Shown here: piece by piece, positions 1 to 64,000 of the stretch
How positions within the stretch are numbered: the stretch's first letter is position 1
Layout: the number at the start of each line of letters is the position of its first letter
Notes under the pieces: model-generated
Seen by the model: the letters and a program-made list of their open reading frames with translations, nothing else
What the model was told of the DNA's origin: nothing
The model's database searches: none
Assembly (NCBI GenBank): GCA_024231215.1
Contig: JAAEQR010000142.1
Span: 228,593 to 292,592, forward strand
Direction of reading: 5' to 3'
DNA length: 64,000 nucleotides
Origin: PVC group bacterium
GTDB taxonomy: Bacteria > Omnitrophota > Gorgyraeia > B26-G9
Position numbers and translations under genes: made by a program

Positions 1-117
1 AAAACGCTTACGTGCTGCAGAAAGCAATGCAGATTCAATAGCGTCGACAATAATACGTTTATCAACACCTTTTTCTCTTTCGATATGATCTAAGACTAAC
101 AGCAATTCATTATTCAT
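1..117 (-). CDS. nusA: Transcription termination/antitermination factor NusA, N-terminal 39 aa only; the rest lies beyond the window edge
   Basis: Minus-strand ATG at about 115-117 translates to MNNELLLVLDHIEREKGVDKRIIVDAIESALLSAARKRF. This matches NusA N-termini. It begins 3 nt after the rimP stop, the usual rimP-nusA arrangement. Confidence 0.6.
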   Translation of the reverse strand, partial: MNNELLLVLDHIEREKGVDKRIIVDAIESALLSAARKRF

Positions 118-119
118 AT

Positions 120-587
120 TTACCACCTAACTTCCAATTTTGCCTTTATAATATCTTCTATCGCTATATTAATTTTTACATCATCTTCCGTTAAAAAATC
201 AATGCATCCATTCTTAACTACCTTGATCGTACCCACTAACGTTTTATCTTTGCCTACTACCGGAACTCTAGTCACAATTTTAACCCTACGTCCTAAAGCC
301 CAGATAAAATCACTTTCTTTCTTAAGAGGACGGTCTAATCCAGGAGACGACACCTCTATTATATACTTCTGCAAAAAAATACCTTCTTCTTCAATAATAT
401 CACCCAACTGCCGGTTTATCTTGGCACAAACATCCAGAGTGATACCCGTATCTCCTCTCTTATCAACGAAAACTTTAATCTCTGATTTATTATGCAGTGA
501 TATTATCTGCAAATCTACAAAGCCTATATCTGTTCCGATTAAGAGATCTTCGACGCTCTTTTTTACCTTCTCATAAATAGTGTCCAT
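120..587 (-). CDS. rimP: Ribosome maturation factor RimP
   Basis: 155-aa ORF carrying the EVSSPGLDRPL motif and the overall RimP/YhbC layout. nusA follows directly. Confidence 0.85.
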   Translation of the reverse strand: MDTIYEKVKKSVEDLLIGTDIGFVDLQIISLHNKSEIKVFVDKRGDTGITLDVCAKINRQLGDIIEEEGIFLQKYIIEVSSPGLDRPLKKESDFIWALGRRVKIVTRVPVVGKDKTLVGTIKVVKNGCIDFLTEDDVKINIAIEDIIKAKLEVRW

Positions 588-657
588 ATAATTCCCACAA
601 AAAAAGCGGGATTCCTCCCACTTCTTAATAAAAACTCTCCTGATAATCGTGTTTTAT

Positions 658-685
658 ATTATACTATTAAAAAAAAAGTTGTCAA
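658..685 (-). promoter_or_regulatory. Candidate sigma70 promoter for rimP-nusA: TTGACA, 16-nt spacer, TATAAT on the minus strand
   Basis: The minus strand reads TTGACAACTTTTTTTTTAATAGTATAATATAAAACAC, about 70 nt upstream of the rimP start. Confidence 0.35.
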
Positions 686-754
686 GCATAACCCCAAATA
701 TTTCCCAGCTTCCCCATATTTGGACCTGACAACCACCTCACCAACACATTTACA

Positions 755-2410
755 TCACTTATTAGTCATTTTTTCCTGCTCTGCTATCTCTCGCTTTACT
801 TTATACAAAATTTTTCTAAGCTGTTCTGCCTCTATATCTAAAACCTGTCTCTTGTTCTGCATCACTGGCAGCTGACTCTTTTCTTCCACTGGACTTATTA
901 CTGTTACCGGAGGTTCTTCAACCGGTAAATCCAGAGACAAATCATCAACTGCCGGTCTTTCATCTTGACGCTGTTTTAAATTTTTTCTCTTCTGACGACG
1001 CACTGTCTCATGCGTTTCAAGTTTTTTCGCCTTTTGTCTCTCACGTCTTCTTTTCATCTTATTTTTAAAATTATTCAATTCCGTAGTATCATCAAGCGCC
1101 AATGGTTCGGTATGTTCCAATTCCATATACAAGTCAATCTCCCGGTCACTCATCTCTGTCTGGGTAATTATATGCGGCGTAACAAATAAAATGAGTTCTG
1201 TCTCTACTTTAGATGTGCTTTTTCTTTTGAAAAATAATCCTAAAAAAGGAATATCTCCGAACCCCGGAACCTTATCAAAAGTTACCGCATCATTCACTCT
1301 CCGCAACCCACCAATAACAATAGTCTGTCCGTCTTTTACCAAAAGATTAGTCTCTGCTAAACGCTTATCAATAATCGGTTGCCCATCCAACTCTGCGGAT
1401 TTAAAACTTTGTTCCGGCTTAATATTCATAGATATAAAATTACCGCTGGTAATATGCGGCGTAACATTTAATTTTATACCTGCTTCTTTAAATTTTACAG
1501 TGGTTGTAACACCACCACCTGTATCTACACTCTCTAAATAAGGAATTTCTTCAATAATCTCAATTCTTGCTTCCTGATGATCCAAAGTCAAAACTTTAGG
1601 ATTAGCCAGAATCTGCGCCTTATTTTCCTGCTGCCACATATCTATCACAGCATCGACATTAAGATCTGCTAAAGCCGCGACAAAAGAAAACTGCCCGCTT
1701 CCTGAAGCAGCATCTCCCGCTGATAAATCGTAAGCCAATGTCCGGGTAGCACTATCATTACCAAGCTGGTCCAGCTTAAAACCCCACTTATCATCCTTAG
1801 TGATTTTAACATCAACCATCATTGCTTCGATCAGAACCTGGGGAGTAAGAGTATCCAGCGCAATTGACGCAGCTTCAACCTTATCAACTACACCAGGAAT
1901 ATCCGTAATAATTAAAGAGTTTGTACGAGGATCCGTCATGATACTACCTCGTTTACTAAGAACTTTAGATAAGGAGTTTTTCAAGCCATCTACATCGGCA
2001 AAATTCAACGGAACTATTTTAGTCACTAAAGGAACCTTGTTCTCTTCTTCAAGCGCACGCTGAAGACTCATAACCCGAATAAGCGTATCTTCCTTTTTAT
2101 AAGTAAAATTATATGTTCTTAAAATAGCATCCAGCGCATTTTCCCAAGGAACATCTTTTAACTGAACGCTAACTTTAGCATCAACATCATCTCCGGCAAT
2201 GATATTTACACCACCCTTATAAGCAAGAATGTTCAATACCTCACGCATATCAGTCTCTCTGAAATTTATAGAAACTAATCCCTCTGTCCCCTCATCTTCC
2301 GCTTGGGCATAATACACATCTAAAACAACAACATTAATAGAGACAATAAACATCAACAATAGCAAAACTATGTTTATCGGTCTTTTTATATAAATAGCGA
2401 AGCTCTCCAT
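755..2410 (-). CDS. pilQ: Type IV pilus secretin PilQ
   Basis: Secretin C-domain: ...LLVKDGQTIVIGGL...VPGFGDIPFLGLFFKRKSTSKVETELILFVTPHIIT. N0-like region, long Lys/Arg-rich C-terminal tail. The ORF track extends to 2476, but the MESFAIY start near 2410 precedes the signal/TM segment and avoids overlap with pilP. Confidence 0.85.
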   Translation of the reverse strand: MESFAIYIKRPINIVLLLLMFIVSINVVVLDVYYAQAEDEGTEGLVSINFRETDMREVLNILAYKGGVNIIAGDDVDAKVSVQLKDVPWENALDAILRTYNFTYKKEDTLIRVMSLQRALEEENKVPLVTKIVPLNFADVDGLKNSLSKVLSKRGSIMTDPRTNSLIITDIPGVVDKVEAASIALDTLTPQVLIEAMMVDVKITKDDKWGFKLDQLGNDSATRTLAYDLSAGDAASGSGQFSFVAALADLNVDAVIDMWQQENKAQILANPKVLTLDHQEARIEIIEEIPYLESVDTGGGVTTTVKFKEAGIKLNVTPHITSGNFISMNIKPEQSFKSAELDGQPIIDKRLAETNLLVKDGQTIVIGGLRRVNDAVTFDKVPGFGDIPFLGLFFKRKSTSKVETELILFVTPHIITQTEMSDREIDLYMELEHTEPLALDDTTELNNFKNKMKRRRERQKAKKLETHETVRRQKRKNLKQRQDERPAVDDLSLDLPVEEPPVTVISPVEEKSQLPVMQNKRQVLDIEAEQLRKILYKVKREIAEQEKMTNK

Positions 2411-2432
2411 TAATCCTCCTTGATCATTACAA

Positions 2433-2873
2433 TTATTGCTTTTGGATAAGAGATATCTCATGTGTAAGTTCTTCATAACTAAAAATCACACTGTTTTCTT
2501 TTATCTCTGTTATATCCAAATCAAAAATCGTATCGCCTTGTTTATGGATTTTATTATTAATCATTACTAAGGGCATCGCTTTATCCCAAAGGATCCCATT
2601 AACATCTATTTTTGCTAACCGCTTATTCAACTCTTCTTTTTTTACAACCGGCTTCATTGTCGGCCTGATCCCTGAAACATCTAACGAAGGAATAAAAGGA
2701 TCCCGCCGATCGTTGCTCTCATAAGTAAAAGAAACTTTTTCTTCTACTAATTCATCTTCTTGAGAACTCACAAAACCAAGCTTCCCTAAAAATAGTATTG
2801 CTCCAATAACTATTATATATATAAAACTCCTGTTTTGCCTATATATTTTCTTCATTTTGATCTTTTTCTTCAA
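2433..2873 (-). CDS. pilP: Pilus assembly lipoprotein PilP-like
   Basis: 146 aa, N-terminal signal/anchor, size and position between pilO and pilQ. Context-based call. Confidence 0.5.
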   Translation of the reverse strand: MKKKIKMKKIYRQNRSFIYIIVIGAILFLGKLGFVSSQEDELVEEKVSFTYESNDRRDPFIPSLDVSGIRPTMKPVVKKEELNKRLAKIDVNGILWDKAMPLVMINNKIHKQGDTIFDLDITEIKENSVIFSYEELTHEISLIQKQ

Positions 2874-3453
2874 ACAATGTTTTATTTTTCTTCAAAGCAT
2901 ATGACCTAATCATTAAGTTAATATTGTGGAGTTCAACATCTGAGTGATCCGGACGGATATCAAAAGTATCGACTTCCATAAACCTATCTGCCTGTTCAAC
3001 CAGATTGATAAACTTACCTAAAGAATGATACCCAGCTTTTAGTTCTAATGCAATTGGTATCTGCAGATAATCGCTGCCTTCCCCATCTTCTCCTATATGT
3101 ATTTCTTCTATTGTTTTAGGCTCTATTGACACAAATGTTATTTTACTTGCTTTCCCCATTTTTATAAGTTCTTCCAACAACTGAGCAACATTCGCTTCAG
3201 CCGGCAACCTTTCCTCGTGATATGTGATACTCTTCTTAATATTATTTACCTCTTCAAAAAGCTCATCTTTATTGGAAACTATTTCTGCGGCATTATCCAA
3301 CTGAGACAAAATATTACTCTCCTCTTTTGATAAATACAAAACCTTGGTGAAAAGAGGCAGAAAAACAAATACAAAATATAAAATTAAAATAATAAATAAT
3401 AATATAATCCCAGCAATAAGATATTGATTTTTTTCCAATGCCGCTTTATCCAT
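2839..3453 (-). CDS. pilO: Pilus assembly protein PilO-like
   Basis: 204 aa, single N-terminal TM followed by coiled coil and a periplasmic domain. Position after pilMN. Confidence 0.55.
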   Translation of the reverse strand: MDKAALEKNQYLIAGIILLFIILILYFVFVFLPLFTKVLYLSKEESNILSQLDNAAEIVSNKDELFEEVNNIKKSITYHEERLPAEANVAQLLEELIKMGKASKITFVSIEPKTIEEIHIGEDGEGSDYLQIPIALELKAGYHSLGKFINLVEQADRFMEVDTFDIRPDHSDVELHNINLMIRSYALKKNKTLFEEKDQNEENI

Positions 3454-3464
3454 AATTCATCTCT

Positions 3465-5132
3465 CTATTTCAATACCGCCTGAATTTCAAAACGCATGAC
3501 CGCTGATGCTCCTCTTACTTCCCTAAAAGAACGGATTAATTCAATCCTTGAAAAATCCTTAGCAAAAACCATATCATTTTTTAAACTACTTATAAGGCCG
3601 CTTGTTAATGACAGCATCTGCTCACTATGTTCTGCATAAGCCACCCCATTAATATTCAAAACCTGACTTACTTCATCTCTACGCAAATTAGTATCAACCA
3701 AACGCATAAATTCATCAGACATTCTCTTTGTTCCAATGTCTTTTGTTGCTGTATATATTCGGGTTAACCAAATATCCTGCGGTAAATTCGCACTAATTTC
3801 CTGAAGTTTTTCACTCCAACTTACTCTCCGTTTCAAAAGCGCACGAATACCTTCCATTTGATTATCAAGAATTTGCCTTGCCTCTTTCAACTTATCTATT
3901 TCTTCCAGAACAAGGGTCAAATCCCCATATTTCTCTTCTAACCTTATCTTATTTGTCTCTTTTATTTTTAATTGCGTAAACAAACCAATCCATAATGCTA
4001 TCAGCACTGTTAAAATCCCCGCACCGGCATAGATGAATTTTTTATGGGCAACAAGCTTCTCCCATATTTTGTTTCTTCTTACCGCTGCTTTATCTGAGGA
4101 GAGATTTATGCTAAAAGAACGATAACAAGCCAATCCTGCACATAATGCAAGCATCAAAGAGTTGTCCTTCAATTGCTTTTTTTTAAATTCAGTAGGCTCA
4201 TATATTAATTTAGCAATCGGATTCCACACAGTCACCTTTAAACCGAGAACCCCTTGCAAATATTTTTCCAGCCCTTTAAACATTGCAACTCTACCACTCA
4301 AAAAAAGCTCTTCTACCGTATCCCGCCCTTGGGTTTCATAATACTCTATAGCTCTTCTAATTTGATTGGACAAAGCATTGAGGATGAATAAACATAACTC
4401 ATATATATCATCACTCCCGTTTAACCCTTTAAGATGGCTAAGATTATTAAAATCAAGATCTAAATTTTTAGGCAAAGCATCAATCAGATTACTCCATGCA
4501 ACAAATCCGTCTTTTGTTAAACCAACAACCTTACCCTTAATAATATCAATGTTCGTAACTTCCATCCCGACATTAATCAAGGCAATAGTCTTATCATTGG
4601 AAACATCCGGTCCGTTTACATAAAAGCAATTCAAAAGGCTAAAAGTATCAACTTCAATCAGGCCGCAAGTATATCCGGTCGATGTAATCAAACTCGCATA
4701 GTTTTCGATCAAGTCTTTTTTTGCTGCAACAAGAATAACACGTGTCTTTGTTTCTGCTATTTTTTTATCTAAAACAGAGTAATAATCAAAAACAATATCC
4801 TCCATCTTATAGTGAACCTGGCGTTCCACTTCAAATTTCAATGCTTTTCTGATCTCAGAATCACCCATTTGCGGCCAATGGATATCACGCACAACAACAG
4901 ATTCTCCTGAAACCGAGATATTGATTTTGCATTTTTTCTTTTTTAACGGCAGCCGGCTCATCACTTCTTTGATCGCATTAATAATTCCATCCCGACCATC
5001 TCTGAAGTTAACCTCTACCATCTCAAAACCAAGCAGCTTATTTTCTTTTTCATTAGAAGCGATATAAAGGGCCTTTACCAATCCATCCCCTATCTCTACT
5101 CCCACAGCTTCTTGATATCTCTTAAAAAACAT
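3465..5132 (-). CDS. pilMN: Fused PilM (actin-like ATPase) and PilN (TM plus coiled coil) pilus assembly protein
   Basis: 555 aa. The N-terminal ~350 aa show a PilM/FtsA-like actin fold. A single TM (AGAGILTVLIALWIGLF) and a PilN-like coiled-coil periplasmic domain follow. Confidence 0.75.
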   Translation of the reverse strand: MFFKRYQEAVGVEIGDGLVKALYIASNEKENKLLGFEMVEVNFRDGRDGIINAIKEVMSRLPLKKKKCKINISVSGESVVVRDIHWPQMGDSEIRKALKFEVERQVHYKMEDIVFDYYSVLDKKIAETKTRVILVAAKKDLIENYASLITSTGYTCGLIEVDTFSLLNCFYVNGPDVSNDKTIALINVGMEVTNIDIIKGKVVGLTKDGFVAWSNLIDALPKNLDLDFNNLSHLKGLNGSDDIYELCLFILNALSNQIRRAIEYYETQGRDTVEELFLSGRVAMFKGLEKYLQGVLGLKVTVWNPIAKLIYEPTEFKKKQLKDNSLMLALCAGLACYRSFSINLSSDKAAVRRNKIWEKLVAHKKFIYAGAGILTVLIALWIGLFTQLKIKETNKIRLEEKYGDLTLVLEEIDKLKEARQILDNQMEGIRALLKRRVSWSEKLQEISANLPQDIWLTRIYTATKDIGTKRMSDEFMRLVDTNLRRDEVSQVLNINGVAYAEHSEQMLSLTSGLISSLKNDMVFAKDFSRIELIRSFREVRGASAVMRFEIQAVLK

Positions 5133-5149
5133 AATACTCCCTAGTCTTG

Positions 5150-6427
5150 TTACTCAGCATAATAAACTCTGTTGCGTCCAGCTCTTTTCGCCTCATAAAG
5201 CATCGCGTCAGCTTTTTGCAAAAGATCTTCCATTCCCAAATCGTTATCCGCAGGAGAGTGACGAACTGCCACCCCAACACTTATCGTAATCTTTACGAGT
5301 TTATTTCCCAACATAATAAACTCAGCGTTTTCCACATTAGCACGCAAACGTTCGGCTATAGAAAACTTACCGCCTTTTGTTTCCTCAAAACCAGGAAGAA
5401 CAACAACAAATTCTTCCCCCCCATAACGCGCACATATATCAGTAAGCCGCACACTATTATTCAGGATTTGTGCGATTTTTTTCAAAACCATATCGCCTTC
5501 CGGGTGGCCATAAGTATCATTGATCTCTTTAAAATGATCTATATCAATGATCAAAAAGCTTAACGGTATATTTTGACGATTGCAAAATTCTAACTCCTCT
5601 TTCATGCGTTTTTGCAAAAAAGTACGATTATAAAGTTGAGTGAGACGATCTACTGATGCAAGACCTCGATGGATAGCACTACCTAAAGCAATCGCCGCTT
5701 CCGAGACAAGCAAGAGGATAAACTCCTCCTCTCGTTTAAGTCGCAACGCCGCAGATTCTCCGCAAAACACAACGATTATGCCCCAAACCCGATCTTCCAA
5801 TATTAGCGGAATCATAGCTAACGCAGAAAGACGAGCAAGATGCGGCGGCCTGTCCTCTTTTAAAAAATATTTTATTTGAGTATCCTCTCCGAATATCTCA
5901 CTATTATTATCGGTATGAATTCTTTTTGATTTAATAACCTGCTTAATAATTTCATCAGTAGAACTAAACTCCATAGCCCTTAACATATTGCGATCAAAAT
6001 TTTTTCCCGTTACATAGGTGAAATCATCAGTACCTATATCCCGGGATAATATAAAACATTGACTCTCTCCCGTCATATCTTTTGTCAACTCCATAAAAGT
6101 ATCAACAATCAAACGCAACAATTGATCCTTACTTTTAGCGGAAGCAAGTTCTTTTCCGAAATTTTCTAACTGTTTAAAGTGTCTTTTCTGGTCTGCTTCC
6201 TTTTTTTTAATCTCTTTAAGCATCTCTTCTTTTTCATTCTGAAAAACAACAGTATTTTCTCTTAATTCTTTTGCTTGCTTACCAGCTAAGATTTTAGCCA
6301 TAACCGCTGCTGTAATAAACGGCACACTCACCACAATCAATGCCACAGACATCACTGGGTTAACAATTAAAAAAACTAACAGAAAAGTTACACCTACCCC
6401 CAATAATACAACTATAATTTTCCCCAT
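5150..6427 (-). CDS. Membrane-anchored GAF-GGDEF diguanylate cyclase
   Basis: Two N-terminal TM helices, a central GAF-like region, and a C-terminal GGDEF domain with intact GGEEF active site and RxxD I-site (RLTDICARYGGEEF). Confidence 0.85.
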   Translation of the reverse strand: MGKIIVVLLGVGVTFLLVFLIVNPVMSVALIVVSVPFITAAVMAKILAGKQAKELRENTVVFQNEKEEMLKEIKKKEADQKRHFKQLENFGKELASAKSKDQLLRLIVDTFMELTKDMTGESQCFILSRDIGTDDFTYVTGKNFDRNMLRAMEFSSTDEIIKQVIKSKRIHTDNNSEIFGEDTQIKYFLKEDRPPHLARLSALAMIPLILEDRVWGIIVVFCGESAALRLKREEEFILLLVSEAAIALGSAIHRGLASVDRLTQLYNRTFLQKRMKEELEFCNRQNIPLSFLIIDIDHFKEINDTYGHPEGDMVLKKIAQILNNSVRLTDICARYGGEEFVVVLPGFEETKGGKFSIAERLRANVENAEFIMLGNKLVKITISVGVAVRHSPADNDLGMEDLLQKADAMLYEAKRAGRNRVYYAE

Positions 6428-6439
6428 ATTAGCCTCTTT

Positions 6440-6637
6440 TTAATGTATTGACCTGCCTAATATCTTCAACCTTTTAATAATGTCATTCTGTGTATATTCT
6501 CTCCGGTTGTTTACTTTATTACGACGCGGCTCAGGAAACTTGCCTAATTTTTCATAACGACGAATCGTCTGCACCGAAATGCCCAAACGCTGAGCCACTT
6601 CGCCAATAGAAAAAAATCGTTCCATCATATCATACAC
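6440..6637 (-). CDS. Small HTH DNA-binding protein (MerR/excisionase-type HTH_17)
   Basis: 65 aa. FSIGEVAQRLGISVQTIRRYEKLG is a MerR-like helix-turn-helix. It lies 12 nt upstream of the GGDEF gene, so the two are probably co-transcribed. Confidence 0.55.
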   Translation of the reverse strand: MYDMMERFFSIGEVAQRLGISVQTIRRYEKLGKFPEPRRNKVNNRREYTQNDIIKRLKILGRSIH

Positions 6638-6654
6638 TCCTTTTCATCTAATAT

Positions 6655-6690
6655 GTCTTGATATAGTTTGATACTGTTTGATATGATTTT
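6655..6690. repeat. Three to four direct TTGATA repeats phased at exactly 10 bp
   Basis: tgtcTTGATAtagtTTGATActgtTTGATAtgatTTtATc, in the 164-bp gap between the pilA1 stop and the HTH gene start. Confidence 0.4.
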
Positions 6691-6801
6691 ATCATCTTTA
6701 AATAGCTCGTGTCAATAAAAATCCGATATATAAATCTCCATATAAATAGCGAATTTATGAGGAAAATATAGGCTCTTCAATCCTTTGAAGGTTAGGAGAG
6801 C

Positions 6802-7305
6802 TTACTGACAGGGCGTAAGAGCATAATAATCAGCTTCTTTGTCTATAACTGCCCCGTTATTATTTACTGCCCGCAAAACTCCAGTTTCATTAACCGAAAA
6901 TGTACGTTCGCCGGTTGCACGATAAATTTCCGGGGTAGCAGAACAGACATATTGCCGGTCATTAATACGCGTATATGTAAAATTATATCCCTTTTTAGCA
7001 AGTCCGGTAGTTGCCGTATCTACGGTATTATCAATATACGCTGGTATTGCTACTGTCATTTCCGCCATATTAAGCGGAAATCTCATGGGTGATCTTGCAA
7101 CACGAAAATTCTCACATGCAGTACAAAGAGCTTTTAATGTTCCTTGGGCAACAGCTTCATTTGCCGCCAGGCGAGCTCGCAAAAGATTAGGTATTGCTAA
7201 TGCTGCCAACATCGCAATAATAGCTACCACAATCATAATTTCGACCAGCGTAAACCCTGCATCTTGATGCGGGGCACATCCAGTTATGTGCTGCCCCATG
7301 CCCAC
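6802..7305 (-). CDS. pilA: Type IV major pilin (PilA-type), copy 1
   Basis: Class III signal and N-methylation motif G|FTLVEIMIVVAIIAMLAALAIPNLLRA. GTG start with AGGAGG 8 nt upstream. The leader (about 17 aa) is unusually long. Confidence 0.85.
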   Translation of the reverse strand: MGMGQHITGCAPHQDAGFTLVEIMIVVAIIAMLAALAIPNLLRARLAANEAVAQGTLKALCTACENFRVARSPMRFPLNMAEMTVAIPAYIDNTVDTATTGLAKKGYNFTYTRINDRQYVCSATPEIYRATGERTFSVNETGVLRAVNNNGAVIDKEADYYALTPCQ

Positions 7306-7365
7306 AAAAATCGCCTCCTGAGTTTATTTTTTACACTTCTTAAATGTTATATTATCACAAAACAA

Positions 7366-7400
7366 GACAAAAAAAAAGCGGCAATTTAATTGCCGCTTTT
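7366..7400 (-). terminator. Rho-independent terminator after pilA2
   Basis: Minus strand reads GCGGCAATT-AAA-TTGCCGC followed by TTTTTTTTT. Confidence 0.6.
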
Positions 7401-7413
7401 TTTCTATCAAACA

Positions 7414-7873
7414 TTACTGGATAACAGTCATTGCATCATACAATGCTTGTGTATTAATAGTTGATTTACCTGCTGTGGCTCTGATTACACCAGTTTGATC
7501 AACCCCAAAAGTTCTAGTTCCAGTTGTCTGGTTAACATCCGGTTCTGCTCCACAAATATAAGTGTTTGCAGTCAAACGTGTAAATGTATACACATATCCC
7601 TGTCTACCAGGTGATGCTGCAAATACAGTTGCGTCAACATATGCCGGAGTTGCACCGGTCATTGCCGCGGCATTTGCCGGATAAGCCGGCGTTGTTTGTG
7701 CTGCCCGAAAACTCTCAGCTGCTGTAGAAATAGTCTTCAAAGTTGACTGTGCTGCTGCTTCATTAGCATTAACTCTTGCACGAAGCAAATTCGGGATAGC
7801 GATAGCCGCCAATAACGCAATAATTGCTACAACAATCATAATTTCAACCAACGTAAAACCCTTGCGCCCCATA
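7414..7873 (-). CDS. pilA: Type IV major pilin (PilA-type), copy 2
   Basis: MGRKG|FTLVEIMIVVAIIALLAAIAIPNLLRA. GGGAGGTG Shine-Dalgarno before the ATG at about 7873. The ORF track's longer MNVNRNW... start is unlikely. Confidence 0.85.
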
Positions 7874-7968
7874 ATTAACACCTCCCTCTCTCTCCAGTTA
7901 CGGTTAACATTCATTTTTTGCCTTATAGCTTTTTCCCTGATGCATCTCCTTGGCCCTGCCTCTAAATT

Positions 7969-7984
7969 AGCATTTGCTATGCCA
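7969..7984 (-). promoter_or_regulatory. Candidate sigma54 (-24/-12) promoter for pilA2
   Basis: Minus strand TGGCATAGCAAATGCT fits TGGCAC-N5-TTGC, with the GG and GC elements 12 nt apart. It sits about 95 nt upstream of the pilA2 ATG. A sigma54-dependent activator (pilR) is encoded next door. Confidence 0.5.
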
Positions 7985-8210
7985 AACTCGTTTTTTTATA
8001 TTTTTTGGTGATTATTGAAATATATCTCTTTTAATTCGAACTAGTTATGTGTTTTAAAATCATTTGGTAATATTGTGGATAAAATTTCAAAACAAAAAAG
8101 AAGAGAAAAATATTTCCAATAAATAAGAAATTTTTTTCTCAATAACAGGAAAAATCTTTCCGAGGGGAAACCGACTGAAAAATAAGCCAATAAGGAGAGG
8201 TGTTCCTTAC

Positions 8211-9569
8211 CTATAGTCCGTAACGTTTAATCTTATAGTCTAAGTTCCGGCGAGTCATTTTAAGCTTCTGAGCAACCAAGTTTTTATTGCCGCTTGTTTC
8301 GACCAGAGTTTTAGCAATCAACTCTTTCTCAAACTGCTCCACCTTATCCTTCAAAGACTCCTCAGATGCCAGTATATTGTTCGCTTCCGGCGACTGAGCA
8401 AAATCAGAAATACGCTGCGGCAGATCTGTAGCAGCAATAATGTCCTGCTCTCCTAAGGTAACTGCGCTTTCTACTGCATTTTCAAGCTCCCGCACATTAC
8501 CGGGCCAATGATAAGAAAGCATAACATCCATAGCTTCTTCAGAAAATCTTTTAACAGGCTTGCCTGGCATTTGATATTTTTTTAAAAAATGGGGTAAAAG
8601 AAGCGAAATATCTTCTTTTCTTTGCTGTAAAGAAGGTAGATATACAGAAATTACACTAATGCGATAGAAAAGATCTTTTCTAAAGTTACCCCTTTTGACT
8701 TCCTCTTCTAAGTTCCTATTTGTAGCCGCAACAATTCGCACGTCAACTTTAATGTTTTTAGTTGCACCAACCGATCGAATTTCTTTCTCCTGCAATGCCC
8801 TTAATAATTTTGCCTGCATAGCCGGAGATGTCTCTCCTATCTCATCTAAGAATAACGTCCCCCCCACGGCAACCTCAAACAACCCCTGTTTTGTAGATAT
8901 CGCACCGGTAAAAGATCCTTTTACATGTCCAAAAAGTTCGCTCTCTAAAAGATCATCCGGAAGTGCTCCGCAATCTATAGAAACAAACGGTTTTCCCGCC
9001 CTTAGACTATTGTAATGCATTGCTTTGGCAATCAGCTCTTTTCCCGTACCACTTTCCCCGTTAATTAATACTGTAGTATTGGTCTTTGCAACTTTATCAA
9101 CCATATCAAATACTTTTTGCATGGGCTTGCTTTTTCCAATTATATTTGCAAAGCGATAGCGTTCCTTTAATTTTTTCTGTGTTGATTTATCTTCGGAAAA
9201 TATTCTTTTTTGACTAAAAGCCTTCTTTATTACTAACTTTATATCCTGCAGCTTAAACGGCTTGGTTAAATAATCATGTGCTCCATAACGCAAAGATTTT
9301 ACCGCTGTTTCCACAGATGCATAAGCCGTAATAATTAAAACAATAATCTCTGGATTATGCGTTTTTACCTGCCGAAGAAGTTCAAGCCCGCTCACCTCTC
9401 CCATCCGGACATCTGTAATCACCATATCAAATGCCTCTTTACGAAAAAGTTCAAGCCCCTTTTCCGCTGAGACAGCACATTTGACAGAATAGCCTTCATT
9501 TTCTAAAACAACACTAAGCCATTCCAAAAGATCTTTTTCATCATCAACTAAAAGAATACGTCCACTCAT
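8211..9569 (-). CDS. pilR: Sigma54-dependent response regulator PilR (REC-AAA+-HTH)
   Basis: REC domain, sigma54-interaction AAA+ domain (GESGTGKE, GAFTGA-like loop), C-terminal Fis-type HTH. Confidence 0.9.
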   Translation of the reverse strand: MSGRILLVDDEKDLLEWLSVVLENEGYSVKCAVSAEKGLELFRKEAFDMVITDVRMGEVSGLELLRQVKTHNPEIIVLIITAYASVETAVKSLRYGAHDYLTKPFKLQDIKLVIKKAFSQKRIFSEDKSTQKKLKERYRFANIIGKSKPMQKVFDMVDKVAKTNTTVLINGESGTGKELIAKAMHYNSLRAGKPFVSIDCGALPDDLLESELFGHVKGSFTGAISTKQGLFEVAVGGTLFLDEIGETSPAMQAKLLRALQEKEIRSVGATKNIKVDVRIVAATNRNLEEEVKRGNFRKDLFYRISVISVYLPSLQQRKEDISLLLPHFLKKYQMPGKPVKRFSEEAMDVMLSYHWPGNVRELENAVESAVTLGEQDIIAATDLPQRISDFAQSPEANNILASEESLKDKVEQFEKELIAKTLVETSGNKNLVAQKLKMTRRNLDYKIKRYGL

Positions 9570-9585
9570 ATCTTAACTTTCTTTT

Positions 9586-10833
9586 TTAATTATTAATAGG
9601 GAGAGTTACTTTAAACGTCGCCCCCTTCCCTAATACACTAACTACATCAATCGTTCCTTTATGTTCTTTTATTATACTATAAACAATTGACAACCCCAAC
9701 CCCACACCTTTTTCCTTTCCGCTGGAAAAAGGTTCAAATAGATTATTTAAAAGTTCTTTATCTATCCCTACACCATTGTCGCCAATTTCTATTTCTACAA
9801 AGCTTTTTTTCTCATCCATGCTTTGCCTAATCGTAATTTTTCCTTTTTCTCCAACTGCTTCTACCGCATTGATCAATAGATTGAAAAACACCTGCTTAAT
9901 ATGTTCTCCGTCACAACTAACTTTTATTCCTTTAAGACTTTTCGCCTTTTCAATCACGACGCCAGGCTTAAAATCCTTACTATTCTGAACCAGCATCAAA
10001 ACCTCATCCATAAGTTCATCAGTAGAAACAGATTCCAATCGTAATTTTCTAGGCTTAACATATTCCAGCAAACCATTAATAATATTATTTAATCTTGCCG
10101 TTTCCTTTATAATAAGATTGAACAGTTTTTGGCTATTATCATCTAACGTGATCATATCATTTAACGCCTCCACACATCCGGATATTGATGCCAAAGGATT
10201 GCGTATTTCATGCGCCGTGCTTGCCGCTAGTTTGCCTATCGCCGAAAGCCTGTCTTCACGCCGCAACTTTTCCTCTAAAGACATTACGACTTTATCACGT
10301 TTTTTTACCTGCGCAGCAATATACGCGCTTAAAAATCCGATAATACAAAAAACCGTAACCCGTAGATATAGTAAAGAAAAAACATATGTGCTTTCCCTCG
10401 GAAAAATTGAGATAATATTAGACGGCAATGGAATAATCGCGTAATATTCCAAGCTCACAACTGCAGAGTACAAAATACTGCCTAACAATGCAATTATTAC
10501 AGCTGCGCGAGGAGAAATAAGAATACTTGCGGCAATAGAAGAAAGTGGGTACAAAATACCTAATACCGAGTCAATCCCTCCGGTATAATGAATAAGCAAT
10601 GTTTCAAGAGTGAGATCGATTATGATTTGCGCATAAAGAAATCCTACAGTGGTAGAGATTCGGCTTAAGAGAAGCAATGAATATACTATCGTTAATAAAT
10701 AGATACTCGCTACAAAAAGATATACCGGAGTTCGGGCAAGTCCAAACAAAGCAGTATTGACAACTAGTATTACCGTGGCAATACAAAAACGAAAAATGAT
10801 AATTTTATATAACTCAGCTTTATTGTTTAACAT
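9586..10833 (-). CDS. pilS: Sensor histidine kinase PilS (polytopic membrane domain, HisKA, HATPase)
   Basis: About 6 N-terminal TM helices, H-box (STAHEIRNPL), HATPase_c. Sits directly upstream of pilR. Confidence 0.8.
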   Translation of the reverse strand: MLNNKAELYKIIIFRFCIATVILVVNTALFGLARTPVYLFVASIYLLTIVYSLLLLSRISTTVGFLYAQIIIDLTLETLLIHYTGGIDSVLGILYPLSSIAASILISPRAAVIIALLGSILYSAVVSLEYYAIIPLPSNIISIFPRESTYVFSLLYLRVTVFCIIGFLSAYIAAQVKKRDKVVMSLEEKLRREDRLSAIGKLAASTAHEIRNPLASISGCVEALNDMITLDDNSQKLFNLIIKETARLNNIINGLLEYVKPRKLRLESVSTDELMDEVLMLVQNSKDFKPGVVIEKAKSLKGIKVSCDGEHIKQVFFNLLINAVEAVGEKGKITIRQSMDEKKSFVEIEIGDNGVGIDKELLNNLFEPFSSGKEKGVGLGLSIVYSIIKEHKGTIDVVSVLGKGATFKVTLPINN

Positions 10834-10850
10834 TGAAATTATTAGAAGAT

Positions 10851-11384
10851 CTATCCCTCAATCGCTGCATCTTCCTGCTGTTTCCCCTCTTCCTTGCTTT
10901 CTGTTTGCGCTTTAGGTTCTTCCTCTTCAAAAAGATATTTATAAGGCTCTTCCATCTGTGGCTCCAGCGGATATTGCTGAAATCCGGCTTCTTCTTGAGT
11001 CATCTTACCCCATTGCTTCTGACCAGAAGTAATAGACTCATTATTCTCACGATGCTCTTCGGGTATAGCATCTTTATTCTGCGGATCTTCTATAAACGGA
11101 TCAACATACTTCTTTTCCATCTCTTTCGGGAAATAATAAGAATGTTTCGCTCTCTGTATCGGCGCCTGCGCCCTGGTCCCTAAAGGCGCTTTTGAGGGTG
11201 AACCATAATTAGTTTTATATATACGCACCGGCTTTTTATCAGTAACCTGATCCCCCGGCTTTTGGTCTTTTAATATCTGGGTTTTTTGAGATACACGCTG
11301 CATTGTATTACTCACGCCAAAAATAACAATAACAACTAATACCAAAGCTGCCGCAATTAAAATACTCTTTACTTTTTTATCCAT
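10851..11384 (-). CDS. Hypothetical membrane-anchored, acidic/disordered protein
   Basis: 177 aa with an N-terminal TM and a low-complexity Pro/Glu/Lys/Gln-rich remainder. No recognisable domain. Confidence 0.45.
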   Translation of the reverse strand: MDKKVKSILIAAALVLVVIVIFGVSNTMQRVSQKTQILKDQKPGDQVTDKKPVRIYKTNYGSPSKAPLGTRAQAPIQRAKHSYYFPKEMEKKYVDPFIEDPQNKDAIPEEHRENNESITSGQKQWGKMTQEEAGFQQYPLEPQMEEPYKYLFEEEEPKAQTESKEEGKQQEDAAIEG

Positions 11385-11429
11385 AACTTCCCTCTTTAAT
11401 TATTATATTAGCACCCCTGTAGTATATTA

Positions 11430-11465
11430 ATACAGCCCTTTTCGAAAACACTCTAAGGGCTGTAT
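11430..11465. repeat. 11-bp perfect inverted repeat (ATACAGCCCTT ... AAGGGCTGTAT)
   Basis: Read from the sequence. It lies in the 300-bp gap between the PilX_N gene and the 177-aa gene. Confidence 0.4.
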
Positions 11466-11688
11466 AATTTGGCTTTATATATTAGTATACTACGTTCTTC
11501 CCGATTAATCCATCATTCTGTATTCAACCCAGAATTTGCATTAGGACACAACGAATAGCACTAATCTTTTTGGCTTAAACAAATTACAAAAAGACTCGAC
11601 GTACCCAAAGAGTATGCCTGCATTTTTTGTAACTGTTTCAGCTCAAAAATCTTAGCACTCTTCATCTGTGTCTAATTCAAAATCTAGG

Positions 11689-14427
11689 TTAAAAACTAAT
11701 TTGATTGAAAAAATCAATACTTACTTCTTGCCATAAAGACTCTGAACCTCCGAAGAAAACATCCGAAGGAGAGCGTGTAGCCGTCTTAAATCTTCGATCA
11801 TAGGACAAGTAAACTTTAGACGGAGATTTTAGAGCAAAATAACTTGTCCAGCTTCCGCCGACCTTTCTACCCCGGCTGCTCTGCCCTAAACTCGTCGATT
11901 TATACGATGAACTCCATTCATAATCTACAAAATCATATTTTGGAGCTGTGAATTCTCCGTTTTTATCCAAAATAAAAAATGCACCGGATAAAATTTTATC
12001 GCGGTCAACCGTCTTCTTATTTGCTGAATCCCAGTAACTCCAGTTCTCTAATGTTTCTCCCTTAGTTCCACGATTGCAGGCAAGAACCGTATTGTATTTA
12101 TGATGTTCATACACCCGGTTAGGCATCATACCATAAGTATAATTCTCTCCACTTGCCGGCCAGCTGAATGTAGCTGTCTTTGTACCGCTCGGATCGTGAT
12201 GCCAAAATAGACGCTTATAAGTATCGTCTTTACTAACAATTCCATTTTTAATATTTACTTCATTAGCATCTGATATAGATGGATAATAATCTTCCCATTG
12301 ATAATTTAGTCGCCAATGTTCAACCCAAAACCCGCCTCCTTTGTTTGGATCAGATTCTGCATAAATTCCGCTTGCCGCATCTTTCTTAACATACATATAA
12401 GGATAATCACGATAATGCGAAGTAGCCGGGCTTACCTGAGGATCATTGAAATCATCAGATAAGGTATATACCCTTTTCTTACTAACAATCGCGCTGGTCA
12501 CCCAGTCTGCTGTATTGTAATTTCCTTTCAGGTAAATATTTTCTTCTCCCAAAACCGTAAATCCATAATTTGCCATCTTACGCGGAAGTTTTTTCGCGTT
12601 TGCCAAACGTAAAGGAACTTTCGTATAAAGGATTCCGTTGTCCGGATAATTCCCGGCTTTTTGCATTTCATCTACATCTATTTCAAGAATCACATTCCAC
12701 TTATTCGTTCTTGTGTTAATAAATTCAACTTTTTTGGCTACATTATATGTATGTCCGTTATTTAAATCTGTTACTGCATCATCAATGCTTTTTTCAAGGA
12801 TATTCTGCCATTCGTTGTAGTCATTAAATTTACCGTCAAAATCTGTATGCAAATCAACATATAATCCGCCGCGTTCTGCCAACTTTGCATAGGCAGTATC
12901 AAATTCAGGCGGAGTCAAATATTCACCACCGGTATTACAATCCCGCACAATACCATCTAAACCAGCAGAATTCTTTAAAAAATCTTCCCATGCTGTCGGC
13001 TGTTTTTTTGTTTCTAAATGTTTTACCGGGATAGTTCCTCCACCCGCACGTTCATCTCCATATGTCCCGTCAAATACTACTTCAGGATTAAAAAAATCCG
13101 GCCAATCAGAATGACTCCCACGCGCTTTCCAATAATCAGGACTGCGAAACATCTCCCAATACGTTTTAGCATTCGGATGTTTTCCTAATTTAGATTTATC
13201 AACCCAAACCACCTTGCCTGATTCTATATCCCACCATGTATCTTTTACATCAACTTTCTTATTTCCTTTATCATATGTCCAGAAAGACACCGGAGTCTCG
13301 CTTGAGGCATCACCACTGCCATAAGCATCTCCTTTATACTTCTGCCACATCCAGGTCTCATCTATTTCTGCGGGAAGCTCATCCCATTTTCCGGAAATTA
13401 TTTCACCGGTATCTTCATCTATCCCCTCATAAGGCTGTAACCACAGATTGTATTTATTTAAAGGCTTACCACTATCATTCACCACCCCATAATAAGAAGA
13501 TCCTGATGGAATCTCATTCCAGGGCAGCCTATCCCCGCTAAAAGCCCATTCTGTAGAACGATACGCCTCTCCCGGAAAGTAAGCAGCAAAGTCCCTAGCT
13601 TGAGATCTCCAATTCCAATGCCGGGTGCCATATTTATCCCAAGAATAATATCCCCATGGACCCGGATCATCCTTACCATCTCTTCTAAAAACATCACCCG
13701 GGTCATCTAATCTCATGATCGGCGCTTTTCCGTCCATAGTCCCATCGTAACGATCAGCATAATAAGGCGCCGGATAGCGATCATAGCACTGGTAATAAAT
13801 AGTCCCTTCATCTCCTGTACTTAACTCACTGATATTTTCCAAGGCAACATGTGAATCTATCTTGATATTCCCGTTGGTATGAATTCCTCCCCCATTAAGC
13901 CTGGGATGACTTCCTACCGAATTATTAAGATCAATACTATATGGACTATAGAAAAAGAAATCATAAATACCCCTCCGACTCAAGGTACAGGTTACCGCAC
14001 GTTGTTCATTCCCATCCATCCCCATGGCTACAACCACAGTCTTGTCTTCATCAATCTGATCCTGATAAGCCTTGACCATAAAGGTTCCGTCATCAGATAT
14101 ATAAAACCCGCCCCCGTCAAAAGAACAATCCGTTCTAAGCTTCTGATGGTAACCGGAATCTGAAGAATCTACCGGCAACAATGTATCTCTATCATCATTC
14201 CATTTATGGGTATACCACTGAGATGCAAACTCCTGAGATTCATAGGTAGCATAAGCAAGTCCCATCTCTGCGAAACTAAGCGCTTTCTTCCCTTCCACTT
14301 CTTTAGTAACACTCTTACGCTCACTAATCACCAGCATAAATAAAGAGGCCGACACAACAATAAGAACAAACATTACAATGTAGGTTGAAATTAGGATAGT
14401 TCCCTTTTTATTTAGTAGTAGTCTCAT
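11689..14427 (-). CDS. Large PilX_N-domain protein, putative pilus tip-associated protein (PilY1/PilX-like)
   Basis: 912 aa. The N-terminus (KKGTILISTYIVMFVLIVVSASLFMLVISERKS...ALSFAEMGLAYA) resembles the PilX N-terminal pseudopilin-like domain. Trp/Tyr/Asp/Gly-rich, non-repetitive periplasmic region. Sits downstream of two minor pilins. Confidence 0.5.
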   Translation of the reverse strand: MRLLLNKKGTILISTYIVMFVLIVVSASLFMLVISERKSVTKEVEGKKALSFAEMGLAYATYESQEFASQWYTHKWNDDRDTLLPVDSSDSGYHQKLRTDCSFDGGGFYISDDGTFMVKAYQDQIDEDKTVVVAMGMDGNEQRAVTCTLSRRGIYDFFFYSPYSIDLNNSVGSHPRLNGGGIHTNGNIKIDSHVALENISELSTGDEGTIYYQCYDRYPAPYYADRYDGTMDGKAPIMRLDDPGDVFRRDGKDDPGPWGYYSWDKYGTRHWNWRSQARDFAAYFPGEAYRSTEWAFSGDRLPWNEIPSGSSYYGVVNDSGKPLNKYNLWLQPYEGIDEDTGEIISGKWDELPAEIDETWMWQKYKGDAYGSGDASSETPVSFWTYDKGNKKVDVKDTWWDIESGKVVWVDKSKLGKHPNAKTYWEMFRSPDYWKARGSHSDWPDFFNPEVVFDGTYGDERAGGGTIPVKHLETKKQPTAWEDFLKNSAGLDGIVRDCNTGGEYLTPPEFDTAYAKLAERGGLYVDLHTDFDGKFNDYNEWQNILEKSIDDAVTDLNNGHTYNVAKKVEFINTRTNKWNVILEIDVDEMQKAGNYPDNGILYTKVPLRLANAKKLPRKMANYGFTVLGEENIYLKGNYNTADWVTSAIVSKKRVYTLSDDFNDPQVSPATSHYRDYPYMYVKKDAASGIYAESDPNKGGGFWVEHWRLNYQWEDYYPSISDANEVNIKNGIVSKDDTYKRLFWHHDPSGTKTATFSWPASGENYTYGMMPNRVYEHHKYNTVLACNRGTKGETLENWSYWDSANKKTVDRDKILSGAFFILDKNGEFTAPKYDFVDYEWSSSYKSTSLGQSSRGRKVGGSWTSYFALKSPSKVYLSYDRRFKTATRSPSDVFFGGSESLWQEVSIDFFNQISF

Positions 14428-14439
14428 TGTCCCCTCCTT

Positions 14440-15084
14440 TTAATTGCGCCAGTACACCCTATTATTCAAGGTTATATTCAATGGATCACTCAAACATCGC
14501 CCTCTGAGTGTATCCTTTTCCGTCTTAATTTCAATCTCTACAAGTTCAATTAAAGAATCCACAACATACCCTTTTGATCCTGCATCATATTTATATCCTG
14601 TCACTTTAAAATCAGCTACATCTTCGGATGTTATAACCTGATCAATCAAAGTATTACTATCGTCCCAAACCCTGCGTAATATCTGGTTTGAGCTATCATC
14701 CCAACAATACTCAATAGACCAATCTATATTAGCTTCAGCTCCCCATTCAATCCGCCCATACGCATCCAAGCCCACCGGAACCTGAAAAACAATACTTTTA
14801 CCGGCATTAGGATTAGCTGCTGCCCCCCCCTGGTCTATAGGCATATCATATATTTCCGCATAGGTCCCCTTAGAAACTCTCATCTCCTTTACCATATCAT
14901 TAACAACTTTTCTAGCCTGTTTAGATATATCCCATTTGCCCAAGCACTGATCCGTAAAATAATTATGTGATATGAGAGCGCTGAACAATGTTCCGATCAC
15001 CACGGTATAAATTCCCAAAGACACAATCATCTCTGTTAAAGTAAAACCACTTTTATCCGTTAAATATCTTTTTTTAAATTTCAC
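14440..15084 (-). CDS. Minor pilin (prepilin-type N-terminal cleavage/methylation domain, PilW/FimT-like)
   Basis: SG|FTLTEMIVSLGIYTVVIGTLFSAL class III signal. Confidence 0.7.
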   Translation of the reverse strand: MKFKKRYLTDKSGFTLTEMIVSLGIYTVVIGTLFSALISHNYFTDQCLGKWDISKQARKVVNDMVKEMRVSKGTYAEIYDMPIDQGGAAANPNAGKSIVFQVPVGLDAYGRIEWGAEANIDWSIEYCWDDSSNQILRRVWDDSNTLIDQVITSEDVADFKVTGYKYDAGSKGYVVDSLIELVEIEIKTEKDTLRGRCLSDPLNITLNNRVYWRN

Positions 15085-15097
15085 TTAACCCATCCTC

Positions 15098-15556
15098 CTA
15101 TTTATAAATAATTGCTGTTTCCATAGAACAAGGAGAATCTATTTGCCCATTACCATTCTCATCTTCTCCTCCGTCTAATACCCCGTTCAGGTTTTGATCT
15201 TCACCAATAACCCGGGTGCGCTGCCTCCAGCATACAACAACTTTTACCTTCATTAAGAAATCCGTTTCTATTTCATTAACATACACTACACCTATATTTT
15301 CAACCCCACGATTATCTAATTCATTTAAAGTAAATGAATTGCCCGCATAAACCGAAACAATATCATCGTAAGGCACATTACGGATTCCATCTATCATACC
15401 TTCGACCGCATGCATAGCCGGGGTTATATTTTCATTTAACTCATTCATTTGAAATAAATAATTAGTAGCCTGAAACGACGCTCCAAGAGCAATTGCCATA
15501 ACTGCCACTGAAATCAAAATCTCCACAAGTGTAAATCCTTTTTTCGCTTGTAGCAT
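15098..15556 (-). CDS. Minor pilin (PilV/GspH-like pseudopilin)
   Basis: MLQAKKG|FTLVEILISVAVMAIALG. The likely start is the ATG at about 15556 with an AAAGGGGA Shine-Dalgarno. The track's GTG at 15574 would abut the leader terminator. Confidence 0.7.
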   Translation of the reverse strand: MLQAKKGFTLVEILISVAVMAIALGASFQATNYLFQMNELNENITPAMHAVEGMIDGIRNVPYDDIVSVYAGNSFTLNELDNRGVENIGVVYVNEIETDFLMKVKVVVCWRQRTRVIGEDQNLNGVLDGGEDENGNGQIDSPCSMETAIIYK

Positions 15557-15579
15557 AAACTTTCCCCTTTCCACTCCAT

Positions 15580-15742
15580 AAAAAAATAGACCGAATTACC
15601 ATCCTTTACTTCGGTAACTCGGCCGCCATTAATTTCTCCCCCTCAATTCGGTATCCCGGCTATCTGAAAGGAAAAACCTTTAGACCCGTAGCTTTGCGTC
15701 CCTAATTTTCACTAGGTTTGCCATTGTCGGTAAAAGGGCATA
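15580..15742 (-). ncRNA. c-di-GMP-I (GEMM) riboswitch with intrinsic-terminator expression platform
   Basis: Minus strand reads ...ACAATGGCAAACCUAGUGAAAAUUAGGGACGCAAAGCUACGGGUCUAAAGG...GAUAGCCGGGAUACCGAAUUGAGG.... This carries the GEMM hallmarks GGCAAACC, a GAAA-tetraloop P1 hairpin, GGGACGCAAAGCUACGGGUCU and GGGAUACC. Downstream, UUACCGAAG...AAUUCGGUCUAUUUUUUU forms a terminator hairpin. Its 3' arm can alternatively pair with the aptamer's ACCGAAUU. Confidence 0.8.
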
Positions 15743-15854
15743 AAATTATATAATATTGTCTCTTTACACTCCTATTTTAAGTATACCCTATCCAGCCGGC
15801 TTTGTCAATGCTTTTACAATTGGTTTAACTGATTGACACCACTAATGTTAGTGT

Positions 15855-17060
15855 CTATCCGATAAGTTCCCCAATCTTTAAAATCGGTAAGAACATAGCG
15901 ATAACAATACCCCCTACAACAATACCCAAAAAGGCGATAATCAGAGGCTCTATTAAACTCGTAAGACCGCTTACTGCCGTATCTACCTGATCTTCATAAA
16001 AATCAGCAATTTTGCTTAACATTTTTTCTAATTCGCCGGATTCTTCTCCCACCGTAATCATCCTTGTAACCATCGGTGGAAATGCTCTGCTTTTTGCCAA
16101 TGGAGCAGAAATGCTTTCTCCTTCTCTAATTCCAACTCTCGCACTATCAACCGCTCCTTCAATAACCGTATTACCGGATGTCTTTCCCACAATTTCCAAT
16201 GCCCCTAAAATCGGTACACCGCTTCTAATAAGTGTCGAAAGGGTCCGGGAAAATCTAGCTACAGCTACTTTTCGCAGCAGCGGCCCGAAAACAGGAATAT
16301 TCAATTTCATTTGGTCAAATCTCTTTTTACCCACAGGAGTTTGAATAATTTTGCCTATAATAAAAATAAATCCAACAAGCCCGATTACACAATAAATAAA
16401 ATATGCGCGAAGCATATCCGAAAAATTAATAAGCAGCTGAGTTGGAAGCGGCAAAGTACCTCCTAATGATTCAAATATCTCTTTAAATGTAGGAATAACC
16501 TTTAATAACAAAACCAGCGTAATCCCCATCGCCATCAGAGAAACAACTGCGGGATAAACCATAGCTGACTTTACTTTTCCAGCCAATTTATTACTCTTCT
16601 CTAAGTAGCCGGCAAGCCTGTCTAAAATTTCATCAAGCATACCACTTGTCTCTCCAGCTCTCACCATATTGGTATAAAGTAATGTGAAAATCTTTGGATG
16701 TTTCTCCAAAGCCGCTGATAAACTTGCCCCTGCTTCAACATCTCCTCTTACCTCGGTAACTACCTGCCTAAAGATAGGGCTTTCCAGCTGTTCGCTTAAG
16801 ATATCCAAACTCTGCACCAATGGAATACCTGCATTAACCATTGTCGCTAACTGCCGGGAAAAGATTACTAATTCTTCAGATTTTACCGTTTTATTACGAA
16901 CCTTCTTTATAATGCTGGATTTCTTTTGCTCTGTTACTGAAATGATAATTAAATTCTTAACCCTCAACATATCCAAGGCTATTGCTCTATCTTTTGCCTC
17001 AATTAAATCATTAATCGTATTTCCTTCTTCATCCTTGGCTACATATTTAAAATATGCCAT
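15855..17060 (-). CDS. pilC: Type IV pilus platform protein PilC (GspF family)
   Basis: MAYFKYVAKDEEGN... start with two GspF repeats. The track start at 17084 adds 8 residues. Confidence 0.9.
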   Translation of the reverse strand: MAYFKYVAKDEEGNTINDLIEAKDRAIALDMLRVKNLIIISVTEQKKSSIIKKVRNKTVKSEELVIFSRQLATMVNAGIPLVQSLDILSEQLESPIFRQVVTEVRGDVEAGASLSAALEKHPKIFTLLYTNMVRAGETSGMLDEILDRLAGYLEKSNKLAGKVKSAMVYPAVVSLMAMGITLVLLLKVIPTFKEIFESLGGTLPLPTQLLINFSDMLRAYFIYCVIGLVGFIFIIGKIIQTPVGKKRFDQMKLNIPVFGPLLRKVAVARFSRTLSTLIRSGVPILGALEIVGKTSGNTVIEGAVDSARVGIREGESISAPLAKSRAFPPMVTRMITVGEESGELEKMLSKIADFYEDQVDTAVSGLTSLIEPLIIAFLGIVVGGIVIAMFLPILKIGELIG

Positions 17061-17178
17061 ACAGCCTCCTTTTTTAAGCAACAAACAGCAATAAAATATC
17101 TAAAAATCATAATTTACAAATTACCAGCTACTATTTATAACTATTATATATTATTTCTTTTTATAAAGAAATATTTTT

Positions 17179-18909
17179 TTATTCCGCAGAGGTAACTCTC
17201 AGCACTTCTTCTAAAGTCGTCTTACCCGCCAAGAAATTAATTAACCCGGCATCACGCAAGGTTACCATATTACATTCTTTTTTAGCATAACGTTTAATTT
17301 CATCGCTAGAGGAACGATTCATAATCATTTCTCTTATCGAATCATTAACAACCATGATTTCAATCATGGCAAAACGCCCTCGATATCCGGAACCGCTGCA
17401 ATAATTACAACCTTTGCCTTTATATACCGTAATATCTTCACTTTTCTTATCTAATCCTAAACGATCCAATACCGACTGCGGCACTTCATACTGTTCCTTG
17501 CATTTATCACAAATTTTACGCGCAAGCCTTTGCGCAACCACAGCAACCACACTCGAAGAGATCAAAAAAGGCTCAATCCCCATATCAATAAGCCTGGTTA
17601 CTGCACCCGGGGCGTCATTTGTATGCAGTGTACTAAGAAGCATAGCTCCGGTCAAAGCCGCTTTTATTGCGATATCACCTGTTTCAAAATCCCGGATTTC
17701 CCCAACCATTAAAACATCAGGGTTTTGCCTTAATATTGAGCGCAATCCAGAAGAAAAAGTTAAACCAATATCCGGCTTAACCTGCACCTGAGTAATCCCT
17801 TCTACTTGATATTCAACCGGATCCTCAATTGTAATAAGATTTTTATCCGGAGTATTCAACCGATTAAGCACTGAATATAATGTGGTTGATTTACCGCTAC
17901 CCGTAGGCCCGGTAACCAAGATCATTCCATACGGCCGGTTAATCGCAAAATTGAAATTGGTCAAAGCCTCCGGCAGAAACCCTAAAGCTTCAAGCCCAAT
18001 ACTTAAATTGGCCTTATCTAAAGCACGCATAACTACTTTTTCACCAAAACTTATCGGTAATACAGAAACACGAAAATCAACTTCCTTCTTCTCAAATTTA
18101 ACTTTAAACCTTCCGTCCTGAGGAATAAGACGCTGGGTAATATCCAAATTTGACATTATCTTCAAACGAGCCGCGATCGCATTTTGAATTTTTTTTGGCA
18201 AAACCGCTGCCTCATGCAAAGCTCCATCGATGCGATATCTTACACGTATATTGTGCTCATAAGGCTCAATGTGAATATCCGATGCCCTCTTAAGTAAAGA
18301 TTCTGCAATTAAAGCATCGATCATTTTAACAATCGGAGCTTCTTCACTGGAACGAATTACATCTCCGATATCTACTTGATCCTGCTGACCTACAACCTCA
18401 ATATCTTCATCCTGAATATTTTTAACCAAGTCATCCAAAGAAGCAGCTGCTTTTTGAGCTTCGGCACCTGCAGGATGATACAACCTATTGATTGCCTTTC
18501 CCACCGTACCTAAAGAGCATACAGCCGGATTCACATCATAACCGGTAAGCGCCTTTATATCATCAACTGCCAATACATTCAGGGGATCACTCATCGCCAC
18601 AGTAAGAATATTACCCACATGAGATATAGCTAAAAGATGATAATGCTGTGCAACGTGCTCAGGAATAATTTTTATAAGTTTTTCCGGAGCTTTAAACTTT
18701 TCAAGATTAATAAGTGGAATGCTTAAATAATGACAGAAACAAACAGCAATGTCTTCCTCACTTACAAACTTTTCTTCCACTAATATAGCCGCTAGTTGAC
18801 CACCTTTTTGTTGTTGAATATTCAAGGCTTTGTCAATATCGTCTTTTTCTACCAGTTTGTAGTCAAGTAATAACTCATTAAGCCGTTTTTTAATTCTGCT
18901 TCTGCGCAT
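17179..18909 (-). CDS. pilB: Type IV pilus assembly ATPase PilB/GspE family, paralog 1
   Basis: MshEN-like N-terminal domain, Walker A GPTGSGKSTTLYS, Asp/His boxes, C-terminal tetracysteine. Confidence 0.85.
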   Translation of the reverse strand: MRRSRIKKRLNELLLDYKLVEKDDIDKALNIQQQKGGQLAAILVEEKFVSEEDIAVCFCHYLSIPLINLEKFKAPEKLIKIIPEHVAQHYHLLAISHVGNILTVAMSDPLNVLAVDDIKALTGYDVNPAVCSLGTVGKAINRLYHPAGAEAQKAAASLDDLVKNIQDEDIEVVGQQDQVDIGDVIRSSEEAPIVKMIDALIAESLLKRASDIHIEPYEHNIRVRYRIDGALHEAAVLPKKIQNAIAARLKIMSNLDITQRLIPQDGRFKVKFEKKEVDFRVSVLPISFGEKVVMRALDKANLSIGLEALGFLPEALTNFNFAINRPYGMILVTGPTGSGKSTTLYSVLNRLNTPDKNLITIEDPVEYQVEGITQVQVKPDIGLTFSSGLRSILRQNPDVLMVGEIRDFETGDIAIKAALTGAMLLSTLHTNDAPGAVTRLIDMGIEPFLISSSVVAVVAQRLARKICDKCKEQYEVPQSVLDRLGLDKKSEDITVYKGKGCNYCSGSGYRGRFAMIEIMVVNDSIREMIMNRSSSDEIKRYAKKECNMVTLRDAGLINFLAGKTTLEEVLRVTSAE

Positions 18910-18923
18910 AAAAATCTTTCTTC

Positions 18924-20639
18924 TTAGTCTGCTACGGTCAACCGCGTAATCTCTTCTAAAGTAGTAAGTCCTTTTAACACTTTAATAACTCCGTTCTCCC
19001 GTAACGTAACCATCCCTTCTTCGCGTGCTTTTTGCTTAATTATTCCTTCTTGGGCTTTTTTCATAACTAAGTCCCTGATATCAGGCGTAAATGGCAAAAC
19101 CTCACAAAGTCCCAACCTCCCCCAGTAACCGGTATTCTTGCATTTATTACATCCTTTTGCCCTAAAAACTTCTTTATGTTCTTCGGCAATATGAAATTTT
19201 TTTTTGATCTCCGGCGTAATCGGATAAGGCTCTTTACAAACCTGACAAATCTTACGAATCAATCGCTGCGCACAAACCACTAAGCAGGAAGATGTAATTA
19301 AAAATGGTTCTATCCCCATATTTACCATTCTTGTAACTGCACCGGCAGCTTCGGTAGTATGCAAAGTACTTAGAACCAAATGACCGGTTAACGCTGCCTT
19401 TATCGATATATCTAACGTTGCTGTGTCTCGTATTTCACCTACCATGATTATATCCGGATCCTGTCGCAAAAAAGAACGCAAAGCTCCGGAAAAGGTAAGC
19501 CCTACATCAGGATTAACGTTTACCTGATTTACCCCTTCCATCTGATACTCAACCGGATCTTCGGCGGTAACTACATTTAATTCCGGGTCATCCACATATC
19601 GCAATACAGAATAAAGAGTTGTTGATTTTCCACTGCCGGTGGGGCCCACAACAAGGATTAGTCCATGCGGCTCCTGCGCAAGTTTCTTTAATTTCTCCAT
19701 GGGTTTAGTCTCAAAACCCAAACTATCCAGATCCAAAATAACCGCGGTTTTATCCAAAACACGCAAAGCCACTTTCTCCCCATGACTTGACGGCATTATG
19801 GAAACACGGAAATCAACTTCCCGACCATGTATTTTAATTTTAAACCGGCCATCCTGAGGTAATCTGTGTTCAGCAATATTTAAAACAGACATGACTTTAA
19901 TACGCGAAACAATTGCCTCCTGCATTGACTGCGGCGGCGCAGGAAATTCCTGCAAAATCCCGTCAAGACGATAACGTATACGCAATCTTTTTTCCTGAGG
20001 TTCTATAAGGATATCACTCGCTCTGTTTTTTATTGCTTCAGCAAGAATCATGTTTGTTACCTTTACTACCGGAGTATCTTCTAGCTGTCTAAGCAATTCT
20101 TGGGTATTATCCGTTTTGACATCAACGTCTTCAGTATCCTGAAAGACTTCTATATCCATATCCTTTACATCTTCAATTATCGACTGCATTTGATCGTTGG
20201 TTGTAGTATTATAGTAATCTTCGATAGCTTTCTTAATGTCTTTTTCCGTCGCAATAACCACCTTAAGCTGATAATTAGTTAATACTTTAAGCTCATCAAT
20301 TGCCAAGATATTAAGCGGATCGACCATCGCCACGGTTAATATCTTACCAATCTTGGAAACCGCAATCGCCTGGTATTTATTCGCAAGCTCTTTTGGAATA
20401 ATTTGTACCACATCCTGGTTTATTTTAAATTTAGAGAGATTTATAGGAGGAATGTTTAGACTTTGACTTAAGACAATAACAAGGTCTTTCTGACTAATAT
20501 ACCCCATTGTTGTCAAAACTTCACTCAGACGTCTGCCGCTTTCTTTCTGAGAAGCAATTGCTTCATCCAACTGCTCCTTAGTCAAAAAATTGGACCTTGT
20601 TAAAACTTCCAGCATTTTTTCTTTTATGCCTTGAACCAT
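18924..20639 (-). CDS. pilB: Type IV pilus assembly ATPase PilB/GspE family, paralog 2
   Basis: N-terminal T2SSE_N-like domain, Walker A VVGPTGSGKSTTLYS, C-terminal tetracysteine (CQVCKEPY...CNKCKNTGYWGR). Confidence 0.85.
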   Translation of the reverse strand: MVQGIKEKMLEVLTRSNFLTKEQLDEAIASQKESGRRLSEVLTTMGYISQKDLVIVLSQSLNIPPINLSKFKINQDVVQIIPKELANKYQAIAVSKIGKILTVAMVDPLNILAIDELKVLTNYQLKVVIATEKDIKKAIEDYYNTTTNDQMQSIIEDVKDMDIEVFQDTEDVDVKTDNTQELLRQLEDTPVVKVTNMILAEAIKNRASDILIEPQEKRLRIRYRLDGILQEFPAPPQSMQEAIVSRIKVMSVLNIAEHRLPQDGRFKIKIHGREVDFRVSIMPSSHGEKVALRVLDKTAVILDLDSLGFETKPMEKLKKLAQEPHGLILVVGPTGSGKSTTLYSVLRYVDDPELNVVTAEDPVEYQMEGVNQVNVNPDVGLTFSGALRSFLRQDPDIIMVGEIRDTATLDISIKAALTGHLVLSTLHTTEAAGAVTRMVNMGIEPFLITSSCLVVCAQRLIRKICQVCKEPYPITPEIKKKFHIAEEHKEVFRAKGCNKCKNTGYWGRLGLCEVLPFTPDIRDLVMKKAQEGIIKQKAREEGMVTLRENGVIKVLKGLTTLEEITRLTVAD

Positions 20640-20663
20640 TTGATCAACCTCAACAAGATATGA

Positions 20664-21272
20664 TTAGGCGTAGTATTTAGCTATCGCGTTATTAATATCC
20701 GAAAATGTGGAAATAAATGCTTCGACATCCAATTCCGTCATTTTCTTAATTTGGTCTTTTGCAGAGGTATTAAGAGGGTCGGCCATAGCCAGGGTAAGAA
20801 TATTGCCGATTTTATCTATCGGAATAAGCGAATATTTAACGGCAATATCTTTTGAGACAAGTTTTACTAGTTCTGCATCGATCTCATAATTTTCCAACTC
20901 TAGATAAGGAAACCCAAACTGAGTAACCAGAGCACTTACTAAATCTTCTTCACTAATATGTCCCAAATCAATACTGTGCTGAGATAATGCTCCCCCCTTA
21001 GTTTCCTGGAGTTTCACTGCTTCATCAAGCTGTTCCTGCGTAAGCATCCCCATTTCCAACAAAACATTTTCTAACTTCTGAGCCCGGTGAGTTTGCTCAT
21101 AAATACTTTCTTCAATTTGTTCACGTGTAACAAATTGAAGCTTAACTAAAATCTGTCCTACCAACCCCCCCTCTTGCAGCTGTACCTCCAACGCCTTCTG
21201 CAGCTGCTCCTGAGTAATTAGTTTTTTCTCAATTAAAATTTGGCCTATTGGTTTAGTTCTTGCCTTTTTCAA
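20664..21272 (-). CDS. Standalone T2SSE_N/MshEN-like domain protein, candidate c-di-GMP receptor
   Basis: 202 aa with no ATPase domain. Repeated 24-residue segments (PIGQILIEKKLITQEQLQKALEVQ; KLENVLLEMGMLTQEQLDEAVKLQ) fit the MshEN c-di-GMP-binding motif. C-terminal GSPII_E_N fold (ILTLAMADPLN). Confidence 0.6.
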   Translation of the reverse strand: MKKARTKPIGQILIEKKLITQEQLQKALEVQLQEGGLVGQILVKLQFVTREQIEESIYEQTHRAQKLENVLLEMGMLTQEQLDEAVKLQETKGGALSQHSIDLGHISEEDLVSALVTQFGFPYLELENYEIDAELVKLVSKDIAVKYSLIPIDKIGNILTLAMADPLNTSAKDQIKKMTELDVEAFISTFSDINNAIAKYYA

Positions 21273-21284
21273 TTTTACCTATCC

Positions 21285-22349
21285 CTATCTTTTGAACAAG
21301 CGGACTAAATCATCCGTGTCCGTTGAACGCGACATCGCTTCTTCATAAGAAATAAGCTTCCTGGTATACAAATCATATAGAGCCTGATTCATCGTCTGCA
21401 TATTATCTTTCTGTCCGGTCTGCATTATGGAATATATCTGATGCACTTTTTGTTCTCTGACCATACTTTTCACAGCCGGAGTAGCAACCATAACCTCAGA
21501 AGCCAATACACGACCGAATCCACCTACTTTAGGAATCAACTGCTGGGAAAGTATCCCTACCATAACAAAAGACAGCTGTGTACGTACCTGCTGTTGTTGA
21601 TGAGAAGGAAAAACATCAATAATTCGGTTAACTGTCTGAACCGCATCGGAAGTATGCAGAGTAGCAAACACCAAATGTCCGGTTTCCGCAATAGTTAAAG
21701 CAGCTTCTATCGTTTCTAAATCCCGCATTTCTCCGACAAGAATAACATCCGGATCCTGTCGCAAAATATGTTTTAAAGCCAGCGCAAAAGTTTTTGTATC
21801 TTGTCCAATTTCCCGCTGATCCACAACAGACAGTTTATTTGAGTGTACAAATTCTATAGGATCTTCCACGGTTATAATATGGCATGCGCGCTCTTCATTA
21901 ATTTTATCTACAATCGATGCCAAGGTTGTTGACTTTCCACTCCCCGTAGCTCCGGTTACAAGCACAAGCCCCTTTGGCTTACGAGCCAACTCCGTCACAA
22001 TTTTCACAGGTAATCCACATTCTGCAAAACTCAGAATTTTAAACGGAATAGCCCTAATCGCAGTTCCGACAAAGCCTCTTTGCCAAAAAACGTTCATACG
22101 AAAACGGCTCAATCCTTCTATCTCAAAAGAACGATCAAGTTCCCTGTTTTTTTCAAACTTTGCTATTTCTTCCGGATTCAAAACTCCATAAATAATCTCT
22201 TTGACATCTTCGCCGGATAAAGGCGACATATCCAATGAGACTATTTTCTCATCAATTCGTAAATGCGGTGGTGAATGTGCACTTAAATGAAGATCTGAAG
22301 CATTGCGTTCAATTAATACACGCAACATCTGAGATAATTCAGCTGCCAT
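21285..22349 (-). CDS. pilT: Twitching motility retraction ATPase PilT
   Basis: 354 aa with the PilT N-terminus ...RNASDLHLSAHSPPHLRIDEK, Walker A GATGSGKSTTLAS and AIRNLIRE-like segment. Confidence 0.9.
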   Translation of the reverse strand: MAAELSQMLRVLIERNASDLHLSAHSPPHLRIDEKIVSLDMSPLSGEDVKEIIYGVLNPEEIAKFEKNRELDRSFEIEGLSRFRMNVFWQRGFVGTAIRAIPFKILSFAECGLPVKIVTELARKPKGLVLVTGATGSGKSTTLASIVDKINEERACHIITVEDPIEFVHSNKLSVVDQREIGQDTKTFALALKHILRQDPDVILVGEMRDLETIEAALTIAETGHLVFATLHTSDAVQTVNRIIDVFPSHQQQQVRTQLSFVMVGILSQQLIPKVGGFGRVLASEVMVATPAVKSMVREQKVHQIYSIMQTGQKDNMQTMNQALYDLYTRKLISYEEAMSRSTDTDDLVRLFKR

Positions 22350-22758
22350 CTTTCTCCTCTTTTTTTTCTTCCGTACGTGATAAACCTTTATGGATTCTTA
22401 ATGCCGTATGAATCAACCGAGCTGCCTCTTCAAACCCTTTTTCTTTAGCAAAAAATCCGGAAATTCCAAGCTCTGTAGCTTGTTTCAGATTTTCCATTGT
22501 ACCGTATGCGCTAAAAATAACTATAGGAATTTGTTTATTAACCTGACGTATTGCGGTAAGTATTTCTATCCCATTCATCCCAGGGAGTTTTAAGTCAAGA
22601 AAAATAATCTGATAATCTCCCGTTTGAACCTGGTCTACTACTTTTTCTCCGCTATATAGCACATCTGCCTCAAAATCTCTGCTTTTGAGCCAAAATTGCA
22701 TCATATTTATGAAATCTACCTCATCATCCACTAGTAAAACTTTAATTTTCTCACTCAT
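22339..22758 (-). CDS. Single-domain response regulator (CheY/PilH-like receiver)
   Basis: 139 aa REC with the conserved DD, D and K positions. Lies between the two pilT paralogs. Confidence 0.8.
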   Translation of the reverse strand: MSEKIKVLLVDDEVDFINMMQFWLKSRDFEADVLYSGEKVVDQVQTGDYQIIFLDLKLPGMNGIEILTAIRQVNKQIPIVIFSAYGTMENLKQATELGISGFFAKEKGFEEAARLIHTALRIHKGLSRTEEKKEEKDGS

Positions 22759-22779
22759 GAGTCCCTGCCCCCCTCCAGA

Positions 22780-23853
22780 TTAAGAACGACCAGACTTAAA
22801 AAAACGTTTAAAATCATCATGATCAGTTACGTATAAAGACGCATCCTGATAATTAATAATTCCCTGTTTATATAATTCAAATAAAGATTGATTCATTGTC
22901 CTCATGCCATCTTTCTGTCCTGTCTGTATCAATGAAAAAATCTGATGAATCTTTTCTTCTCTGATCATGGCTTTAACCCCAAAATTAGCTATCATTAATT
23001 CCGTAGCTAACGCTCTTCCCTGCTTATCTGCACGCGGAATTAATTGTTGTGAAATAGTAGCCAAAAGAACAAATGATAATTGCGTACGTACTTGTGCCTG
23101 CTGAGACGCAGGAAAAACATCCACAACACGATTAATTGTTTGCACACAGTCGGAGGTATGTAATGTAGCAAACACCAAATGCCCTGTTTCTGCGATATTT
23201 AATGCTGCCTGAATTGTCTCTAGATCTCTTAGCTCGCCGATCAAAATAACATCCGGATCTTGTCTTAACACATATTTCAGTGCCTCTCCGAAGGAATTAG
23301 TATCAGTACCGATCTCTCGCTGAGAAATTAAACTTTTTCTATTATCATGCACAAATTCAATAGGATCTTCTACAGTAACAATATGACATTGTCTCTCGGA
23401 ATTTATATGATTAACCATCGCCGAAAGAGTAGTAGTTTTACCTACCCCGGTAGCTCCGGTTACTAAAACCAATCCACTCTGGCTGCGGCAAATCTGTAAA
23501 ATTTGTTCTTCAGGAAGTCCCAATTCCCTAAAATGCGGCAAAGCACCAGGAATACACCGCAGCGACGCGCATACAGTACCCCGATGGAAAAACACATTCA
23601 TCCGAAAACGCCCTGCATTTTCAATATAGCACGATTTATCCAGTTCTTTATATGTTTCAAAATGTTTTATTTCATCGGGGGTAAGCATAGAATAAATAAG
23701 TAATTTAGAATCATCCGGAGATAGTTCCGGATAGTCTAAGATAAGCAATTTTGAGTCCACTCTTACCTGCGGAGGGCTATCGGTATGAATATGCAAATCC
23801 GATGCCCTTCGTTCGATCATGATTTTAGCGAGAGTTTCAATATTAAATTCCAT
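22780..23853 (-). CDS. PilT-family ATPase, second paralog (PilT/PilU)
   Basis: 357 aa with Walker A GATGVGKTTTLSA. PilT-like throughout. Confidence 0.85.
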   Translation of the reverse strand: MEFNIETLAKIMIERRASDLHIHTDSPPQVRVDSKLLILDYPELSPDDSKLLIYSMLTPDEIKHFETYKELDKSCYIENAGRFRMNVFFHRGTVCASLRCIPGALPHFRELGLPEEQILQICRSQSGLVLVTGATGVGKTTTLSAMVNHINSERQCHIVTVEDPIEFVHDNRKSLISQREIGTDTNSFGEALKYVLRQDPDVILIGELRDLETIQAALNIAETGHLVFATLHTSDCVQTINRVVDVFPASQQAQVRTQLSFVLLATISQQLIPRADKQGRALATELMIANFGVKAMIREEKIHQIFSLIQTGQKDGMRTMNQSLFELYKQGIINYQDASLYVTDHDDFKRFFKSGRS

Positions 23854-23915
23854 CTAAAAATCCTTTTTCTAAATAGTTGGGTTTAAAAAAACTATAGCAT
23901 ACAAACGATGTAATG

Positions 23916-25679
23916 TCAACCAGTTAAACCCGGGGGGAGCAACTGATTATTTGCACCACAATCTATATGCCCCCAGGGCAATGATTCTGTCTGCTCCCGG
24001 GGTTTACACACATATTCCTGGGCACCAAGAGCATGTTGCCCCAATGCTTCTTTCCAAATATTAGAATTAAACATATTCGACCAGCCATCAAATCTAGCTC
24101 CCAATCGAAATGCTTTTTCCAGCACCACATGCAAGCTTCTATCTCCACGACATAGATACGCTTCTAAAAAACTCATTTTTACATCATGAAAGCTTATGTC
24201 AATATTTTTAGCTCTCAGTTTTGACCTCAAAAATTCCTGTTTATTTAAAAGAACGTCAGTTTTCTCCATACCCATCCATTGAAAAGGCGTATGCGGCTTG
24301 GGAATAAAATTAGAAATACTCACATTAATTTGTCCGCGCCTGCCATCAACTTCTTTTCTTAATAAAGTAAATTCTTTAACCAGCGCAACAATACTTTCTA
24401 AATCTTCTTCCGTTTCAGTCGGCAAACCGATCATAAAATAAAGTTTTAATTTCTTCCAGCCTAAACGGTATGCCTCTAAAACAGCTTCTTTTAAACGCTG
24501 AATATCAATCTGCTTGTTTATCAACCGGCGCAAACGTTCACTACCTGCTTCCGGAGCAAACGTCAGTCCGCTCTTTTTCAGTCCCCCCATTAAAGCAAGA
24601 ATACCGGAAAAATCCTTATTAACCCGCAACGACGGTAAAGAAATACCCACCCCTTTCTCCTGACATGATGAATGAAGCCGGCTAATAACCTCCTGCAAAT
24701 GCGGATAATTAGCACTGGAAAGCGCACAAAAAGAAATTTTCTCATAGCCGGTATTACGATATGACTCTTCTGCTAACTGAATCACTTTTTCCGCACTGCG
24801 TATACGAACTGGCTTGGTTACAAATCCCGCCTGACAAAAGAAACACTGGTTAGGACACCCTCTCATTATTTCCAAGCTAATCCGATCATGTACAATTTCA
24901 ACATACGGTACCGGCGGCGAAACAGGGAATTCTGCAGCATCTAAATCTTCCACATATCTTCTTTTTATACTGCAAGGGATATCCTGATCCCGGGCCGTAA
25001 CACTTACAATCATCCCATTCTCAACCTCAGGATTATAAAACCGAGGCACATAAACCCCCTCAATATTTGCGAGTTTTAATAATAACTTTTCTTTTGCTTG
25101 GGCATATACTTCTAAATCACTTTCCGGAATATGCGTAACAGTATCTTTAAACTCACGACAAGCGGCAACAAGCTCCAGAATCAACTCTTCGGCTTCTCCG
25201 ACAACAAAAACATCAATAAATTCTGCCATAGGTTCAGGATTATATGCGCAAGGCCCTCCGGCGATAATTAAAGGAGCTCGCACACGGTCTTTGGAATATA
25301 GGGGGATATTAGCCAGATCCAACATGTTCAGGACATTAGTAAAAGAAAGTTCATATTGCAGAGAAAAACCAATAACATCAAATTCCTGCAAAGAACGCTG
25401 GCTTTCTAAACTCATTAGGGGGATGGCTTGTTCTCGCAGGACTTTCTCCATATCAGTCCAGGGAGCAAAACAACGTTCGCAAAATACATCCTTTTGTTTA
25501 TTCAAGATATGATAAAGCACTTTCATGCCAAGATGACTCATACCTATTTCATAAACATCGGGAAAACATAAAACAAAGTTAAACGTATCCGGAGTTATCT
25601 CTTTATTTATACTATTAAATTCCCGGCCGATATATCGGCCCGGCTTTTGCACATCAAGTAAAAATTTTTCTATTTCCAT
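23916..25679 (-). CDS. Radical SAM protein with N-terminal B12-binding-like domain (TIGR03960-like)
   Basis: CPNQCFFCQAG radical-SAM cysteine motif. 587 aa. Confidence 0.7.
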   Translation of the reverse strand: MEIEKFLLDVQKPGRYIGREFNSINKEITPDTFNFVLCFPDVYEIGMSHLGMKVLYHILNKQKDVFCERCFAPWTDMEKVLREQAIPLMSLESQRSLQEFDVIGFSLQYELSFTNVLNMLDLANIPLYSKDRVRAPLIIAGGPCAYNPEPMAEFIDVFVVGEAEELILELVAACREFKDTVTHIPESDLEVYAQAKEKLLLKLANIEGVYVPRFYNPEVENGMIVSVTARDQDIPCSIKRRYVEDLDAAEFPVSPPVPYVEIVHDRISLEIMRGCPNQCFFCQAGFVTKPVRIRSAEKVIQLAEESYRNTGYEKISFCALSSANYPHLQEVISRLHSSCQEKGVGISLPSLRVNKDFSGILALMGGLKKSGLTFAPEAGSERLRRLINKQIDIQRLKEAVLEAYRLGWKKLKLYFMIGLPTETEEDLESIVALVKEFTLLRKEVDGRRGQINVSISNFIPKPHTPFQWMGMEKTDVLLNKQEFLRSKLRAKNIDISFHDVKMSFLEAYLCRGDRSLHVVLEKAFRLGARFDGWSNMFNSNIWKEALGQHALGAQEYVCKPREQTESLPWGHIDCGANNQLLPPGLTG

Positions 25680-27761
25680 TTAATCTCTAATATCCAAAAC
25701 TTCACGTTCTTTGGGCAAAACAAAATAGAACTGCGTTCCATTTCCATCTTCACTTTCTGCCCAAATTTTACCTCCATGCAAGCCAACTATTTCTTTTACG
25801 ATAGATAAGCCCAACCCTGTTCCTTTCGGAGATCCTGCAACAGGTACGGTTTTCGATTGCTCAAACTTTTCAAAAATACAATCTAAACTTTCTTTAGGAA
25901 TCCCGCAACCGGTATCTGAAACACAAATCTTTACCTCTTTGCCCATATCTTCCGCGGACAAGATAACCTTCCCGCCTTCCGGTGTAAATTTAACAGCATT
26001 ACCAATCAGATTGGTAAACACCTGATTTAACATTTTTGCATCTATATCCATATTCAGAGTATCTGGTATCTGTTTTTCCAAACTAATCCCACGGCTATTG
26101 GCCCAAACTCCCAGCATATCAACCACAGAATCAACCACAGTTACTAATGATGTACTCGCAAATTCTGCCTTCATCCTACCAGCTTCCAACTTCGCAACAT
26201 CCAGCAAATCATTAACTAATTCTGTTAAACGAGTCGCATTATTACTGGCAATCTCTAAGAACTGCTTTTGCTGAGGATCCAGTTTTTCCTTATCCGCAGT
26301 ATCCAAAATAAGGGATAAACTTTTCTGTATCGAAATCAAAGGCGCACGCAATTCGTGTGAAACATTAGAAACAAAAGCATCCTTCATTTTATTTACTTCT
26401 TTTTGCTTTGTAATATCACTTAAAACAGAAACCATACCAACGGTCTCTCCTTCTTCATTTTCAATAACCGCGCTACTCGCACGTAATGTCTTCTTTGTAT
26501 CCTCACTTGACCCGGCAAGTTCTATTTCGACATTATGCTGTTTATCTTTAGAGAGGCTTACAACATGTTCATCATGCAATCCTTCCAAAATATTCTGACC
26601 AATCTTACTTTCCTTATCAACCCCAAGCAAATCTTCTGCCGCCTGATTAAGCAGCATAACTTTACCGTCATTATCAACAATAACCAACCCCTCGGCAACA
26701 TGTTTTAAAACAGAGTTTATCCGATCTTTTTCTTTTTTGATTTTACGATTTTCATGAATCAATTCCTGCGTTACTTCTCCCACCTTTTCATCCACCATTC
26801 CATCTACATTTTTTAACTTGCTTTTAAGTGCAACATTCTCTTCCTGCAACTTTTTCAATTGGCTTACCATTTGCTGCTTTGTAACTTTGGGCTGTTTTAA
26901 TTTTATCGTCTCAGTCTTTACTTTATCTAAATACGGAGCCTGTTCGTCTTCCGATAACCCGGCTTTATCAAAACGTTCTTTGATTATTTTGATAACCTCT
27001 TCTACGGCTTTTTGAGGACCAACTAATTTAAGTAGCTGCTTTACAAGACGCTTGGTGTGTTTTTTAAACTCGAGCGAGATCAACTCTTTCTCCGGAACAA
27101 CATCTGATTTGCCTCCCAGAAAATCACTTACCATTCCAACTATATCTTTGCCCTTCTTCCCCTCAGGGGCTCCCTCTCCTTCTACGGCAGGAACAACACC
27201 CCCTGGAACATCACCACCGCCACCGCCACCGCCATCGCCTTTTTGTTTCACTTCTTCATCTTCTGTAATCCGGGCATAACGAACTTCTATTATCTGAATA
27301 TTTGTTATCTGATCATCAATAATCGCCTGTTTAAGACCACCTCTTTTCTCAAGCTCTTCCGGTTTCTGAACCAGTAATCGCAAAAATTTTTCCAACTCCT
27401 CTGCCCCAAAATCCTGTTTAAAAAGCAGCCCCTGAATACTAAACTTTTTTAAGTTAACAATCAAATTCTTTGAAGCATCTGCTGCTTCTTCCAACACTTC
27501 CTCATAAAGCATTACATTATTATCCATCATATCAATCGACATATCCCCAAACTTTGAGACAAATAAAGTAATTTCTGTGGTTGCTTTCTCAATAGCTCCT
27601 TTTACCATCGGATGAGTCGCCGGATACAATGGAATCATACGCAATGCAGAAGAAAATGCTTTAAACATATCCAGAACTGCTTTTTTTTGCTGTCTTGGGT
27701 TCTGCTGTAAAGCTTCTTTAAACAGATTAGGTTCCTGATTATTTTGATTTTCGGCACTCAT
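25680..27761 (-). CDS. Cytoplasmic PAS sensor histidine kinase
   Basis: No TM. Poly-Gly linker (GDGGGGGGGD), coiled coil, PAS, HisKA (SHELRAPL), HATPase_c. Confidence 0.8.
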   Translation of the reverse strand: MSAENQNNQEPNLFKEALQQNPRQQKKAVLDMFKAFSSALRMIPLYPATHPMVKGAIEKATTEITLFVSKFGDMSIDMMDNNVMLYEEVLEEAADASKNLIVNLKKFSIQGLLFKQDFGAEELEKFLRLLVQKPEELEKRGGLKQAIIDDQITNIQIIEVRYARITEDEEVKQKGDGGGGGGGDVPGGVVPAVEGEGAPEGKKGKDIVGMVSDFLGGKSDVVPEKELISLEFKKHTKRLVKQLLKLVGPQKAVEEVIKIIKERFDKAGLSEDEQAPYLDKVKTETIKLKQPKVTKQQMVSQLKKLQEENVALKSKLKNVDGMVDEKVGEVTQELIHENRKIKKEKDRINSVLKHVAEGLVIVDNDGKVMLLNQAAEDLLGVDKESKIGQNILEGLHDEHVVSLSKDKQHNVEIELAGSSEDTKKTLRASSAVIENEEGETVGMVSVLSDITKQKEVNKMKDAFVSNVSHELRAPLISIQKSLSLILDTADKEKLDPQQKQFLEIASNNATRLTELVNDLLDVAKLEAGRMKAEFASTSLVTVVDSVVDMLGVWANSRGISLEKQIPDTLNMDIDAKMLNQVFTNLIGNAVKFTPEGGKVILSAEDMGKEVKICVSDTGCGIPKESLDCIFEKFEQSKTVPVAGSPKGTGLGLSIVKEIVGLHGGKIWAESEDGNGTQFYFVLPKEREVLDIRD

Positions 27762-27798
27762 GATAAACTCCTTTCGAAATCTTTAAATAGGATGTCTT

Positions 27799-28911
27799 TT
27801 AAAACACTGTTCTATGCATTTTTACATTAAATAAAAATCCAATAGCAATAAAATTGCAAAGAAGCGCTGAGCCTCCATAACTTATAAAAGGCAATGGCAT
27901 CCCGACAACCGGCATAAGACCCAACGTCATGCCAATATTTATTATAGCATGCAAAGCCAACATTGTCGTTATTCCAGTTACAATAAGACGGCCGGAAATA
28001 TCTTTAGTTCCTTCAGCAATTTTTATCCCCCTTAGCAATAACAATAAAAACAATATTACAATTGCGCCTGCGGCTAAAAACCCGCCTTCTTCACCAATCA
28101 CGGAAAATATAAAATCAGTATGCCGCTCCGGTAAAAAATTCAACTGATTCTGAGTCCCGGTAAACCAGCCCTTACCGGAAAACATTCCCGAACCTATCGC
28201 AATCTTCGATTGATTAATCGTATAGCCGGCACCTAATGGGTCTACATTGGGATTTAAAAAAACCATAAGCCTGGACTTTTGGTACCCCTTCAATAAAGAC
28301 CAGAAAAGAGGCAAACTTATTGTACCCAAAGTAATTGTTGTCAGCATATATTTTAGTTTTATCCCGCCAACCCAGATAATTGATAAAAAAATCGGCAAAA
28401 ACACAAGCGCTGTACCTAAATCCGGCTGTTTGAATATCAATATCATCGGAACAACAACAATCAAAAACGGCCGAACAAGACCGCTTATAGTTTGTAATTT
28501 CCTAGGATTGTCTCCAATTATTCTTGCCAATGCTAAAATTGTAAATATCTTGGATGATTCTGAAGGTTGAAAACCAATACCTCCAATACTAATCCAGCGT
28601 TGCGCGCCTAAAACTGTCCTGCCCATACATAACACAAATATCAAAAAAACAATATGAATACCATAAGTAATATACGCTACACTTAAAAAAGAATTATAAC
28701 TCGTCTTGGCAACGAGAAACATCAAGACCATCCCAATAGCCATCCAAATAATCTGAGTCAAAAAAAAGCTTTTACCAGTATCAATCTGTTTCTGATATGA
28801 TGCACTAAATAAAGCTGTCAATCCAAAAATAATTAAGATTGATAGAATAATTGCTAATTGTTTATCAAATCCTTTTATAAATCTACTCAGTATATTAAAC
28901 ATCCTTATCAT
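27799..28911 (-). CDS. rodA: Rod shape-determining protein RodA (SEDS family)
   Basis: 10-TM FtsW/RodA family protein. Sits downstream of the PBP2 gene. Confidence 0.85.
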   Translation of the reverse strand: MIRMFNILSRFIKGFDKQLAIILSILIIFGLTALFSASYQKQIDTGKSFFLTQIIWMAIGMVLMFLVAKTSYNSFLSVAYITYGIHIVFLIFVLCMGRTVLGAQRWISIGGIGFQPSESSKIFTILALARIIGDNPRKLQTISGLVRPFLIVVVPMILIFKQPDLGTALVFLPIFLSIIWVGGIKLKYMLTTITLGTISLPLFWSLLKGYQKSRLMVFLNPNVDPLGAGYTINQSKIAIGSGMFSGKGWFTGTQNQLNFLPERHTDFIFSVIGEEGGFLAAGAIVILFLLLLLRGIKIAEGTKDISGRLIVTGITTMLALHAIINIGMTLGLMPVVGMPLPFISYGGSALLCNFIAIGFLFNVKMHRTVF

Positions 28912-30604
28912 CCCTCAAATATAAAACTATCTGCTTTGCAATATCTGCGGCCTGAGCCCCACCATGACCGCCATTCTCCAGAAAAACAATAAAACAAAAC
29001 TTTTGATCTTTAACCTCAGCATAACCGGTAAACCAGGCATGCGGAGAACGATTTCCTACCTGTGCAGTTCCAGTCTTTCCATACATCTGGACTCCGCTCA
29101 CTTTAGCCCGATGTCCTGTCCCGTAATCAGCACTGATTACTTTTTTCATCCCATGTTTAATAATTTGCAATTCCGGCATAGACAATATCCGGATATTGCT
29201 CTTTTTACCCTGACCTTTAATTAAATGAGGCATAACTTCTTTACCGTCATTCGCCACAAAAGCAACCATTTTCAACGCTTGCACAGGGCTAACCAACAAA
29301 TACCCCTGGCCTATAGAAAAATTTAAGGTGTCTCCGCCATACCATTTTTGATTAAGCTTTGACCTCTTCCAGGCAAGAGTAGGAACCACACCTATTTGTT
29401 CTGCCGGTAATTCAATCATCGTCTTTCGGCCAAGACCGAATTCCTTCGCATATTTTGCAATTCTATCTGCCCCTAATTTCCTGGCTGTGTTACAAAAAAA
29501 TACATTGCATGAAGTAGCAATAGCATTTTCAACACTCACCCCTCCATGGCCTTGTTTTAACCAGCATCTAAGTTTTGCTTTGCCTATTTTATAATATCCC
29601 GGACAATGGAAAGTCGTATTAAAATCGATTTCTTTTTCTATCAGTCCAGCATATGCAGTAACAATTTTAAAAATAGACCCGGGAGCATATCCACATACCG
29701 CACGATTCAGCAATGGAGCATCTTTACTATTTAAAATCTTGGATATTTCTTCAGAATCCTTCCGATCAATTAAAACATTCGGATCATAACTCGGCGAACT
29801 ATAAAGAGCTAAAACTTCTCCGTTTTCTGCATCCATAACACCTACTGCCCCTTTATGTTCGCCAACCCACTCAGCTATATTGGTCTGCAAGCCAATATCA
29901 ATTGTAAGATGCAAATCCTCACCACGTACAGGAGGCTTATAGCCTAAAACTTCAATTATACTCCCTTCACTATCCACTTCCAACTGCATGCCTCCGGCCT
30001 CTCCCCGCAAAACATGATCAAATTTCTTTTCTATTCCGCTGCGGCCCAAAAAGTCCCTACGCTCATATCCATATTCTTTTAAACGCTCGTATTCATTCTG
30101 ATGCATTTTCCCTACATATCCCAAGACATGTGCCGTATCCTTGCCGTAAAGATAATACCGCAATGCTCTGGGCTGGACAAAAATACCCGGTAGCGAAGCC
30201 CTATCCTGCTCAATCAGAAAAGCCGTATTCCGCGAGATATTAGAAACCAGCATTACCGGATAAAATGCAGCGTGAGCGCTATAATTATAATGGAAGGTAT
30301 CGGCAAGAACTTCTGAACTGATATCAAGAAATCCGCTTAGTTTTGAAAATAAACTCGTTTTGTCCTTTACAGCTATTTCCTGAGGAACCGCAACAACATC
30401 AAACACAAGCCTGTTTCGAACTAACGGCATCCCGGTGCGGTCATAGATAATCCCGCGCGAAGCTCCCTCGGGCACAAGGCGAATACGATTATTTTCACTC
30501 TGCCTGAAATAATCCGGCCCCTTAATACACTGCATACGGAATAAATTAATCAGCAAGATCAAAAATAAAAAAACTATTATATTTCGTATTACTGGCAGAC
30601 GCAT
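28895..30604 (-). CDS. mrdA: Penicillin-binding protein 2
   Basis: Transpeptidase motifs SIFK, SCN, KTGT. Sits downstream of mreD. Confidence 0.85.
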   Translation of the reverse strand: MRLPVIRNIIVFLFLILLINLFRMQCIKGPDYFRQSENNRIRLVPEGASRGIIYDRTGMPLVRNRLVFDVVAVPQEIAVKDKTSLFSKLSGFLDISSEVLADTFHYNYSAHAAFYPVMLVSNISRNTAFLIEQDRASLPGIFVQPRALRYYLYGKDTAHVLGYVGKMHQNEYERLKEYGYERRDFLGRSGIEKKFDHVLRGEAGGMQLEVDSEGSIIEVLGYKPPVRGEDLHLTIDIGLQTNIAEWVGEHKGAVGVMDAENGEVLALYSSPSYDPNVLIDRKDSEEISKILNSKDAPLLNRAVCGYAPGSIFKIVTAYAGLIEKEIDFNTTFHCPGYYKIGKAKLRCWLKQGHGGVSVENAIATSCNVFFCNTARKLGADRIAKYAKEFGLGRKTMIELPAEQIGVVPTLAWKRSKLNQKWYGGDTLNFSIGQGYLLVSPVQALKMVAFVANDGKEVMPHLIKGQGKKSNIRILSMPELQIIKHGMKKVISADYGTGHRAKVSGVQMYGKTGTAQVGNRSPHAWFTGYAEVKDQKFCFIVFLENGGHGGAQAADIAKQIVLYLRDDKDV

Positions 30605-30615
30605 TAATCTCCTTA

Positions 30616-31122
30616 TTAACGCAAAGTATAAACCTTAACCACAACCTGCTTTTCTAAAAACTTCAAAAACACAAGGCTAGCTAATGAAGTATATACTATC
30701 GAAGAAAAAATAATAAATATATTATCAAAAAATAACGGCAACCGATAAAAATTACTGGCCAGAATATAATAACTTATAATCGAAAATATACTTGCCGTGC
30801 ACGGAACTAAAATTTTAGTTAAAAAATGATTTTTATAAAGCCGGTCCGATAACAAACCACAAAAAAATCCAACACTACCTAATATTAAACTATTTATCCC
30901 CACAATTCCACCACTTAACACATCGACTCCAAGTCCAAGAATCATCCCGCAATACATCCCCTGCCGCAACCCTCGATATAAACTAAAAAAGATCACAAGC
31001 AATAAAACCAAATCCGGTTTTACAGACCCCAAAGATATACAACTAATAAGTGACGCCTGAAAAACTAAAACAAGATATGCAATAACCGCGAATTTTATTG
31101 TTCTAAACCTGATTTTAAACAT
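30616..31122 (-). CDS. mreD: Rod shape-determining protein MreD
   Basis: 168-aa polytopic membrane protein following mreC. Confidence 0.6.
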   Translation of the reverse strand: MFKIRFRTIKFAVIAYLVLVFQASLISCISLGSVKPDLVLLLVIFFSLYRGLRQGMYCGMILGLGVDVLSGGIVGINSLILGSVGFFCGLLSDRLYKNHFLTKILVPCTASIFSIISYYILASNFYRLPLFFDNIFIIFSSIVYTSLASLVFLKFLEKQVVVKVYTLR

Positions 31123-31886
31123 AATATCTCTTCTAATCCGGAAAGGGAAGCAGATGGCTTAACAATACAATTTTTATAAATCCCTCCCCGTTCGATTTTA
31201 ATGCTTTCTATCTTTCCGATAAGCAATCCCTTGGGATACACTCCGCCGACCCCGGCACTAATAACTATATCGCCTAATTTCACATTAGACTCAACCGGAA
31301 GATACTTCAATCGACACAGTCCGCGACCAATACCTTCTAATATCCCTTCATCTCTTGTTCTCTGAACCAATACTATTACCCGGGAATTCACATCACTAAT
31401 TAAAAGCACTTTTGCCTCAGCAGAACTAAGCTCAATAACCTTACCCACTAAACCCGCAAAAGTCATTACCGGCTGATTTATCATGATCCCCTGACTATGC
31501 CCCTTATTAATGATTATACTGTTCAGCCAATTTGTCGGCTCTTTTCCGATAACCTGCGCGATAACAAAATCATGCTCTTTTTTTTCTTTTAATTCCAGCA
31601 TATTACGCAAGCGTTCATTTTCCAATCGCATTTCTTCTAACTGAGTCTGTTTAAATTGCAGAAACTCCAACTCTTTTTTTGTTTTCTTATATTTTGAAAA
31701 GGAACCTAAAACATCACTACTATTGGATAAAACAAGCGATATTTTATTCATGAGGGCAAGAGGAGTCTTAAATAGCCATAAAAAACTACTTTTTAAATGA
31801 ACTGATTTATGTGACGGAATAATAAAAATAAGAAAAAAAACAATAACGACGGGAATAATTAAAAGTGGTTTTTTTTGTTTGAACAC
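31095..31886 (-). CDS. mreC: Rod shape-determining protein MreC
   Basis: N-terminal TM, coiled coil, beta-rich C-terminal domain. Sits downstream of mreB. Confidence 0.75.
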   Translation of the reverse strand: MFKQKKPLLIIPVVIVFFLIFIIPSHKSVHLKSSFLWLFKTPLALMNKISLVLSNSSDVLGSFSKYKKTKKELEFLQFKQTQLEEMRLENERLRNMLELKEKKEHDFVIAQVIGKEPTNWLNSIIINKGHSQGIMINQPVMTFAGLVGKVIELSSAEAKVLLISDVNSRVIVLVQRTRDEGILEGIGRGLCRLKYLPVESNVKLGDIVISAGVGGVYPKGLLIGKIESIKIERGGIYKNCIVKPSASLSGLEEILCLKSGLEQ

Positions 31887-31902
31887 TTTAAGAAACTATC
31901 TG

Positions 31903-32967
31903 TTAGAATCTGTCTTTTTTAGAACTAATTCTTCTGAAATGGTGAATTTCACTCAAGAACTTACCCGTTCCCAAGGCTACAGCAGTTAATGAATCCTCTG
32001 CAACTCGTACCGGTAATCCTGTCTCATCTGTTAATAATTTATCGAGTCCCCGCAAAAGGCTGCCTCCTCCGACTAAAACAATTCCCTGTTCGACTAAGTC
32101 AGCCGAAAGCTCCGGCGGCGCTTTTTCCAAAATCACGCGCACAGATTCAACTATAGAGCTTATCGTCTCTGCTAAAGCTTCTCTTATCTCCTGTGAAGTG
32201 ATTTTTATAGTTTTCGGCAACCCGGCAATCAAATCCCGTCCCCGAATTTCCATGGCAAGCTCTTCATCCAACGGATAAGCTGAACCAATTTTTATTTTCA
32301 TCTCTTCAGCCGTACGTTCCCCGACCATCAAGTTATAAGCCCGTTTTAAATGCTGAATAATCGCTCCATCCATTTCATCCCCGCCTATTCTTAAACTCCG
32401 GGAACAAACAATACCGCCTAAAGAGATAATCGCAATTTCAGTCGTACCACCGCCAATATCAACGATCATACTGCCAATCGGATCCTGCACTGGTAAACCT
32501 ACCCCAATCGCCGCAGCCTTTGGTTCTTCAATCAAAAATACTTCACGCGCTCCGGCACGTTCTGCAGAATCCACAACCGCTCTTTTTTCTACTTCGGTTA
32601 TCCCCGAAGGAACAGCAATAACAATAAGTGGTTTTACAAAACGTCTTTTATTATGAACACGTCCAATAAAATAACGTAACATTCGTTCACTAATATCAAA
32701 ATCAGCAATAACACCATCTTTCATCGGCCGGATAGCTACAATATTTCCCGGAGTACGCCCTAGCATCTTTTTTGCTTCTTCTCCTACTTCTAATACCTGA
32801 TTGGACCCTTTCCTTACCGCAACTACAGACGGTTCACAAAGAACAATCCCCTCACCTTTTACGTAAACAAGGGTATTGGCTGTTCCCAGGTCAATTCCGA
32901 TATCAAAAGATAATAATGCTCGTACCGAATTAATGAATTCTATTATTTTTTCAAACGTTTTGTTCAT
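31903..32967 (-). CDS. mreB: Actin-like rod shape-determining protein MreB
   Basis: [17 protein letters not shown] phosphate-1 motif. Full-length MreB. Confidence 0.95.
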
Positions 32968-33060
32968 AGGACACCTTCCTATTTAGAGAGGGATTATATA
33001 TAAAACAATATAGTTATAACATAATAAGTATCGAATGTCAAATCTTTGTTTATGAGTGAC

Positions 33061-34377
33061 TTAAGTCACCGTAATACGCTGCAAAACCCGCATAAATTCA
33101 GGAAATGATTTATCAATACATTCGGTATCTTTGACAGTAGTCGTTCCGTCCGTGACTAATCCGGCAATAATCATGCACATCGCAGTTCGATGGTCATTAA
33201 AACTCCGCACAACCGCCCCTTTAAACTTACAAGGACCGCTAATCAGTAAATCATTCTTTACATTACGGATATTCGCACCCATTTTATTAAGATTAGTCAC
33301 CATAGAATAAATACGATCAGTTTCTTTTACTCTGAGTTCACTCGCACCGCGAATCCTAGTCTTTCCTTTAGCCATACAAGCGGCAACACAAAGAATAGGA
33401 AGCTCATCAATCGCATATGCCACTTCCTGTTCGCTTATATCTATTCCTTTTAACCGACTTGAACTTATTAAAAGATCCGCCGAAGGCTCCCATCTACTTT
33501 TAACATTTTCCTTATTTAAAATCTTTATATTAGCACCCATACGCCGCAATAAAGTAAGGATATAACTACGTGTAGGATTTAATCCTACATTTTTAATAAT
33601 TATTTCAGAATCAGGAATAATCGAAGCCGCCACCAGAAAAAAAGCAGAGGAAGATATATCCCCGGGAATAGTTATTGTTCCCGGTGCAATCAACGGCTTA
33701 CCTCCACAAACAGCAACATTACAGCCTCTTGTGGTAATATCAGCTTTAAACAACTTAAAAATCCGCTCGGTATGATCCCGCGTTTTTAATTTTTCCTGAA
33801 CACATGTTTTGCCCTTAGCATACAACCCGGCTAAAAGTACCGCAGATTTAACCTGTGCGCTTTTTAACGGCATTTTATAATTAATGCCCTGTAACACCGC
33901 CCCCTTAATTTTTACCGGTGGATACTCCTGGGATGCTTTTACCCGCCCGCAGATATCCGCCCCCATCATTCGCAAAGGATCAATAATCCGCTTCATTGGC
34001 CGCAAAGAAAGAGACTTATCTCCACGCAATGTACTCTTAAACTTCTGTCCGGTAAGAAGCCCGCAAATAAGCCTCATAGTTGTACCGGAATTACCTATAT
34101 ACAAAACTTTTTCAGGAGCTTTAAGTCCATACAAACCCCGGCCTTTTATCAAAACTCCCTCTCCCAGCTTATCTTTAAACCGCTTGATCTGTACTCCCAT
34201 TTTTTGAAATGCAGCAACTGCGTTTTTAGAGTCACTGCAATCTAAAAAATGCCTTACCCTGGTCGTACCCTTGGCTAACGCGCCCAACATAACCGCACGC
34301 TGAGAAATAGACTTATCACTCGGAGCAACAATCTTTCCCTTTAAACACTTTATTTTTTTCACCTTGATCTGTTGCAT
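33061..34377 (-). CDS. aroA: 3-phosphoshikimate 1-carboxyvinyltransferase (EPSP synthase)
   Basis: KSISQRAVMLGALAKGTTRV matches the AroA N-terminus. 438 aa. Confidence 0.8.
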   Translation of the reverse strand: MQQIKVKKIKCLKGKIVAPSDKSISQRAVMLGALAKGTTRVRHFLDCSDSKNAVAAFQKMGVQIKRFKDKLGEGVLIKGRGLYGLKAPEKVLYIGNSGTTMRLICGLLTGQKFKSTLRGDKSLSLRPMKRIIDPLRMMGADICGRVKASQEYPPVKIKGAVLQGINYKMPLKSAQVKSAVLLAGLYAKGKTCVQEKLKTRDHTERIFKLFKADITTRGCNVAVCGGKPLIAPGTITIPGDISSSAFFLVAASIIPDSEIIIKNVGLNPTRSYILTLLRRMGANIKILNKENVKSRWEPSADLLISSSRLKGIDISEQEVAYAIDELPILCVAACMAKGKTRIRGASELRVKETDRIYSMVTNLNKMGANIRNVKNDLLISGPCKFKGAVVRSFNDHRTAMCMIIAGLVTDGTTTVKDTECIDKSFPEFMRVLQRITVT

Positions 34378-34397
34378 AATTACACCCTAAGCTTCAA

Positions 34398-34430
34398 ACG
34401 AAAAAGGGGAAGTGAACCACTCCCCCTTAA
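34398..34430 (-). terminator. Candidate rho-independent terminator between the coiled-coil gene and aroA
   Basis: Minus strand reads GGGGGAG-uggutca-CUUCCCC followed by UUUUUCG. Confidence 0.45.
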
Positions 34431-34455
34431 AGCTTCCGTAAATATTAATTTAAAA

Positions 34456-35439
34456 TTATATTAATTTAACGGCATCGCCTTCTTTTATATCTTCTTTTTT
34501 AAATTCCGGCAAAATCACTGCAGAAGACATGGTATCGTAAATTCTCTCTACCTGCACTTTACCTAGAAACTCTCTACCGCGATATACCTCAAGCACTTCA
34601 GATTCCTGCAACCCATCCTTCTGCCCGATATTAATAACTACAAAAGCAAACTCTTTATTTACTACCAAGACCTGACCTTCTAAACTTGCCGGCGCCGGTA
34701 ATCTTACGTAATGACCTTCTTTAGCCGGGTTAGGAATATCACTAACATTTTTATCCCCTTCCACAACTATTTTTTCTAATTCTACAGCGTTCGGCTTTCT
34801 CTTTTTGCCTAATTGAATAATTCTATTTTCCAAAGATTCTTTGGCCATTCTTATCTGGCTCAACTGTACTTTCAATTGCTGCAAATCCCGGTTCGCCACT
34901 TTAAACTTATCATTTAATTTTTCTTGTGCTTTTTCCTGTTTCTTAAGCGAAGCGTTCAAAGAAGAAATCATTTTTTCTTTATCATCAACCAGCTTAGTCG
35001 TCTCTTTCAATTTATCTTCAGTACTAGAAAGTTCTGACAGGGTTTTCTTGAAATCTTCCCGGGTTTGTGTCAAATCAGCTTCTATTTCATTTTTGGCCAC
35101 TAAAGTCACCTGCAAATTATTTTCTGTCTTTTGTTTTTCCAAAGTCATTGTTTCTAAATCCGCTTCTGTCTTCATGCGTTTATTAACTTCATCTTCCTTA
35201 ATTACATATAAGGCAATCGCTCCGGAAACAGAAGATACAGTCAAAATTACTAGAATAATCGTTAGAAGATTGGTCGAACTTGACTTCTTGGATTTCGGCT
35301 TTTCAGGATCTCCCAAATCAGGATCTAAATCAGGATCTAAGCTTGGTTCATCGAATTGTTTCGGTTGAGACATCGGATCTGGTGATTTGTTCTCTGATCC
35401 AAATGGAATTTCTTGGCCAATGCTAAATTCCTTGTCCAT
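34456..35439 (-). CDS. Hypothetical membrane-anchored coiled-coil protein with C-terminal beta domain
   Basis: Likely start is MDKEFSIGQ. Acidic N-terminus, TM, about 150-aa coiled coil, C-terminal VLVVNKEFAFVVINIG...GDAVKLI domain. Confidence 0.45.
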   Translation of the reverse strand: MDKEFSIGQEIPFGSENKSPDPMSQPKQFDEPSLDPDLDPDLGDPEKPKSKKSSSTNLLTIILVILTVSSVSGAIALYVIKEDEVNKRMKTEADLETMTLEKQKTENNLQVTLVAKNEIEADLTQTREDFKKTLSELSSTEDKLKETTKLVDDKEKMISSLNASLKKQEKAQEKLNDKFKVANRDLQQLKVQLSQIRMAKESLENRIIQLGKKRKPNAVELEKIVVEGDKNVSDIPNPAKEGHYVRLPAPASLEGQVLVVNKEFAFVVINIGQKDGLQESEVLEVYRGREFLGKVQVERIYDTMSSAVILPEFKKEDIKEGDAVKLI

Positions 35440-35606
35440 AACTCCCCCCTCGTTATTTTTATTTTTTGGATAGAATATGCTCATTTTCAATTCCAGAATA
35501 ACAAAATTATATATTATTGTCAATCATTTATATTGTCCTTATAACGGACGCGGGTAAGCAGCGCCACTACAATATTCATTAAATCGTACAAAACACAGCC
35601 TTTGCC

Positions 35607-37451
35607 CTATTTCATAAAAAACGCTGCGCTAAAAGCAACAAGATTCCAGATTAAATGCACAAACATTGCAGGATAGAGACTTCGAGTACGTTCAAAGAGA
35701 CACGCGAAAACAATACCCATGAACGCAATTGGAAGAAGTAAAGTTATCTGCAAGTGAAAAGCTCCAAATAAAATCGCGCTGATTATCACCGCAACTTTTA
35801 TTCCGCTGTACCTTCTTAGACTAGAGAAGATAAAACCGCGAAAGATCATCTCCTCAGCCAATGGGCCTAAAATAACCACGAAAAGAAAAAGCGGCGTTAT
35901 TTGACTCGCCGTCTTAGATGATGAAATAACCTTACTAATGAATTGCCCTTCCGGACTATGGCCGGTTATCGCAAAAAACAAATAAAAATAACAGACATTA
36001 AACAGTAATATTGAACCAACCGCCGTCAAACTCAATCGTATCAACCTGCCGATCTTTACGGCTTTAAATCCAATGTCCTGCAGATTCTGTCTGTTTTTCA
36101 CTAAAACTAAATACATTATATAGCCGCAAAGCAACACGACACTTATAATCTGAGCACAAATAGCCACATTAACCGCATTATTAGAAACCACCTCTGCCTG
36201 AGCAAATACTAAAAACCAGTTTTTATAAAAAAATCCGCCGATAAAGATTCCCACTAATATCGGAAGGATCCCCAAAATAGCGCAGACTAAAAGACTTTCC
36301 TTCAACGTCCAGCGCACATGGGAAAACAAGAGAGTATTATCTTTTATACTTTTCCCTGCGTAATAAGCAAATAAAAATAATAATCCTATAGCTCCAATCG
36401 CTAAAGACAGCAAGATTATTGAAACAATAACTATTGCAATCGCTGCTAATTGTATCTTCTTTACATGCTTCCAAAAACCCGGCATATCCCCCTGCGCACC
36501 GTGCGCAAACGCTAACATCATATTTTTGGGATATATTACAGGCTCTTCATCCGCTATCTTTTCTAATACAGAAACAGCCTCTTTATATTGCGCGGTATTT
36601 AAATAAATACCCGCCAAGTCTAAACGCACCTGATCATCTTCCGGATCCATTCCTAAAACAACATTAAATAATTCTATTGCCTTTTCATATTGCTTATCTT
36701 TTAAATACGATTCCGCTAATAACTGCTCTGCATCGATATCCAACGGATTGTTTTGCTTTGCCTTCTCTAAAAGTTCTAGTGCCTTTAAATATTCTTCCTG
36801 CCTAAACTTTATACATGCTAAGCCATAATCTATTCTGTTATCATTTCGAGCAAAAACCTTGGCTTTTGTAAAATAATATTCAGACTGTTGATAATCAACC
36901 TTGTCATAATACATATTTCCTAAGCCTAAATAAGCCTCTGCATTCTTCGGAGCTTGCTCAATAATTTGTTTGTACAGTCTGATGGCCTCATCAATTCGAC
37001 TCTCCTCATCATACATTCTTGCCAATGTTAACGTTAATTGGACATCATCAGGCGAAGTCTCAGTCGCTTTCTCATATAAAGCAATTGCTTCCGCATAGTC
37101 TCCCATCTTTTCCAAGAGAATACCTAAAGCTTTAATTGCCTCCTTGTGCCGGGGACCTTTATTCAAAATCAACTCGTATTCAGCAATAGCTCTTTCATAT
37201 AATGTATTTCCTGCTAAGGCCTGGGCATACCCCAATCGGTCATGTAGATTATCCGGGTTTTGAGCTAAAACTTTTTTATATTCTACAATCGCCTCATCAT
37301 ATTGTTCATCCTGCAAATACTTGATAGCTGTCAATGACGAACCTTTTAAATACTTAGCATCATTTTTTTCTAACGATGCATAAGAAATCGTCCCTAAAGC
37401 CCCGATTAAACAACAAACTATTATCAAAATGAAATTTCGTCTTTGTATCAT
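35607..37451 (-). CDS. TPR-repeat protein fused to a CPBP (CAAX) family intramembrane metalloprotease
   Basis: About 8 TPR repeats, then a polytopic domain with the EEMIFRG and FGAFHL CPBP motifs. Confidence 0.7.
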   Translation of the reverse strand: MIQRRNFILIIVCCLIGALGTISYASLEKNDAKYLKGSSLTAIKYLQDEQYDEAIVEYKKVLAQNPDNLHDRLGYAQALAGNTLYERAIAEYELILNKGPRHKEAIKALGILLEKMGDYAEAIALYEKATETSPDDVQLTLTLARMYDEESRIDEAIRLYKQIIEQAPKNAEAYLGLGNMYYDKVDYQQSEYYFTKAKVFARNDNRIDYGLACIKFRQEEYLKALELLEKAKQNNPLDIDAEQLLAESYLKDKQYEKAIELFNVVLGMDPEDDQVRLDLAGIYLNTAQYKEAVSVLEKIADEEPVIYPKNMMLAFAHGAQGDMPGFWKHVKKIQLAAIAIVIVSIILLSLAIGAIGLLFLFAYYAGKSIKDNTLLFSHVRWTLKESLLVCAILGILPILVGIFIGGFFYKNWFLVFAQAEVVSNNAVNVAICAQIISVVLLCGYIMYLVLVKNRQNLQDIGFKAVKIGRLIRLSLTAVGSILLFNVCYFYLFFAITGHSPEGQFISKVISSSKTASQITPLFLFVVILGPLAEEMIFRGFIFSSLRRYSGIKVAVIISAILFGAFHLQITLLLPIAFMGIVFACLFERTRSLYPAMFVHLIWNLVAFSAAFFMK

Positions 37452-38209
37452 AAATACCTAACCTTACATAAGCACAAGCCATTTGCCGGAGCTGTGGGCC
37501 CGGCTTTTTTCCTGTCTTTTGCCAATAGTATACGCTTCAAACCGCCTTTGGCTATTTTACCCTGCCCAACTTCAATCAATGTTCCAGCGATGTTTCTGAC
37601 CATATTATAAAGAAAACCATCTGCTTCTATATCTATCGCAATCAAATTATTCTGTTTTTTTACGTTTATTTTCTTTATGGTACGTACTGAACTCCTAAGT
37701 TTTTTATCACTTGCCTGAAAAGATTTAAAATCATGCTTACCCAGTAAAACCTTTGATTCTTTCTGCATCACAGCTACATCCAGAGGCATGGATACATGCA
37801 CTGCGTAATTACGTGTAAACACAGAGCTATAATCTTTATTTAATATAGTATAGCGGTATGTTTTACTTTTAACAGAATATCTTGCGTGAAAATCTAAAGG
37901 AACCTGTTTAATGCTTTTTATCCGGATGTCTTTAGGTAAAAGAGAATTTAAAGCTCTTTTTATTTTTTCCAAAGAAACTTTGGAGTTTGTTTTAAAATTA
38001 GCCGGCTGTTCCCTGGCATGCACACCTGAGTCTGTACGACCTGACCCAATAATGTTAATTTTTTCCTGGAGGATTTCTGTTAAGACTGACTCTATTGTTT
38101 CCTGGACGGTAGTATGACGATGGGGTAAAGAGCTAAGCTTACTCTTCTGAGTCTGCCAGCCATTATACCCTGTTCCGTCATACTCTATTTTAAGTAGAAC
38201 ATTCTTCAT
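37448..38209 (-). CDS. truA: tRNA pseudouridine(38-40) synthase TruA
   Basis: IEYDGTGYNGWQTQ and RTDSGVHA catalytic motif. Confidence 0.9.
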   Translation of the reverse strand: MKNVLLKIEYDGTGYNGWQTQKSKLSSLPHRHTTVQETIESVLTEILQEKINIIGSGRTDSGVHAREQPANFKTNSKVSLEKIKRALNSLLPKDIRIKSIKQVPLDFHARYSVKSKTYRYTILNKDYSSVFTRNYAVHVSMPLDVAVMQKESKVLLGKHDFKSFQASDKKLRSSVRTIKKINVKKQNNLIAIDIEADGFLYNMVRNIAGTLIEVGQGKIAKGGLKRILLAKDRKKAGPTAPANGLCLCKVRYL

Positions 38210-38281
38210 AACACACTCTGCATTATGTTCAATTTTTGAAGAGAACCCCGAAGGATTCCACGAGCATCGCGAAGTGCAATA

Positions 38282-38303
38282 GCCCCCCGCTATAGCGGGG
38301 GGC
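38282..38303. repeat. Perfect 9-bp GC-only hairpin GCCCCCCGC-TATA-GCGGGGGGC
   Basis: Read directly from the asd-truA intergenic region. It stands out in an AT-rich genome. Confidence 0.5.
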
Positions 38304-38357
38304 GTAGCCTGCTGATTTCGATGAAAAAATTGAATATAATGCGAAATTCAAGTTGGT

Positions 38358-39416
38358 TTATCTAAACTTCCCAATCAGGTATTCAGCTATCTGCACAGCG
38401 TTTGCTGCAGCGCCTTTTCTTAAGTTATCGCTAACCACCCAAAGCCAGAGCCCGTTTTTCACAAACGGATCTTTGCGAATACGTCCGACAAATACCGCGT
38501 CACTACCGGAAGACTGTGCCGGCATCGGATACTTGGCTTTTTTAGTATCATCAATAACAACAATCCCCTTGGCTTTACTTAATATTTTTTTGACCTGAGC
38601 CGGAGTTATTGTTTTTTCAGTTTCCAGATAGACTGTCTCAGAATGAGAATTTAAAACCGGAACGCGCACGCAAGTTGCAGAAACTTTTATCTTTTTTGTA
38701 TTAAATATCTTATGTGTCTCATGCACCATCTTCCATTCTTCACTGGTATAATCATCTGCACCAAAGCCCCCGATTTGCGGGATCGCATTGAATACGATTT
38801 GAGACGCCATCGGATCACCTTCTACATTCTTCATGTTCTGTACCGGATTCTTATAAGCTCCAACTAAATCATTTTTCTTAAGCATATACTCAGATTCAGA
38901 CCATAATCTCTGCAAAGCACCTCTGCCGGCACCTGATACAGCCTGATAAGTCGAAACAATAATCCGCTTGATTCCGGCCTTTCTGAAAATCGGCGCAATT
39001 GCCGCTACCATCTGAATCGTCGAACAATTCGGATTAGCAATAATCCCTTTATGTTTTTTAGCGTCTTTACCATTTACTTCCGGCACAATCAACGGCACAT
39101 TTTTCTTCAGACGAAAATCAGCGCCATTATCAATAACTATTGCTCCGCGTTTAACTGCTTCCTGAGCATAGGTAACTGCCGCGCCTTTAGAACCTTCGGT
39201 ACCTGCAAACAAAGCAAAGTCCATATCATTAAAACCATCTGCAGAAATTTTATCTACCTGATAGGTTTTACCGTCAACTTTGATCTTTCTTGCACTGCGG
39301 GCAAGCACTTTCAATTTACCAATCGGGAATTTATGCTGACTTAAAACCCGGAGCATTTCCACTCCAACCGCACCAACCCCGACTACTGCTACATTGTATT
39401 TTTGTTTTTTCTTCAT
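38358..39416 (-). CDS. asd: Aspartate-semialdehyde dehydrogenase
   Basis: NVAVVGVGAVG Rossmann start, active-site Cys region. 352 aa. Confidence 0.9.
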   Translation of the reverse strand: MKKKQKYNVAVVGVGAVGVEMLRVLSQHKFPIGKLKVLARSARKIKVDGKTYQVDKISADGFNDMDFALFAGTEGSKGAAVTYAQEAVKRGAIVIDNGADFRLKKNVPLIVPEVNGKDAKKHKGIIANPNCSTIQMVAAIAPIFRKAGIKRIIVSTYQAVSGAGRGALQRLWSESEYMLKKNDLVGAYKNPVQNMKNVEGDPMASQIVFNAIPQIGGFGADDYTSEEWKMVHETHKIFNTKKIKVSATCVRVPVLNSHSETVYLETEKTITPAQVKKILSKAKGIVVIDDTKKAKYPMPAQSSGSDAVFVGRIRKDPFVKNGLWLWVVSDNLRKGAAANAVQIAEYLIGKFR

Positions 39417-39429
39417 AATTAGATCTTCC

Positions 39430-40494
39430 TTATGCTTTTAAATTTGCCACTACCATATCTCCCACTTCTGATGTGGAATATCCCATTGTCTTAGCACCAA
39501 GACTCTTTAAATCATTCTTTACAATTTTAATAACCGCATCTTCAACATTTTTTGCCGCAGCGTCTTCACCGAGTGTTTCCAGTAACATTGAAAGCGCACA
39601 AACTGCCGCTAATGGATTAATCACATTCATCCCTGTATATTTAGGCGCAGACCCACCGATCGGCTCAAACATAGAAACTCCCTCTGGATTAATATTTCCA
39701 CCCGCTGCAATACCCATACCCCCCTGGACCATTGCGCCCAAGTCAGTAATGATATCACCGAACATATTGTCTGTGACAATAACATCAAACCATTCCGGAT
39801 TTTTCACAAACCACATTGTAGTCGCATCAACATGTGCATAATCAGTTTTAATATCAGGATATTCTTTGGCAACTTCTTCAAACGTTCTCTGCCACAAATC
39901 CCAGGCATAAGTTAAAACATTTGTCTTACCGCAAAGCGTAAGAGTTTTCCTTTTATTACGTTTACGGGTATATTCAAATGCATACCGAATACAGCGTTCC
40001 ACACCTTTGCGGGTATTATATGAAATCTGAGTCGCAACTTCATCTTTTGTACCCTTATCTTTAAATTCTCCCATGCCTTTGTATAAACCTTCTGAGTTTT
40101 CACGAACTACAACAAAGTCTACATCCTCTTCGTTCTTATCTTTTAACGGACAGAAATCTTTATTATATAATTTCACCGGGCGCAGATTAATATACTGGTC
40201 CAAAGCAAATCGTGTTTTTAAAAGTATACCCTTCTCTAGAATTCCCGGTTTTACATCCGGATGTCCAATCGCGCCTAAGTAAATCGTATCAAACTTTCTC
40301 AAGCCTTCTACTTCTTCATCGGTTAAAACCGTACCTGTCTCTATATAACGATCTCCACCGTAATTAAACGTAGTCGTTTCATATTCAAACCCGTGTATTT
40401 TACTAACTTTCTCCAATACCTTCAGCCCTTCAACTACAACTTCCGGACCAGTTCCATCCCCAGGAATAACTGCGATATTATACATTAAATCCAC
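39430..40494 (-). CDS. leuB: 3-isopropylmalate dehydrogenase
   Basis: IAVIPGDGTGPEV start, isocitrate/IPM dehydrogenase fold. Adjacent to leuCD. Confidence 0.8.
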   Translation of the reverse strand: MDLMYNIAVIPGDGTGPEVVVEGLKVLEKVSKIHGFEYETTTFNYGGDRYIETGTVLTDEEVEGLRKFDTIYLGAIGHPDVKPGILEKGILLKTRFALDQYINLRPVKLYNKDFCPLKDKNEEDVDFVVVRENSEGLYKGMGEFKDKGTKDEVATQISYNTRKGVERCIRYAFEYTRKRNKRKTLTLCGKTNVLTYAWDLWQRTFEEVAKEYPDIKTDYAHVDATTMWFVKNPEWFDVIVTDNMFGDIITDLGAMVQGGMGIAAGGNINPEGVSMFEPIGGSAPKYTGMNVINPLAAVCALSMLLETLGEDAAAKNVEDAVIKIVKNDLKSLGAKTMGYSTSEVGDMVVANLKA

Positions 40495-40509
40495 CTTTCT
40501 TTTTCGTTA

Positions 40510-41031
40510 TTATTTCTTCTTGCGCTTCGCCTTGTTCGCGGAACCCTTCGGGTTTTTAATCCAATTCAGTAATCCACCGTTATTTACAATCTCCTGCATA
40601 AAATCCGCAAACTTGTCTGTCTTATATTCTTTCTTACGGGTCAGGTTATAAATCACACCTTTATTCACATCAACTTCGATCTTATCACCTGTTTTCATAT
40701 CCCGCGCTGCTGCTTTACTGACTAAAATAGGCAGTCCAATATTAATTGCATTGCGGTAAAAAATACGTGCAAAGCTTTCGGCTATCACACAAGATATCCC
40801 GCAACCTTTGATTGCAATCGGCGCATGTTCTCTGGATGATCCGCACCCAAAATTTTTTCGAGCCACAATACAATCTCCCTTTGAGATCTTCTTTGAAAAC
40901 TTAGCATCAATATCTTCCATACAATGACTACCCAGCTCTTTGGCATCAAACGTGTTCAGATAACGCGCCGCAACAATCTCATCTGTATTGATATTATCAC
41001 CAAACTTCCAAGCATTACCTTTTAGTTTCAT
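40510..41031 (-). CDS. leuD: 3-isopropylmalate dehydratase small subunit
   Basis: Aconitase swivel domain, 173 aa. Confidence 0.85.
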
Positions 41032-41092
41032 CGATCTATTCCCTCTCTTTTATTTCTTCGTAATTCTTCTTTTCTTACTTATAGCTTAAAGC

Positions 41093-42373
41093 TTACAGCT
41101 TATTTGGATGTATTACTTTACCGGCAACCGCACTTGCCGCAGCAACCGCAGGATTACTTAAAATCACTTCACTCTCCGGATGCCCCATACGTCCAACAAA
41201 ATTTCGGTTTGTTGTAGCAATAGCCCGTTCTCCTTTAGCGAGAATACCCATATGTCCGCCCAGACAAGGCCCGCAAGTCGGAGTAGAAACTACAGCTTCT
41301 GCTTTTACAAAAATATCCAACAAACCTTCTTTCATTGCCTGTCTATATATTGCTTGTGTTGCCGGGAAAATAATACAACGTACTTCCGGATGAACTTTCC
41401 TGCCTTTAAGTATTTTCGCCGCAACCCGCAAATCAGAAATCCGGCCGTTAGTACAAGACCCGATAACCGACTGGTCAATCTTCATTGTTTTAAGTTTACT
41501 AACTGCCTTTGTATTACTCGGCAGATGCGGTAATGACACTTGCGGTTCTATTTTAGAAACATCAATTTCAATCGTTGTTTCATATTCAGCGTCCTTATCA
41601 CTTTTTAAATAATCAAAATTAGCCGGCAATTTACCTTTTGCCGCAAACTTATGAGATCTTACATACTCCATAGTAATTTCATCCGGCTCAATTAATCCAG
41701 CTTTACCACCTGCTTCAATCGCCATATTCGACATTGTAAACCGCTCATCAATCGGCAAACGCTTGATCACCGGCCCGGCAAATTCCATCGATTTGTATAA
41801 AGCACCGTCTACACCAATCTTTCCGATTGTATACAAAATCAAATCTTTCCCGGTAACCCATTTATTTTTTTTACCTTTATAGATAAACCTCATTGTTTCC
41901 GGTACACGAAACCAGGCATGACCGGTAGCCCAGCAAGCCGCCAGGTCAGTTGAACCCATACCAGTTGCAAAAGCACCTAATGCCCCATATGTGCACGTAT
42001 GAGAATCTGCTCCGATAATCAGCTCTCCCGGACGCACTATTCCAAGTTCCGGTAAAAGTGCATGTTCAATACCCATTCTGCCAACTTCATAATAATGAAC
42101 TATTTTCTGCTCCCGGGCAAATTCTCTTAAAGCTTTTGCCTGTTCGGCGCTTTTAATATCTTTAGCCGGGGTAAAATGATCCGGCACAAGCACAATTTTT
42201 TTACGATCGTAAACTTTTTTAACCCCAATCTTTTTAAATTGGTCAATCGCAATCGGCGCAGTAATATCATTCCCCAGTGCTACATCTACCTTGGCGTAGA
42301 CAAAATCACCGGCTTTTACTTTCTTTCCTTTAATATGCTTATTAAATATTTTCTCTGCAATCGTATAGCCCAT
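41093..42373 (-). CDS. leuC: 3-isopropylmalate dehydratase large subunit
   Basis: Aconitase-family catalytic domain with Fe-S cysteines. 426 aa. Confidence 0.9.
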   Translation of the reverse strand: MGYTIAEKIFNKHIKGKKVKAGDFVYAKVDVALGNDITAPIAIDQFKKIGVKKVYDRKKIVLVPDHFTPAKDIKSAEQAKALREFAREQKIVHYYEVGRMGIEHALLPELGIVRPGELIIGADSHTCTYGALGAFATGMGSTDLAACWATGHAWFRVPETMRFIYKGKKNKWVTGKDLILYTIGKIGVDGALYKSMEFAGPVIKRLPIDERFTMSNMAIEAGGKAGLIEPDEITMEYVRSHKFAAKGKLPANFDYLKSDKDAEYETTIEIDVSKIEPQVSLPHLPSNTKAVSKLKTMKIDQSVIGSCTNGRISDLRVAAKILKGRKVHPEVRCIIFPATQAIYRQAMKEGLLDIFVKAEAVVSTPTCGPCLGGHMGILAKGERAIATTNRNFVGRMGHPESEVILSNPAVAAASAVAGKVIHPNKL

Positions 42374-42384
42374 TATTTCACTCC

Positions 42385-42834
42385 TTATAAATTTCGTATC
42401 ATCGCCTCTTCAGAACAATCCGGAAATTTAACACACTCCACACACTCTGTCCATATTTTATGAGGAAGTGTTGCTTTGTCCGTAATTTTAAAACCTAGTT
42501 TTTCAAAAAATTTTGTTTGATACGTAAGTAAAAAAACTTTTTTTATTTTCAACTGTTCAGCTTCTTCCAAACAATAAGCAACCAATTTTTTTCCAATCCC
42601 TTGCCCCTGACTAGAATCAACAACTGTAAGCGATCTTATTTCAGCTAAGTCTTCCCAGGTTACGTGTAGCGCACAACAGCCATAAAGTTCTCCGTCTTGT
42701 TCATGCACAGCAAAATCACGAATGTTCTCATAAATGCTGTTTAAAGATCTCGGCAAAACCTGGCCTTTATCCGCAAAAGCATTTACCAGTTTCTGGATAC
42801 GAACCACATCGTTAATTTCAGCTTTTCTGATCAT
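42385..42834 (-). CDS. GNAT family N-acetyltransferase (ArgA C-terminal-domain-like)
   Basis: Start MIRKAEINDV. GNAT motif QGQGIGKKLV. Resembles the N-acetylglutamate synthase acetyltransferase domain. Confidence 0.65.
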   Translation of the reverse strand: MIRKAEINDVVRIQKLVNAFADKGQVLPRSLNSIYENIRDFAVHEQDGELYGCCALHVTWEDLAEIRSLTVVDSSQGQGIGKKLVAYCLEEAEQLKIKKVFLLTYQTKFFEKLGFKITDKATLPHKIWTECVECVKFPDCSEEAMIRNL

Positions 42835-42851
42835 CGCTATATACCTTTTCT

Positions 42852-43259
42852 TTATATGACTATCTCTACCGCACGGTACGGACACAAAGTTACACATAAT
42901 CCACAAGCGATACATTTATTCTTATTAAATTCAATCTGCATAGTATCCCTATTTACAACAAATACCCCAGTAGGACAAACTGTTACACACTTTGTACAAT
43001 GCGTACATTTCTGCTCATCCCATTTAATATCCTGAATTAAGGGTTCAATCTCTATTCCAACCTTTTTTAAATAAGCCAGCCCATTTTCCAAGTTCTGCTT
43101 TTGCCCCTCGATCTCTAAGACCAATACACCAAGCTCATTCGGAGTGATATTAGCTTTCAGGATATTCACAATTAAATCGTACTCTTTAATTAAAGAATAC
43201 GTTATCGGTTTATCCAAGAGATCATGCGGAAATGTTAAAACAATTCTCTTTTTACCCAT
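42852..43259 (-). CDS. NIL domain fused to a 2x[4Fe-4S] ferredoxin
   Basis: N-terminal NIL-like domain. Two CxxCxxCxxxCP motifs (CTHCTKCVTVCP; CIACGLCVTLCP). Confidence 0.7.
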   Translation of the reverse strand: MGKKRIVLTFPHDLLDKPITYSLIKEYDLIVNILKANITPNELGVLVLEIEGQKQNLENGLAYLKKVGIEIEPLIQDIKWDEQKCTHCTKCVTVCPTGVFVVNRDTMQIEFNKNKCIACGLCVTLCPYRAVEIVI

Positions 43260-43263
43260 AACG

Positions 43264-43809
43264 TCATTCCTCCTTCACAAGTACTGTTTCCACGGCATCC
43301 AGTAAATCCAATGCAATAGAATCAGGCTTTACCTCAAAATTATCTACAGCTTCTCTATTTTTAGTATTACCGGAAAGAACTAAAATAGTTCTATAACCCA
43401 ATTTTTTCCCGGCTACAATATCCCGCTCACTATCCCCGATAACAATCACTTTCTCTTTATCAATCTTTCTGCCGGCAATAGCCTGCTCATATAGTCCTGT
43501 TTTCGGTTTGCGACAGTTGCAATTATCTTCGTCCCGATGCAGGCAATAATATACTGCTTTTATCTGCCCGCCTGCTTCCTCTATCTTTGTCAGCATATTC
43601 CGAGTAATTCTATCTAATTCTGCCTTTGTGTAAATCCCTTTAGCTACTCCTGCCTGATTAGAGACTATATTTATTTCAAGTCCAGACTCTGAAAGACGAC
43701 GAATAGCCTCCAAAGATCGAGGCAAAAACTCAAAACCTTCCCAGGAAGAAACATACTGCCCTTTAACATTTTTATTGATTACTCCGTCTCTATCTAAGAG
43801 AATTATCAT
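43264..43809 (-). CDS. gmhB: D,D-heptose 1,7-bisphosphate phosphatase (HAD-IIIA)
   Basis: DRDGVIN motif, CxC...C zinc motif (CNCRKPK). Confidence 0.7.
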   Translation of the reverse strand: MIILLDRDGVINKNVKGQYVSSWEGFEFLPRSLEAIRRLSESGLEINIVSNQAGVAKGIYTKAELDRITRNMLTKIEEAGGQIKAVYYCLHRDEDNCNCRKPKTGLYEQAIAGRKIDKEKVIVIGDSERDIVAGKKLGYRTILVLSGNTKNREAVDNFEVKPDSIALDLLDAVETVLVKEE

Positions 43810-43847
43810 AGCTTTCCTTATATAAATATTTAAGCAGTTATTATATA

Positions 43848-45401
43848 TTAAGGGCCTTCATTTGTCAAACCAGCCGCCTCAGAGCTCCCCCGATAGAACA
43901 AAAGACCAAACACCCCTACCAAAAAAGAATAATACATAATAAGATTATGGATAGAAATATCAGGAATATTATAATATGCTCCGGGGATAAGTAAAAACCC
44001 GGAATTCAGTTTATAAAGCATTGTAATGAAGAATTCACAGCTTAAAGCTAAAGATCCCGCCAGTATCGAAATCAACCCTCCTAAGAAAATGAACAAAAAA
44101 CTGCTAGCCACAATAACAAATAACAGCGGTACAATAAACAAATTAGCCAATATTGCAATCGGAGTAATAATATTAAAATAATACGCAATTATTCCCAATG
44201 TCCCCAACCACGCGGATATTGACACACTAATGCTTCCAATTAAATATTTTCCGCATTTATTCTCCAGAATCTGCTTTGGGAAAATCCCCATGATCTTTGG
44301 GCTGAATATAAAAATAGCTAGCACACTTATAAACGATAATTGAAAACCAAGATCAAATATCTGCTGCGGCGCAAACCACAGGATTATCAATGCAGCTAAA
44401 CTTAAAGCACTGTACGGATCATAGTCACGCCCAATAAGAACACTTATTAAAAACGTAACCGCCATTAGTGTCGCCCGGACAACTGAAGTGCGGCCGCCGG
44501 TAAGCATACAATAAAAAATTAGAATAATAATCGAAAGTAAATACCTGGCCTTAAATGGAATCTGCATCATTTTTAAAATCAATATTACAATCAAAGCCAC
44601 AATTCCCACATGCAGTCCGGAAACTGCCAGAATATGTACTGTTCCCGTACGCTTTAAAGCTTCGTTGAAAAATTTCGGAGCATCCCCGCGCTGACCTAAA
44701 ATCATCGCCTTCATCACTCCGCTTGCCGGCCCGGACATATGAGTATCTATAAAACCCTCTGCTTTATTCTGGATATAAAATGCCAGGCGCTTTACGGGAT
44801 TGCCCAAGTTATGTCCTGTATATTCTATTTTTCCTTTTTTACTAACACTTAAAATCGAAAATATCCTCTGCTTTTTCAGATAAGCGCGATAATTAAATCC
44901 GTCTTCCCCAGGAAAGCTAAACGGCCGATACAACTTTCCCATTAAAACAACCTCCTGCCCGTATATGATTTCCGAGTCCTGATAAAGATTTACCAAAACC
45001 TTACCTTGGACACGGGCAGAGGTAAGCCCGGCCCCTACATCTTTTCTGATTAATTCATTACACTGAAAAACAAAAACCCCTTTATTCTTCTTCTGAATTG
45101 GTTCAGAAACAACTACACCCTTAACCTGAACATACTTCCCTTTATATGGAGTTAAATTATTGATGTGATTTTTAGGCAGAATCTGAGCATTAATAAAATG
45201 ACAATACCCCAAATAGAAACAACTTAAGGCAAGAAAAACAACGAACAATTTTCTCTGACGCATAGTAAGCAACGCACTCAGGCAGGAAAAAAACAAACAT
45301 ACATAGCAAAATAAAAGACTAATTCCGACCAACGATGCGGCAAGAATCCCGAAGATAAAAGATATGCAGATTAATATAAGCGGACGATTGAATACAAACA
45401 T
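43848..45401 (-). CDS. comEC: ComEC/Rec2 family DNA internalisation channel (no beta-lactamase-fold nuclease domain)
   Basis: DUF4131-like OB region plus competence TM domain. At 517 aa, it ends before the usual C-terminal metallo-beta-lactamase domain. Confidence 0.75.
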   Translation of the reverse strand: MFVFNRPLILICISFIFGILAASLVGISLLFCYVCLFFSCLSALLTMRQRKLFVVFLALSCFYLGYCHFINAQILPKNHINNLTPYKGKYVQVKGVVVSEPIQKKNKGVFVFQCNELIRKDVGAGLTSARVQGKVLVNLYQDSEIIYGQEVVLMGKLYRPFSFPGEDGFNYRAYLKKQRIFSILSVSKKGKIEYTGHNLGNPVKRLAFYIQNKAEGFIDTHMSGPASGVMKAMILGQRGDAPKFFNEALKRTGTVHILAVSGLHVGIVALIVILILKMMQIPFKARYLLSIIILIFYCMLTGGRTSVVRATLMAVTFLISVLIGRDYDPYSALSLAALIILWFAPQQIFDLGFQLSFISVLAIFIFSPKIMGIFPKQILENKCGKYLIGSISVSISAWLGTLGIIAYYFNIITPIAILANLFIVPLLFVIVASSFLFIFLGGLISILAGSLALSCEFFITMLYKLNSGFLLIPGAYYNIPDISIHNLIMYYSFLVGVFGLLFYRGSSEAAGLTNEGP

Positions 45402-45407
45402 TCTTTG

Positions 45408-46568
45408 TTAAAACTTCGTCTCCAGCTGTATAACTATTTCATTGTTTTTCACATCACTACCACCGGTCTTCTCAGCATTTATCGAATATTCTGTCTTTAG
45501 CTTTATATTTTCAGCCACATTCGTAATTAAAGCAATCGTTAACTCTTCTCTATCCCATGTCGTCGGCAACGCAACCACTCGTGATGTATTTACATTATAA
45601 GCCCCATATCGAACTAATAATTCATGGCTTTTGCAATGTTTCCAATCAAGCGGCAGATCAAATTTGTATGAGGGCTGTAAAATCCATGCATTCCTTTTTA
45701 ATTTTCCATCCACAGAAGCAATGTACTGGCTAATAAACGTAAACTCTTTTAAAAAATACGTTAAATTCACCCCATTGCGCTGCTGCTTATCATCATTGGA
45801 TGTATACCCGTTTACATTAGCCTGAAGAAAAGTAATATCCGCTAAACTTAATTTATCTAAATATGAAAATCCTAAAACATCAATAGATCCTATCTGTTCT
45901 AAATCCTGCTTTACTCCTAAGCCAAGACCCAGCTCTCTAATTCCTACATAGTTATCACTTTTCATATTGTCATGAATGATTTTATATGAGCTGTCTTCTC
46001 CTACTTGTTTAGTGTTCAGCTCTTGTCCATGGGTTAAAGAAGCGATCCCATAAAAAGAATCCTGTTCTGTTTTCCACATGATCCCCATAGATCCATCCCG
46101 CCAAAAACCATTACCCGCTAAACAATGTTTTTCTGTTTTGCGGTCTATTTCAATAAATCTATAAAAATATCCAGTTCTTAGACGGGAATTTAACGGCAGA
46201 TTAATAAAGTCTAAATAGGCCTCTGCAACTGATGCCCCATCTGTAGTGAATTCAATATTGCCATAGAAATTTATATTTTCTTCCAGATAAACTGTCGGCG
46301 CCAGCGCAAACTTATCAACCTGGAAATGCGCTTTCGTCTCGTCAATCGAAGCATCTGATTGAGTATCCACAAATTCCAGCTCTAATTCTCCTGATAATTT
46401 CCACAACAGCCCTTTCTTAGTTAGGGATCCGCCTTTGCCTATCTGCTCTTCAAGCTTCAAAACTCTTTCTTTTAAGTCTTTCAATTCATCCGCCTGCACT
46501 CCAGCAGCAACTCCTCCCATAACATAAATAAATCCCACAAATAAAATAATTATCTTTGTTTTTCTCAC
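45408..46568 (-). CDS. Putative outer-membrane beta-barrel protein (porin-like)
   Basis: Signal peptide, N-terminal short coiled coil, alternating hydrophobic beta-strand pattern, C-terminal ...ETKF with terminal Phe. Confidence 0.4.
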   Translation of the reverse strand: MRKTKIIILFVGFIYVMGGVAAGVQADELKDLKERVLKLEEQIGKGGSLTKKGLLWKLSGELELEFVDTQSDASIDETKAHFQVDKFALAPTVYLEENINFYGNIEFTTDGASVAEAYLDFINLPLNSRLRTGYFYRFIEIDRKTEKHCLAGNGFWRDGSMGIMWKTEQDSFYGIASLTHGQELNTKQVGEDSSYKIIHDNMKSDNYVGIRELGLGLGVKQDLEQIGSIDVLGFSYLDKLSLADITFLQANVNGYTSNDDKQQRNGVNLTYFLKEFTFISQYIASVDGKLKRNAWILQPSYKFDLPLDWKHCKSHELLVRYGAYNVNTSRVVALPTTWDREELTIALITNVAENIKLKTEYSINAEKTGGSDVKNNEIVIQLETKF

Positions 46569-46624
46569 TTTTTTGCCCCTTTCTTTTTTCTTTATTTATC
46601 TCCATTTTTACATCTTAACTCAAC

Positions 46625-46999
46625 TTACTCCCTGACACTATTTCCACATACTATCCGATCTTTTATTCTTTGAAATTTTTTAGGCCCGATTCCTTTTACA
46701 TTTATTAAATCTTGTTTTGTTTTAAACTGGCCGTTTTTTTCGCGGTAGGCTACAATACGCTGGGCAATGACCGGACCAATGCCGGAAAGCTGACAAAGCA
46801 TCTCTGCATCCGCAGAGTTAATAGAAATCATTTCCTGTTTTTGAGAAATGGTTTCTTGTTCAGATGAAGGCTCAACAGAAAGAAGTAATGGAGCAGCCTG
46901 CGGCATATTCTTCCTCATCCAGGATAAGCCCAGTCCCAGGATTAAAACAGCTAAAATAAAAACAATAACCTTTCTCTCCCCTAAAGAAAAGTCCTGCAT
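46625..46999 (-). CDS. comEA: ComEA DNA-binding competence protein (HhH)
   Basis: N-terminal anchor. Tandem HhH (LCQLSGIGPVIAQRIVAYR...LINVKGIGPKKFQRI). Confidence 0.8.
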   Translation of the reverse strand: MQDFSLGERKVIVFILAVLILGLGLSWMRKNMPQAAPLLLSVEPSSEQETISQKQEMISINSADAEMLCQLSGIGPVIAQRIVAYREKNGQFKTKQDLINVKGIGPKKFQRIKDRIVCGNSVRE

Positions 47000-47058
47000 A
47001 TATTATCCCCCAAAATAACCAGCACAAAAATTCTCTTTGAGTGGCGCTTTGAACCGTC

Positions 47059-47080
47059 ATTTTTACAAGGATGTAAAAAT
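47059..47080. repeat. 9-bp perfect inverted repeat ATTTTTACA-agga-TGTAAAAAT
   Basis: Read from the sequence, about 60-80 nt upstream of the comEA start. Confidence 0.45.
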
Positions 47081-47160
47081 AGGCGAGACGCGCGGCCGCA
47101 AGGCACGACGCCGCAGCGGGCTTAGCTCAAAGACGTATTTTTGTGCTACTGACAATTTAA

Positions 47161-49632
47161 CTACATTATAAGATTTACTAGTTTTTTCGGTATAACAATA
47201 AACTTTTTAACCGGCTTATCCTGAACCCAGTTTTTAATCTTTTCATCAGCCAATACTTTTTCTTTTAAAGCATCTTCGGCAATATCCGCCGGTACAATGA
47301 TTTTCGATCTAACCTTGCTATTGACCTGTACCACAATTGTTAATTCATCCTGTTCTAGATATTTTGAATCATATATCGGCCAAGCAGCTTTAAGAATAGT
47401 CCCTTTATTCCCCATCACCTGCCATAATTCTTCACACATATGCGGTGTGATCGGAGAAATCATAATCACCAGCGCTGTTACAGCCTGTTCTAAAACTTCG
47501 TTCATTGCATTTTTTTCCTGCGCAGTACGCAAAGCAGGACTTATTTCATTAACCAGCTCCATCATTGTACTGATTGCCGTATTAAATTTAAAACCTCCGG
47601 ACATTTCCTCCGTTACTTTTTTAATTGCAGTATGAAGTTTGAATAAAAGTTTCTTTTCAAAGCCTAATTCTTTTATTTCCATACCAGATGTTTTTAATTC
47701 ATGAAAGCTCAAAACTAATGTCCAAACCCGGTTCAGAAAACGCCAGGCTCCATCCATATCTTTATTCTGCCAGTCTATTTCCGCCTCCGGAGGAGCGGCA
47801 AATAAAATACGTAATCTTAATGAATCTGCACCGTATTTCTGAATAATCTCATCCGGATCTACGATATTGCCTTTAGACTTAGACATTACTTCGCCGTCTT
47901 TTAGTACCATCCCCTGAGTAAGAAGTTTTTGGAAAGGCTCTTTCATATCGACAAGTCCAATACTATTTAGAAATTTAGTGAAAAATCTCGAATAAAGAAG
48001 ATGTAATACAGCATGTTCAATCCCGCCGATATATTGATCAACCGTCATCCAGTAATTAACTTCTTCCTGATCAAAAACACCTTTATCATAACGCGGGCTG
48101 CAAAATCTCAAAAAATACCAGGAGGAGTCAATAAAAGTAGCCATAGTATCTGTCTCACGACGTGCGGGCTGAGCACAGACAGGACAAGCAACTTCCACAA
48201 ACTCTTTTACTTTAGCTAAAGGGCTTCCCCCTTCTCCGGTAATATCAATTTTTTCCGGCAATTTAACCGGCAAGTCTTTTTCCGGAACCGGCACAACCCC
48301 GCATTTATCACAATAGATCATCGGGATAGGAGTACCCCAATAACGCTGACGAGAGATCAGCCAGTCTTTTAAACGAAAAAATACCTGACGCTGTCCAATT
48401 TTCTCTTGTTCCATCCAATCAGCAATCTTTTCTTTAGCTTCTGTATTTGTCAGCCCATCAAACTGAGCTGAATTGACCTGAACGCCGTCTTCTTCATAAG
48501 CCTCGTTAAGCTCATCGGCATTAGTAATCCCAGCGTCAGAATTTTTAATAACAACACGCATTGGCAAGTTATGTTCTTTGGCAAATAAAAAATCTCGTTG
48601 ATCATGCGTTGGCACCGCCATGATTGCACCTGTACCATAATCCATTAATACATAATCCGCAGTCCAAATCGGAATCTTTTCATTATTTACCGGATTAATC
48701 GCATAAGTCCCGGTAAAAACACCTTCTTTTTTAACATCAGCCGAGACACGGACGATTTTACTTTTTCTAGATACCTGTTCGATGAATTTTAAAACCTGTG
48801 CTTCTTCAGGTTTGCCTTTAATCATTTCTTTTAACTGCGGGTATTCCGGAGCAACAACCATATAGGTTGCTCCAAAAATCGTATCCTGGCGGGTAGTAAA
48901 AACCGGAAGATTTTTTTCTGTCTCTGCCTCTTTAAAATATATCTCTACACCAAAACTCTTTCCGATCCAGTTCTTCTGCATAGTTCTGACACGTTCCGGC
49001 CAGTATTTCAAGGTCTCTAAGTCTTCTAAAAGTACATCTTTAAATTCTGTGATTTTTAGATACCACTGTTCCAATTCTTTCTGGATAACCTCAGTCTGAC
49101 AACGCCAGCATTCTCCGTTGACGACTTCCTCATTAGCCAAGGTTGTCTGACAAGACGGACACCAATTCACCGGACAGCCTTTTTTATAAGCCAGGCCTTG
49201 TTCCATCATTTTGATGAAGATCCACTGATTCCAGCGATAATATTCGTCTCTATGAGTAGATAGTTCCCTGTCCCAGTCATAAGAAAAGCCCATATGCTTT
49301 AATTCTTTTACCATCCAGCCAATACATTTTTCCGTCCATTCTTTAGGATCGGTGTCATGTTTTATCGCCGCGTTTTCTGCCGGCTGGCCAAAAGCATCAA
49401 AACCTATAGGATGTAATACATTGAATCCCGCGGACATTCGATAACGCGCAACCACATCACCGATCGTATAATTACGCACATGACCCATATGTATCCGACC
49501 CGATGGATAAGGAAACATCTCCAAGACATAATATTTCTCTTTATCCTTATCTATGGATGATTTGAAAGTATGATTTTCAGTCCAGTAAGACTGCCATTTC
49601 TTTTCAATCTCTAAAAAATTATACTCACTCAT
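47161..49632 (-). CDS. leuS: Leucine--tRNA ligase
   Basis: HMGH and KMSKS class I motifs. 823 aa. Confidence 0.95.
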
Positions 49633-49740
49633 AGGAAATCATCGCTCCAGTCTCTATTATTTATATTTTCTTAAATTCTTCTTTTCCGGGTTATTCTAAC
49701 ACAGGCAGGATATTAAGGGCAAGTTGAAACTAGGAAAAGG

Positions 49741-51213
49741 TTAAATTGCCTGTTCTAAAACAAGCGAAGATTCTGAAAGAATTTTTTTAAACAGTTTAAA
49801 ATTGTCCTGCATAATTGCAAAAGAGCTTTTTTCTTTTACTAATATCTTCAACATATCTTTTTTTATCATTGTCAATATCTTATCACTACTGACACCACCC
49901 TGCAACAGCTTGTATATATACTTATCTGTCAAACCAAAAATTTCAAATTTTTCCATTATTTTAAACGAATCTTCTTCTAAAAATTCCGGATCATGCATAA
50001 CATCTTCTACGACCGAAGCAAATATCTCCCAAGCTTCAACATATCTTTCAGCACCCTTGGCAGAATCCAGAATTTGATTAGCTACATAAAACATGGTCCT
50101 TTCCAGATATTCAGGATATTTATTCTCTCTGGCAAAAAATTTGGATATAATGTCAAATTTTTTACCCATTTTTTCTTTTAAAGAATCAACATCTCCTCTA
50201 AAAAAACACTCTTTAATAAATTCTTCACCAAATTTATCCATTAACTTTTCTACAAATAACAGCTCTCCCGGATAAGAATTACATAGACGAAATAAAACAG
50301 TTGGATCATTGGATTCTAAATACACAGTACCGGCAAAATTAAATATTCCTGTCTTGGGAAATCTATCGGACATAATTTCTTCTTTGATCTTATCGGTAAC
50401 TTTCGAAGAACCTTTGAGTATTTTTTCCATATCTTTTTTTTCAAGATAAGTAACAATACCTTCACTTAATACTCTGTTAATACCCCCTTTATTCTCGATA
50501 CGACCTCTTTTATGCCATTCTTCATGAACCAAAGAATCTAACACACTGAACATAGTACCCATTTGTTTCTTTTTAAGAAAAATAATCCCGGTATTACTAT
50601 CATCGTTTTCAGTAAAAGTAATAACTCTTGCAAACGAATTTGCCCAATTAAAGTGCAAAGCATGCACCAATACTGAATGATCATCTATGAAAAATATTTC
50701 TTCAAAGTTTAACTCAGGCATAATATCCTCTTTTATTAACACCAAAGCCTCTTGCTGCATTTGTGTCGGACGAGAACTATATTCCCTCAATACACTCAAT
50801 GCCATTTTATAAGTTTTCACCCGGGACAATCTACGATTAATTTCACGAGCTTTTTTTAAAATTTTATCCCCATTTTTTACTATCTTTTCAAACAAAAAGG
50901 CTATATTTAAATTTGACTGCTCTTCCAAGTTCTTTTTTCTCTTACGCTGTTTTTTTTCATGCAAAGCTATCGCTGATCGCACCATTTCCTTGACCCTTTC
51001 TGCCAAGAAAACCTCACGACTATCGCTCTTTTGCCTACCCTTAATCTCAATATCTAAAAAATGCTTATATCCTTGAATAAAAACGTCCTTATGCACATTA
51101 ATATTCGGCGACAACGCATAAGCCTGATTAATTGGACAAAAAAACTGCACAATAATCAATCCAACAAGCGTAAATAGCACTAATTTATGTTTTCCAGAAA
51201 TGTCTACACTCAT
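49741..51213 (-). CDS. Hypothetical secreted protein with an HExxH motif
   Basis: Signal peptide. Single HEEWH motif. No other recognisable domain. Confidence 0.4.
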   Translation of the reverse strand: MSVDISGKHKLVLFTLVGLIIVQFFCPINQAYALSPNINVHKDVFIQGYKHFLDIEIKGRQKSDSREVFLAERVKEMVRSAIALHEKKQRKRKKNLEEQSNLNIAFLFEKIVKNGDKILKKAREINRRLSRVKTYKMALSVLREYSSRPTQMQQEALVLIKEDIMPELNFEEIFFIDDHSVLVHALHFNWANSFARVITFTENDDSNTGIIFLKKKQMGTMFSVLDSLVHEEWHKRGRIENKGGINRVLSEGIVTYLEKKDMEKILKGSSKVTDKIKEEIMSDRFPKTGIFNFAGTVYLESNDPTVLFRLCNSYPGELLFVEKLMDKFGEEFIKECFFRGDVDSLKEKMGKKFDIISKFFARENKYPEYLERTMFYVANQILDSAKGAERYVEAWEIFASVVEDVMHDPEFLEEDSFKIMEKFEIFGLTDKYIYKLLQGGVSSDKILTMIKKDMLKILVKEKSSFAIMQDNFKLFKKILSESSLVLEQAI

Positions 51214-51318
51214 ATAAACCCAACCCCGTTAATAAAACCTATTAATTTCAAGCTAATGTTAAGCATTTTAAAAGTGTTAAAGTATACCACATATTTGATT
51301 TTTTGCAAGATTAAAGGA

Positions 51319-51348
51319 TTGACATAATCCCCTGTCTCATGATATAGT
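51319..51348 (+). promoter_or_regulatory. Candidate sigma70 promoter for tRNA-Ala (TTGACA-18-TATAGT)
   Basis: ttgaca taatcccctgtctcatga tatagt, about 20 nt upstream of the tRNA 5' end. Confidence 0.35.
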
Positions 51349-51367
51349 TTCAACTATAAATTTCGGT

Positions 51368-51443
51368 GGGGTTGTAGCTCAGCTGGGAGAGTACATGACT
51401 GGCAGTCATGGGGTCGGGGGTTCGAGCCCCCCCAGCTCCACCA
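51368..51443 (+). tRNA. tRNA-Ala (anticodon GGC)
   Basis: Manual fold: acceptor GGGGTTG/CAGCTCC including the G3:U70 alanine identity pair. D-arm GCTC-AGCTGGGA-GAGT. Anticodon arm CATGA-CTGGCAG-TCATG. T-arm GGGGG-TTCGAGC-CCCCC. Encoded CCA. Confidence 0.85.
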
Positions 51444-51450
51444 AAAAAAA

Positions 51451-51482
51451 CACCTATTTCTTTAGAAGTAGGTGTTTTTTTT
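51451..51482 (+). terminator. Rho-independent terminator after tRNA-Ala
   Basis: CACCTATTTC-TTTA-GAAGTAGGTG, a 10-bp stem, followed by T8. Confidence 0.6.
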
Positions 51483-51489
51483 AAAGAAG

Positions 51490-51540
51490 TTCATGTATGA
51501 CTCGAACCCCAGGCATCCGCAAGATGCGACACGACGTTCA
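51490..51540 (-). pseudogene. tRNA-like fragment (T-loop GGTTCGAGTC and anticodon-like hairpin), degenerate
   Basis: Minus strand reads ...GTCGCATCTTGCGGATGCCTGGGGTTCGAGTCATACATG. It has a T-loop-like GGTTCGAG and a 4-5 bp hairpin with a UGC loop, but no foldable acceptor or D arms. Confidence 0.25.
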
Positions 51541-51574
51541 GCCCCCCCCCGATGATCTCTATTGAAAAATTCAC

Positions 51575-51603
51575 TTGCAAAGCACTCTATTGCCTACTAT
51601 AAT
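51575..51603 (+). promoter_or_regulatory. Candidate sigma70 promoter for the nfeD-floA operon (TTGCAA-17-TATAAT)
   Basis: ttgcaa agcactctattgcctac tataat, about 30 nt upstream of the nfeD ATG. Confidence 0.4.
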
Positions 51604-51632
51604 TAGACATACCTTAAAAGTGGCATTCTATT

Positions 51633-53099
51633 ATGAAAAAAATACTTATATTTTTATTTATATTCAGCCTGTTTTTCTCCATCATCAGCCTGGATTCTTT
51701 TTCTGAGTCTATTTCTGAAACTATTTACAATATCCCCATAAAAGGCGTGATTGATTTAGGGTTATCTGCATTTGTAAAAAGAAGTGTTCAAGATGCCAAA
51801 GATAAGAATGCTAAAGTTGTAGTACTTGAGATCGACACCCTCGGCGGCAGAGTTGATGCTGCAGAAGAAATAATCCTCGTGATTCAGGAGCTATCCATTC
51901 CTACTTATGCTTATATCACAAATAATGCCTGGTCTGCCGGAGCATTAATCGCTCTATCTTGCAAAGAAATCATTATGAAAACCGGTTCATCTATCGGCTC
52001 AGCTGAACCACGCACTATGGGAGTTAGCTCTTCTCCAGAAGCTACCGACGAGAAAATGATCTCTGCTTTGCGCGCTAAATTTAGGGCTACAGCTGAAGCT
52101 AACAATCACTCTTTAAACCTTGCTCAGGCAATGGTCGATAAAGATATCGAATTAATACAGATAGACTTTAAAGATGAAAATTTAATCCTGACAAAAGAAG
52201 AACTGGAAAAGAAAAAAGAAGAATTCTCTAAGAGAAGCTTTAAAAATGAAACAGTTATCAGCCCGCAGGGAAAACTCCTTAATCTTACAGCTGATGAATC
52301 ATTAAATATCAAACTATCCTCACTAACCGTAGGATCAGACAAAGAATTTTGGGATTATATAAAAAATAAATTTTTTAAAGACTTATTAGAAAACCCTAAA
52401 ATCATCAAACCCTCCCTTACTTGGTCGGAAAATATCGTAAGAGTACTTACTCACCCTATAGTCAGTTCCCTGCTTTTAACTTTAGGCTTCCTAGGTTTAA
52501 TCTTTGAACTGAAAATACCAGGCTGGGGAATTGGCGGAACACTTGGTGTTATTTTCTTAATTCTATTTTTCTGGGGCCACTATTTAGTCGGGCTGGCCAA
52601 TTGGGTGGATATTCTGATCTTTGTTGTTGGCATCGGATTGATAATACTTGAGATCTTTGTTATTCCAGGCTTTGGAATAGCCGGAGTTTTAGGTATAATT
52701 TTCATCTTTACCGGATTGATATTAACTTTAGTGAAAAACCCGTTCACAATGCCCTCTTTTGAACTGCGTACTGCATTTAATATCGTATCCTATGCGTTCA
52801 TCTCCAGTTTTGTTCTTCTGGTACTCTCATTCAAGTTTATTCCCCGTACTGCGTTCTGGAAACGCCTACAGCTCGATGCCGAAGAAAAAAAAGGTCTTGG
52901 ATTCCAGACAAAATCCTTGCCAGAACAAATATGTATTGGTAAAATAGGACAGGCTAAAACAATATTAAGACCATCTGGCCGAGCAGTTTTTGACAATACG
53001 ACAATAGACGTCACCACCTTTGGTGAATTTATTGATAAAGGAAAACAGATTAAAATAGCTAAAATTGAAGGAAATAAAGTATTTGTCGAAAAAACATAG
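51633..53099 (+). CDS. nfeD: NfeD-family membrane-bound serine protease (ClpP-fold domain, TM segments, C-terminal OB domain)
   Basis: VVVLEIDTLGGRVDAAEEI...NNAWSAGALIA ClpP-class motif. Polytopic TM region. C-terminal NfeD beta-barrel. Confidence 0.8.
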   Translation: MKKILIFLFIFSLFFSIISLDSFSESISETIYNIPIKGVIDLGLSAFVKRSVQDAKDKNAKVVVLEIDTLGGRVDAAEEIILVIQELSIPTYAYITNNAWSAGALIALSCKEIIMKTGSSIGSAEPRTMGVSSSPEATDEKMISALRAKFRATAEANNHSLNLAQAMVDKDIELIQIDFKDENLILTKEELEKKKEEFSKRSFKNETVISPQGKLLNLTADESLNIKLSSLTVGSDKEFWDYIKNKFFKDLLENPKIIKPSLTWSENIVRVLTHPIVSSLLLTLGFLGLIFELKIPGWGIGGTLGVIFLILFFWGHYLVGLANWVDILIFVVGIGLIILEIFVIPGFGIAGVLGIIFIFTGLILTLVKNPFTMPSFELRTAFNIVSYAFISSFVLLVLSFKFIPRTAFWKRLQLDAEEKKGLGFQTKSLPEQICIGKIGQAKTILRPSGRAVFDNTTIDVTTFGEFIDKGKQIKIAKIEGNKVFVEKT

Positions 53100-53108
53100 G
53101 GGGATTAA

Positions 53109-53585
53109 ATGCCTATTTGGCTTACAATAATTGCGCTTTTTGTGATCGGTTTCATTCTTATCCTTATTGAAGTAGTTATTATTCCAGGCATTGGACTAGC
53201 CGGAATATTAGGCGCTGTATCTATTGGCGCAGCTTGTTACACGGCCTTTACCAATTTAAGTCCTATTATCGGAGGCCTCCTTTCTCTTGTTAGTATCATT
53301 TTAGTTATAATTCTATTTAAAATATTACCCAAAACATCTGCCTGGAAAAAAACCCGGTTAGCACTGACCCAGAAAAAACAAATGGGTTATCAGGTTGCCC
53401 CCAAAGAATTTAAAACACTGATTAATAAAACCGGCACAACATTAACAATACTCCGTCCCAGTGGCACAGCATTAATTGGGGATAAACGCTATGACGTTGT
53501 TGCTGACTGTGAGTTTATTGAAAAAGATAAAGCAATTGTTGTCTCGGAAGTTGAAGGAATTAGAATAGTCGTAAAAGAAGTTTAA
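53109..53585 (+). CDS. Short NfeD-like protein (TM plus OB-fold domain)
   Basis: 158 aa with two N-terminal TMs and a C-terminal NfeD OB domain similar to the C-terminus of the preceding gene. Confidence 0.65.
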   Translation: MPIWLTIIALFVIGFILILIEVVIIPGIGLAGILGAVSIGAACYTAFTNLSPIIGGLLSLVSIILVIILFKILPKTSAWKKTRLALTQKKQMGYQVAPKEFKTLINKTGTTLTILRPSGTALIGDKRYDVVADCEFIEKDKAIVVSEVEGIRIVVKEV

Positions 53586-53688
53586 AATGTTACTACTAGT
53601 ATTTTTCTTGTTCTTTTTGGATTTTAGTTATTGAATATTGATATTTATTTGGAATTTGTTATCTGGAATTTAACGAAAGGAGCATTGT

Positions 53689-54678
53689 ATGCCTATTTTT
53701 GCGTTTGTAATTATCATTGTTGCGTTTTTCTTTTTGTTTGTCTATTTCATTCCGGTCAGACTATGGATATCAGCCATAGCTTCCGGAGTAACCATGTCCC
53801 TGTTTAATTTATTTGGAATGAGACTTAGAAAAGTCGATCCTTATGTTATTGTTCCATCGATAATCATGAGTCATAAAGCCGGATTAACGGTAAATACCGA
53901 TGCCCTAGAAGCTCATTATCTTGCCGGTGGAGATATAATCCGTGTAGTAAAAGCATTAATCTCAGCAGATAAAGCAAATTTAGATCTTAAATTTGAAAAA
54001 GCCTGCGCAATAGACCTTGCCGGCCGTGATGTTTTAGAAGCAGTTAAAACATCGGTAAATCCTAAGGTTATTGACGCGCCTAAATCGGGATTGCTTTCAG
54101 CTGTAGCTAAAGACGGAATTGAAGTACGCGCTCGCGCCAGAGTAACTGTACGCGCAAATATTGAACGTCTTGTTGGTGGTGCAGTTGAAGATACAATTAT
54201 TGCACGTGTCGGTGAGGGTATTGTTACGACAATAGGTTCAGCTGCAACGTATAAAGCAGTTTTAGAAAATCCTGATAATATTTCTAAGAATGTTTTAGAA
54301 CGCGGTCTTGACGCGGGAACCGCATTTGAAATACTCTCAATTGATATTGCTGATGTTGATGTCGGCAGAAACATCGGAGCAAAACTTCAGACAGATCAGG
54401 CTGATGCAGATTTAAAAGTCGCACAGGCACGCGCAGAAACCAGACGTGCTATGGCTGTAGCGCAAGAACAGGAAATGAAAGCAAGAACCGAAGAAATGCG
54501 AGCCCGTGTAGTTGAAGCGGAATCAGAAGTTCCTAAGGCCATTGCTTATGCATTCAGAGAAGGAAAACTTGGGATTATGGACTATTACAATTTGAAAAAC
54601 ATCCAAGCTGACACCAAAATGCGTGATCAGATCGGTGGCATAGATCAAAATTCTGATCAGGACAAACCGGAGAATTAA
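53689..54678 (+). CDS. floA: Flotillin-like protein FloA (SPFH family, YqfA/UPF0365)
   Basis: N-terminal hairpin TM ([29 protein letters not shown]). SPFH domain. C-terminal EA-rich helix. Confidence 0.85.
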
Positions 54679-54687
54679 TACATCCAT

Positions 54688-55191
54688 ATGGAAGGTTTAT
54701 TTAAATTTATATTTTACGGTATAATTATTGTGGTCTGGGCTATTTCCAATGCCAAGAAAAAAGGCAGATGGGATGATGAAGTTCCTGATTTTTCAGGTGA
54801 TTCTATCCCCCCTGCCAAACCACGTCCAAAACCAGTTTATCAAGCGCCTTCACATGAGGGAGAAATTAAACAGCCATCATATTCCAGGCCAAAACCTCCT
54901 TCGGATAAATACAGCACTGCTTATGAAAAAAAACTTGCGCAAAGAAAAAAAAGACTAGAGACGTTAAAAACCAAACAAAAACCCGAACCAGAACAAACTC
55001 CTCTCCCCTTATATTCCGAACCAAAAGAAAAAGTTAAAGTAAACTCCCAGCCTTTTTTACATACATCCACAAAGAAAAAAGGATATATCTTGCAAAGCCC
55101 GCCAAAAGAAGGTATACTATGGTCTATTGTTTTAGGATCACCACGATCTAAAACACGTTTTGATTGGACAAATCCTCCAATTAGAAAATAG
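54688..55191 (+). CDS. Hypothetical membrane-anchored Pro/Lys-rich protein
   Basis: N-terminal TM. Low-complexity PKP-rich remainder. Confidence 0.4.
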   Translation: MEGLFKFIFYGIIIVVWAISNAKKKGRWDDEVPDFSGDSIPPAKPRPKPVYQAPSHEGEIKQPSYSRPKPPSDKYSTAYEKKLAQRKKRLETLKTKQKPEPEQTPLPLYSEPKEKVKVNSQPFLHTSTKKKGYILQSPPKEGILWSIVLGSPRSKTRFDWTNPPIRK

Positions 55192-55197
55192 AACTTT

Positions 55198-55284
55198 GCC
55201 GAGGTGGCGGAATTGGCATACGCGTCGGTCTCAAACACCGATGGGGGCAACCCCATGTGGGTTCAAGTCCCACCCTCGGCACCA
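55198..55284 (+). tRNA. tRNA-Leu (anticodon CAA), class II with long variable arm
   Basis: Acceptor GCCGAGG/CCTCGGC. Anticodon arm TCGGT-CTCAAAC-ACCGA. Variable arm TGGGGGCAACCCCA. T-arm GTGGG-TTCAAGT-CCCAC. Encoded CCA. Confidence 0.85.
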
Positions 55285-55418
55285 ATAAGTATATCCCAAC
55301 AGGGACTTGAAGCAAGCTTAACGCCGACCTCATGGGAGGAAAAGCGAGCAGGACTGTGAGCGACAGTGAAGCGGGTGGGCCTGCGCAGCAAAAATTAGGA
55401 CAATTTTTGTGTAGTAGG

Positions 55419-55439
55419 CAAGTCCCACCCTCGGCACCA
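55419..55439 (+). repeat. 21-bp perfect direct repeat of the tRNA-Leu 3' end (CAAGTCCCACCCTCGGCACCA)
   Basis: Identical to 55264-55284. The two copies are separated by 134 bp of non-coding DNA. This is an att-like duplication. Confidence 0.65.
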
Positions 55440-55484
55440 GTAAATAATATTTCTATAGCAATACATTAAAAGTGCAGGAACACG

Positions 55485-55820
55485 ATGATAAAACTCTGGA
55501 TAGGTTTTATTCTATTAATACTCTTAGCAGGCATTTTAGTTATGCTTATCTCTGAAGGGCACGAATATAAATGCCAACTGCCAAACGGCGGATATTTGGT
55601 TATTCGCTGGAATGAAAAACATCGAAAAATAGAATTACTAAAATGGCAGCCCCAAGGAAAAGCCTCACTTCCCCCTGAAAATATAATCAAAATACATGAG
55701 GAAAAAAAAGGTGATGGGGAAGAAGAAGAAAAAGAACCAGAGAAAACCTTGCGTTGGAAAGCTAAAGGCAAACCCAAGCCCCCTCCGGAAAACATCATAA
55801 AGATACACAAAGAAGATTAA
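55485..55820 (+). CDS. Hypothetical small membrane protein with duplicated PPENIIKIH(E/K)E motif
   Basis: 111 aa with an N-terminal TM. Two near-identical 11-aa repeats, and a Glu/Lys-rich segment. Confidence 0.35.
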   Translation: MIKLWIGFILLILLAGILVMLISEGHEYKCQLPNGGYLVIRWNEKHRKIELLKWQPQGKASLPPENIIKIHEEKKGDGEEEEKEPEKTLRWKAKGKPKPPPENIIKIHKED

Positions 55821-55845
55821 TTATTATCACTTCAAGAAAAGTTTT

Positions 55846-56652
55846 TTAGATCAGACAAATTACTTTGGTAGGACACACATCAATACACTTCTTACAACCA
55901 ATACATTCAGCATAATCAATTTTGGCCAGATTATTTTCAATAGTTATTGCTTTTACCGGGCAAGCTTTTACACATTTGCCGCAGGCAATACAGCCAACTT
56001 TGCAATTTTTCATAACCTGAGCCCCTTTGTCTTGGGAGCTGCAATTAATATACACTTTATTTTTACCCTTAGGCTGAATCATTTCAATTATATTGCGAGG
56101 ACAAACCGCAATACACTTTTCACAACTGCGGCACTTATGTCCAATAACTTTCGGAACGCCTTCCGGTTGCATTTTAATTGCGTCAAACGGACACACCCGA
56201 ATACAGGTTCCCTGTCCTACACACGCATATTTACACTCTTTATGACCTCCTAAATACAGAACTGCAGACCGGCAATCTTCTAACCCTTGATAATCAAACT
56301 TATTTTTACAACGAGTGCCTCCGCCGCAGGCAATAACCGCAATTTTTTTAACCTGAGTATCCTTATCTGGAGATGATATTCCTAAAACTTCCGCGATTTT
56401 TTGTTTATTCTCACCACTACAAGCCACACAAAAAGCAAGCTCTGTCTTATTTTCTACTAAGGCCTCGGCAAAACTAGCACATCCGGCCAAGCCGCAAGCT
56501 CCGCAATTAGCTCCCGGCAAGAAATCTTTAATCTTAACCACACGAGGATCTTCCTCAATATGAAATTTTTTTGAGGCCCATGCCAATAATAAACCAAACG
56601 CTAACCCTAAACCAGCTAAACTTGCAACAGCAAATATTATCGCTTTCATCAC
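55846..56652 (-). CDS. rnfB: Rnf electron transport complex subunit B
   Basis: N-terminal anchor. CxxCGxxGC Fe-S domain. Several CxxCxxCxxxCP ferredoxin motifs. Confidence 0.85.
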
Positions 56653-57629
56653 ATATTTCCAAATCTTTTCGGCACGACAAATCTATCAATCAAAGGCGTT
56701 GCCGCGTTCATAATTAAAATTGAATAAGAAACACCTTCCGGATAACCACCCCATAAACGAATAATACCGGTTATAATTCCGCAGCCAATCCCAAAAATCA
56801 ATTGTCCTTTTTTAGTAATCGGTCCGGTCACATAATCAGTCGCCATATAAAAAGCTCCCATGATCAGTCCCCCGGAAAGAATATGCATTAGAAAATCACC
56901 GTTAAAAAACCCTTCACCGGCAAAAACCCAGGCAAATACAGCAACTGTAGTTATATAACTCAACGGGGTATGCCAGGAAATATACTTTTTGTATATTAAA
57001 AAAGCTGCGCCTAAAATCAAGGCCAGAACACAGGCCTCTCCAATACATCCGCCCCTAAATCCGAGGAATAAATCCCGATAAGAAAAATTTATCATTTCAC
57101 CGGCAGACAACATATTATTCTGACTAAATCCATCTTTAAAAATCGCTAGAGGAGTCGGCGCGGTTACTGCATCAACATTTAACGGTGCCGGCCATCTGGT
57201 CATAAGTACAGGAAAACTGGCCATCAAAAACACTCTACCAATTAAAGCTGGGTTAAAAATATTAAATCCCAGTCCCCCAAAAACTATCTTTCCAAATAAA
57301 ATAGCCACAAAACTACCCAGAAAAGCGAGCCACAAAGGCGATTGTGGCGGCACATTATAGGCTACCAGCAATCCGGTCAAAACAGCACTACCGTCACTAA
57401 CAGTTAATGCCTTTTTCTGTACTGTACAACAGCACCATTCAGTAGCAACCGCCCCTAAGATCGCGCTTAAGATTATCCACAACGTAGATAGCCCGAAAAT
57501 ATATATACTCATAAAACCTGAGGGCAATAGACAGAAAAATACTGTCCACATAATCTTAGTCGTAGTCTCCCCGGAATGTATATGGGGAGAACTAGACACT
57601 TTTAGGTTAATTCCAGCTATTTTACTCAT
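56649..57629 (-). CDS. rnfD: Rnf complex subunit D (NqrB family)
   Basis: Start MSKIAGINL. Polytopic. [10 protein letters not shown]-type motif. Confidence 0.85.
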
Positions 57630-58924
57630 TTCAATACTGCCTTTATTAATCGGATATACTCTACAATACGTCGTTGTGCCGGACATACATATGTACATGC
57701 ACCGCATTCCATACAATCAAAAGGGGTATATTTAGAAGCCCTCTCAAAACGTTCATTTTCACCGCAAATACTCAAGGCATACGGCAACATATTCATAGGG
57801 CATACATCTATGCAGCGTCCGCAACGAATACATGGCTGTTCATTTTTCTTTTCCAGCTCATCTTCTGAAAAAATTAATATTCCAGAAGTACCTTTAATAA
57901 CCGGAACATCCTCGCTGCACTGAGCCAGGCCCATCATCGGCCCTCCCATAATGATCTTGGCTGGAACTTGAGTCGTTCCTCCACAATAAGCAATAAGTTC
58001 TGAAAATTTTGTCCCTACGCGTACCCTCAAATTGGCTGGTTCTTTTACAATCTTGCCAGTAACCGTAACTACACGTTCGTAAAGTGGTTTGCCATCGTAT
58101 ATAGCCTCATAGACAGCCAGCACTGTACCAACATTACTAACAACCACTCCCACATCCAAAGGAAGCTTGCCTGCGGGAACTTCCCTATCTACAATCGCTT
58201 TAATTAATTGCTTTTCCGCACCTTGCGGATATTTAGCTTTTAAAGGAACTACTGTTATCGGCAGCTTCATCTGGACTATTTTATTACGCATAGCCCTGAT
58301 CGCCTCTGGTTTATCTTCTTCTATTCCAATATATACTGCCTCTGTTTGGAGTATTTTTTTGAGAATTAAAACCCCTCTTAGAATATCTTTTGTCTTCTCC
58401 AGCATCAGCCTAAAATCGCAGGTCAAATAAGGTTCACATTCAACCCCGTTTATAATCAGGGTATCTATCTGTTTAGGTGGGCTCAATTTAACATGCGTGG
58501 GAAAAGCCGCTCCTCCTAAGCCCACAATACCTGTTTCTTTAACAATTTCCCGCAATTTATCGTTAGACAAGGATTCAACGTTCTGACGTGACTTAATAGA
58601 GCTGTCCAACTCATCATTGCCATCAGAATCAACCACTACTGATTGACAGCGACCGATCACCGGATGATTATATTCAGCAATCTTACTAACTGTGCCGGAA
58701 ATACTGGAATGAATACAGCTGGATATAAATCCCGTACTCTCACCGATTTTCTGTCCTGTTTTAACCTTATCTCCTTGTTTGACTATAAGTTGAGAGTTTT
58801 TACCGGTATGTTGACTTAACGGAATTATTACCTGAGAAGGTAACGGCAAGCTAACTATTTGCTTATCTTTACTAAAATCTTTAAATCCATGTATATGTTT
58901 CCCACCTGGAAACGTCTGTAGCAT
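57626..58924 (-). CDS. rnfC: Rnf complex subunit C
   Basis: NADH/FMN-binding RnfC fold. Two C-terminal 4Fe-4S motifs (CIRCGRCIDVCP; CMECGACTYVCP). Confidence 0.85.
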   Translation of the reverse strand: MLQTFPGGKHIHGFKDFSKDKQIVSLPLPSQVIIPLSQHTGKNSQLIVKQGDKVKTGQKIGESTGFISSCIHSSISGTVSKIAEYNHPVIGRCQSVVVDSDGNDELDSSIKSRQNVESLSNDKLREIVKETGIVGLGGAAFPTHVKLSPPKQIDTLIINGVECEPYLTCDFRLMLEKTKDILRGVLILKKILQTEAVYIGIEEDKPEAIRAMRNKIVQMKLPITVVPLKAKYPQGAEKQLIKAIVDREVPAGKLPLDVGVVVSNVGTVLAVYEAIYDGKPLYERVVTVTGKIVKEPANLRVRVGTKFSELIAYCGGTTQVPAKIIMGGPMMGLAQCSEDVPVIKGTSGILIFSEDELEKKNEQPCIRCGRCIDVCPMNMLPYALSICGENERFERASKYTPFDCMECGACTYVCPAQRRIVEYIRLIKAVLK

Positions 58925-59016
58925 ACTATATTCCTCTGTTTAAAGTGATGTTTATTGTCATTTATACTACCATAAATCATTATAATTGCAAACAACTTTT
59001 ATTAACAAATTATATT

Positions 59017-59045
59017 GACACTATTTTTCGATTATGCTATAGTTA
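59017..59045 (+). promoter_or_regulatory. Candidate sigma70 promoter for cheC-like gene (TTGACA-17-TATAGT)
   Basis: ttgaca ctatttttcgattatgc tatagt, about 75 nt upstream of the MTHEKL start. Confidence 0.4.
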
Positions 59046-59118
59046 AAAAAGCCATAAGTATCTTTAAAATAGAATCTTTCATACTCGCAGTGGGGATAAG
59101 AAGGTCTTCAAACTTTAT

Positions 59119-59737
59119 GACACACGAAAAGTTGGCATTAAGTGATATCCATATTGATATGCTCAAAGAAGTTGGGCATATTTGCACAGGTAACGCAACG
59201 ATAGCTCTTGCGCAAGTTGTTAAACAAACCGTCGATTTAACAATACCTGACCTCAAAATAGTCCCTGCAAACCAAGCATCAACCATCTTCGGCAATATGC
59301 ATGATGTTTTAGTCGGAGTAAACATAGAACTCTTAGGCAAATTATCCGGAAATATTGTGCTTATGTTCCCGGAAAAAAGTGCTTATGGCATAGTTGACGG
59401 TGTCACCGAAGAACATGATGACTTAGAAAGATCAACGGAATTTGGGGTATCTATACTAAAAGAAATTGGAAATATTGTAATTTCTGCATACTTAGCTACC
59501 TTGGCTACCTTTACAAAAACAGTCATACTACATTCCATTCCCAGCCTTACTTGCGGCACTCTGGAAACAATCCTTAACGTTGCCTTTAAACAAGCCTTTG
59601 ATACTACTGAAGAAGTTGTTATTATTGAAACTTTCTTCTCTATCGCGAAAAAAGACGTTAAAGGAATTTTTTACCTGATGTTTGAACCTAAAGTATTGCG
59701 AAAAGTTCTGGATGCAAATAAGCAGAACCTGGAATAA
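59119..59737 (+). CDS. CheC/CheX/FliY-family chemotaxis phosphatase-like protein
   Basis: LSDIHIDMLKEVGHICTGNATIALAQVV resembles the CheC consensus. A second repeat has ILKEIGNIVISAYLATLA. The likely start is MTHEKL, preceded by AAGAAGG. Confidence 0.6.
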
Positions 59738-59764
59738 TCAATAAACCTTCAAAAAGGTACATTA

Positions 59765-59941
59765 ATGAAATTAGAATGTTGCGAAAAATGCCAATTTTAC
59801 TGGACATGTGAACTTAAATGGTACCGTGGTGAACGACAGGAATCAAACACCTGCTGTGAACGGTGCGATTATTATGGAGAATGTGTTAAGAAAACTAAAC
59901 CAACTAATTCACGTGCCACCAAGGCAAAATCTGTAATATAG
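59765..59941 (+). CDS. Possible 58-aa Cys-rich small protein with internal CCExC-x5/6-C duplication
   Basis: Reads MKLECCEKCQFYWTCELKWYRGERQESNTCCERCDYYGECVKKTKPTNSRATKAKSVI. It is below the 60-aa ORF-track cut-off. Weak Shine-Dalgarno. Coordinates are +/-2 nt and the frame needs computational confirmation. Confidence 0.25.
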   Translation: MKLECCEKCQFYWTCELKWYRGERQESNTCCERCDYYGECVKKTKPTNSRATKAKSVI

Positions 59942-59945
59942 CTAT

Positions 59946-61145
59946 TTAAACAACTTTTCTTTCCTTAAGTTTCTTGAAATTAATTCCTGAATTTTCCCCA
60001 GGCAAGCATTCAACCGGATCCCCTAAAAGAAATTTACCTTTTTTAATCCATTGTTTAAGCACATCACAAATCTGTCTAGCTTTAAAATAACTGGAAAGTC
60101 CTGCCGTCGGAATACTTTTACCTCGCAGGTGAATAGTTCCGGATCTTAAATCTTTGTAGTTAACTTGAGCAATTATATTTTGTTTGCCATCCGGATAATC
60201 TTTGCTATAGTCAACAATAGAAGCCTTGATATCTTCGTCTTTAACTGTAACGTATCGTAGCATTTCCTGATCAATAATCGGAATCGGAACTCCGATGCCA
60301 ACCGCTAGGCTCACACCATAACCCTGCAGACTTGCCGCTCTGAGCCACTCAGGACTCATCGCCTTCATATCTCCGTTCACTGCAAGCGTACCTGCCGGAA
60401 CAAGTGGAACACCGCCTTTAGTTCTCTTTACTGTAGTCGTATGCTGTGTCCCTTGACTAAATACATAGCCAACTCCACCACCCAGGAATATTCTCGTACC
60501 AATACCAATCGTTCGGAAATGAGGATCATTTAAAAGCGGGGAAAGTTGTCCGGCACTACAATAATTAGCATTACCAAGTTTTGGCCTCAAAACCCCCATA
60601 TAAGTATATTTCGTCTTATTTGAAAGATTTACACCCACATTATAATTTTGATAACAATTCCGTGGGTTCATCAACAATGCTTCATTCATATCAGCTAAAT
60701 TAATCCAGGTATCGAGTTCTTTTCGGGGATAACAATCAGTTCCATAGCCAATAGCTTTTAATCGCACATCTTTACCAGACACTAACTCTTCAATAACATG
60801 CCCTCCGCCATATTTAAACTCCCCCGGATAATTAAGATTAGCCGGAGCACTCTCAGGTAATTCAGTTGCTCCGATAAGCATATCCACAGCCGCTAAACCA
60901 CAATAACACGGCACATCATTTATCCAAGCCTTAGTTATCTTCATTTTAGGCTTAGAATGCCCGATATTAAACAGTGCCATGGAAGAGCACATCGGGCCAA
61001 AAGTCCCGGTTGTCACCACATCCACATAATCAGCTGTTTTCTTAATACCCTTTCGCTTAACGATCTCCAAGATTTCTTCTTTTGTAACAACTACCGCTTT
61101 CTTCTTTTTAATCTTAGCATTTATTTCAGCAATAGTTTTAGCCAT
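59946..61145 (-). CDS. COG1900/DUF39-like protein (putative sulfide-dependent homocysteine biosynthesis enzyme)
   Basis: 399 aa. The N-terminus (MAKTIAEINAKIKKKKAVVVTKEEIL) and conserved Cys-containing segments (GTFGPMCSS, PCYCG) recall DUF39. Assignment is from memory of the family. Confidence 0.45.
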   Translation of the reverse strand: MAKTIAEINAKIKKKKAVVVTKEEILEIVKRKGIKKTADYVDVVTTGTFGPMCSSMALFNIGHSKPKMKITKAWINDVPCYCGLAAVDMLIGATELPESAPANLNYPGEFKYGGGHVIEELVSGKDVRLKAIGYGTDCYPRKELDTWINLADMNEALLMNPRNCYQNYNVGVNLSNKTKYTYMGVLRPKLGNANYCSAGQLSPLLNDPHFRTIGIGTRIFLGGGVGYVFSQGTQHTTTVKRTKGGVPLVPAGTLAVNGDMKAMSPEWLRAASLQGYGVSLAVGIGVPIPIIDQEMLRYVTVKDEDIKASIVDYSKDYPDGKQNIIAQVNYKDLRSGTIHLRGKSIPTAGLSSYFKARQICDVLKQWIKKGKFLLGDPVECLPGENSGINFKKLKERKVV

Positions 61146-61206
61146 TTACATCCTCCAAATATTTTTTACTTCGTGTTATTGTATTATAGCTCTTTGGATT
61201 TACAAT

Positions 61207-62037
61207 CTATTCCCACTCAGACTTTCCCCATTCCGTCCGAAATTTATCTCCCGCCATCTTATGCGCAGCAAGATTAGAATGTCTCTCCTTCTGATGCCAG
61301 TAATTCACATATGATAAAATCTGGTACGCAGCCCACTGCCAAGCCATCATAAAACCAATAACTCCGTCTTTATATCCTCTTTTCTGGATAAACATTTTAA
61401 AAAACCGGGAAAAAGCTCTAATCATCGCAATTTTAAAATTCATCTTTCGTTTATCCCGATACCACTTTTTCCCTTCCAATACACTTTGCACATTCATTTT
61501 GTCAACAACATTGGACATACTGCTATAACAATAATGCACTATATCCCCGCTTAGCCGACCTTCTTTTCCATCCAAAAAAGCACGCGGATGAATTTCCGCG
61601 TCTTCATAACGAAATTTACTTTTTTTAAAAATCTTTATCCGGCTCGCCGGATACCAGCCCCCATATCTAATCCAATAATGTCCGGCAAAGATACTTTTCA
61701 TCGCGACAGAAAACGCATCACAGTCTGTTCCCTGTTCTAAAAATTCAGTTATTTGTTCTTTTAATTTTTTGCTTACACGTTCATCCGGGTCTAATGTTAA
61801 TACCCATTCGTTTTTCGCCCGGGCATAACCACGATTGCGTATTGATCCTTCCAAATCCCAGGTATCTGGATAAATCGCGTCGGTATATACACGCGCATAA
61901 TCAAGTGTTTTATCCGTAGAGCCGTTATCAACAATAACGATTTCATCTGCCCATTTAACCGATTCCAAACAATCTTTAATATTAAATTGCACATTTCTGG
62001 TGATCACGACCACACTTATCGGTAGTTTCTTATCCAT
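61207..62037 (-). CDS. Family 2 glycosyltransferase (LPS core type)
   Basis: ISVVVITRN start. DNGSTD and DxD (DPDE) motifs. Confidence 0.75.
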   Translation of the reverse strand: MDKKLPISVVVITRNVQFNIKDCLESVKWADEIVIVDNGSTDKTLDYARVYTDAIYPDTWDLEGSIRNRGYARAKNEWVLTLDPDERVSKKLKEQITEFLEQGTDCDAFSVAMKSIFAGHYWIRYGGWYPASRIKIFKKSKFRYEDAEIHPRAFLDGKEGRLSGDIVHYCYSSMSNVVDKMNVQSVLEGKKWYRDKRKMNFKIAMIRAFSRFFKMFIQKRGYKDGVIGFMMAWQWAAYQILSYVNYWHQKERHSNLAAHKMAGDKFRTEWGKSEWE

Positions 62038-62077
62038 ATCCTACTCCTTTTATTCTAATACGGTGATTTATAATTTG

Positions 62078-63187
62078 CTATTTATCATTCCGAAGGTATT
62101 CCATGCAATCCTCAAAAACGTCTTCCGGAGTAATGCGAGATAAACATTCCCGGTAAACATTGCGGGTACATTTAAACCGGCAAGGAGAACAAGCCATCTG
62201 CTTATACAAAATAATATTTTTAGACCCTATAGGCGAAAATTTACGCGGTGTAGTAGGTCCAAAAATTGTAGCGCTAAGTGATCCCAAACAACTAGCCAGA
62301 TGCATTCCACCGCTGTCATTGCCAATCGCAATTTCACACCTCTGGAGCAATGCTGCACTATTTAACAGTTCTTCGGAAAAAGAAATATCTTTTTCCGCGG
62401 GAATAAGTGCCTCTGTTTTCATCCTATCTGAGATTTCTCTTAATAGTTCTATTTCCTTGGCATTTCCTAATAGAATAGTCTTATACCCCTTTGCTGCCAA
62501 TAAATCAGCCAACTTAGCGAAATATTCCGGCATCCAGTTTTTAAACTGCATACCGCAACTGGGCAAAATTCCCACAAACTTTCCCGTAAAATCAGCCAAG
62601 AACCGATCTGTTTTTGTTTTATATTCTACCGGGATATCAATCTTATTATCTGTTAACTCAAAATCCTGGATACCTAAACGTGCCGGTAAAGTAAGCAGTT
62701 GTTCTAAAATATGCATTTTTTTATATTCAAGCTTCGGCATCGGCCAATCCGAAAGAAAAGGACTGCCACTGAGCATATATTTAGAACCTAAATTTTTAAG
62801 CCAAAAACTTGTCTCCCAACGCCGCTGAGTATCAATTAATAAGTCAATTTTTCCCTTCAATTGATTTTTGAACGCAAAGTGTTGTTTCAAACCTTTGCCC
62901 TTATTTACACGTTCATAATGTATATATTCATCAATATCTGAAATTGATTTAAAAATTTCCTCAAAACGAGGATAGATAGTTCCCATATAACTTATCCTGG
63001 CTTGGGGAAAATGCTGTTTCAACGCCCTAAACAACGGAATCCCTACCACCAGATCCCCTAATCCGCCACCGCCTTTATATACAGCAATATTTTTTATGCG
63101 CGAAGCAATTTTAAGATATATCTGCTGTTGTTTATATTGCTGAAAATCTTTTCTATTTAAAAATTCAAATTTCAATCCACTATTCAT
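62078..63187 (-). CDS. ADP-heptose:LPS heptosyltransferase (GT9)
   Basis: GT9 N-terminal motif (VYKGGGGLGDLVVGIPLFRAL). C-terminal GNDSGGMHLA. Extra C-terminal Cys cluster. Confidence 0.8.
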   Translation of the reverse strand: MNSGLKFEFLNRKDFQQYKQQQIYLKIASRIKNIAVYKGGGGLGDLVVGIPLFRALKQHFPQARISYMGTIYPRFEEIFKSISDIDEYIHYERVNKGKGLKQHFAFKNQLKGKIDLLIDTQRRWETSFWLKNLGSKYMLSGSPFLSDWPMPKLEYKKMHILEQLLTLPARLGIQDFELTDNKIDIPVEYKTKTDRFLADFTGKFVGILPSCGMQFKNWMPEYFAKLADLLAAKGYKTILLGNAKEIELLREISDRMKTEALIPAEKDISFSEELLNSAALLQRCEIAIGNDSGGMHLASCLGSLSATIFGPTTPRKFSPIGSKNIILYKQMACSPCRFKCTRNVYRECLSRITPEDVFEDCMEYLRNDK

Positions 63188-63210
63188 AATATTCTTATCT
63201 TACACCATTA

Positions 63211-64000
63211 TTATAGATAAAAGCAACTTACCCGATGTCCGGGGGCTATTTCTCTAAGCTCAGGTTTTGAATTCCAGCATTGTGGCTGCACCTGCAAACA
63301 CTTATTAGCAAACGGACATCCCAACGATAAATCATGACCTGTGTCTTCTTTATCTTTTTTTATATACTTATTTTTATCTTGTCTAAGCGAACGATCTAAA
63401 GACGGCATACTAGCCAAAAGTAGTTTTGTGTATGGATGTCTCGGATTCTTATATAATTCCTCGCTCTCTGCCTGCTCCATAATCCGACCGCGATACATTA
63501 CCGCAACCCTATCACTGATATAACGCACTACATTTAGATTATGCGCAATAAAAAGATAACTTAATTTATATTTATCCTGCAAAGAAGTCAATAAATTAAG
63601 CACTTGAGCCTGGGTTGATAAATCCAACGAAGACACTGGCTCATCCAATACAAGCAACTCTGGAGAAGTTGCCAATGCACGCGCAATCCCAACTCTCTGC
63701 CGTTCTCCACCACTTAACTGATGCGGAAGTCTTTCAAGATGCCTTTCATTTAAACCTACCTGCACCACCAAATCCCTAACTCTCTCTTCTGCCTCCTTTT
63801 TTCCAGTTTTAAATACCTGCAATGGTTCAGCAATAATATTTTGCACTGTAAGTCTTGGAGAAAGACTGCTGTAAGGATCCTGAAAAACAATCTGTATCTT
63901 TTGACGTAATGGACGAAATTCTTTTTCCGCTAGATTTGTTATATTATTACCGGCAAAGAACACATCCCCGGAACTAGGATCAAGTAACTTGATAATCATC
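63211..64000 (-). CDS. Oligopeptide/dipeptide-type ABC transporter ATP-binding protein (OppF/DppF-like); its N-terminal part lies beyond the window edge
   Basis: LSGGERQRVGIARAL signature and Walker B LLVLDEP. OppD/F-type C-terminal extension (NPRHPYTKLLL). The ORF runs off the 3' window edge. Confidence 0.8.
   Translation of the reverse strand, partial: MIIKLLDPSSGDVFFAGNNITNLAEKEFRPLRQKIQIVFQDPYSSLSPRLTVQNIIAEPLQVFKTGKKEAEERVRDLVVQVGLNERHLERLPHQLSGGERQRVGIARALATSPELLVLDEPVSSLDLSTQAQVLNLLTSLQDKYKLSYLFIAHNLNVVRYISDRVAVMYRGRIMEQAESEELYKNPRHPYTKLLLASMPSLDRSLRQDKNKYIKKDKEDTGHDLSLGCPFANKCLQVQPQCWNSKPELREIAPGHRVSCFYL

Follow-up and report, generated by a model that had tools for sequence, protein, structure and literature searches.

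Can a type IV pilus operon carry the gene for the enzyme that supplies its second messenger? The question is raised by a 64-kb stretch of DNA from the Omnitrophota (below, "the window" means this whole stretch), in which the gene for a membrane GAF-GGDEF protein lies between a small MerR-type HTH gene and the genes pilMN, pilO, pilP and pilQ. That c-di-GMP controls type IV pili is well known, the cyclases of the studied systems being encoded elsewhere and their links to the pilus having been found by genetics; in the Omnitrophota operon the link is fixed in gene order and kept across a clade of an uncultivated phylum. A search of our literature library for work on the pili of Omnitrophota, or on pilMNOPQ operons that contain a cyclase gene, returned nothing relevant. 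We describe the locus as a probable clade-specific type IV pilus operon that encodes a diguanylate cyclase of its own, known parts being combined in a new and moderately interesting way.

All genes of the operon, from the HTH gene to pilQ, are located on the minus strand. The HTH gene (6440-6637 from a GTG start or 6440-6628 from an ATG) and the cyclase gene (5150-6427; 425 aa, ATG start, AGAGG ribosome-binding site) occupy the positions that the initial annotation of this DNA had assigned to them. They are followed by the gene for a PilM-PilN fusion (3465-5132; 555 aa), of which the PilM half matches PilM_2 over residues 41-336 (E 1e-30, 107 bits) and the PilN half has no Pfam match; by pilO (2839-3453; Pfam PilO, E 4.5e-16, 59.7 bits); by the gene for a small PilP-like protein (2433-2873), which overlaps both pilO and pilQ, keeps its position at all loci and has a weak, sub-threshold T2SSB match; and finally by the PilQ secretin gene (755-2476; Secretin at 163 bits, Secretin_N and STN domains). 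PilM, PilO and secretin profiles thus stand in a single co-oriented block, as in type IVa PilMNOPQ systems, while a separate PilN and a recognisable PilP were not found with Pfam. Downstream of pilQ lie rimP-nusA-infB with their own consensus promoter at 685-658.

The spacing within the block is tight. The HTH stop codon is separated from the cyclase ATG by 12 nt (6428-6439), as first reported, and the cyclase stop codon from the pilMN ATG by 17 nt (5133-5149) rather than the 18 given originally; both gaps contain a ribosome-binding site. A scan of the minus strand from 6715 to 2476 found no terminator-like site, in agreement with the view of one orientation free of internal terminators, and the terminator-like matches within pilQ (1711-1690, 1269-1255) are no more numerous than shuffled sequences predict. 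GC content is even across the genes and gives no sign of recent import of the HTH or the cyclase gene, so that we rejected a recent horizontal acquisition of either.

Upstream of the HTH gene a sigma-70-type promoter (6686-6715, minus strand; TTGACA-18 nt-TAAAAT with the TG of an extended -10) agrees with the consensus at 11 of 12 positions, and a promoter of the form TTGACA-17/18-(TG)TAxxxT precedes the small first cistron at every one of the 12 orthologous loci checked. Directly upstream of the operon lies the second of two pilin genes on the same strand (6802-7305; N_methyl motif). The region behind it (6745-6815) contains no convincing terminator and folds no better than its shuffles (z = -0.59), so read-through from upstream may occur, and the idea that a terminator here makes the HTH promoter the sole start is unsupported. 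The HTH gene, claimed as the first of the operon, is closely spaced with what follows, yet perhaps it is not first in every transcript. The first pilin gene (7414-7914), by contrast, is closed by a strong intrinsic terminator (7366-7408; a 20-pair stem, then a T run), both on the minus strand. Ahead of it lies a minus-strand sigma-54-type -24/-12 element (7969-7984; TGGCAT-N5-ATGCT), which fits the neighbouring PilS/PilR pair (9586-10833 and 8211-9569); the sigma-54 pattern is not enriched across the window, and it is only the position of this site that argues for it.

Further support for a single unit comes from comparison across the Omnitrophota. The cyclase gene lies directly upstream of fused pilMN in 14 of 14 loci (a set that includes two loci picked from the PilMN side), the two genes overlapping or lying no more than about 90 nt apart, and the recurrence of this gene order at every orthologous locus examined indicates an arrangement beyond chance. 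The proposal to count the cyclase gene as part of the pilMNOPQ transcription unit is therefore backed by synteny, by overlapping or near-abutting frames and by the promoter conserved at 12 of 12 loci, and the first cistron, cyclase, pilMN, pilO, pilP and pilQ are probably co-transcribed.

The HTH gene behaves differently. Its product had been described as a 65-aa MerR-type HTH protein, of which the MerR-type winged helix stands, with two amendments: only the DNA-binding domain of MerR is present, and a length of 62 aa is likelier, the ATG at 6628 being placed 8 nt past an AAGGAG (65 aa would result from the GTG at 6637). An annotated protein of 62 aa (P0121) equals it at 100% identity and coverage. 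Pfam assigns PF00376 MerR (51.1 bits) and PF13411 (43.1 bits), and a PDB sequence search matches MerR (4ua1, E 9e-8). The AF2 model (pLDDT 85.5) predicts a helix-helix-hairpin-helix fold with helices at residues 8-15, 19-28 and 47-56, for which Foldseek returned MerR DNA-binding domains, BldC (6ama) and RacA. The matches to MerR proteins of 120-280 residues cover residues 3-51 only, and a dimerisation helix or effector region is absent, the protein ending at residue 62-65.

A candidate operator for this protein (6659-6694, minus strand) overlaps the -10 element and the transcript start. It consists of TGATA at 6694-6690, together with TATCA repeated directly three times at a period of exactly 10 bp (6683-6679, 6673-6669 and 6663-6659), and the block is near-identical in locus L001 despite diverged flanks. 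Copies of TATCA/TGATA per 80 nt number four in the window, four in L001, two in L086 and three in L097, all with HTH-bearing promoters, as opposed to zero or one at nine HTH-less promoters and a background of 0.26; TATCA is, however, a short AT-rich word, the window and L001 cannot be counted as two independent samples, and the motifs in the promoters of L086 and L097 are inverted, not direct. The palindromic operator of MerR-type regulators, located in a 19-20 bp spacer, was not found at this promoter: the spacer measures 18 bp and the repeats lie over and downstream of the -10. The closest known parallel is BldC of Streptomyces, which consists of a MerR-type wHTH only and binds head-to-tail to direct repeats with the sequence AATT-N4-C (Schumacher et al., 2018, PMC5859096). 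The HTH protein resembles it in size (60-70 residues), in having the MerR wHTH alone and in fold (6ama, TM 0.57-0.64; target TM 0.62-0.64 over 53-60 columns), and the three TATCA copies with their 10-bp period would be a candidate for the same mode of binding. The repeat itself differs (TATCA instead of AATT-N4-C), and BldC was not among the 43 PDB sequences matching the HTH protein at E <= 1. Binding of the HTH protein to the TATCA repeats is thus plausible, and these may serve as its operator.

Whether this would amount to regulation of the cyclase and pilMNOPQ is a separate matter. The gene is present at three of the 14 cyclase loci and absent from 11, most of the HTH-less loci having an unrelated small open reading frame ('MTWKCFSN...VFWGG') in its slot, and in L097 an orthologue with 73% identity comes after a pilin gene plus a terminator and before rimP, at a locus with neither cyclase nor pilMNOPQ, which were lost there or moved. 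The HTH gene is a lineage-specific add-on; its role as a general part of the cyclase-pilMN unit, implied by the initial annotation, does not survive this comparison, and its target could be something other than the cyclase operon. Both its absence from most cyclase loci and its persistence in L097 would fit a protein that does not regulate the operon at all and belongs instead to the pilin/PilSR module, or is an architectural or excisionase-like DNA-binding protein, as a weak match to the excisionase-type HTH_17 profile might suggest (26.3 bits, cut-off 27). Against this, the HTH-bearing promoters, that of L097 included, carry TATCA/TGATA, a pattern compatible with autoregulation at any location of the gene; in the window a gap of 12 nt, free of terminators, separates it from the cyclase gene, and Pfam revealed no integrase or mobile-element gene near it. 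We regard a role outside the operon as unlikely on balance.

The cyclase retains the sequence features of a catalytically competent enzyme. Its catalytic domain (residues 257-420; 5168-5659, minus strand) covers the full PF00990 GGDEF profile (1-161; 159.2 bits, cut-off 23.8, E 9e-47), and its best PDB sequence matches are the cyclase domains of DosC, PleD and WspR. The active-site motif GGEEF is found at residues 336-340 (nt 5408-5422, where the DNA reads GGGGGGGAAGAATTT), with the RxxD I-site, here RLTD, at residues 327-330 (nt 5438-5449), exactly five residues ahead. Both motifs had been called intact at first reading, and so they proved, together with the metal- and guanine-binding residues, whose places we take from an alignment to PleD. 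In the window protein and 22 orthologues (23 sequences, the identities being 48-65%), D297, N303, D304, D312, R327, D330, G336, G337, E339, F340 and K414 are invariant, the sole exception within the conserved motif being a D/E exchange among the orthologues at the third position of GG[D/E]EF. A Hypr-type variant making cGAMP was rejected, since the specificity position D312, which is Ser in Hypr synthases, is Asp in all orthologues. The orthologue family comprises 35 members at 48-65% identity, all source-named members being Omnitrophota, and the homology database contains a protein identical to that of the window (P0001), for which an exact look-up gave no record. We consider the GAF-GGDEF protein a putative active diguanylate cyclase, its predicted activity following from these residues.

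Towards the N-terminus the protein is predicted from hydropathy to form a two-helix transmembrane hairpin (residues 4-47; 6287-6418, minus strand) with a very short N-P turn and no periplasmic domain. A coiled coil comes after the membrane helices. The GAF sensor (residues about 98-248; 5684-6136, minus strand) has a long helix in front of it and, behind it, a signalling helix of high conservation. The Pfam evidence for the sensor is marginal (GAF, 22.5 bits against 22.4; GAF_2, 24.5 against 28.6), and the assignment draws on the AF2 model (pLDDT 85.2), in which a GAF fold is apparent: among 112 Foldseek matches in the PDB at E <= 0.001, those listed are without exception GAF domains or proteins that contain one. 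The top match is the GAF domain of Lcd1 of Leptospira interrogans with cAMP (5w10, E 6.7e-7), which shares the GAF-GGDEF architecture. At 15-17% identity its cAMP ligand should not be transferred to the present protein, and Lcd1 has neither a membrane hairpin nor a pilus context. As measured by the fraction of the majority residue, conservation reaches 0.73 in the GAF domain and 0.87 in the signalling helix, and is lowest in the hairpin (0.56), where the residues G, FL, F, P, G and PF are fixed among orthologues. We accordingly rejected the hairpin as an unusually conserved docking surface.

If c-di-GMP is made here, the same cluster offers candidates for its reception. At 15646-15731 (minus strand) lies a riboswitch aptamer of the c-di-GMP-I type (Rfam RF03167, the GGC variant in the same clan as c-di-GMP-I; 67.7 bits against 59, E 7e-14; one lower-scoring match of the same clan was suppressed), and at the orthologous site of L003 the match is to RF01051, c-di-GMP-I itself (50.3 bits, cut-off 35). 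The window sequence reads GACGCAAAG and UACCGA where the consensus of the GGC model has GACGCGAAG and UGCCGA, and so shows the canonical A in place of the G of the GGC consensus; the bases of GACGCAAAG/UACCGA are, we assume, the canonical ligand contacts in Vc2 numbering. The riboswitch is real and positionally conserved, with c-di-GMP as its predicted ligand. A terminator fold follows (15580-15624), then a pilin-like gene (15098-15574) and genes for two conserved proteins of no assigned family, the terminator and the pilin-like gene being on the same strand; in minimum-energy folds of the leader the terminator is clear and the switching logic ambiguous. Riboswitches of the c-di-GMP-I and -II classes (GEMM) control type IV pilin genes, for example pilA1 in Clostridioides difficile. 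An aptamer and terminator in the leader of a pilin-like operon repeat that arrangement; the difference is that the producer of the ligand is here encoded in the same cluster.

Protein receptors are less certain. Three proteins encoded on the minus strand carry the MshEN domain (PF05157; 68.6, 67.8 and 73.0 bits) with its layout of two motifs and a 5-residue spacer: two PilB-type ATPases (18924-20639 and 17179-18909) and, with the module in tandem, a stand-alone protein (20664-21272). The MshEN receptors MshE and PilB bind c-di-GMP through a published motif (Wang et al., 2016, PMC5013675), and all 24-residue motifs of the window deviate from this consensus: no copy in the three proteins matches it, each having one to three mismatches even to the relaxed published pattern, and the key Gly at the third position is replaced in all four PilB motifs and changed in most copies overall. 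Binding of c-di-GMP by these proteins is therefore not assured. Action of c-di-GMP on the extension ATPase would nevertheless be the point of likeness with MshE/PilB and with FimX-PilB of P. aeruginosa and Xanthomonas, whose pilus operons lack a cyclase; unlike FimX-PilB, the window cluster has no FimX-like GGDEF-EAL protein. The initial annotation had assembled cyclase, riboswitch and MshEN proteins into a self-contained circuit. Riboswitch and MshEN domains do occur in the same cluster as the cyclase, but the motifs are degenerate and no EAL, HD-GYP or PilZ gene was found in the 64-kb window, so that the circuit is not self-contained; it may still be dedicated to one pilus system.

The explanation that we favour, with moderate confidence, is a clade-specific pilus operon which encodes its own cyclase, the latter most likely supplying its c-di-GMP. 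One transcript from the sigma-70-type promoter (6715-6686) would carry the small first cistron, cyclase, pilMN, pilO, pilP and pilQ. The hairpin would anchor the cyclase in the inner membrane, with GAF and GGDEF domains on the cytoplasmic side, and the long helices would join two copies into a parallel dimer, pairing their GGDEF domains for synthesis of c-di-GMP from GTP. Activity would be set by ligand-sensing in the GAF domain through the conserved signalling helix and capped by product inhibition at the RxxD I-site. Made in step with and beside PilMN, PilO, PilP and PilQ, the enzyme would for that reason be the most likely source of c-di-GMP for the pilus system. The riboswitch ahead of the pilin-like operon would be the likely target, perhaps along with the MshEN domains of the PilB ATPases or of the stand-alone protein. 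In the sub-lineage of the window, the 62-aa MerR-fold protein would most likely bind the TATCA repeats over its own -10 and transcript start, giving autoregulation similar to that of BldC.

The direction of the signal could also be reversed, with the cyclase as an output of the pilus: contact with PilMN or PilO would modulate it, and pilus activity or surface contact would set c-di-GMP throughout the cell. A precedent exists in SadC of Pseudomonas aeruginosa, whose transmembrane domain is bound by PilO, with inhibition of SadC (Webster et al., bioRxiv 10.1101/2020.10.17.343988). In both cases a membrane-anchored GGDEF cyclase works with the PilMNOP alignment subcomplex and c-di-GMP is tied to the pilus, yet the sadC gene is located elsewhere in the genome and SadC lacks a GAF domain, its transmembrane domain being the larger of the two, and the link demonstrated there as protein contact is here a genetic one, seen clade-wide in a shared operon. 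An anchor without a periplasmic domain and a linkage to PilMN/PilO that is obligatory in all 14 loci would suit an output, as would the degenerate MshEN motifs, which weaken the input model. However, conservation is lowest in the transmembrane hairpin, which lends no weight to a specific contact with PilN or PilO within the membrane; the most conserved parts of the sensor are the cytoplasmic GAF domain and signalling helix, indicative of a soluble ligand; and the riboswitch suggests that the cluster reads the signal too. An output role, which would be compatible with the supply of c-di-GMP to the pilus, seems to us unlikely. We are similarly doubtful of a bolder extension, in which the cyclase is a physical part of the basal body that emerged in one Omnitrophota clade along with the fusion of PilM and PilN, is docked to PilMN/PilO and produces local c-di-GMP read by the degenerate MshEN domains and the riboswitch, the first cistron (HTH or 'MTWKCFSN...VFWGG' protein) being a swappable regulator. 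If this is true, a type IV pilus machine would for the first time be seen to include a second-messenger synthase as one of its parts.

An operon that supplies its own c-di-GMP would provide a natural test case for local second-messenger signaling at the pilus, made up of a single cyclase, a single pilus base, a single riboswitch and a few candidate protein receptors. The GAF sensors form a well-defined family for which a ligand could be sought, and the domain-only MerR protein with its candidate operator gives a further handle. Omnitrophota are thought to depend on cell contact, and regulation of their pili may bear on this lifestyle.

How specific the association is to this family can be judged from its relatives. 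GAF-GGDEF proteins are very common (7846 matches to the cyclase at E <= 1e-10), and a full-length alignment against genome contigs, which picked the generic motifs VDRLTQLYN and FKxINDTYG, yielded among the matches listed only generic GGDEF proteins from many phyla; an alignment of the sensor domain against metagenomes was specific and returned seven loci. The fused PilM-PilN proteins (546-564 aa) have the same distribution as the cyclase family, the cyclase being absent from L100, an Omnitrophota locus with unfused PilM and PilN. That the linkage is one of genomic convenience, the enzyme being just one among several general cyclases that contribute to a shared c-di-GMP pool and its place in the operon meaning nothing for the pilus, would agree with this abundance of generic relatives and with the window having neither a phosphodiesterase nor a PilZ protein, but is very improbable given that adjacency holds in 14 of 14 loci down to 48% identity while cluster neighbours change, that the orthologue family occurs only alongside the fused PilMN family, that the nearest paralogue sits elsewhere in its genome (P0038, 36% identity, in a context that is not pilus-related) and that the cyclase and pilMN frames overlap at two loci. 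The flanks vary on both sides of the cluster, V-type ATPase genes following pilQ in L004 where rimP is found elsewhere. In L001 the cyclase and pilMN frames overlap by 11 nt and in L004 by 8 nt, and in L003, L093, L094 and L095 a gap of 11-39 nt lies between them.

The reading best supported by our analysis is that a GAF-GGDEF cyclase is made together with the PilMNOPQ subcomplex and feeds the c-di-GMP reading of the same pilus cluster, all genes of which relevant here lie on the minus strand of the window, itself part of an Omnitrophota (PVC group) metagenome-assembled genome. In transcription order the cluster opens with pilT, a receiver-domain gene, a second pilT and the gene for a stand-alone MshEN protein, followed by two pilB genes with MshEN domains, pilC, a riboswitch, a pilin-like gene, three proteins without a Pfam match, pilS, pilR (a sigma-54 activator), a pilin gene, a strong terminator and a second pilin gene; it closes with a small MerR-type gene (HTH), the cyclase gene, the PilM-PilN fusion gene pilMN, pilO, pilP and pilQ, ahead of rimP-nusA. 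The HTH reading frame (6440-6637) encodes 65 aa from a GTG start, or 62 aa from an ATG at 6628, 8 nt past AAGGAG, which gives the protein annotated at NCBI; the HTH, cyclase and PilM proteins all have identical copies annotated on the NCBI contig. The cyclase gene (6427-5150, 425 aa) starts 12 nt after HTH, as the initial annotation had it, while pilMN (5132-3465) follows after 17 nt rather than the 18 nt given there, with a ribosome-binding site in each gap. Next come pilO (3453-2839), a pilP-like gene (2873-2433) that overlaps its neighbours, and pilQ (2476-755), which overlaps the pilP-like gene. Elsewhere in the cluster, the single-domain response-regulator receiver gene (22339-22758, minus) lies between the two pilT-like ATPase genes, sharing 11 nt with the second. 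Downstream of the riboswitch and the pilin-like gene, proteins of 214 and 912 aa without a Pfam match (11689-15084, minus) keep their size and position in two related loci, L001 (229/941 aa) and L003 (225/912 aa), and may be minor-pilin or tip components.

The catalytic domain of the cyclase covers the full Pfam GGDEF profile at 159 bits, and its closest solved relatives are the active cyclases DosC, PleD and WspR. The GGEEF site (336-340) and the RxxD I-site (RLTD, five residues upstream), both previously described as intact, are present, and in an alignment of 22 orthologues and one paralogue D297, N303, D304, D312, R327, D330, G336, G337, E339, F340 and K414 are invariant, with position 338 being E or D. 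The guanine-specifying Asp is retained, so that nothing points to a cGAMP-making variant, a reading that we rejected. At the N-terminus, residues 4-47 form a hairpin of two helices joined by an N-P turn, and there is no periplasmic domain. Pfam matches to GAF are marginal, and the AlphaFold model of residues 60-257 (pLDDT 85) displays a GAF fold flanked by long helices; its top PDB match is the cAMP-bound GAF domain of Lcd1, a Leptospira cyclase, and many other GAF domains rank below it. Although alike in fold, the Lcd1 domain has only 15-18% identity to that of the window, and its ligand can therefore not be transferred. The majority-residue fraction peaks in the helix that connects GAF with GGDEF (0.87), followed by GGDEF (0.80) and GAF (0.73), and lowest in the membrane hairpin (0.56).

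We suggest that the cyclase would be produced with, and beside, the PilMN/PilO/PilP/PilQ subcomplex, that a cytoplasmic GAF sensor would control it and the I-site limit its output, and that its c-di-GMP would be read by the pilus cluster itself, at least via the riboswitch. The main alternative, compatible with this picture, follows the logic of SadC-PilO in P. aeruginosa, where the alignment complex controls the cyclase (bioRxiv 10.1101/2020.10.17.343988): by analogy, the signal would run outward from an alignment complex governing the cyclase. A membrane contact of this type is mildly disfavored by the weak conservation of the hairpin, and the strong conservation of the GAF domain and signalling helix argues for a soluble cue.

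Placement of the cyclase beside pilMN is a family trait. The orthologues (P0002-P0035) are 48-65% identical over their full length and sharply bounded, the next relatives reaching at most 39%, and all members with a named source are Omnitrophota. All orthologous loci with sufficient flanking sequence (L001, L003, L004, L086, L087, L088, L089, L090, L093, L094, L095) have the cyclase gene immediately before a fused pilMN, then pilO, pilP and pilQ; where genes were called, the two frames overlap by 11 nt (L001) or 8 nt (L004), or are separated by 11-39 nt (L003, L093, L094, L095). Fused PilMN proteins (546-564 aa) form a family with identities of 48% or more that matches the cyclase family in size and distribution, and two loci selected from the PilMN side regardless of the cyclase, L098 and L099, have a GGDEF gene of 425-439 aa with RLTD-x5-GGEEF immediately upstream. 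Adjacency of cyclase and fused pilMN thus holds in 14/14 loci. As controls, the 36%-identical paralogue sits behind ribosomal-protein genes with no pilus context, and no cyclase is found at L100, a pilus locus of another Omnitrophota genome in which PilM and PilN are unfused (5001-6664); the cyclase accordingly co-occurs with the PilM-PilN fusion (window 3465-5132) in all 14 fused loci and is missing from the one unfused locus examined. Genes beyond the cluster vary, with V-type ATPase genes after pilQ in L004 and rimP elsewhere, so that frozen synteny by itself does not explain the adjacency. Given this linkage and the overlapping frames, a position arising by pure coincidence appears unlikely. 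Each part is ordinary, be it a GAF-GGDEF cyclase, PilMNOPQ, a c-di-GMP-I riboswitch, MshEN or a MerR fold; however, the literature searched holds no description of a cyclase as a fixed pilMNOPQ cistron, nor of its strict co-occurrence with the PilM-PilN fusion. The locus is well suited to testing local signalling by c-di-GMP, though it would be no surprise to a specialist.

Co-transcription of HTH, the cyclase gene and pilMNOPQ is probable and finds good support in the comparison of loci. HTH is preceded by a promoter close to consensus (TTGACA-18-TAAAAT, TG upstream; 6715-6686, minus); promoter-like sites are as numerous in the window as in shuffled sequence, so this site alone means little, but TTGACA-17/18-(TG)TAxxxT stands at the equivalent place in 12/12 loci examined. 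No terminator-like site lies between this promoter and the end of pilQ, in line with the single terminator-free unit proposed initially. A 20-pair terminator (7408-7366, minus) follows the first pilin gene, but none convincing was found past the second, and some read-through into HTH is therefore possible. Upstream of the first pilin gene, beside pilS/pilR, is a sigma-54-type -24/-12 element (TGGCAT-N5-ATGCT, 7984-7969, minus); different types of promoter thus seem to serve the two pilin genes and the cyclase operon. In L089 the leader between promoter and small ORF (about 5465-5510) carries tandem TTAATAA units that are missing in its close relative L090.

The HTH gene is a variable member of the operon, found in only three of the 14 cyclase loci (the window, L001 and L086). 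Its product matches Pfam MerR (51 bits) and MerR 4ua1 (E 9e-8, residues 9-59) and stops after the DNA-binding domain, without a coiled-coil dimerisation helix or effector domain. The model (pLDDT 85.5; helix-helix-hairpin-helix) superposes on MerR-family DNA-binding domains, with BldC (6ama) and the RacA DNA-binding domain as same-size matches. BldC is a described domain-only MerR-like regulator that binds head-to-tail on direct repeats (PMC5859096); it shares with HTH the domain-only MerR fold and similar size, but no sequence homology was detectable in a PDB sequence search. A word-indexed search returned a family of seven proteins, all of 62-74 aa. Eight other loci carry in the HTH slot an unrelated conserved protein of ~67 aa with no Pfam match (MTWKCFSN ... 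R.KI.YS ... (I/L)VFWGG..R.KK; L098 2502-2708, L099 1973-2176, L088 about 3524-3733, L003 9813-10013, L093 3672-3977, also L089, L090 and L092), so that either of two unrelated small proteins can stand at the head of the operon. In another three loci this slot contains ORFs that are short or degenerate. In L097 (4416-5785; Omnitrophota GCA_018399295.1), an HTH orthologue of 73% identity follows a pilin gene and terminator and precedes rimP-nusA; pilB, pilC, pilS, pilR and pilin are retained, whereas neither the cyclase gene nor pilMNOPQ is present between pilin and rimP.

The window promoter carries a TGATA overlapping its -10 element, then three TATCA copies at exactly 10-bp spacing (6694-6659), a block kept nearly base for base in L001 amid diverged flanks. 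Per 80 nt, the word occurs 4, 4, 2 and 3 times at the four HTH-associated promoters, against 0-1 times at nine HTH-less promoters and a window background of 0.26; its copies are arranged as inverted pairs, not direct repeats, in L086 and L097. The block is a reasonable candidate operator and suggests autoregulation by HTH, bearing in mind that the word has five bases and the independent loci are few.

The previously noted GEMM riboswitch is real: its aptamer (15731-15646, minus; 67.7 bits, E 7e-14) has its own promoter (TTGACA-17-TATACT, 15808-15780, minus) and a terminator of 12 pairs and a U run (15624-15580, minus). The best Rfam model is the GGC variant, yet at the two G positions of that consensus (GACGCGAAG and UGCCGA) the aptamer has the canonical A, and the orthologous position in L003 (933-1056) holds a plain c-di-GMP-I aptamer; we therefore read it as a probable c-di-GMP sensor. 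A role as c-di-GMP sensors is less secure for the three MshEN proteins (two PilB, one stand-alone), which show the two-motif layout with a five-residue spacer, but in which every 24-residue motif is 1-3 positions off even the relaxed pattern (Wang et al. 2016, PMC5013675). No EAL, HD-GYP or PilZ gene lies within the 64-kb window, so that, to the extent visible here, the proposed circuit is not self-contained. The stand-alone protein (20664-21272, minus; 202 aa) carries two tandem MshEN N-terminal modules (motif pairs at 8-60 and 66-118) and lacks an ATPase domain; no other motifs in the cluster come as close to the published pattern for c-di-GMP binding. The window also contains genes for ComEC (Competence/DUF4131; 43848-45401, minus) and ComEA (HHH_3; 46625-46999, minus), which raises the possibility that the pilus functions in DNA uptake.

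Follow-up and report, generated by a model that had tools for sequence, protein, structure and literature searches.

The minor-pilin operon of the window (the whole 64-kb stretch of DNA that was analysed) is preceded by a leader that contains a c-di-GMP class-I riboswitch aptamer and, behind it, an intrinsic terminator whose 5′ arm and loop nearly duplicate the aptamer 3′ end and the beginning of the linker. The aptamer class is well known; what is unusual here is the expression platform. We consider it moderately probable that the leader is an OFF switch, in which the c-di-GMP-I riboswitch governs the terminator and high c-di-GMP turns the minor-pilin operon off. All features described below lie on the minus strand.

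A cmscan search of the window with all 4227 Rfam families returned a single riboswitch match, at 15731..15646, which covers model positions 1-80 of 80 with 67.7 bits, above the gathering score of 59 (E = 7.1e-14); this far exceeds chance, and the match is real. No further copy was found within the 64-kb window, either in the Rfam scan or in a search for the pattern GCAAAGCYRCGGGTC, which occurs once. The initial annotation had proposed a GEMM (c-di-GMP-I) aptamer in the minor-pilin leader, and the full-model match agrees with it; the blocks that it quoted (GGCAAACC, the UAGU-GAAA-AUUA hairpin, GGGACGCAAAGCUACGGGUCU and AGCCGGGAUACCGAAUU) were all found on the minus strand, a few letters having been doubled at the joins. 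It had also pointed to RF01051 as the model for an Infernal search; the match to clan CL00126 is indeed significant, but the highest score belongs to RF03167 (c-di-GMP-I-GGC) and not to RF01051. A second family of the clan also scores above its own gathering score at the same site and is masked by clan competition.

Thirty-six loci were collected through alignment searches with the family of a 912-aa protein encoded in the operon and through look-ups of individual homologues, and nearly every locus reaching far enough upstream has a c-di-GMP-I-clan match at the same place. In the related Omnitrophota loci the leader keeps its position after pilC and before the first pilin gene; no riboswitch match was found at the distant 912-aa homologues (27-35% identity; loci L016, L023 and L026-L028). 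After an optional insertion had been trimmed, 24 distinct complete leaders were aligned, and RNAalifold recovered both the aptamer helices and the terminator from them. In the aptamer and terminator 96.7% of cells pair, nine pairs are changed in both partners and none of 500 shuffles scored as high, in a test that ignores phylogenetic relatedness, as do all the co-variation tests on the leaders; when the partner columns were slid by 1-3 positions, pairing fell to 29-45%. The pairs of the aptamer as matched by Rfam (fold A), whose P1 and P2 helices had been named earlier as the place where co-variation might speak against a riboswitch, are supported by the 24 leaders.

The assignment of the pocket rests on a single position. 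The core consensus lines of RF03167 (GACGCGAAg) and RF01051 (GACGCAAAg) are one position apart, at the A47 position in the numbering of the Vc2 aptamer, and we take "GGC" to denote the nucleotides at positions 20, 47 and 92, as a comparison of the consensus lines suggests. The window reads GACGCAAAGC against the RF03167 consensus GACGCGAAgC, with A at the A47 position, and the same A is present in all 24 leaders. The ligand-contacting nucleotides of c-di-GMP-I aptamers are G20, A47 and C92 (PMC4744006), and their equivalents in the window, as aligned to the model, are G 15722, A 15695 and C 15651. The sequence GCAAAG around A47 and the C at the C92 position are invariant across the 24 leaders; the G20 position is G in 20 of them, the window included, and A in four. 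The A at the G20 position that marks the c-AMP-GMP (GEMM-Ib) aptamers is absent from the window, which has G at 15722. Because A occupies the sole core position that separates both consensus lines, the window is filed as an ordinary c-di-GMP-I pocket, and the predicted pocket looks better described in this way than as the GGC variant. A true c-di-GMP-I-GGC variant with a ligand other than c-di-GMP is scarcely credible: RF03167 is the top model for the window and for five other insertion-free leaders (67-76 bits), but the window and all of the 24 leaders carry A at the diagnostic core position, and insertion-bearing orthologues of the same locus are filed under RF01051 (35-45 bits). It follows from this split between insertion-free and insertion-bearing leaders that the choice of the Rfam model tracks peripheral features and not the pocket; clan competition in Rfam can place a sequence in a "variant" family whose diagnostic nucleotide is missing.

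The fold A aptamer (15646..15731) comprises P1, P1a, P1b and P2. The GAAA loop of the P1b hairpin (15710-15707) is invariant, and all six pairs of this hairpin have changes on both sides, with 99.3% of cells pairing in the 24 leaders; the corresponding value for P2 is 98.9%. P2 carries a bulge like that of a tetraloop receptor, where the element UCUAAA / A-GA resembles the consensus CUAAgg / AuGa and is a putative receptor for the GAAA loop. The sequence features of clan CL00126 are found together in this leader, namely the score, the GNRA-loop hairpin with co-variation, the P2 receptor, the G20, A47 and C92 equivalents and the 5′ platform. The 3′ half of the aptamer, X (GCCGGGAUACCG, 15649..15660), provides the 3′ strand of P2, the C92 equivalent and the 3′ strand of P1. 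Directly 5′ of the aptamer lies a nearly invariant pyrimidine tract, Py1 (CCCUUUU, 15732..15738), and the aptamer is followed by a purine-rich linker, Pu1 (UUGAGGGGGAGAA, 15634..15646), delimited from the folds and the duplex-energy test. According to the constrained folds, Py1 pairs with Pu1 in fold A, which extends P1, and with the terminator loop in the alternative fold B described below. The extended P1 is present in every constrained fold; a test that compares duplex energies within and between leaders, and that ignores phylogenetic relatedness, found no within-leader advantage for Py1:Pu1 (414 of 1000 permutations), so the extended P1 is compatible with the data and is not demonstrated by co-variation.

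Just past pilC, a putative sigma-70-like promoter (15780..15808; TTGACA at 15808-15803, a 17-nt spacer and TATACT at 15785-15780) matches 11 of the 12 hexamer positions, with a predicted transcript start at about 15773, and a TTGACA...TATACT/TATAAT pair is also found upstream of related leaders; judging by the hexamers, the site would be active as a promoter. The predicted intrinsic terminator (15580..15624) starts 22 nt past the aptamer. Its stem is formed by GGCCGAGUUACC (15624..15613) and GGUAAUUCGGUC (15600..15589), 12 pairs with about -17.8 kcal/mol, which enclose a 12-nt loop (15612-15601), and the stable, G+C-containing hairpin is directly followed by the U-run UAUUUUUUU (15588..15580), which ends 24 nt before the ATG of the pilin gene (15556); from the aptamer end to the Shine-Dalgarno sequence the distance is about 75 nt. 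A simple terminator scan missed the hairpin because its loop is longer than 8 nt. All 24 leaders have the terminator, in which two pairs, one of them at columns 131/153, show compensatory C-G/U-A changes. A hairpin with a U-run had been recognised here previously, but it was drawn in a 6-pair register (ACCGAA/UUCGGU), which is a weaker alternative; the stable register has 12 bp, and it is this one that co-varies in the relatives.

The genes downstream of the leader are those of a minor-pilin operon. The first gene (15098..15556, start MLQAKKGFTLVEIL) encodes a 152-aa prepilin-type minor pilin with matches to N_methyl (PF07963, E 2.5e-7, 30.4 bits against a cut-off of 21.2) and TIGR02532 (27 against 16.3 bits) and with the prepilin cleavage/methylation motif G-F-x-x-x-E, so that the operon starts with a minor pilin, as originally proposed. 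The second gene (14440..15084) codes for a pilin-like protein of 214 aa, whose N_methyl match is weak (E 0.0031) and falls short of the Pfam cut-off, and the third (11689..14427) for the 912-aa protein, which has an N-terminal hydrophobic segment and is conserved in Omnitrophota: a protein in a "PVC group bacterium" MAG has 100% identity to it, and 23 of 23 homologues come from Candidatus Omnitrophota or metagenome records. The label PilX_N, given to this protein in the initial annotation, has to be dropped, since no Pfam or NCBIfam family matches the protein and PilX_N is absent from residues 1-153 even at E <= 10. Upstream of the leader lie a PilC-like protein (15855-17084, T2SSF) and two PilB-like ATPases (17179-18909 and 18924-20639, TIGR02538), both of which match the MshE-related c-di-GMP-binding motif NF053729 (40.6 and 47.1 bits; cut-off 38). 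The order on the minus strand, namely two PilB-like ATPases, the PilC-like protein, the leader, the 152-aa pilin, the 214-aa, 912-aa and 177-aa proteins, a PilS-like kinase and a sigma-54 response regulator, recurs as a locus in relatives, and the odds are somewhat in favour of the leader controlling a minor-pilin operon of three genes or longer.

The second copy of the aptamer 3′ half, X′ (15613..15629), comprises the G of an AUG, at 15627, then GCGGCCGAGUUACC, with an invariant AU (15629-15628) in front. X (GCCGGGUUACCGAA-AUAAAAAGG) and X′ (GCCGAGCUACCGAA-AUAAAAGG) are each conserved throughout the 24 leaders, most of which read AGAC-GCCGGGUUACCGAA-AUAAAAAGG at the aptamer end and UGAU-AGCCGAGCUACCGAA-AUAAAAGG in the terminator. 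X′ has a double use, as the 5′ arm of the terminator (15624-15613) or as a partner of the aptamer 5′ half in fold B. It is more conserved than its partner in the terminator, the 3′ arm, which tolerates mismatches, and the conserved nucleotides extend outside the terminator stem, to the AU before the arm and to a G after the final CC, both invariant. In the receptor element "AuGa", X′ is nearer than X to the 3′ half of the RF01051 consensus, cuAuGacAGCcggGcUgCCgaa.

In fold B, the aptamer 5′ half and X′ form the helix P2′, in which 92% of cells pair in the 24 leaders; the B-specific P2′ pairs are compatible with the alignment and hardly co-vary, since the two strands scarcely change. A long helix, P1′, joins the CCCUUUU tract to the terminator loop and the beginning of the 3′ arm. 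In the duplex-energy comparison, again blind to relatedness, the helix between the linker and the P2 tip (Py2:Pu1) beats between-leader pairing, with 0 of 1000 permutations matching it and with explicit compensatory examples, and so does the helix between Py1 and the terminator loop (14 of 1000; a control pairing gave 820 of 1000). The alternative pairing that has the support of conservation and co-variation is, in sum, that of the terminator 5′ arm and loop with the aptamer 5′ half, together with the helix between the linker and the distal part of P2. Fold B holds the G20, A47 and C92 equivalents, P1 and a canonical-looking 11-nt GAAA receptor element and, judging by these features, could itself bind c-di-GMP.

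The antiterminator in the initial annotation was a different one, in which the aptamer 3′ end (ACCGAAUU) pairs with the terminator 3′ arm (AAUUCGGU) when no ligand is bound. The complementarity is present, with eight perfect pairs in the window, and it arises because both segments belong to near-copies, X being able to pair with the 3′ arm through its likeness to X′. As a conserved platform, this pairing does not hold up, since only ACCGA/UCGGU (about 5 bp) is left in most relatives. Moreover, the intervening terminator 5′ arm is closer, pairs better (12 bp) and would win, and a duplex ending at the U-run would itself be expected to favour release and not to prevent it, as in oligonucleotide-induced termination. 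We therefore regard this antiterminator as very improbable.

At full length, the terminator lies within the minimum-energy fold in 24 of 24 leaders, whether fold A is enforced or not, and fold A with the terminator is more stable than fold B by 3-21 kcal/mol. Equilibrium (thermodynamic) switching is ruled out by this, and switching must be kinetic. When the transcript was cut just before the 3′ arm, fold B was more stable than ligand-free fold A in 18 of the 24 leaders; at this decision point, the difference between B and ligand-free A has a mean of -2.7 kcal/mol and is -8.9 kcal/mol in the window. Folding of the window leader at increasing lengths placed B-type pairs in the minimum-energy fold at 129-135 and at 144-150 nt and the terminator from 153 nt onwards, and the nearest-neighbour model never gave the complete fold A of the window without ligand. 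The estimated barrier for refolding to the terminator is 2.6-3.8 kcal/mol from fold A and 5-13 kcal/mol from fold B.

For an OFF switch, the following course of events can be suggested. The leader would be transcribed from its own sigma-70-like promoter, and fold A would form first, with P1 lengthened through the pairing of Py1 with the purine linker. Without ligand, the linker would pair with the P2 tip, X would be looped out and X′ would capture the aptamer 5′ half to give fold B, which would hide the 5′ arm and loop of the terminator together with the beginning of its 3′ arm and delay the terminator long enough for read-through into the pilin genes. If c-di-GMP were bound early, fold A would be locked, X′ would stay single-stranded and zip with the 3′ arm, and termination would follow, the terminator facing a nucleation barrier only when it starts from locked A. 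Fold A keeps all the ligand-binding features and is compatible with the terminator; therefore, capture of the ligand by fold A would free X′. We prefer the OFF reading as the most economical one, which gives a role to every conserved element and agrees with the order of energies expected of an OFF switch.

The proposed OFF switch resembles classical attenuators and OFF riboswitches in having four segments, of which two compatible hairpins lead to termination and one alternative pairing leads to read-through, and in the kinetic nature of the decision. In classical attenuators the antiterminator joins segments 2 and 3; here it joins segments 1 and 3 with segment 2 looped out, and segment 3 must therefore mimic segment 2.

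An ON switch is the main and a serious rival reading, to which we give limited credence. The sensor would be fold B, made of the aptamer 5′ half and X′; c-di-GMP would lock it, the terminator would be blocked and the pilin operon would be on, while without ligand X would occupy the 5′ half and the terminator would form efficiently. Contrary to the OFF reading, fold B may bind the ligand, and fold B with the terminator matches a design described for many GEMM RNAs, in which the terminator 5′ side overlaps the P2 3′ side and the ligand, predicted to raise expression, prevents termination (PMC1950547). The closer resemblance of the X′ receptor element to the RF01051 consensus and the invariance of the AU before the arm, as expected if fold B docks the GAAA loop, point in the same direction. 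The biological prior is contrary to OFF as well: c-di-GMP usually promotes pili of the MshE-type-ATPase kind, and the MshE-type motif in both of the adjoining PilB-like ATPases suggests that c-di-GMP favours the pilus. However, the ON reading leaves the full set of ligand-binding features of fold A, the fold that scores 67.7 bits, unexplained, and ligand captured by fold A would cause termination. In addition, ligand-free B is already more stable than A and lies behind the barrier of 5-13 kcal/mol, which would make read-through the ligand-free default, and the ligand would have only about 10-20 nt of transcription in which to find fold B, against about 75 nt for fold A. That the choice between ON and OFF is not readable from the sequence was stated in the initial annotation, and we agree.

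If both folds can bind the ligand, a more speculative reading, to which we give only tentative weight, is a strand-swap riboswitch, where one 5′ half and two 3′ halves make two mutually exclusive c-di-GMP aptamers. If true, the same ligand would lock the switch OFF or ON, depending on which 3′ half holds the core when the ligand arrives, and the response would be time-gated or non-monotonic. This reading includes the observation that the design is multiplied before several pilin cassettes in this Omnitrophota clade, sometimes with an A20 (cGAMP-type) pocket.

Among known systems, the aptamer is closest to the c-di-GMP-I type (GEMM-I, RF01051, with Vc2 of Vibrio cholerae), with which it shares the two-hairpin architecture, the GAAA tetraloop with its receptor, the GCAAAG junction, the G20, A47 and C92 equivalents and the 5′ regulatory position. 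It differs from this type in its host, a member of Omnitrophota, in the extension of P1 by the pyrimidine and purine flanks and in that the terminator 5′ arm is a second copy and not the aptamer's own 3′ strand, as a consequence of which two alternative aptamer-like folds share one 5′ half. RF03167 is similar in its compact length and short P1, but at position 47 the variant has G and the window A. In Geobacter, the c-AMP-GMP (GEMM-Ib) riboswitches adopt the same fold, with A in place of the G that the window carries at the G20 position; they are linked to pilus and extracellular functions and often act through a terminator (PMC7266159). The c-di-GMP-I class as a whole is linked to pilus and motility genes, often with an intrinsic terminator downstream (PMC1950547, PMC4744006), and the original GEMM description already mentioned both RNAs located before pilus genes and terminators that overlap P2 (PMC1950547). 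The c-di-GMP riboswitches of Clostridioides difficile are listed in PMC3649979. The pilA1 system of that species is unlike the present one, c-di-GMP-II being another aptamer class with another fold and the target being the major pilin and not minor pilins. There, a c-di-GMP-II riboswitch with a terminator precedes pilA1 and controls the type IV pilin as an ON switch.

In the literature searched, no description was found of a conserved second copy of the aptamer 3′ half that serves as a terminator arm, or of the multiplication of such leaders before several pilin cassettes in one clade. Omnitrophota are uncultured nanobacteria whose lifestyle is thought to depend on pili, and the leader would place RNA-level control of type IV minor pilins by c-di-GMP in this phylum without cultured representatives. 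Given the motif in the ATPases, the same messenger would act on one pilus machine in two ways, through RNA and through protein. The platform, kept in 24 leaders, is also a small natural model in which to study how the outcome of a riboswitch is settled by strand exchange.

Finally, the terminator 5′ arm and loop overlap a mini-ORF (15606..15629; AUG GCG GCC GAG UUA CCG AAG UAA, encoding MAAELPK), whose AUG is found in 24 of 24 leaders and whose peptide in the relatives follows the pattern M-x-A-E/G-L-P-x-stop. Control through a leader peptide can be envisaged, where the purine linker would act as a Shine-Dalgarno sequence and a ribosome on the 7-codon ORF would block the terminator; c-di-GMP would hide the Shine-Dalgarno sequence in the extended P1, leaving the mini-ORF untranslated and leading to termination. 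Besides the conserved AUG, the purine tract 6-9 nt upstream of it in most leaders, the stop codon, which in 19 of 24 leaders falls inside the terminator loop, and the Leu codon, which changes only synonymously (CUA, UUA, CUG), are consistent with translation. However, the AUG and the next bases are part of the RF01051 consensus ("cuAuGacAGCc") and so are explained by RNA structure, the codons GCC, GAG and CCG are constant at their third positions, and the purine tract is base-paired both in fold A and in fold B; leaders L018 and L033 lack a Shine-Dalgarno-like GG and retain the Py1 pairing, and the in-frame stop is a single coincidence of about 1/3, the spacing being fixed by structure. We consider a role of the peptide unlikely, and the mini-ORF is probably a by-product of the constraints on the RNA.

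Among the 24 distinct complete leaders from related loci, 17 carry an insertion of 47–116 nt in the aptamer, which is predicted by folding to form two hairpins and is located between GGGRC, the 3' strand of the aptamer's first hairpin, and the GCAAAG motif, directly adjoining the position corresponding to ligand-contacting A47 (Vc2 numbering). Examples from related Omnitrophota pilus loci outside the window, with coordinates local to each locus, include L003 (216–262), L004 (4633–4711), L007 (3159–3215) and L017, which contains two sites (702–772 and 5723–5838); others are found in further related loci. The window leader and five others are insertion-free. Rfam clan competition placed the insertion-free leaders, including that of the window (15646–15731, minus strand), under the variant family RF03167 (c-di-GMP-I-GGC); all of them have A at the position where the RF03167 consensus has G, and this label is an annotation pitfall.

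In four related leaders, located near 915–1019 of L004, 1290–1392 of L013, 665–762 of L030 and 4615–4721 of L032, the ligand-contacting G20 position is occupied by A instead of G, and the sequence reads AUAGCAAACC or AAAGCAAACC. The G20-to-A change is known in c-AMP-GMP (GEMM-Ib) riboswitches, so some leader copies in the clade may sense another cyclic dinucleotide. The whole leader, comprising the aptamer, linker and terminator, is present in two or more copies in several genomes, including copies at 667–824 and 5698–5890 of L017, 4483–4640 and 9493–9685 of L031, ~915–1130 and 4598–4830 of L004, ~665–880 and 4589–4860 of L030, and 181–420 and 5152–5251 of L003; the second copies are located directly 5' of the homologue of the 912-aa protein, or 5' of other pilin cassettes.

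A seven-codon mini-ORF, MAAELPK* (15606–15629, minus strand), overlaps the 5' arm of the terminator. Its AUG is conserved in all 24 leaders, with the peptide pattern M-x-A-E/G-L-P-x-stop; since AuGacAGCc is already part of the c-di-GMP-I consensus, the mini-ORF probably arises as a side effect of constraints on the RNA.

Both tandem PilB-like ATPases of the window (17179–18909 and 18924–20639, minus strand) match NF053729, an MshE-related c-di-GMP-binding motif (40.6 and 47.1 bits, cut-off 38), which suggests that c-di-GMP may act on the pilus at the protein level too. The 912-aa protein (11689–14427, minus strand), containing an N-terminal hydrophobic segment, is conserved in Omnitrophota (23 homologues, 42–100% identity); searches of Pfam and NCBIfam assigned it to no family, and PilX_N, named in the initial annotation, was not detected. 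Genes 3' of the pilin cassette (8211–10833, minus strand) encode a PilS-like histidine kinase with a 6TM_PilS domain, together with a sigma-54-dependent response regulator, and relatives are arranged alike. Elsewhere, the plus strand of the window contains two tRNA genes, at 51368–51440 (Rfam tRNA, 59.9 bits) and, with a long variable arm, at 55198–55281 (Rfam tRNA, 58.7 bits).

Follow-up and report, generated by a model that had tools for sequence, protein, structure and literature searches.

A free-standing MshEN protein is encoded between the retraction and extension ATPase genes of a type IVa pilus cluster in an uncultivated Omnitrophota bacterium. On balance, it is best explained as a c-di-GMP receptor that acts in trans on the pilus motor. 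The sequences suggest that signal sensing was moved to a separate protein: the MshEN protein keeps the putative c-di-GMP contact residues, whereas the neighboring motor proteins have lost them.

A stand-alone MshEN gene is located between pilT and pilB

We analyzed a stretch of 64,000 nucleotides, here called the window, in which the pilus cluster forms one large block on the minus strand. The features relevant to the analysis are the following, with positions counted in the window.

5150..6427, minus strand: GAF-GGDEF diguanylate cyclase of the pilus cluster (PF00990, E = 9e-47)
15855..17084, minus strand: pilC, platform protein (PF00482 T2SSF, E = 1.3e-65)
17179..18909, minus strand: pilB-b, second tandem extension ATPase paralogue (TIGR02538, 646.6 bits)
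18924..20639, minus strand: pilB-a, extension ATPase (TIGR02538, 641 bits)
20664..21272, minus strand: stand-alone MshEN gene, 202 aa, TTG start, stop codon included (ORF list and sequence)
21285..22349, minus strand: pilT, retraction ATPase, 354 aa (PF00437)
22339..22758, minus strand: single-domain response regulator between the two pilT genes (PF00072, E = 9.8e-25)
22780..23853, minus strand: pilT2, second pilT paralogue (PF00437)
23919-23891: sigma-70-like promoter just upstream of the second pilT (TTGACA-17-TATAGT, 11/12 matches)

The MshEN gene is preceded by genes for a PAS histidine kinase and a radical-SAM protein, pilT2, the response regulator gene and pilT. It is followed by pilB-a, pilB-b, pilC, two pilin-like genes and a gene for a 912-aa protein of unknown family, and then by genes for PilS-/PilR-like regulators, two pilins, the GAF-GGDEF protein, pilM, pilO and pilQ. 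The position between pilT and pilB, already given in the first-pass annotation of this DNA, was confirmed: 12 nt separate the gene from the upstream pilT and 24 nt from the downstream pilB-a. Around the MshEN gene, a single terminator-like site was found, weak and located within the MshEN ORF itself, and the region as a whole had 3 such sites, compared with 5.0 expected from shuffled sequences.

The TTG start codon has a counterpart in the homologue from locus L001, which likewise has a non-ATG start, and the MKK..K N-terminus is kept among homologues. In the NCBI records, the metagenome-assembled-genome protein GY853_08230 (PVC group bacterium, hypothetical protein) is 100% identical to the 202-aa protein. 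No Pfam match to the T2SSE ATPase domain (PF00437) was obtained with the 202-aa sequence, after which the ORF ends, and PilZ, EAL and GGDEF domains also gave no Pfam match in it. The protein is therefore not a PilB/MshE ATPase, because the ATPase domain is absent. The downstream pilB-a is complete with its own N-terminal domain, since TIGR02538 spans aa 9-569.

The alignment of the GAF-GGDEF cyclase revealed a canonical GGEEF active site and an RLTD I-site. The presence of such a cyclase in the pilus cluster means that the organism very probably makes c-di-GMP. Genes for EAL, HD-GYP or PilZ proteins were not found among the window ORFs scanned.

The protein consists of two four-helix modules and an MshEN_C subdomain

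The first-pass annotation had described a T2SSE_N fold without an ATPase domain and had proposed an HMM search. Indeed, Pfam PF05157 (MshEN) matched aa 119-202 above its curated cutoff (E = 2e-20; 73 bits versus 23.1). NCBIfam NF053729, the model of the 53-aa MshE-related c-di-GMP-binding domain, matched in two stretches with a score far above chance (91.6 bits versus a cutoff of 38; E = 1.9e-26). On the helical repeats, Pfam also matched FumaraseC_C, DUF4388 and NHase_alpha, all below their gathering cutoffs; these matches were dismissed as spurious similarity of the LTxEQLxxAL helices.

Inspection of the translation revealed four 24-residue motifs (aa 8-31, 37-60, 66-89 and 95-118) in a 2 + 2 layout, in which each pair has the arrangement 24+5+24 with a five-residue linker and the second pair is followed by the alpha/beta MshEN_C subdomain. 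The resulting parts are:

21093..21251, minus strand: MshEN_N module 1, aa 8-60, motifs 1 and 2, linker LQEGG (translation and AlphaFold2 helices)
20919..21077, minus strand: MshEN_N module 2, aa 66-118, motifs 3 and 4, linker ETKGG (translation and AlphaFold2 helices)
20667..20918, minus strand: MshEN_C / T2SSE_N1 alpha/beta subdomain, aa 119-202, with conserved Asp165-Pro166 (PF05157 and AlphaFold2)

The first-pass annotation had counted three motifs. All the peptides that it quoted are present (PIGQ...EVQ, aa 8-31; GGLVGQ...YEQ, aa 35-60; KLEN...KLQ, aa 66-89), but the number has to be corrected to four, as ALSQHSIDLGHISEEDLVSALVTQ at aa 95-118 had been overlooked. Moreover, the second peptide is not a 24-residue motif: it has 26 aa and includes two linker glycines. 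Nor does the third peptide fit the motif pattern with Gly at position 3, where it has E68; the fourth motif has S97 there.

The AlphaFold2 model, built with 42 homologues, had a pLDDT of 85.8 and comprised two four-helix bundles and an alpha/beta domain. In detail, four helices (aa 9-62) are followed by a low-confidence hinge (aa 62-65), another four helices (aa 66-119), and strands and helices at aa 133-200. In a Foldseek search with this model, every match with E < 0.001 was an MshEN/GSPII domain. The best matches were PilF GSPII-A and -B, c-di-GMP-bound MshE (5HTL) and the PilB-N/PilZ complex of X. citri (7LKM), and XpsE-N also fell below this E value. Entries 8PDK and 9G1W were among the structures matched, and EpsE-EpsL (2BH1) was among the fold matches. 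In line with this, the PDB sequence matches were PilF, PilB N-terminal domains and MshE. We conclude that the protein is a member of the MshEN family by profile, layout and fold, and consider its identity as a stand-alone MshEN protein practically certain.

Module 1, but not module 2, keeps the putative contact residues

Binding of c-di-GMP by MshEN motifs follows published rules. The backbone NH groups of the Gly at motif position 3 and of the next residue bond guanine, the Gln at position 24 bonds the ribose-phosphate, and three hydrophobic residues stack below each base while the position-1 residue stacks above it (PMC5013675, PMC11731258). Replacement of the position-3 Gly by Ala decreased the affinity 10- to 30-fold, and the terminal (position-24) Gln residues were required for binding (PMC12002112). 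Arg is dispensable at position 1: PilF GSPII-B, which has Lys and Leu there, binds at 6 nM (PMC11731258). Furthermore, PilF GSPII-C binds despite a Pro at position 1 of one motif (PMC11731258), and Pro is permitted there by the relaxed pattern of Wang et al. 2016. A Ser at position 1 in engineered PilF GSPII-A abolished binding, and even a perfect consensus is insufficient, since the domain context can block binding (PMC12002112). The isolated MshEN_N binds c-di-GMP at 0.35 μM without MshEN_C (PMC5013675), and module 1 would therefore not need to touch MshEN_C.

The first-pass annotation had suggested an alignment to Vibrio MshE. Module 1 aligned without gaps, residue for residue, to V. cholerae MshE 8-58, with P8/I9/G10 paired with R9/L10/G11 of MshE, and L37/V38/G39 with R38/L39/G40. 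Six residues of or next to module 1 (K7, G10, Q31, L37, G39 and Q60) are invariant in 39/39 members of the window clade. Conservation of Arg, Gly and Gln, which had been named as decisive, was thus found for the Gly and Gln positions of module 1, but the Arg is replaced. At position 1 of motif 1, the window protein has P8, preceded by the invariant K7, and 34/39 clade members have Gln. At position 1 of motif 2, L37 is present in all 39, as L196 is in PilF GSPII-B. Pro and Gln at position 1 of motif 1 fall outside the experimentally validated R/K/L set.

Module 2 is different. At the Gly position of motif 3, E68 is present in 39/39 clade members; at position 97, the Gly site of motif 4, there is A, S, T or P, and never G, among the 39. 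The Gln at position 24 of motif 3 (Q89) is kept in only 23/39, and a hydrophobic position is often polar. An HMM of the 53-aa module scored module 1 at 70.8 bits and module 2 at 40.9 bits. A protein with four functional motifs was rejected for the window clade (E68, A/S97); in the relatives P0042 and P0044, unlike in this clade, all four motifs are intact.

These comparisons mark module 1 as the likely c-di-GMP-binding site and module 2 as a degenerate copy that probably does not bind. As for the whole protein, we consider it fairly probable that it binds c-di-GMP. The headline of the first-pass annotation, a stand-alone protein with tandem MshEN-like modules, located between pilB and pilT and a candidate c-di-GMP receptor of the pilus motor, holds in all its parts.

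The neighboring PilB proteins have degenerate motifs

Both PilB paralogues had been said to have related N-terminal domains, and this was borne out by the alignments: aa 65-202 of the MshEN protein share 40% identity with PilB-a aa 7-143 and 32% with the PilB-b N-terminus. The peptide RLNELLLDYKLVEKDDIDKALNIQ, cited earlier as the PilB example, was located in the second pilB (17179-18909). By its sequence, the MshEN protein is a PilB N-terminal paralogue that carries one more copy of the 53-residue four-helix bundle at its N-terminus.

The PilB motifs are degenerate. A pairwise alignment to Geobacter PilB, in which the motifs are intact, revealed the changes G to L, G to S and Q to S in PilB-a, and the PilB-b sequence, read directly, has G to N, G to A and Q to Y. 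In the phylum-wide comparison, Gly3 and Gln24 were present in both motifs of 81/84 stand-alone proteins, but in 0/84 first and 0/74 second PilBs; these counts come from an alignment by an HMM trained on the stand-alone sequences and may carry an alignment bias. For PilB-a, the loss of the motifs is confirmed by the agreement between the neutral pairwise alignment to Geobacter PilB and the HMM table. NF053729 scored both PilBs slightly over its cutoff (47.1 and 40.6 versus 38), which shows that HMM membership alone does not separate binders from nonbinders.

The degenerate motifs of both PilBs strengthen the idea of a sensor acting in trans. Since PilB domains keep the fold without such residues, the invariance of the contact residues in the free protein argues for ligand binding, and we regard it as the strongest computational argument for it.

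The stand-alone MshEN gene is conserved upstream of pilB in Omnitrophota

Full-length homologues of 202-206 aa, about 40 in number, are 56-75% identical to the protein, and a few distant long forms are 41-48% identical; within the window clade, the mean column identity is 71%. When a profile of shorter relatives was used, more than 1,200 protein clusters (90% identity) matched at E ≤ 1e-5. All 120 matches listed have 145-250 aa and PF05157 only, without an ATPase domain, and every named protein among them belongs to Omnitrophota, including a 149-aa one of Ca. Velamenicoccus archaeovorus, an organism from an enrichment culture. The common form in the phylum has about 148 aa, with one intact module and MshEN_C.

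The two-module form is rare among the loci compared (window, L001-L003, L007 and L008). The identity between the two modules is 70% in P0042 and 77% in P0044, but only 28-40% in the window clade, and judging from these values the duplication of the sensor bundle arose more than once.

To describe the gene context, 86 related loci were assembled: an exact-protein look-up yielded six, and genomes sampled at one per GTDB species yielded the other 80. In 84/86 of these Omnitrophota loci, PilB is directly preceded by a stand-alone MshEN ORF (median gap, about 10 nt), and a second tandem PilB follows in 74/84. For 67 loci, 3 kb or more of upstream sequence was available; pilT adjoins the MshEN gene upstream in 26 of them, and a GGDEF-family gene is present at most two genes upstream in 46. 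The usual order in the phylum is radical SAM, GGDEF, (PilT), MshEN, PilB, PilB, PilC. In the window clade (window, L001, L002 and L008), the GGDEF spot is taken by PilT-REC-PilT and a histidine kinase.

The active site of the syntenic GGDEF neighbors is noncanonical in nearly all of the 53 proteins (GDDEF in 8, SGDEF in 4, and many others), and a canonical GGDEF motif was found in one. The RxxD I-site is kept in 9 of 54 aligned sequences, namely the 53 neighbors and the window's own cyclase. This weakened the candidacy of the syntenic gene as the local diguanylate cyclase, the more so as it is absent from this place in the window clade. The gene provides no clean evidence of a local c-di-GMP source, and its product looks more like a degenerate receptor or scaffold than a cyclase. 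An MshEN-PilZ fusion, P0102, was discarded as a clue to context; its locus is not a pilus locus and was uninformative.

Proposed mechanism and alternative explanations

According to the favored explanation, a trans-acting receptor, module 1 would bind one c-di-GMP molecule in the MshE/PilF mode. The guanines would be held by the backbone NH of G10 and G39 and the ribose-phosphate by Q31 and Q60, with L37 and the hydrophobic triads stacked on the bases. Docking onto the PilB paralogues or the PilM/PilC platform may be the role of the PilB-like part, namely module 2 and MshEN_C; we propose this because T2SSE_N1 domains are known to dock proteins elsewhere, for example in EpsE-EpsL and in PilB-N/PilZ of X. 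citri. Occupancy by the ligand, the source of which would likely be the GAF-GGDEF cyclase of the same cluster, could then shift the balance between extension and retraction in trans. The sign of the effect is a guess: if the protein behaves like MshE, PilB2 and PilF, extension would most likely be favored at high c-di-GMP. The fixed adjacency to pilB across the phylum points to the pilus ATPases as the target, and the pilus motor is probably what the protein acts on.

A more far-reaching version of this explanation, which we put forward tentatively, concerns Omnitrophota as a whole. The c-di-GMP sensing of the extension ATPase may have been split off into a separate subunit, the sole competent GSPII module, serving as a clutch or selector among PilB-a, PilB-b and PilT. 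The motor would then consist of two sensor-dead PilBs, in many cases joined by a membrane GGDEF protein that is catalytically degenerate, and the c-di-GMP-controlled MshEN protein would decide which of the three ATPases engages the platform. The independent bundle duplications in the window clade, P0042 and P0044 would adjust the response in its range or stoichiometry.

The MshEN protein could instead be a structural adaptor or decoy that works independently of any ligand. Its constitutive binding to the PilM/PilC platform or the PilB hexamer, without nucleotide sensing, would for example set a stoichiometry or select one of the two PilB paralogues. Its 40% and 32% identity to the PilB-a and PilB-b N-termini fits this possibility, as do the protein-docking T2SSE_N1-type domains among the fold matches (2BH1, 7LKM) and the loss of the contact glycines in module 2. 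In addition, a consensus motif does not guarantee binding (PMC12002112). We nevertheless consider it unlikely, because contact residues that are kept in 39/39 proteins of the clade and 81/84 across the phylum, and are dispensable for the fold in PilB, are hard to explain without a ligand.

Another alternative keeps the receptor and changes its partner or its ligand. The protein might have an output other than PilB/PilT, such as transcription, secretion or adhesion, on which it would act together with either the response regulator or the conserved membrane protein of the GGDEF family, or it might sense another dinucleotide such as cGAMP, which VcMshEN binds weakly (PMC5013675). MshEN domains are known from many nonpilus architectures, including NfrB, REC, CheA and HD-GYP fusions, and the stand-alone PA3740 affects swarming (Wang et al. 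2016); relatives fused to PilZ occur outside pilus loci. The position directly upstream of pilB in nearly all loci speaks against an output of this kind, and so does the relationship of the C-terminal two-thirds of the protein to the PilB N-terminus. We regard this alternative as distinctly improbable.

The chance that the gene is an artifact, either a decaying pseudogene or a 5' fragment of a frameshifted or split pilB, as its resemblance to the PilB N-terminus and its place just upstream of pilB might suggest, is negligible: no missed frameshift, of which the first-pass annotation had been wary, was found, pilB-a is full-length, the MshEN ORF has its own start and stop and is separate in 84 loci, and the mean column identity in the clade and the size of the family (>1,200 clusters; 120 short proteins without ATPase among the matches listed) also speak against it.

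Should the trans-acting receptor be confirmed, it would represent a third design of c-di-GMP pilus control, beside fused MshEN-PilB proteins and FimX/PilZ adaptors. In the uncultivated Omnitrophota, type IV pili are regarded as central to a life in attachment that is possibly predatory or parasitic (PMC10066038). The pattern of a sensor-competent free MshEN, two sensor-dead PilBs and a GGDEF-family neighbor in most genomes, with a canonical cyclase in the present one, amounts to a testable hypothesis. Furthermore, the family offers natural variants with which to probe the binding rules of MshEN: position 1 of a motif can be Gln or Pro, and a contact Gly can be replaced by an invariant Glu. Without c-di-GMP binding, the protein would be an accessory protein similar to a PilB N-terminus and of limited interest.

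Comparison with known systems

MshEN is a known receptor domain of wide distribution, and the idea of a stand-alone MshEN protein is not new. P. aeruginosa PA3740, which consists of MshEN and a divergent T2SSE_N1, binds c-di-GMP and affects swarming, and Cyanothece cce_1044 is a stand-alone (MshEN_N)2 protein; both were already catalogued (Wang et al. 2016, Supplementary Table 4). The window protein shares with them that it has MshEN only, without an ATPase or output domain, and with cce_1044 the tandem MshEN_N. It is set apart from PA3740, according to the description of the latter, by its canonical PF05157 C-terminal subdomain. The combination of (MshEN_N)2 with a canonical MshEN_C in one free protein is absent from Supplementary Table 4 of Wang et al. 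2016. In the non-subscription literature searched, we found no description of a stand-alone MshEN beside pilB, and nothing on c-di-GMP in Omnitrophota or on the regulation of Omnitrophota pili. Features that appear not to have been described before are the gene's fixed place beside two sensor-dead PilBs, its conservation throughout the phylum, its association with a degenerate GGDEF protein and the recurrent duplication of the bundle.

V. cholerae MshE (5HTL) has the same MshEN_N four-helix bundle and alpha/beta MshEN_C with the 24+5+24 layout, and module 1 of the window protein keeps its Gly3, Gln24 and hydrophobic c-di-GMP-contact positions. However, MshE is fused to a T2SSE ATPase and uses a stacking Arg, whereas the window protein is free, has two MshEN_N modules, of which the second is degenerate, and has Pro/Gln and Leu at the places of the Arg. 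An architecture distinct from the usual fused MshE/PilB, as the first-pass annotation had it, is indeed supported by the lack of an ATPase domain and the separation from pilB in 84 loci.

The best sequence match in the PDB was PilF, with residues 303-446 aligned to aa 36-177 of the MshEN protein. PilF GSPII-B binds without Arg and has Lys/Leu at position 1, comparable to L37, and PilF GSPII-C has a third motif and a position-1 Pro, comparable to P8. In PilF, the triplicate domains are fused to the ATPase, whereas the module described here is separate and stands beside two ATPases with degenerate domains.

The outline proposed here, a separate c-di-GMP receptor that acts in trans, is also that of the FimX(-PilZ)-PilB systems of Xanthomonas and Pseudomonas (7LKM; PMC5595344). 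There, the N-terminal MshEN-like domain of PilB does not bind nucleotide and serves as a docking site. The receptors themselves differ: in the FimX/PilZ system, a degenerate GGDEF-EAL protein is paired with a PilZ adaptor, without homology to MshEN, whereas the receptor candidate of the window is a paralogue of the PilB N-terminus.

A degenerate GGDEF neighbor and its replacement

In 46 of the 67 loci with at least 3 kb of upstream sequence, the MshEN-PilB-PilB module was syntenic with a membrane-anchored (HAMP/GAF-)GGDEF protein. The tandem arrangement of pilB itself was kept in 74 of the 84 Omnitrophota loci (L001-L086 set), and the MshEN motifs were degenerate in both PilB paralogs.

Window 17179-18909 and 18924-20639, minus strand: tandem pilB paralogs, MshEN motifs degenerate
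L003-L006 plus another 49 loci: (HAMP/GAF-)GGDEF gene, located upstream of the free-standing MshEN gene
Window 5150-6427, minus strand: GAF-GGDEF gene, canonical GGEEF and RLTD I-site

Nearly all syntenic GGDEF neighbors had a noncanonical active-site motif (GDDEF in eight, SGDEF in four, and many others). When these neighbors were aligned together with the window cyclase, only 9 of the 54 sequences retained the RxxD site. The syntenic protein may be a degenerate receptor or scaffold. The GAF-GGDEF gene of the window lies within the pilus cluster, flanked by pilin genes and pilM. Since its product aligned over the full length with the degenerate neighbors from other loci, it may be a relocated relative that is still active.

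In the window clade (the window, L001, L002, and L008), the GGDEF position was filled by a pilT-response regulator-pilT block with a PAS histidine kinase gene upstream.

Window 21285-23853, minus strand: pilT, single-domain response regulator, second pilT
Window 23891-23919, minus strand: sigma-70-like promoter match (TTGACA-17-TATAGT, TG upstream)
Window 23916-25679, minus strand: radical-SAM protein (Radical_SAM_N2 match, weak B12-binding-like match)
Window 25680-27761, minus strand: PAS histidine kinase

This order was found in the clade with an old MshEN duplication, in which module 2 is degenerate; the GGDEF neighbor was retained in L003, whose MshEN protein has two intact modules. The radical-SAM gene, directly upstream of the pilus regulatory genes, was conserved in most Omnitrophota loci. 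The best sigma-70-like match of the region adjoins pilT2 on its upstream side, and this placement before pilT2 is consistent with a single transcript from pilT2 through pilC.

Duplicated and fused MshEN modules

In L044, L045, L057, L058, L069, L076, L079, L082, and L084, pilC was separated from the second pilB by an additional stand-alone MshEN open reading frame (142-174 aa). Further relatives carried duplications or fusions.

L003 8001-8612: P0042, tandem duplication of the 53-residue c-di-GMP module
P0102, P0104, and L087 635-1642: MshEN fusion relatives (approximately 310-335 aa)

The two modules were 70% identical in P0042 and 77% identical in P0044, and all four motifs were intact in both proteins. 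These tandem duplications are independent and recent, and each protein could bind two c-di-GMP molecules. Relatives of the P0102/P0104 type are fusions of an MshEN domain, the second motif of which is degenerate, and a C-terminal region that matched PilZ faintly; the one locus examined for this fusion was not a pilus locus.

Other genes of the pilus cluster

Three proteins encoded within the cluster (177, 912, and 214 aa) had no Pfam match.

Window 10851-11384, minus strand: 177-aa protein
Window 11689-14427, minus strand: 912-aa protein
Window 14440-15084, minus strand: 214-aa protein
Window 3465-5132, minus strand: pilM (555 aa; PilM_2 model)

The 912-aa protein may form part of the pilus tip or of an adhesin; L001 and L002 encode a counterpart of approximately 910 aa after their pilin-like genes. 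In pilM, the PilM_2 model spans just aa 41-336, and the last approximately 220 aa may represent a fused PilN-like part.
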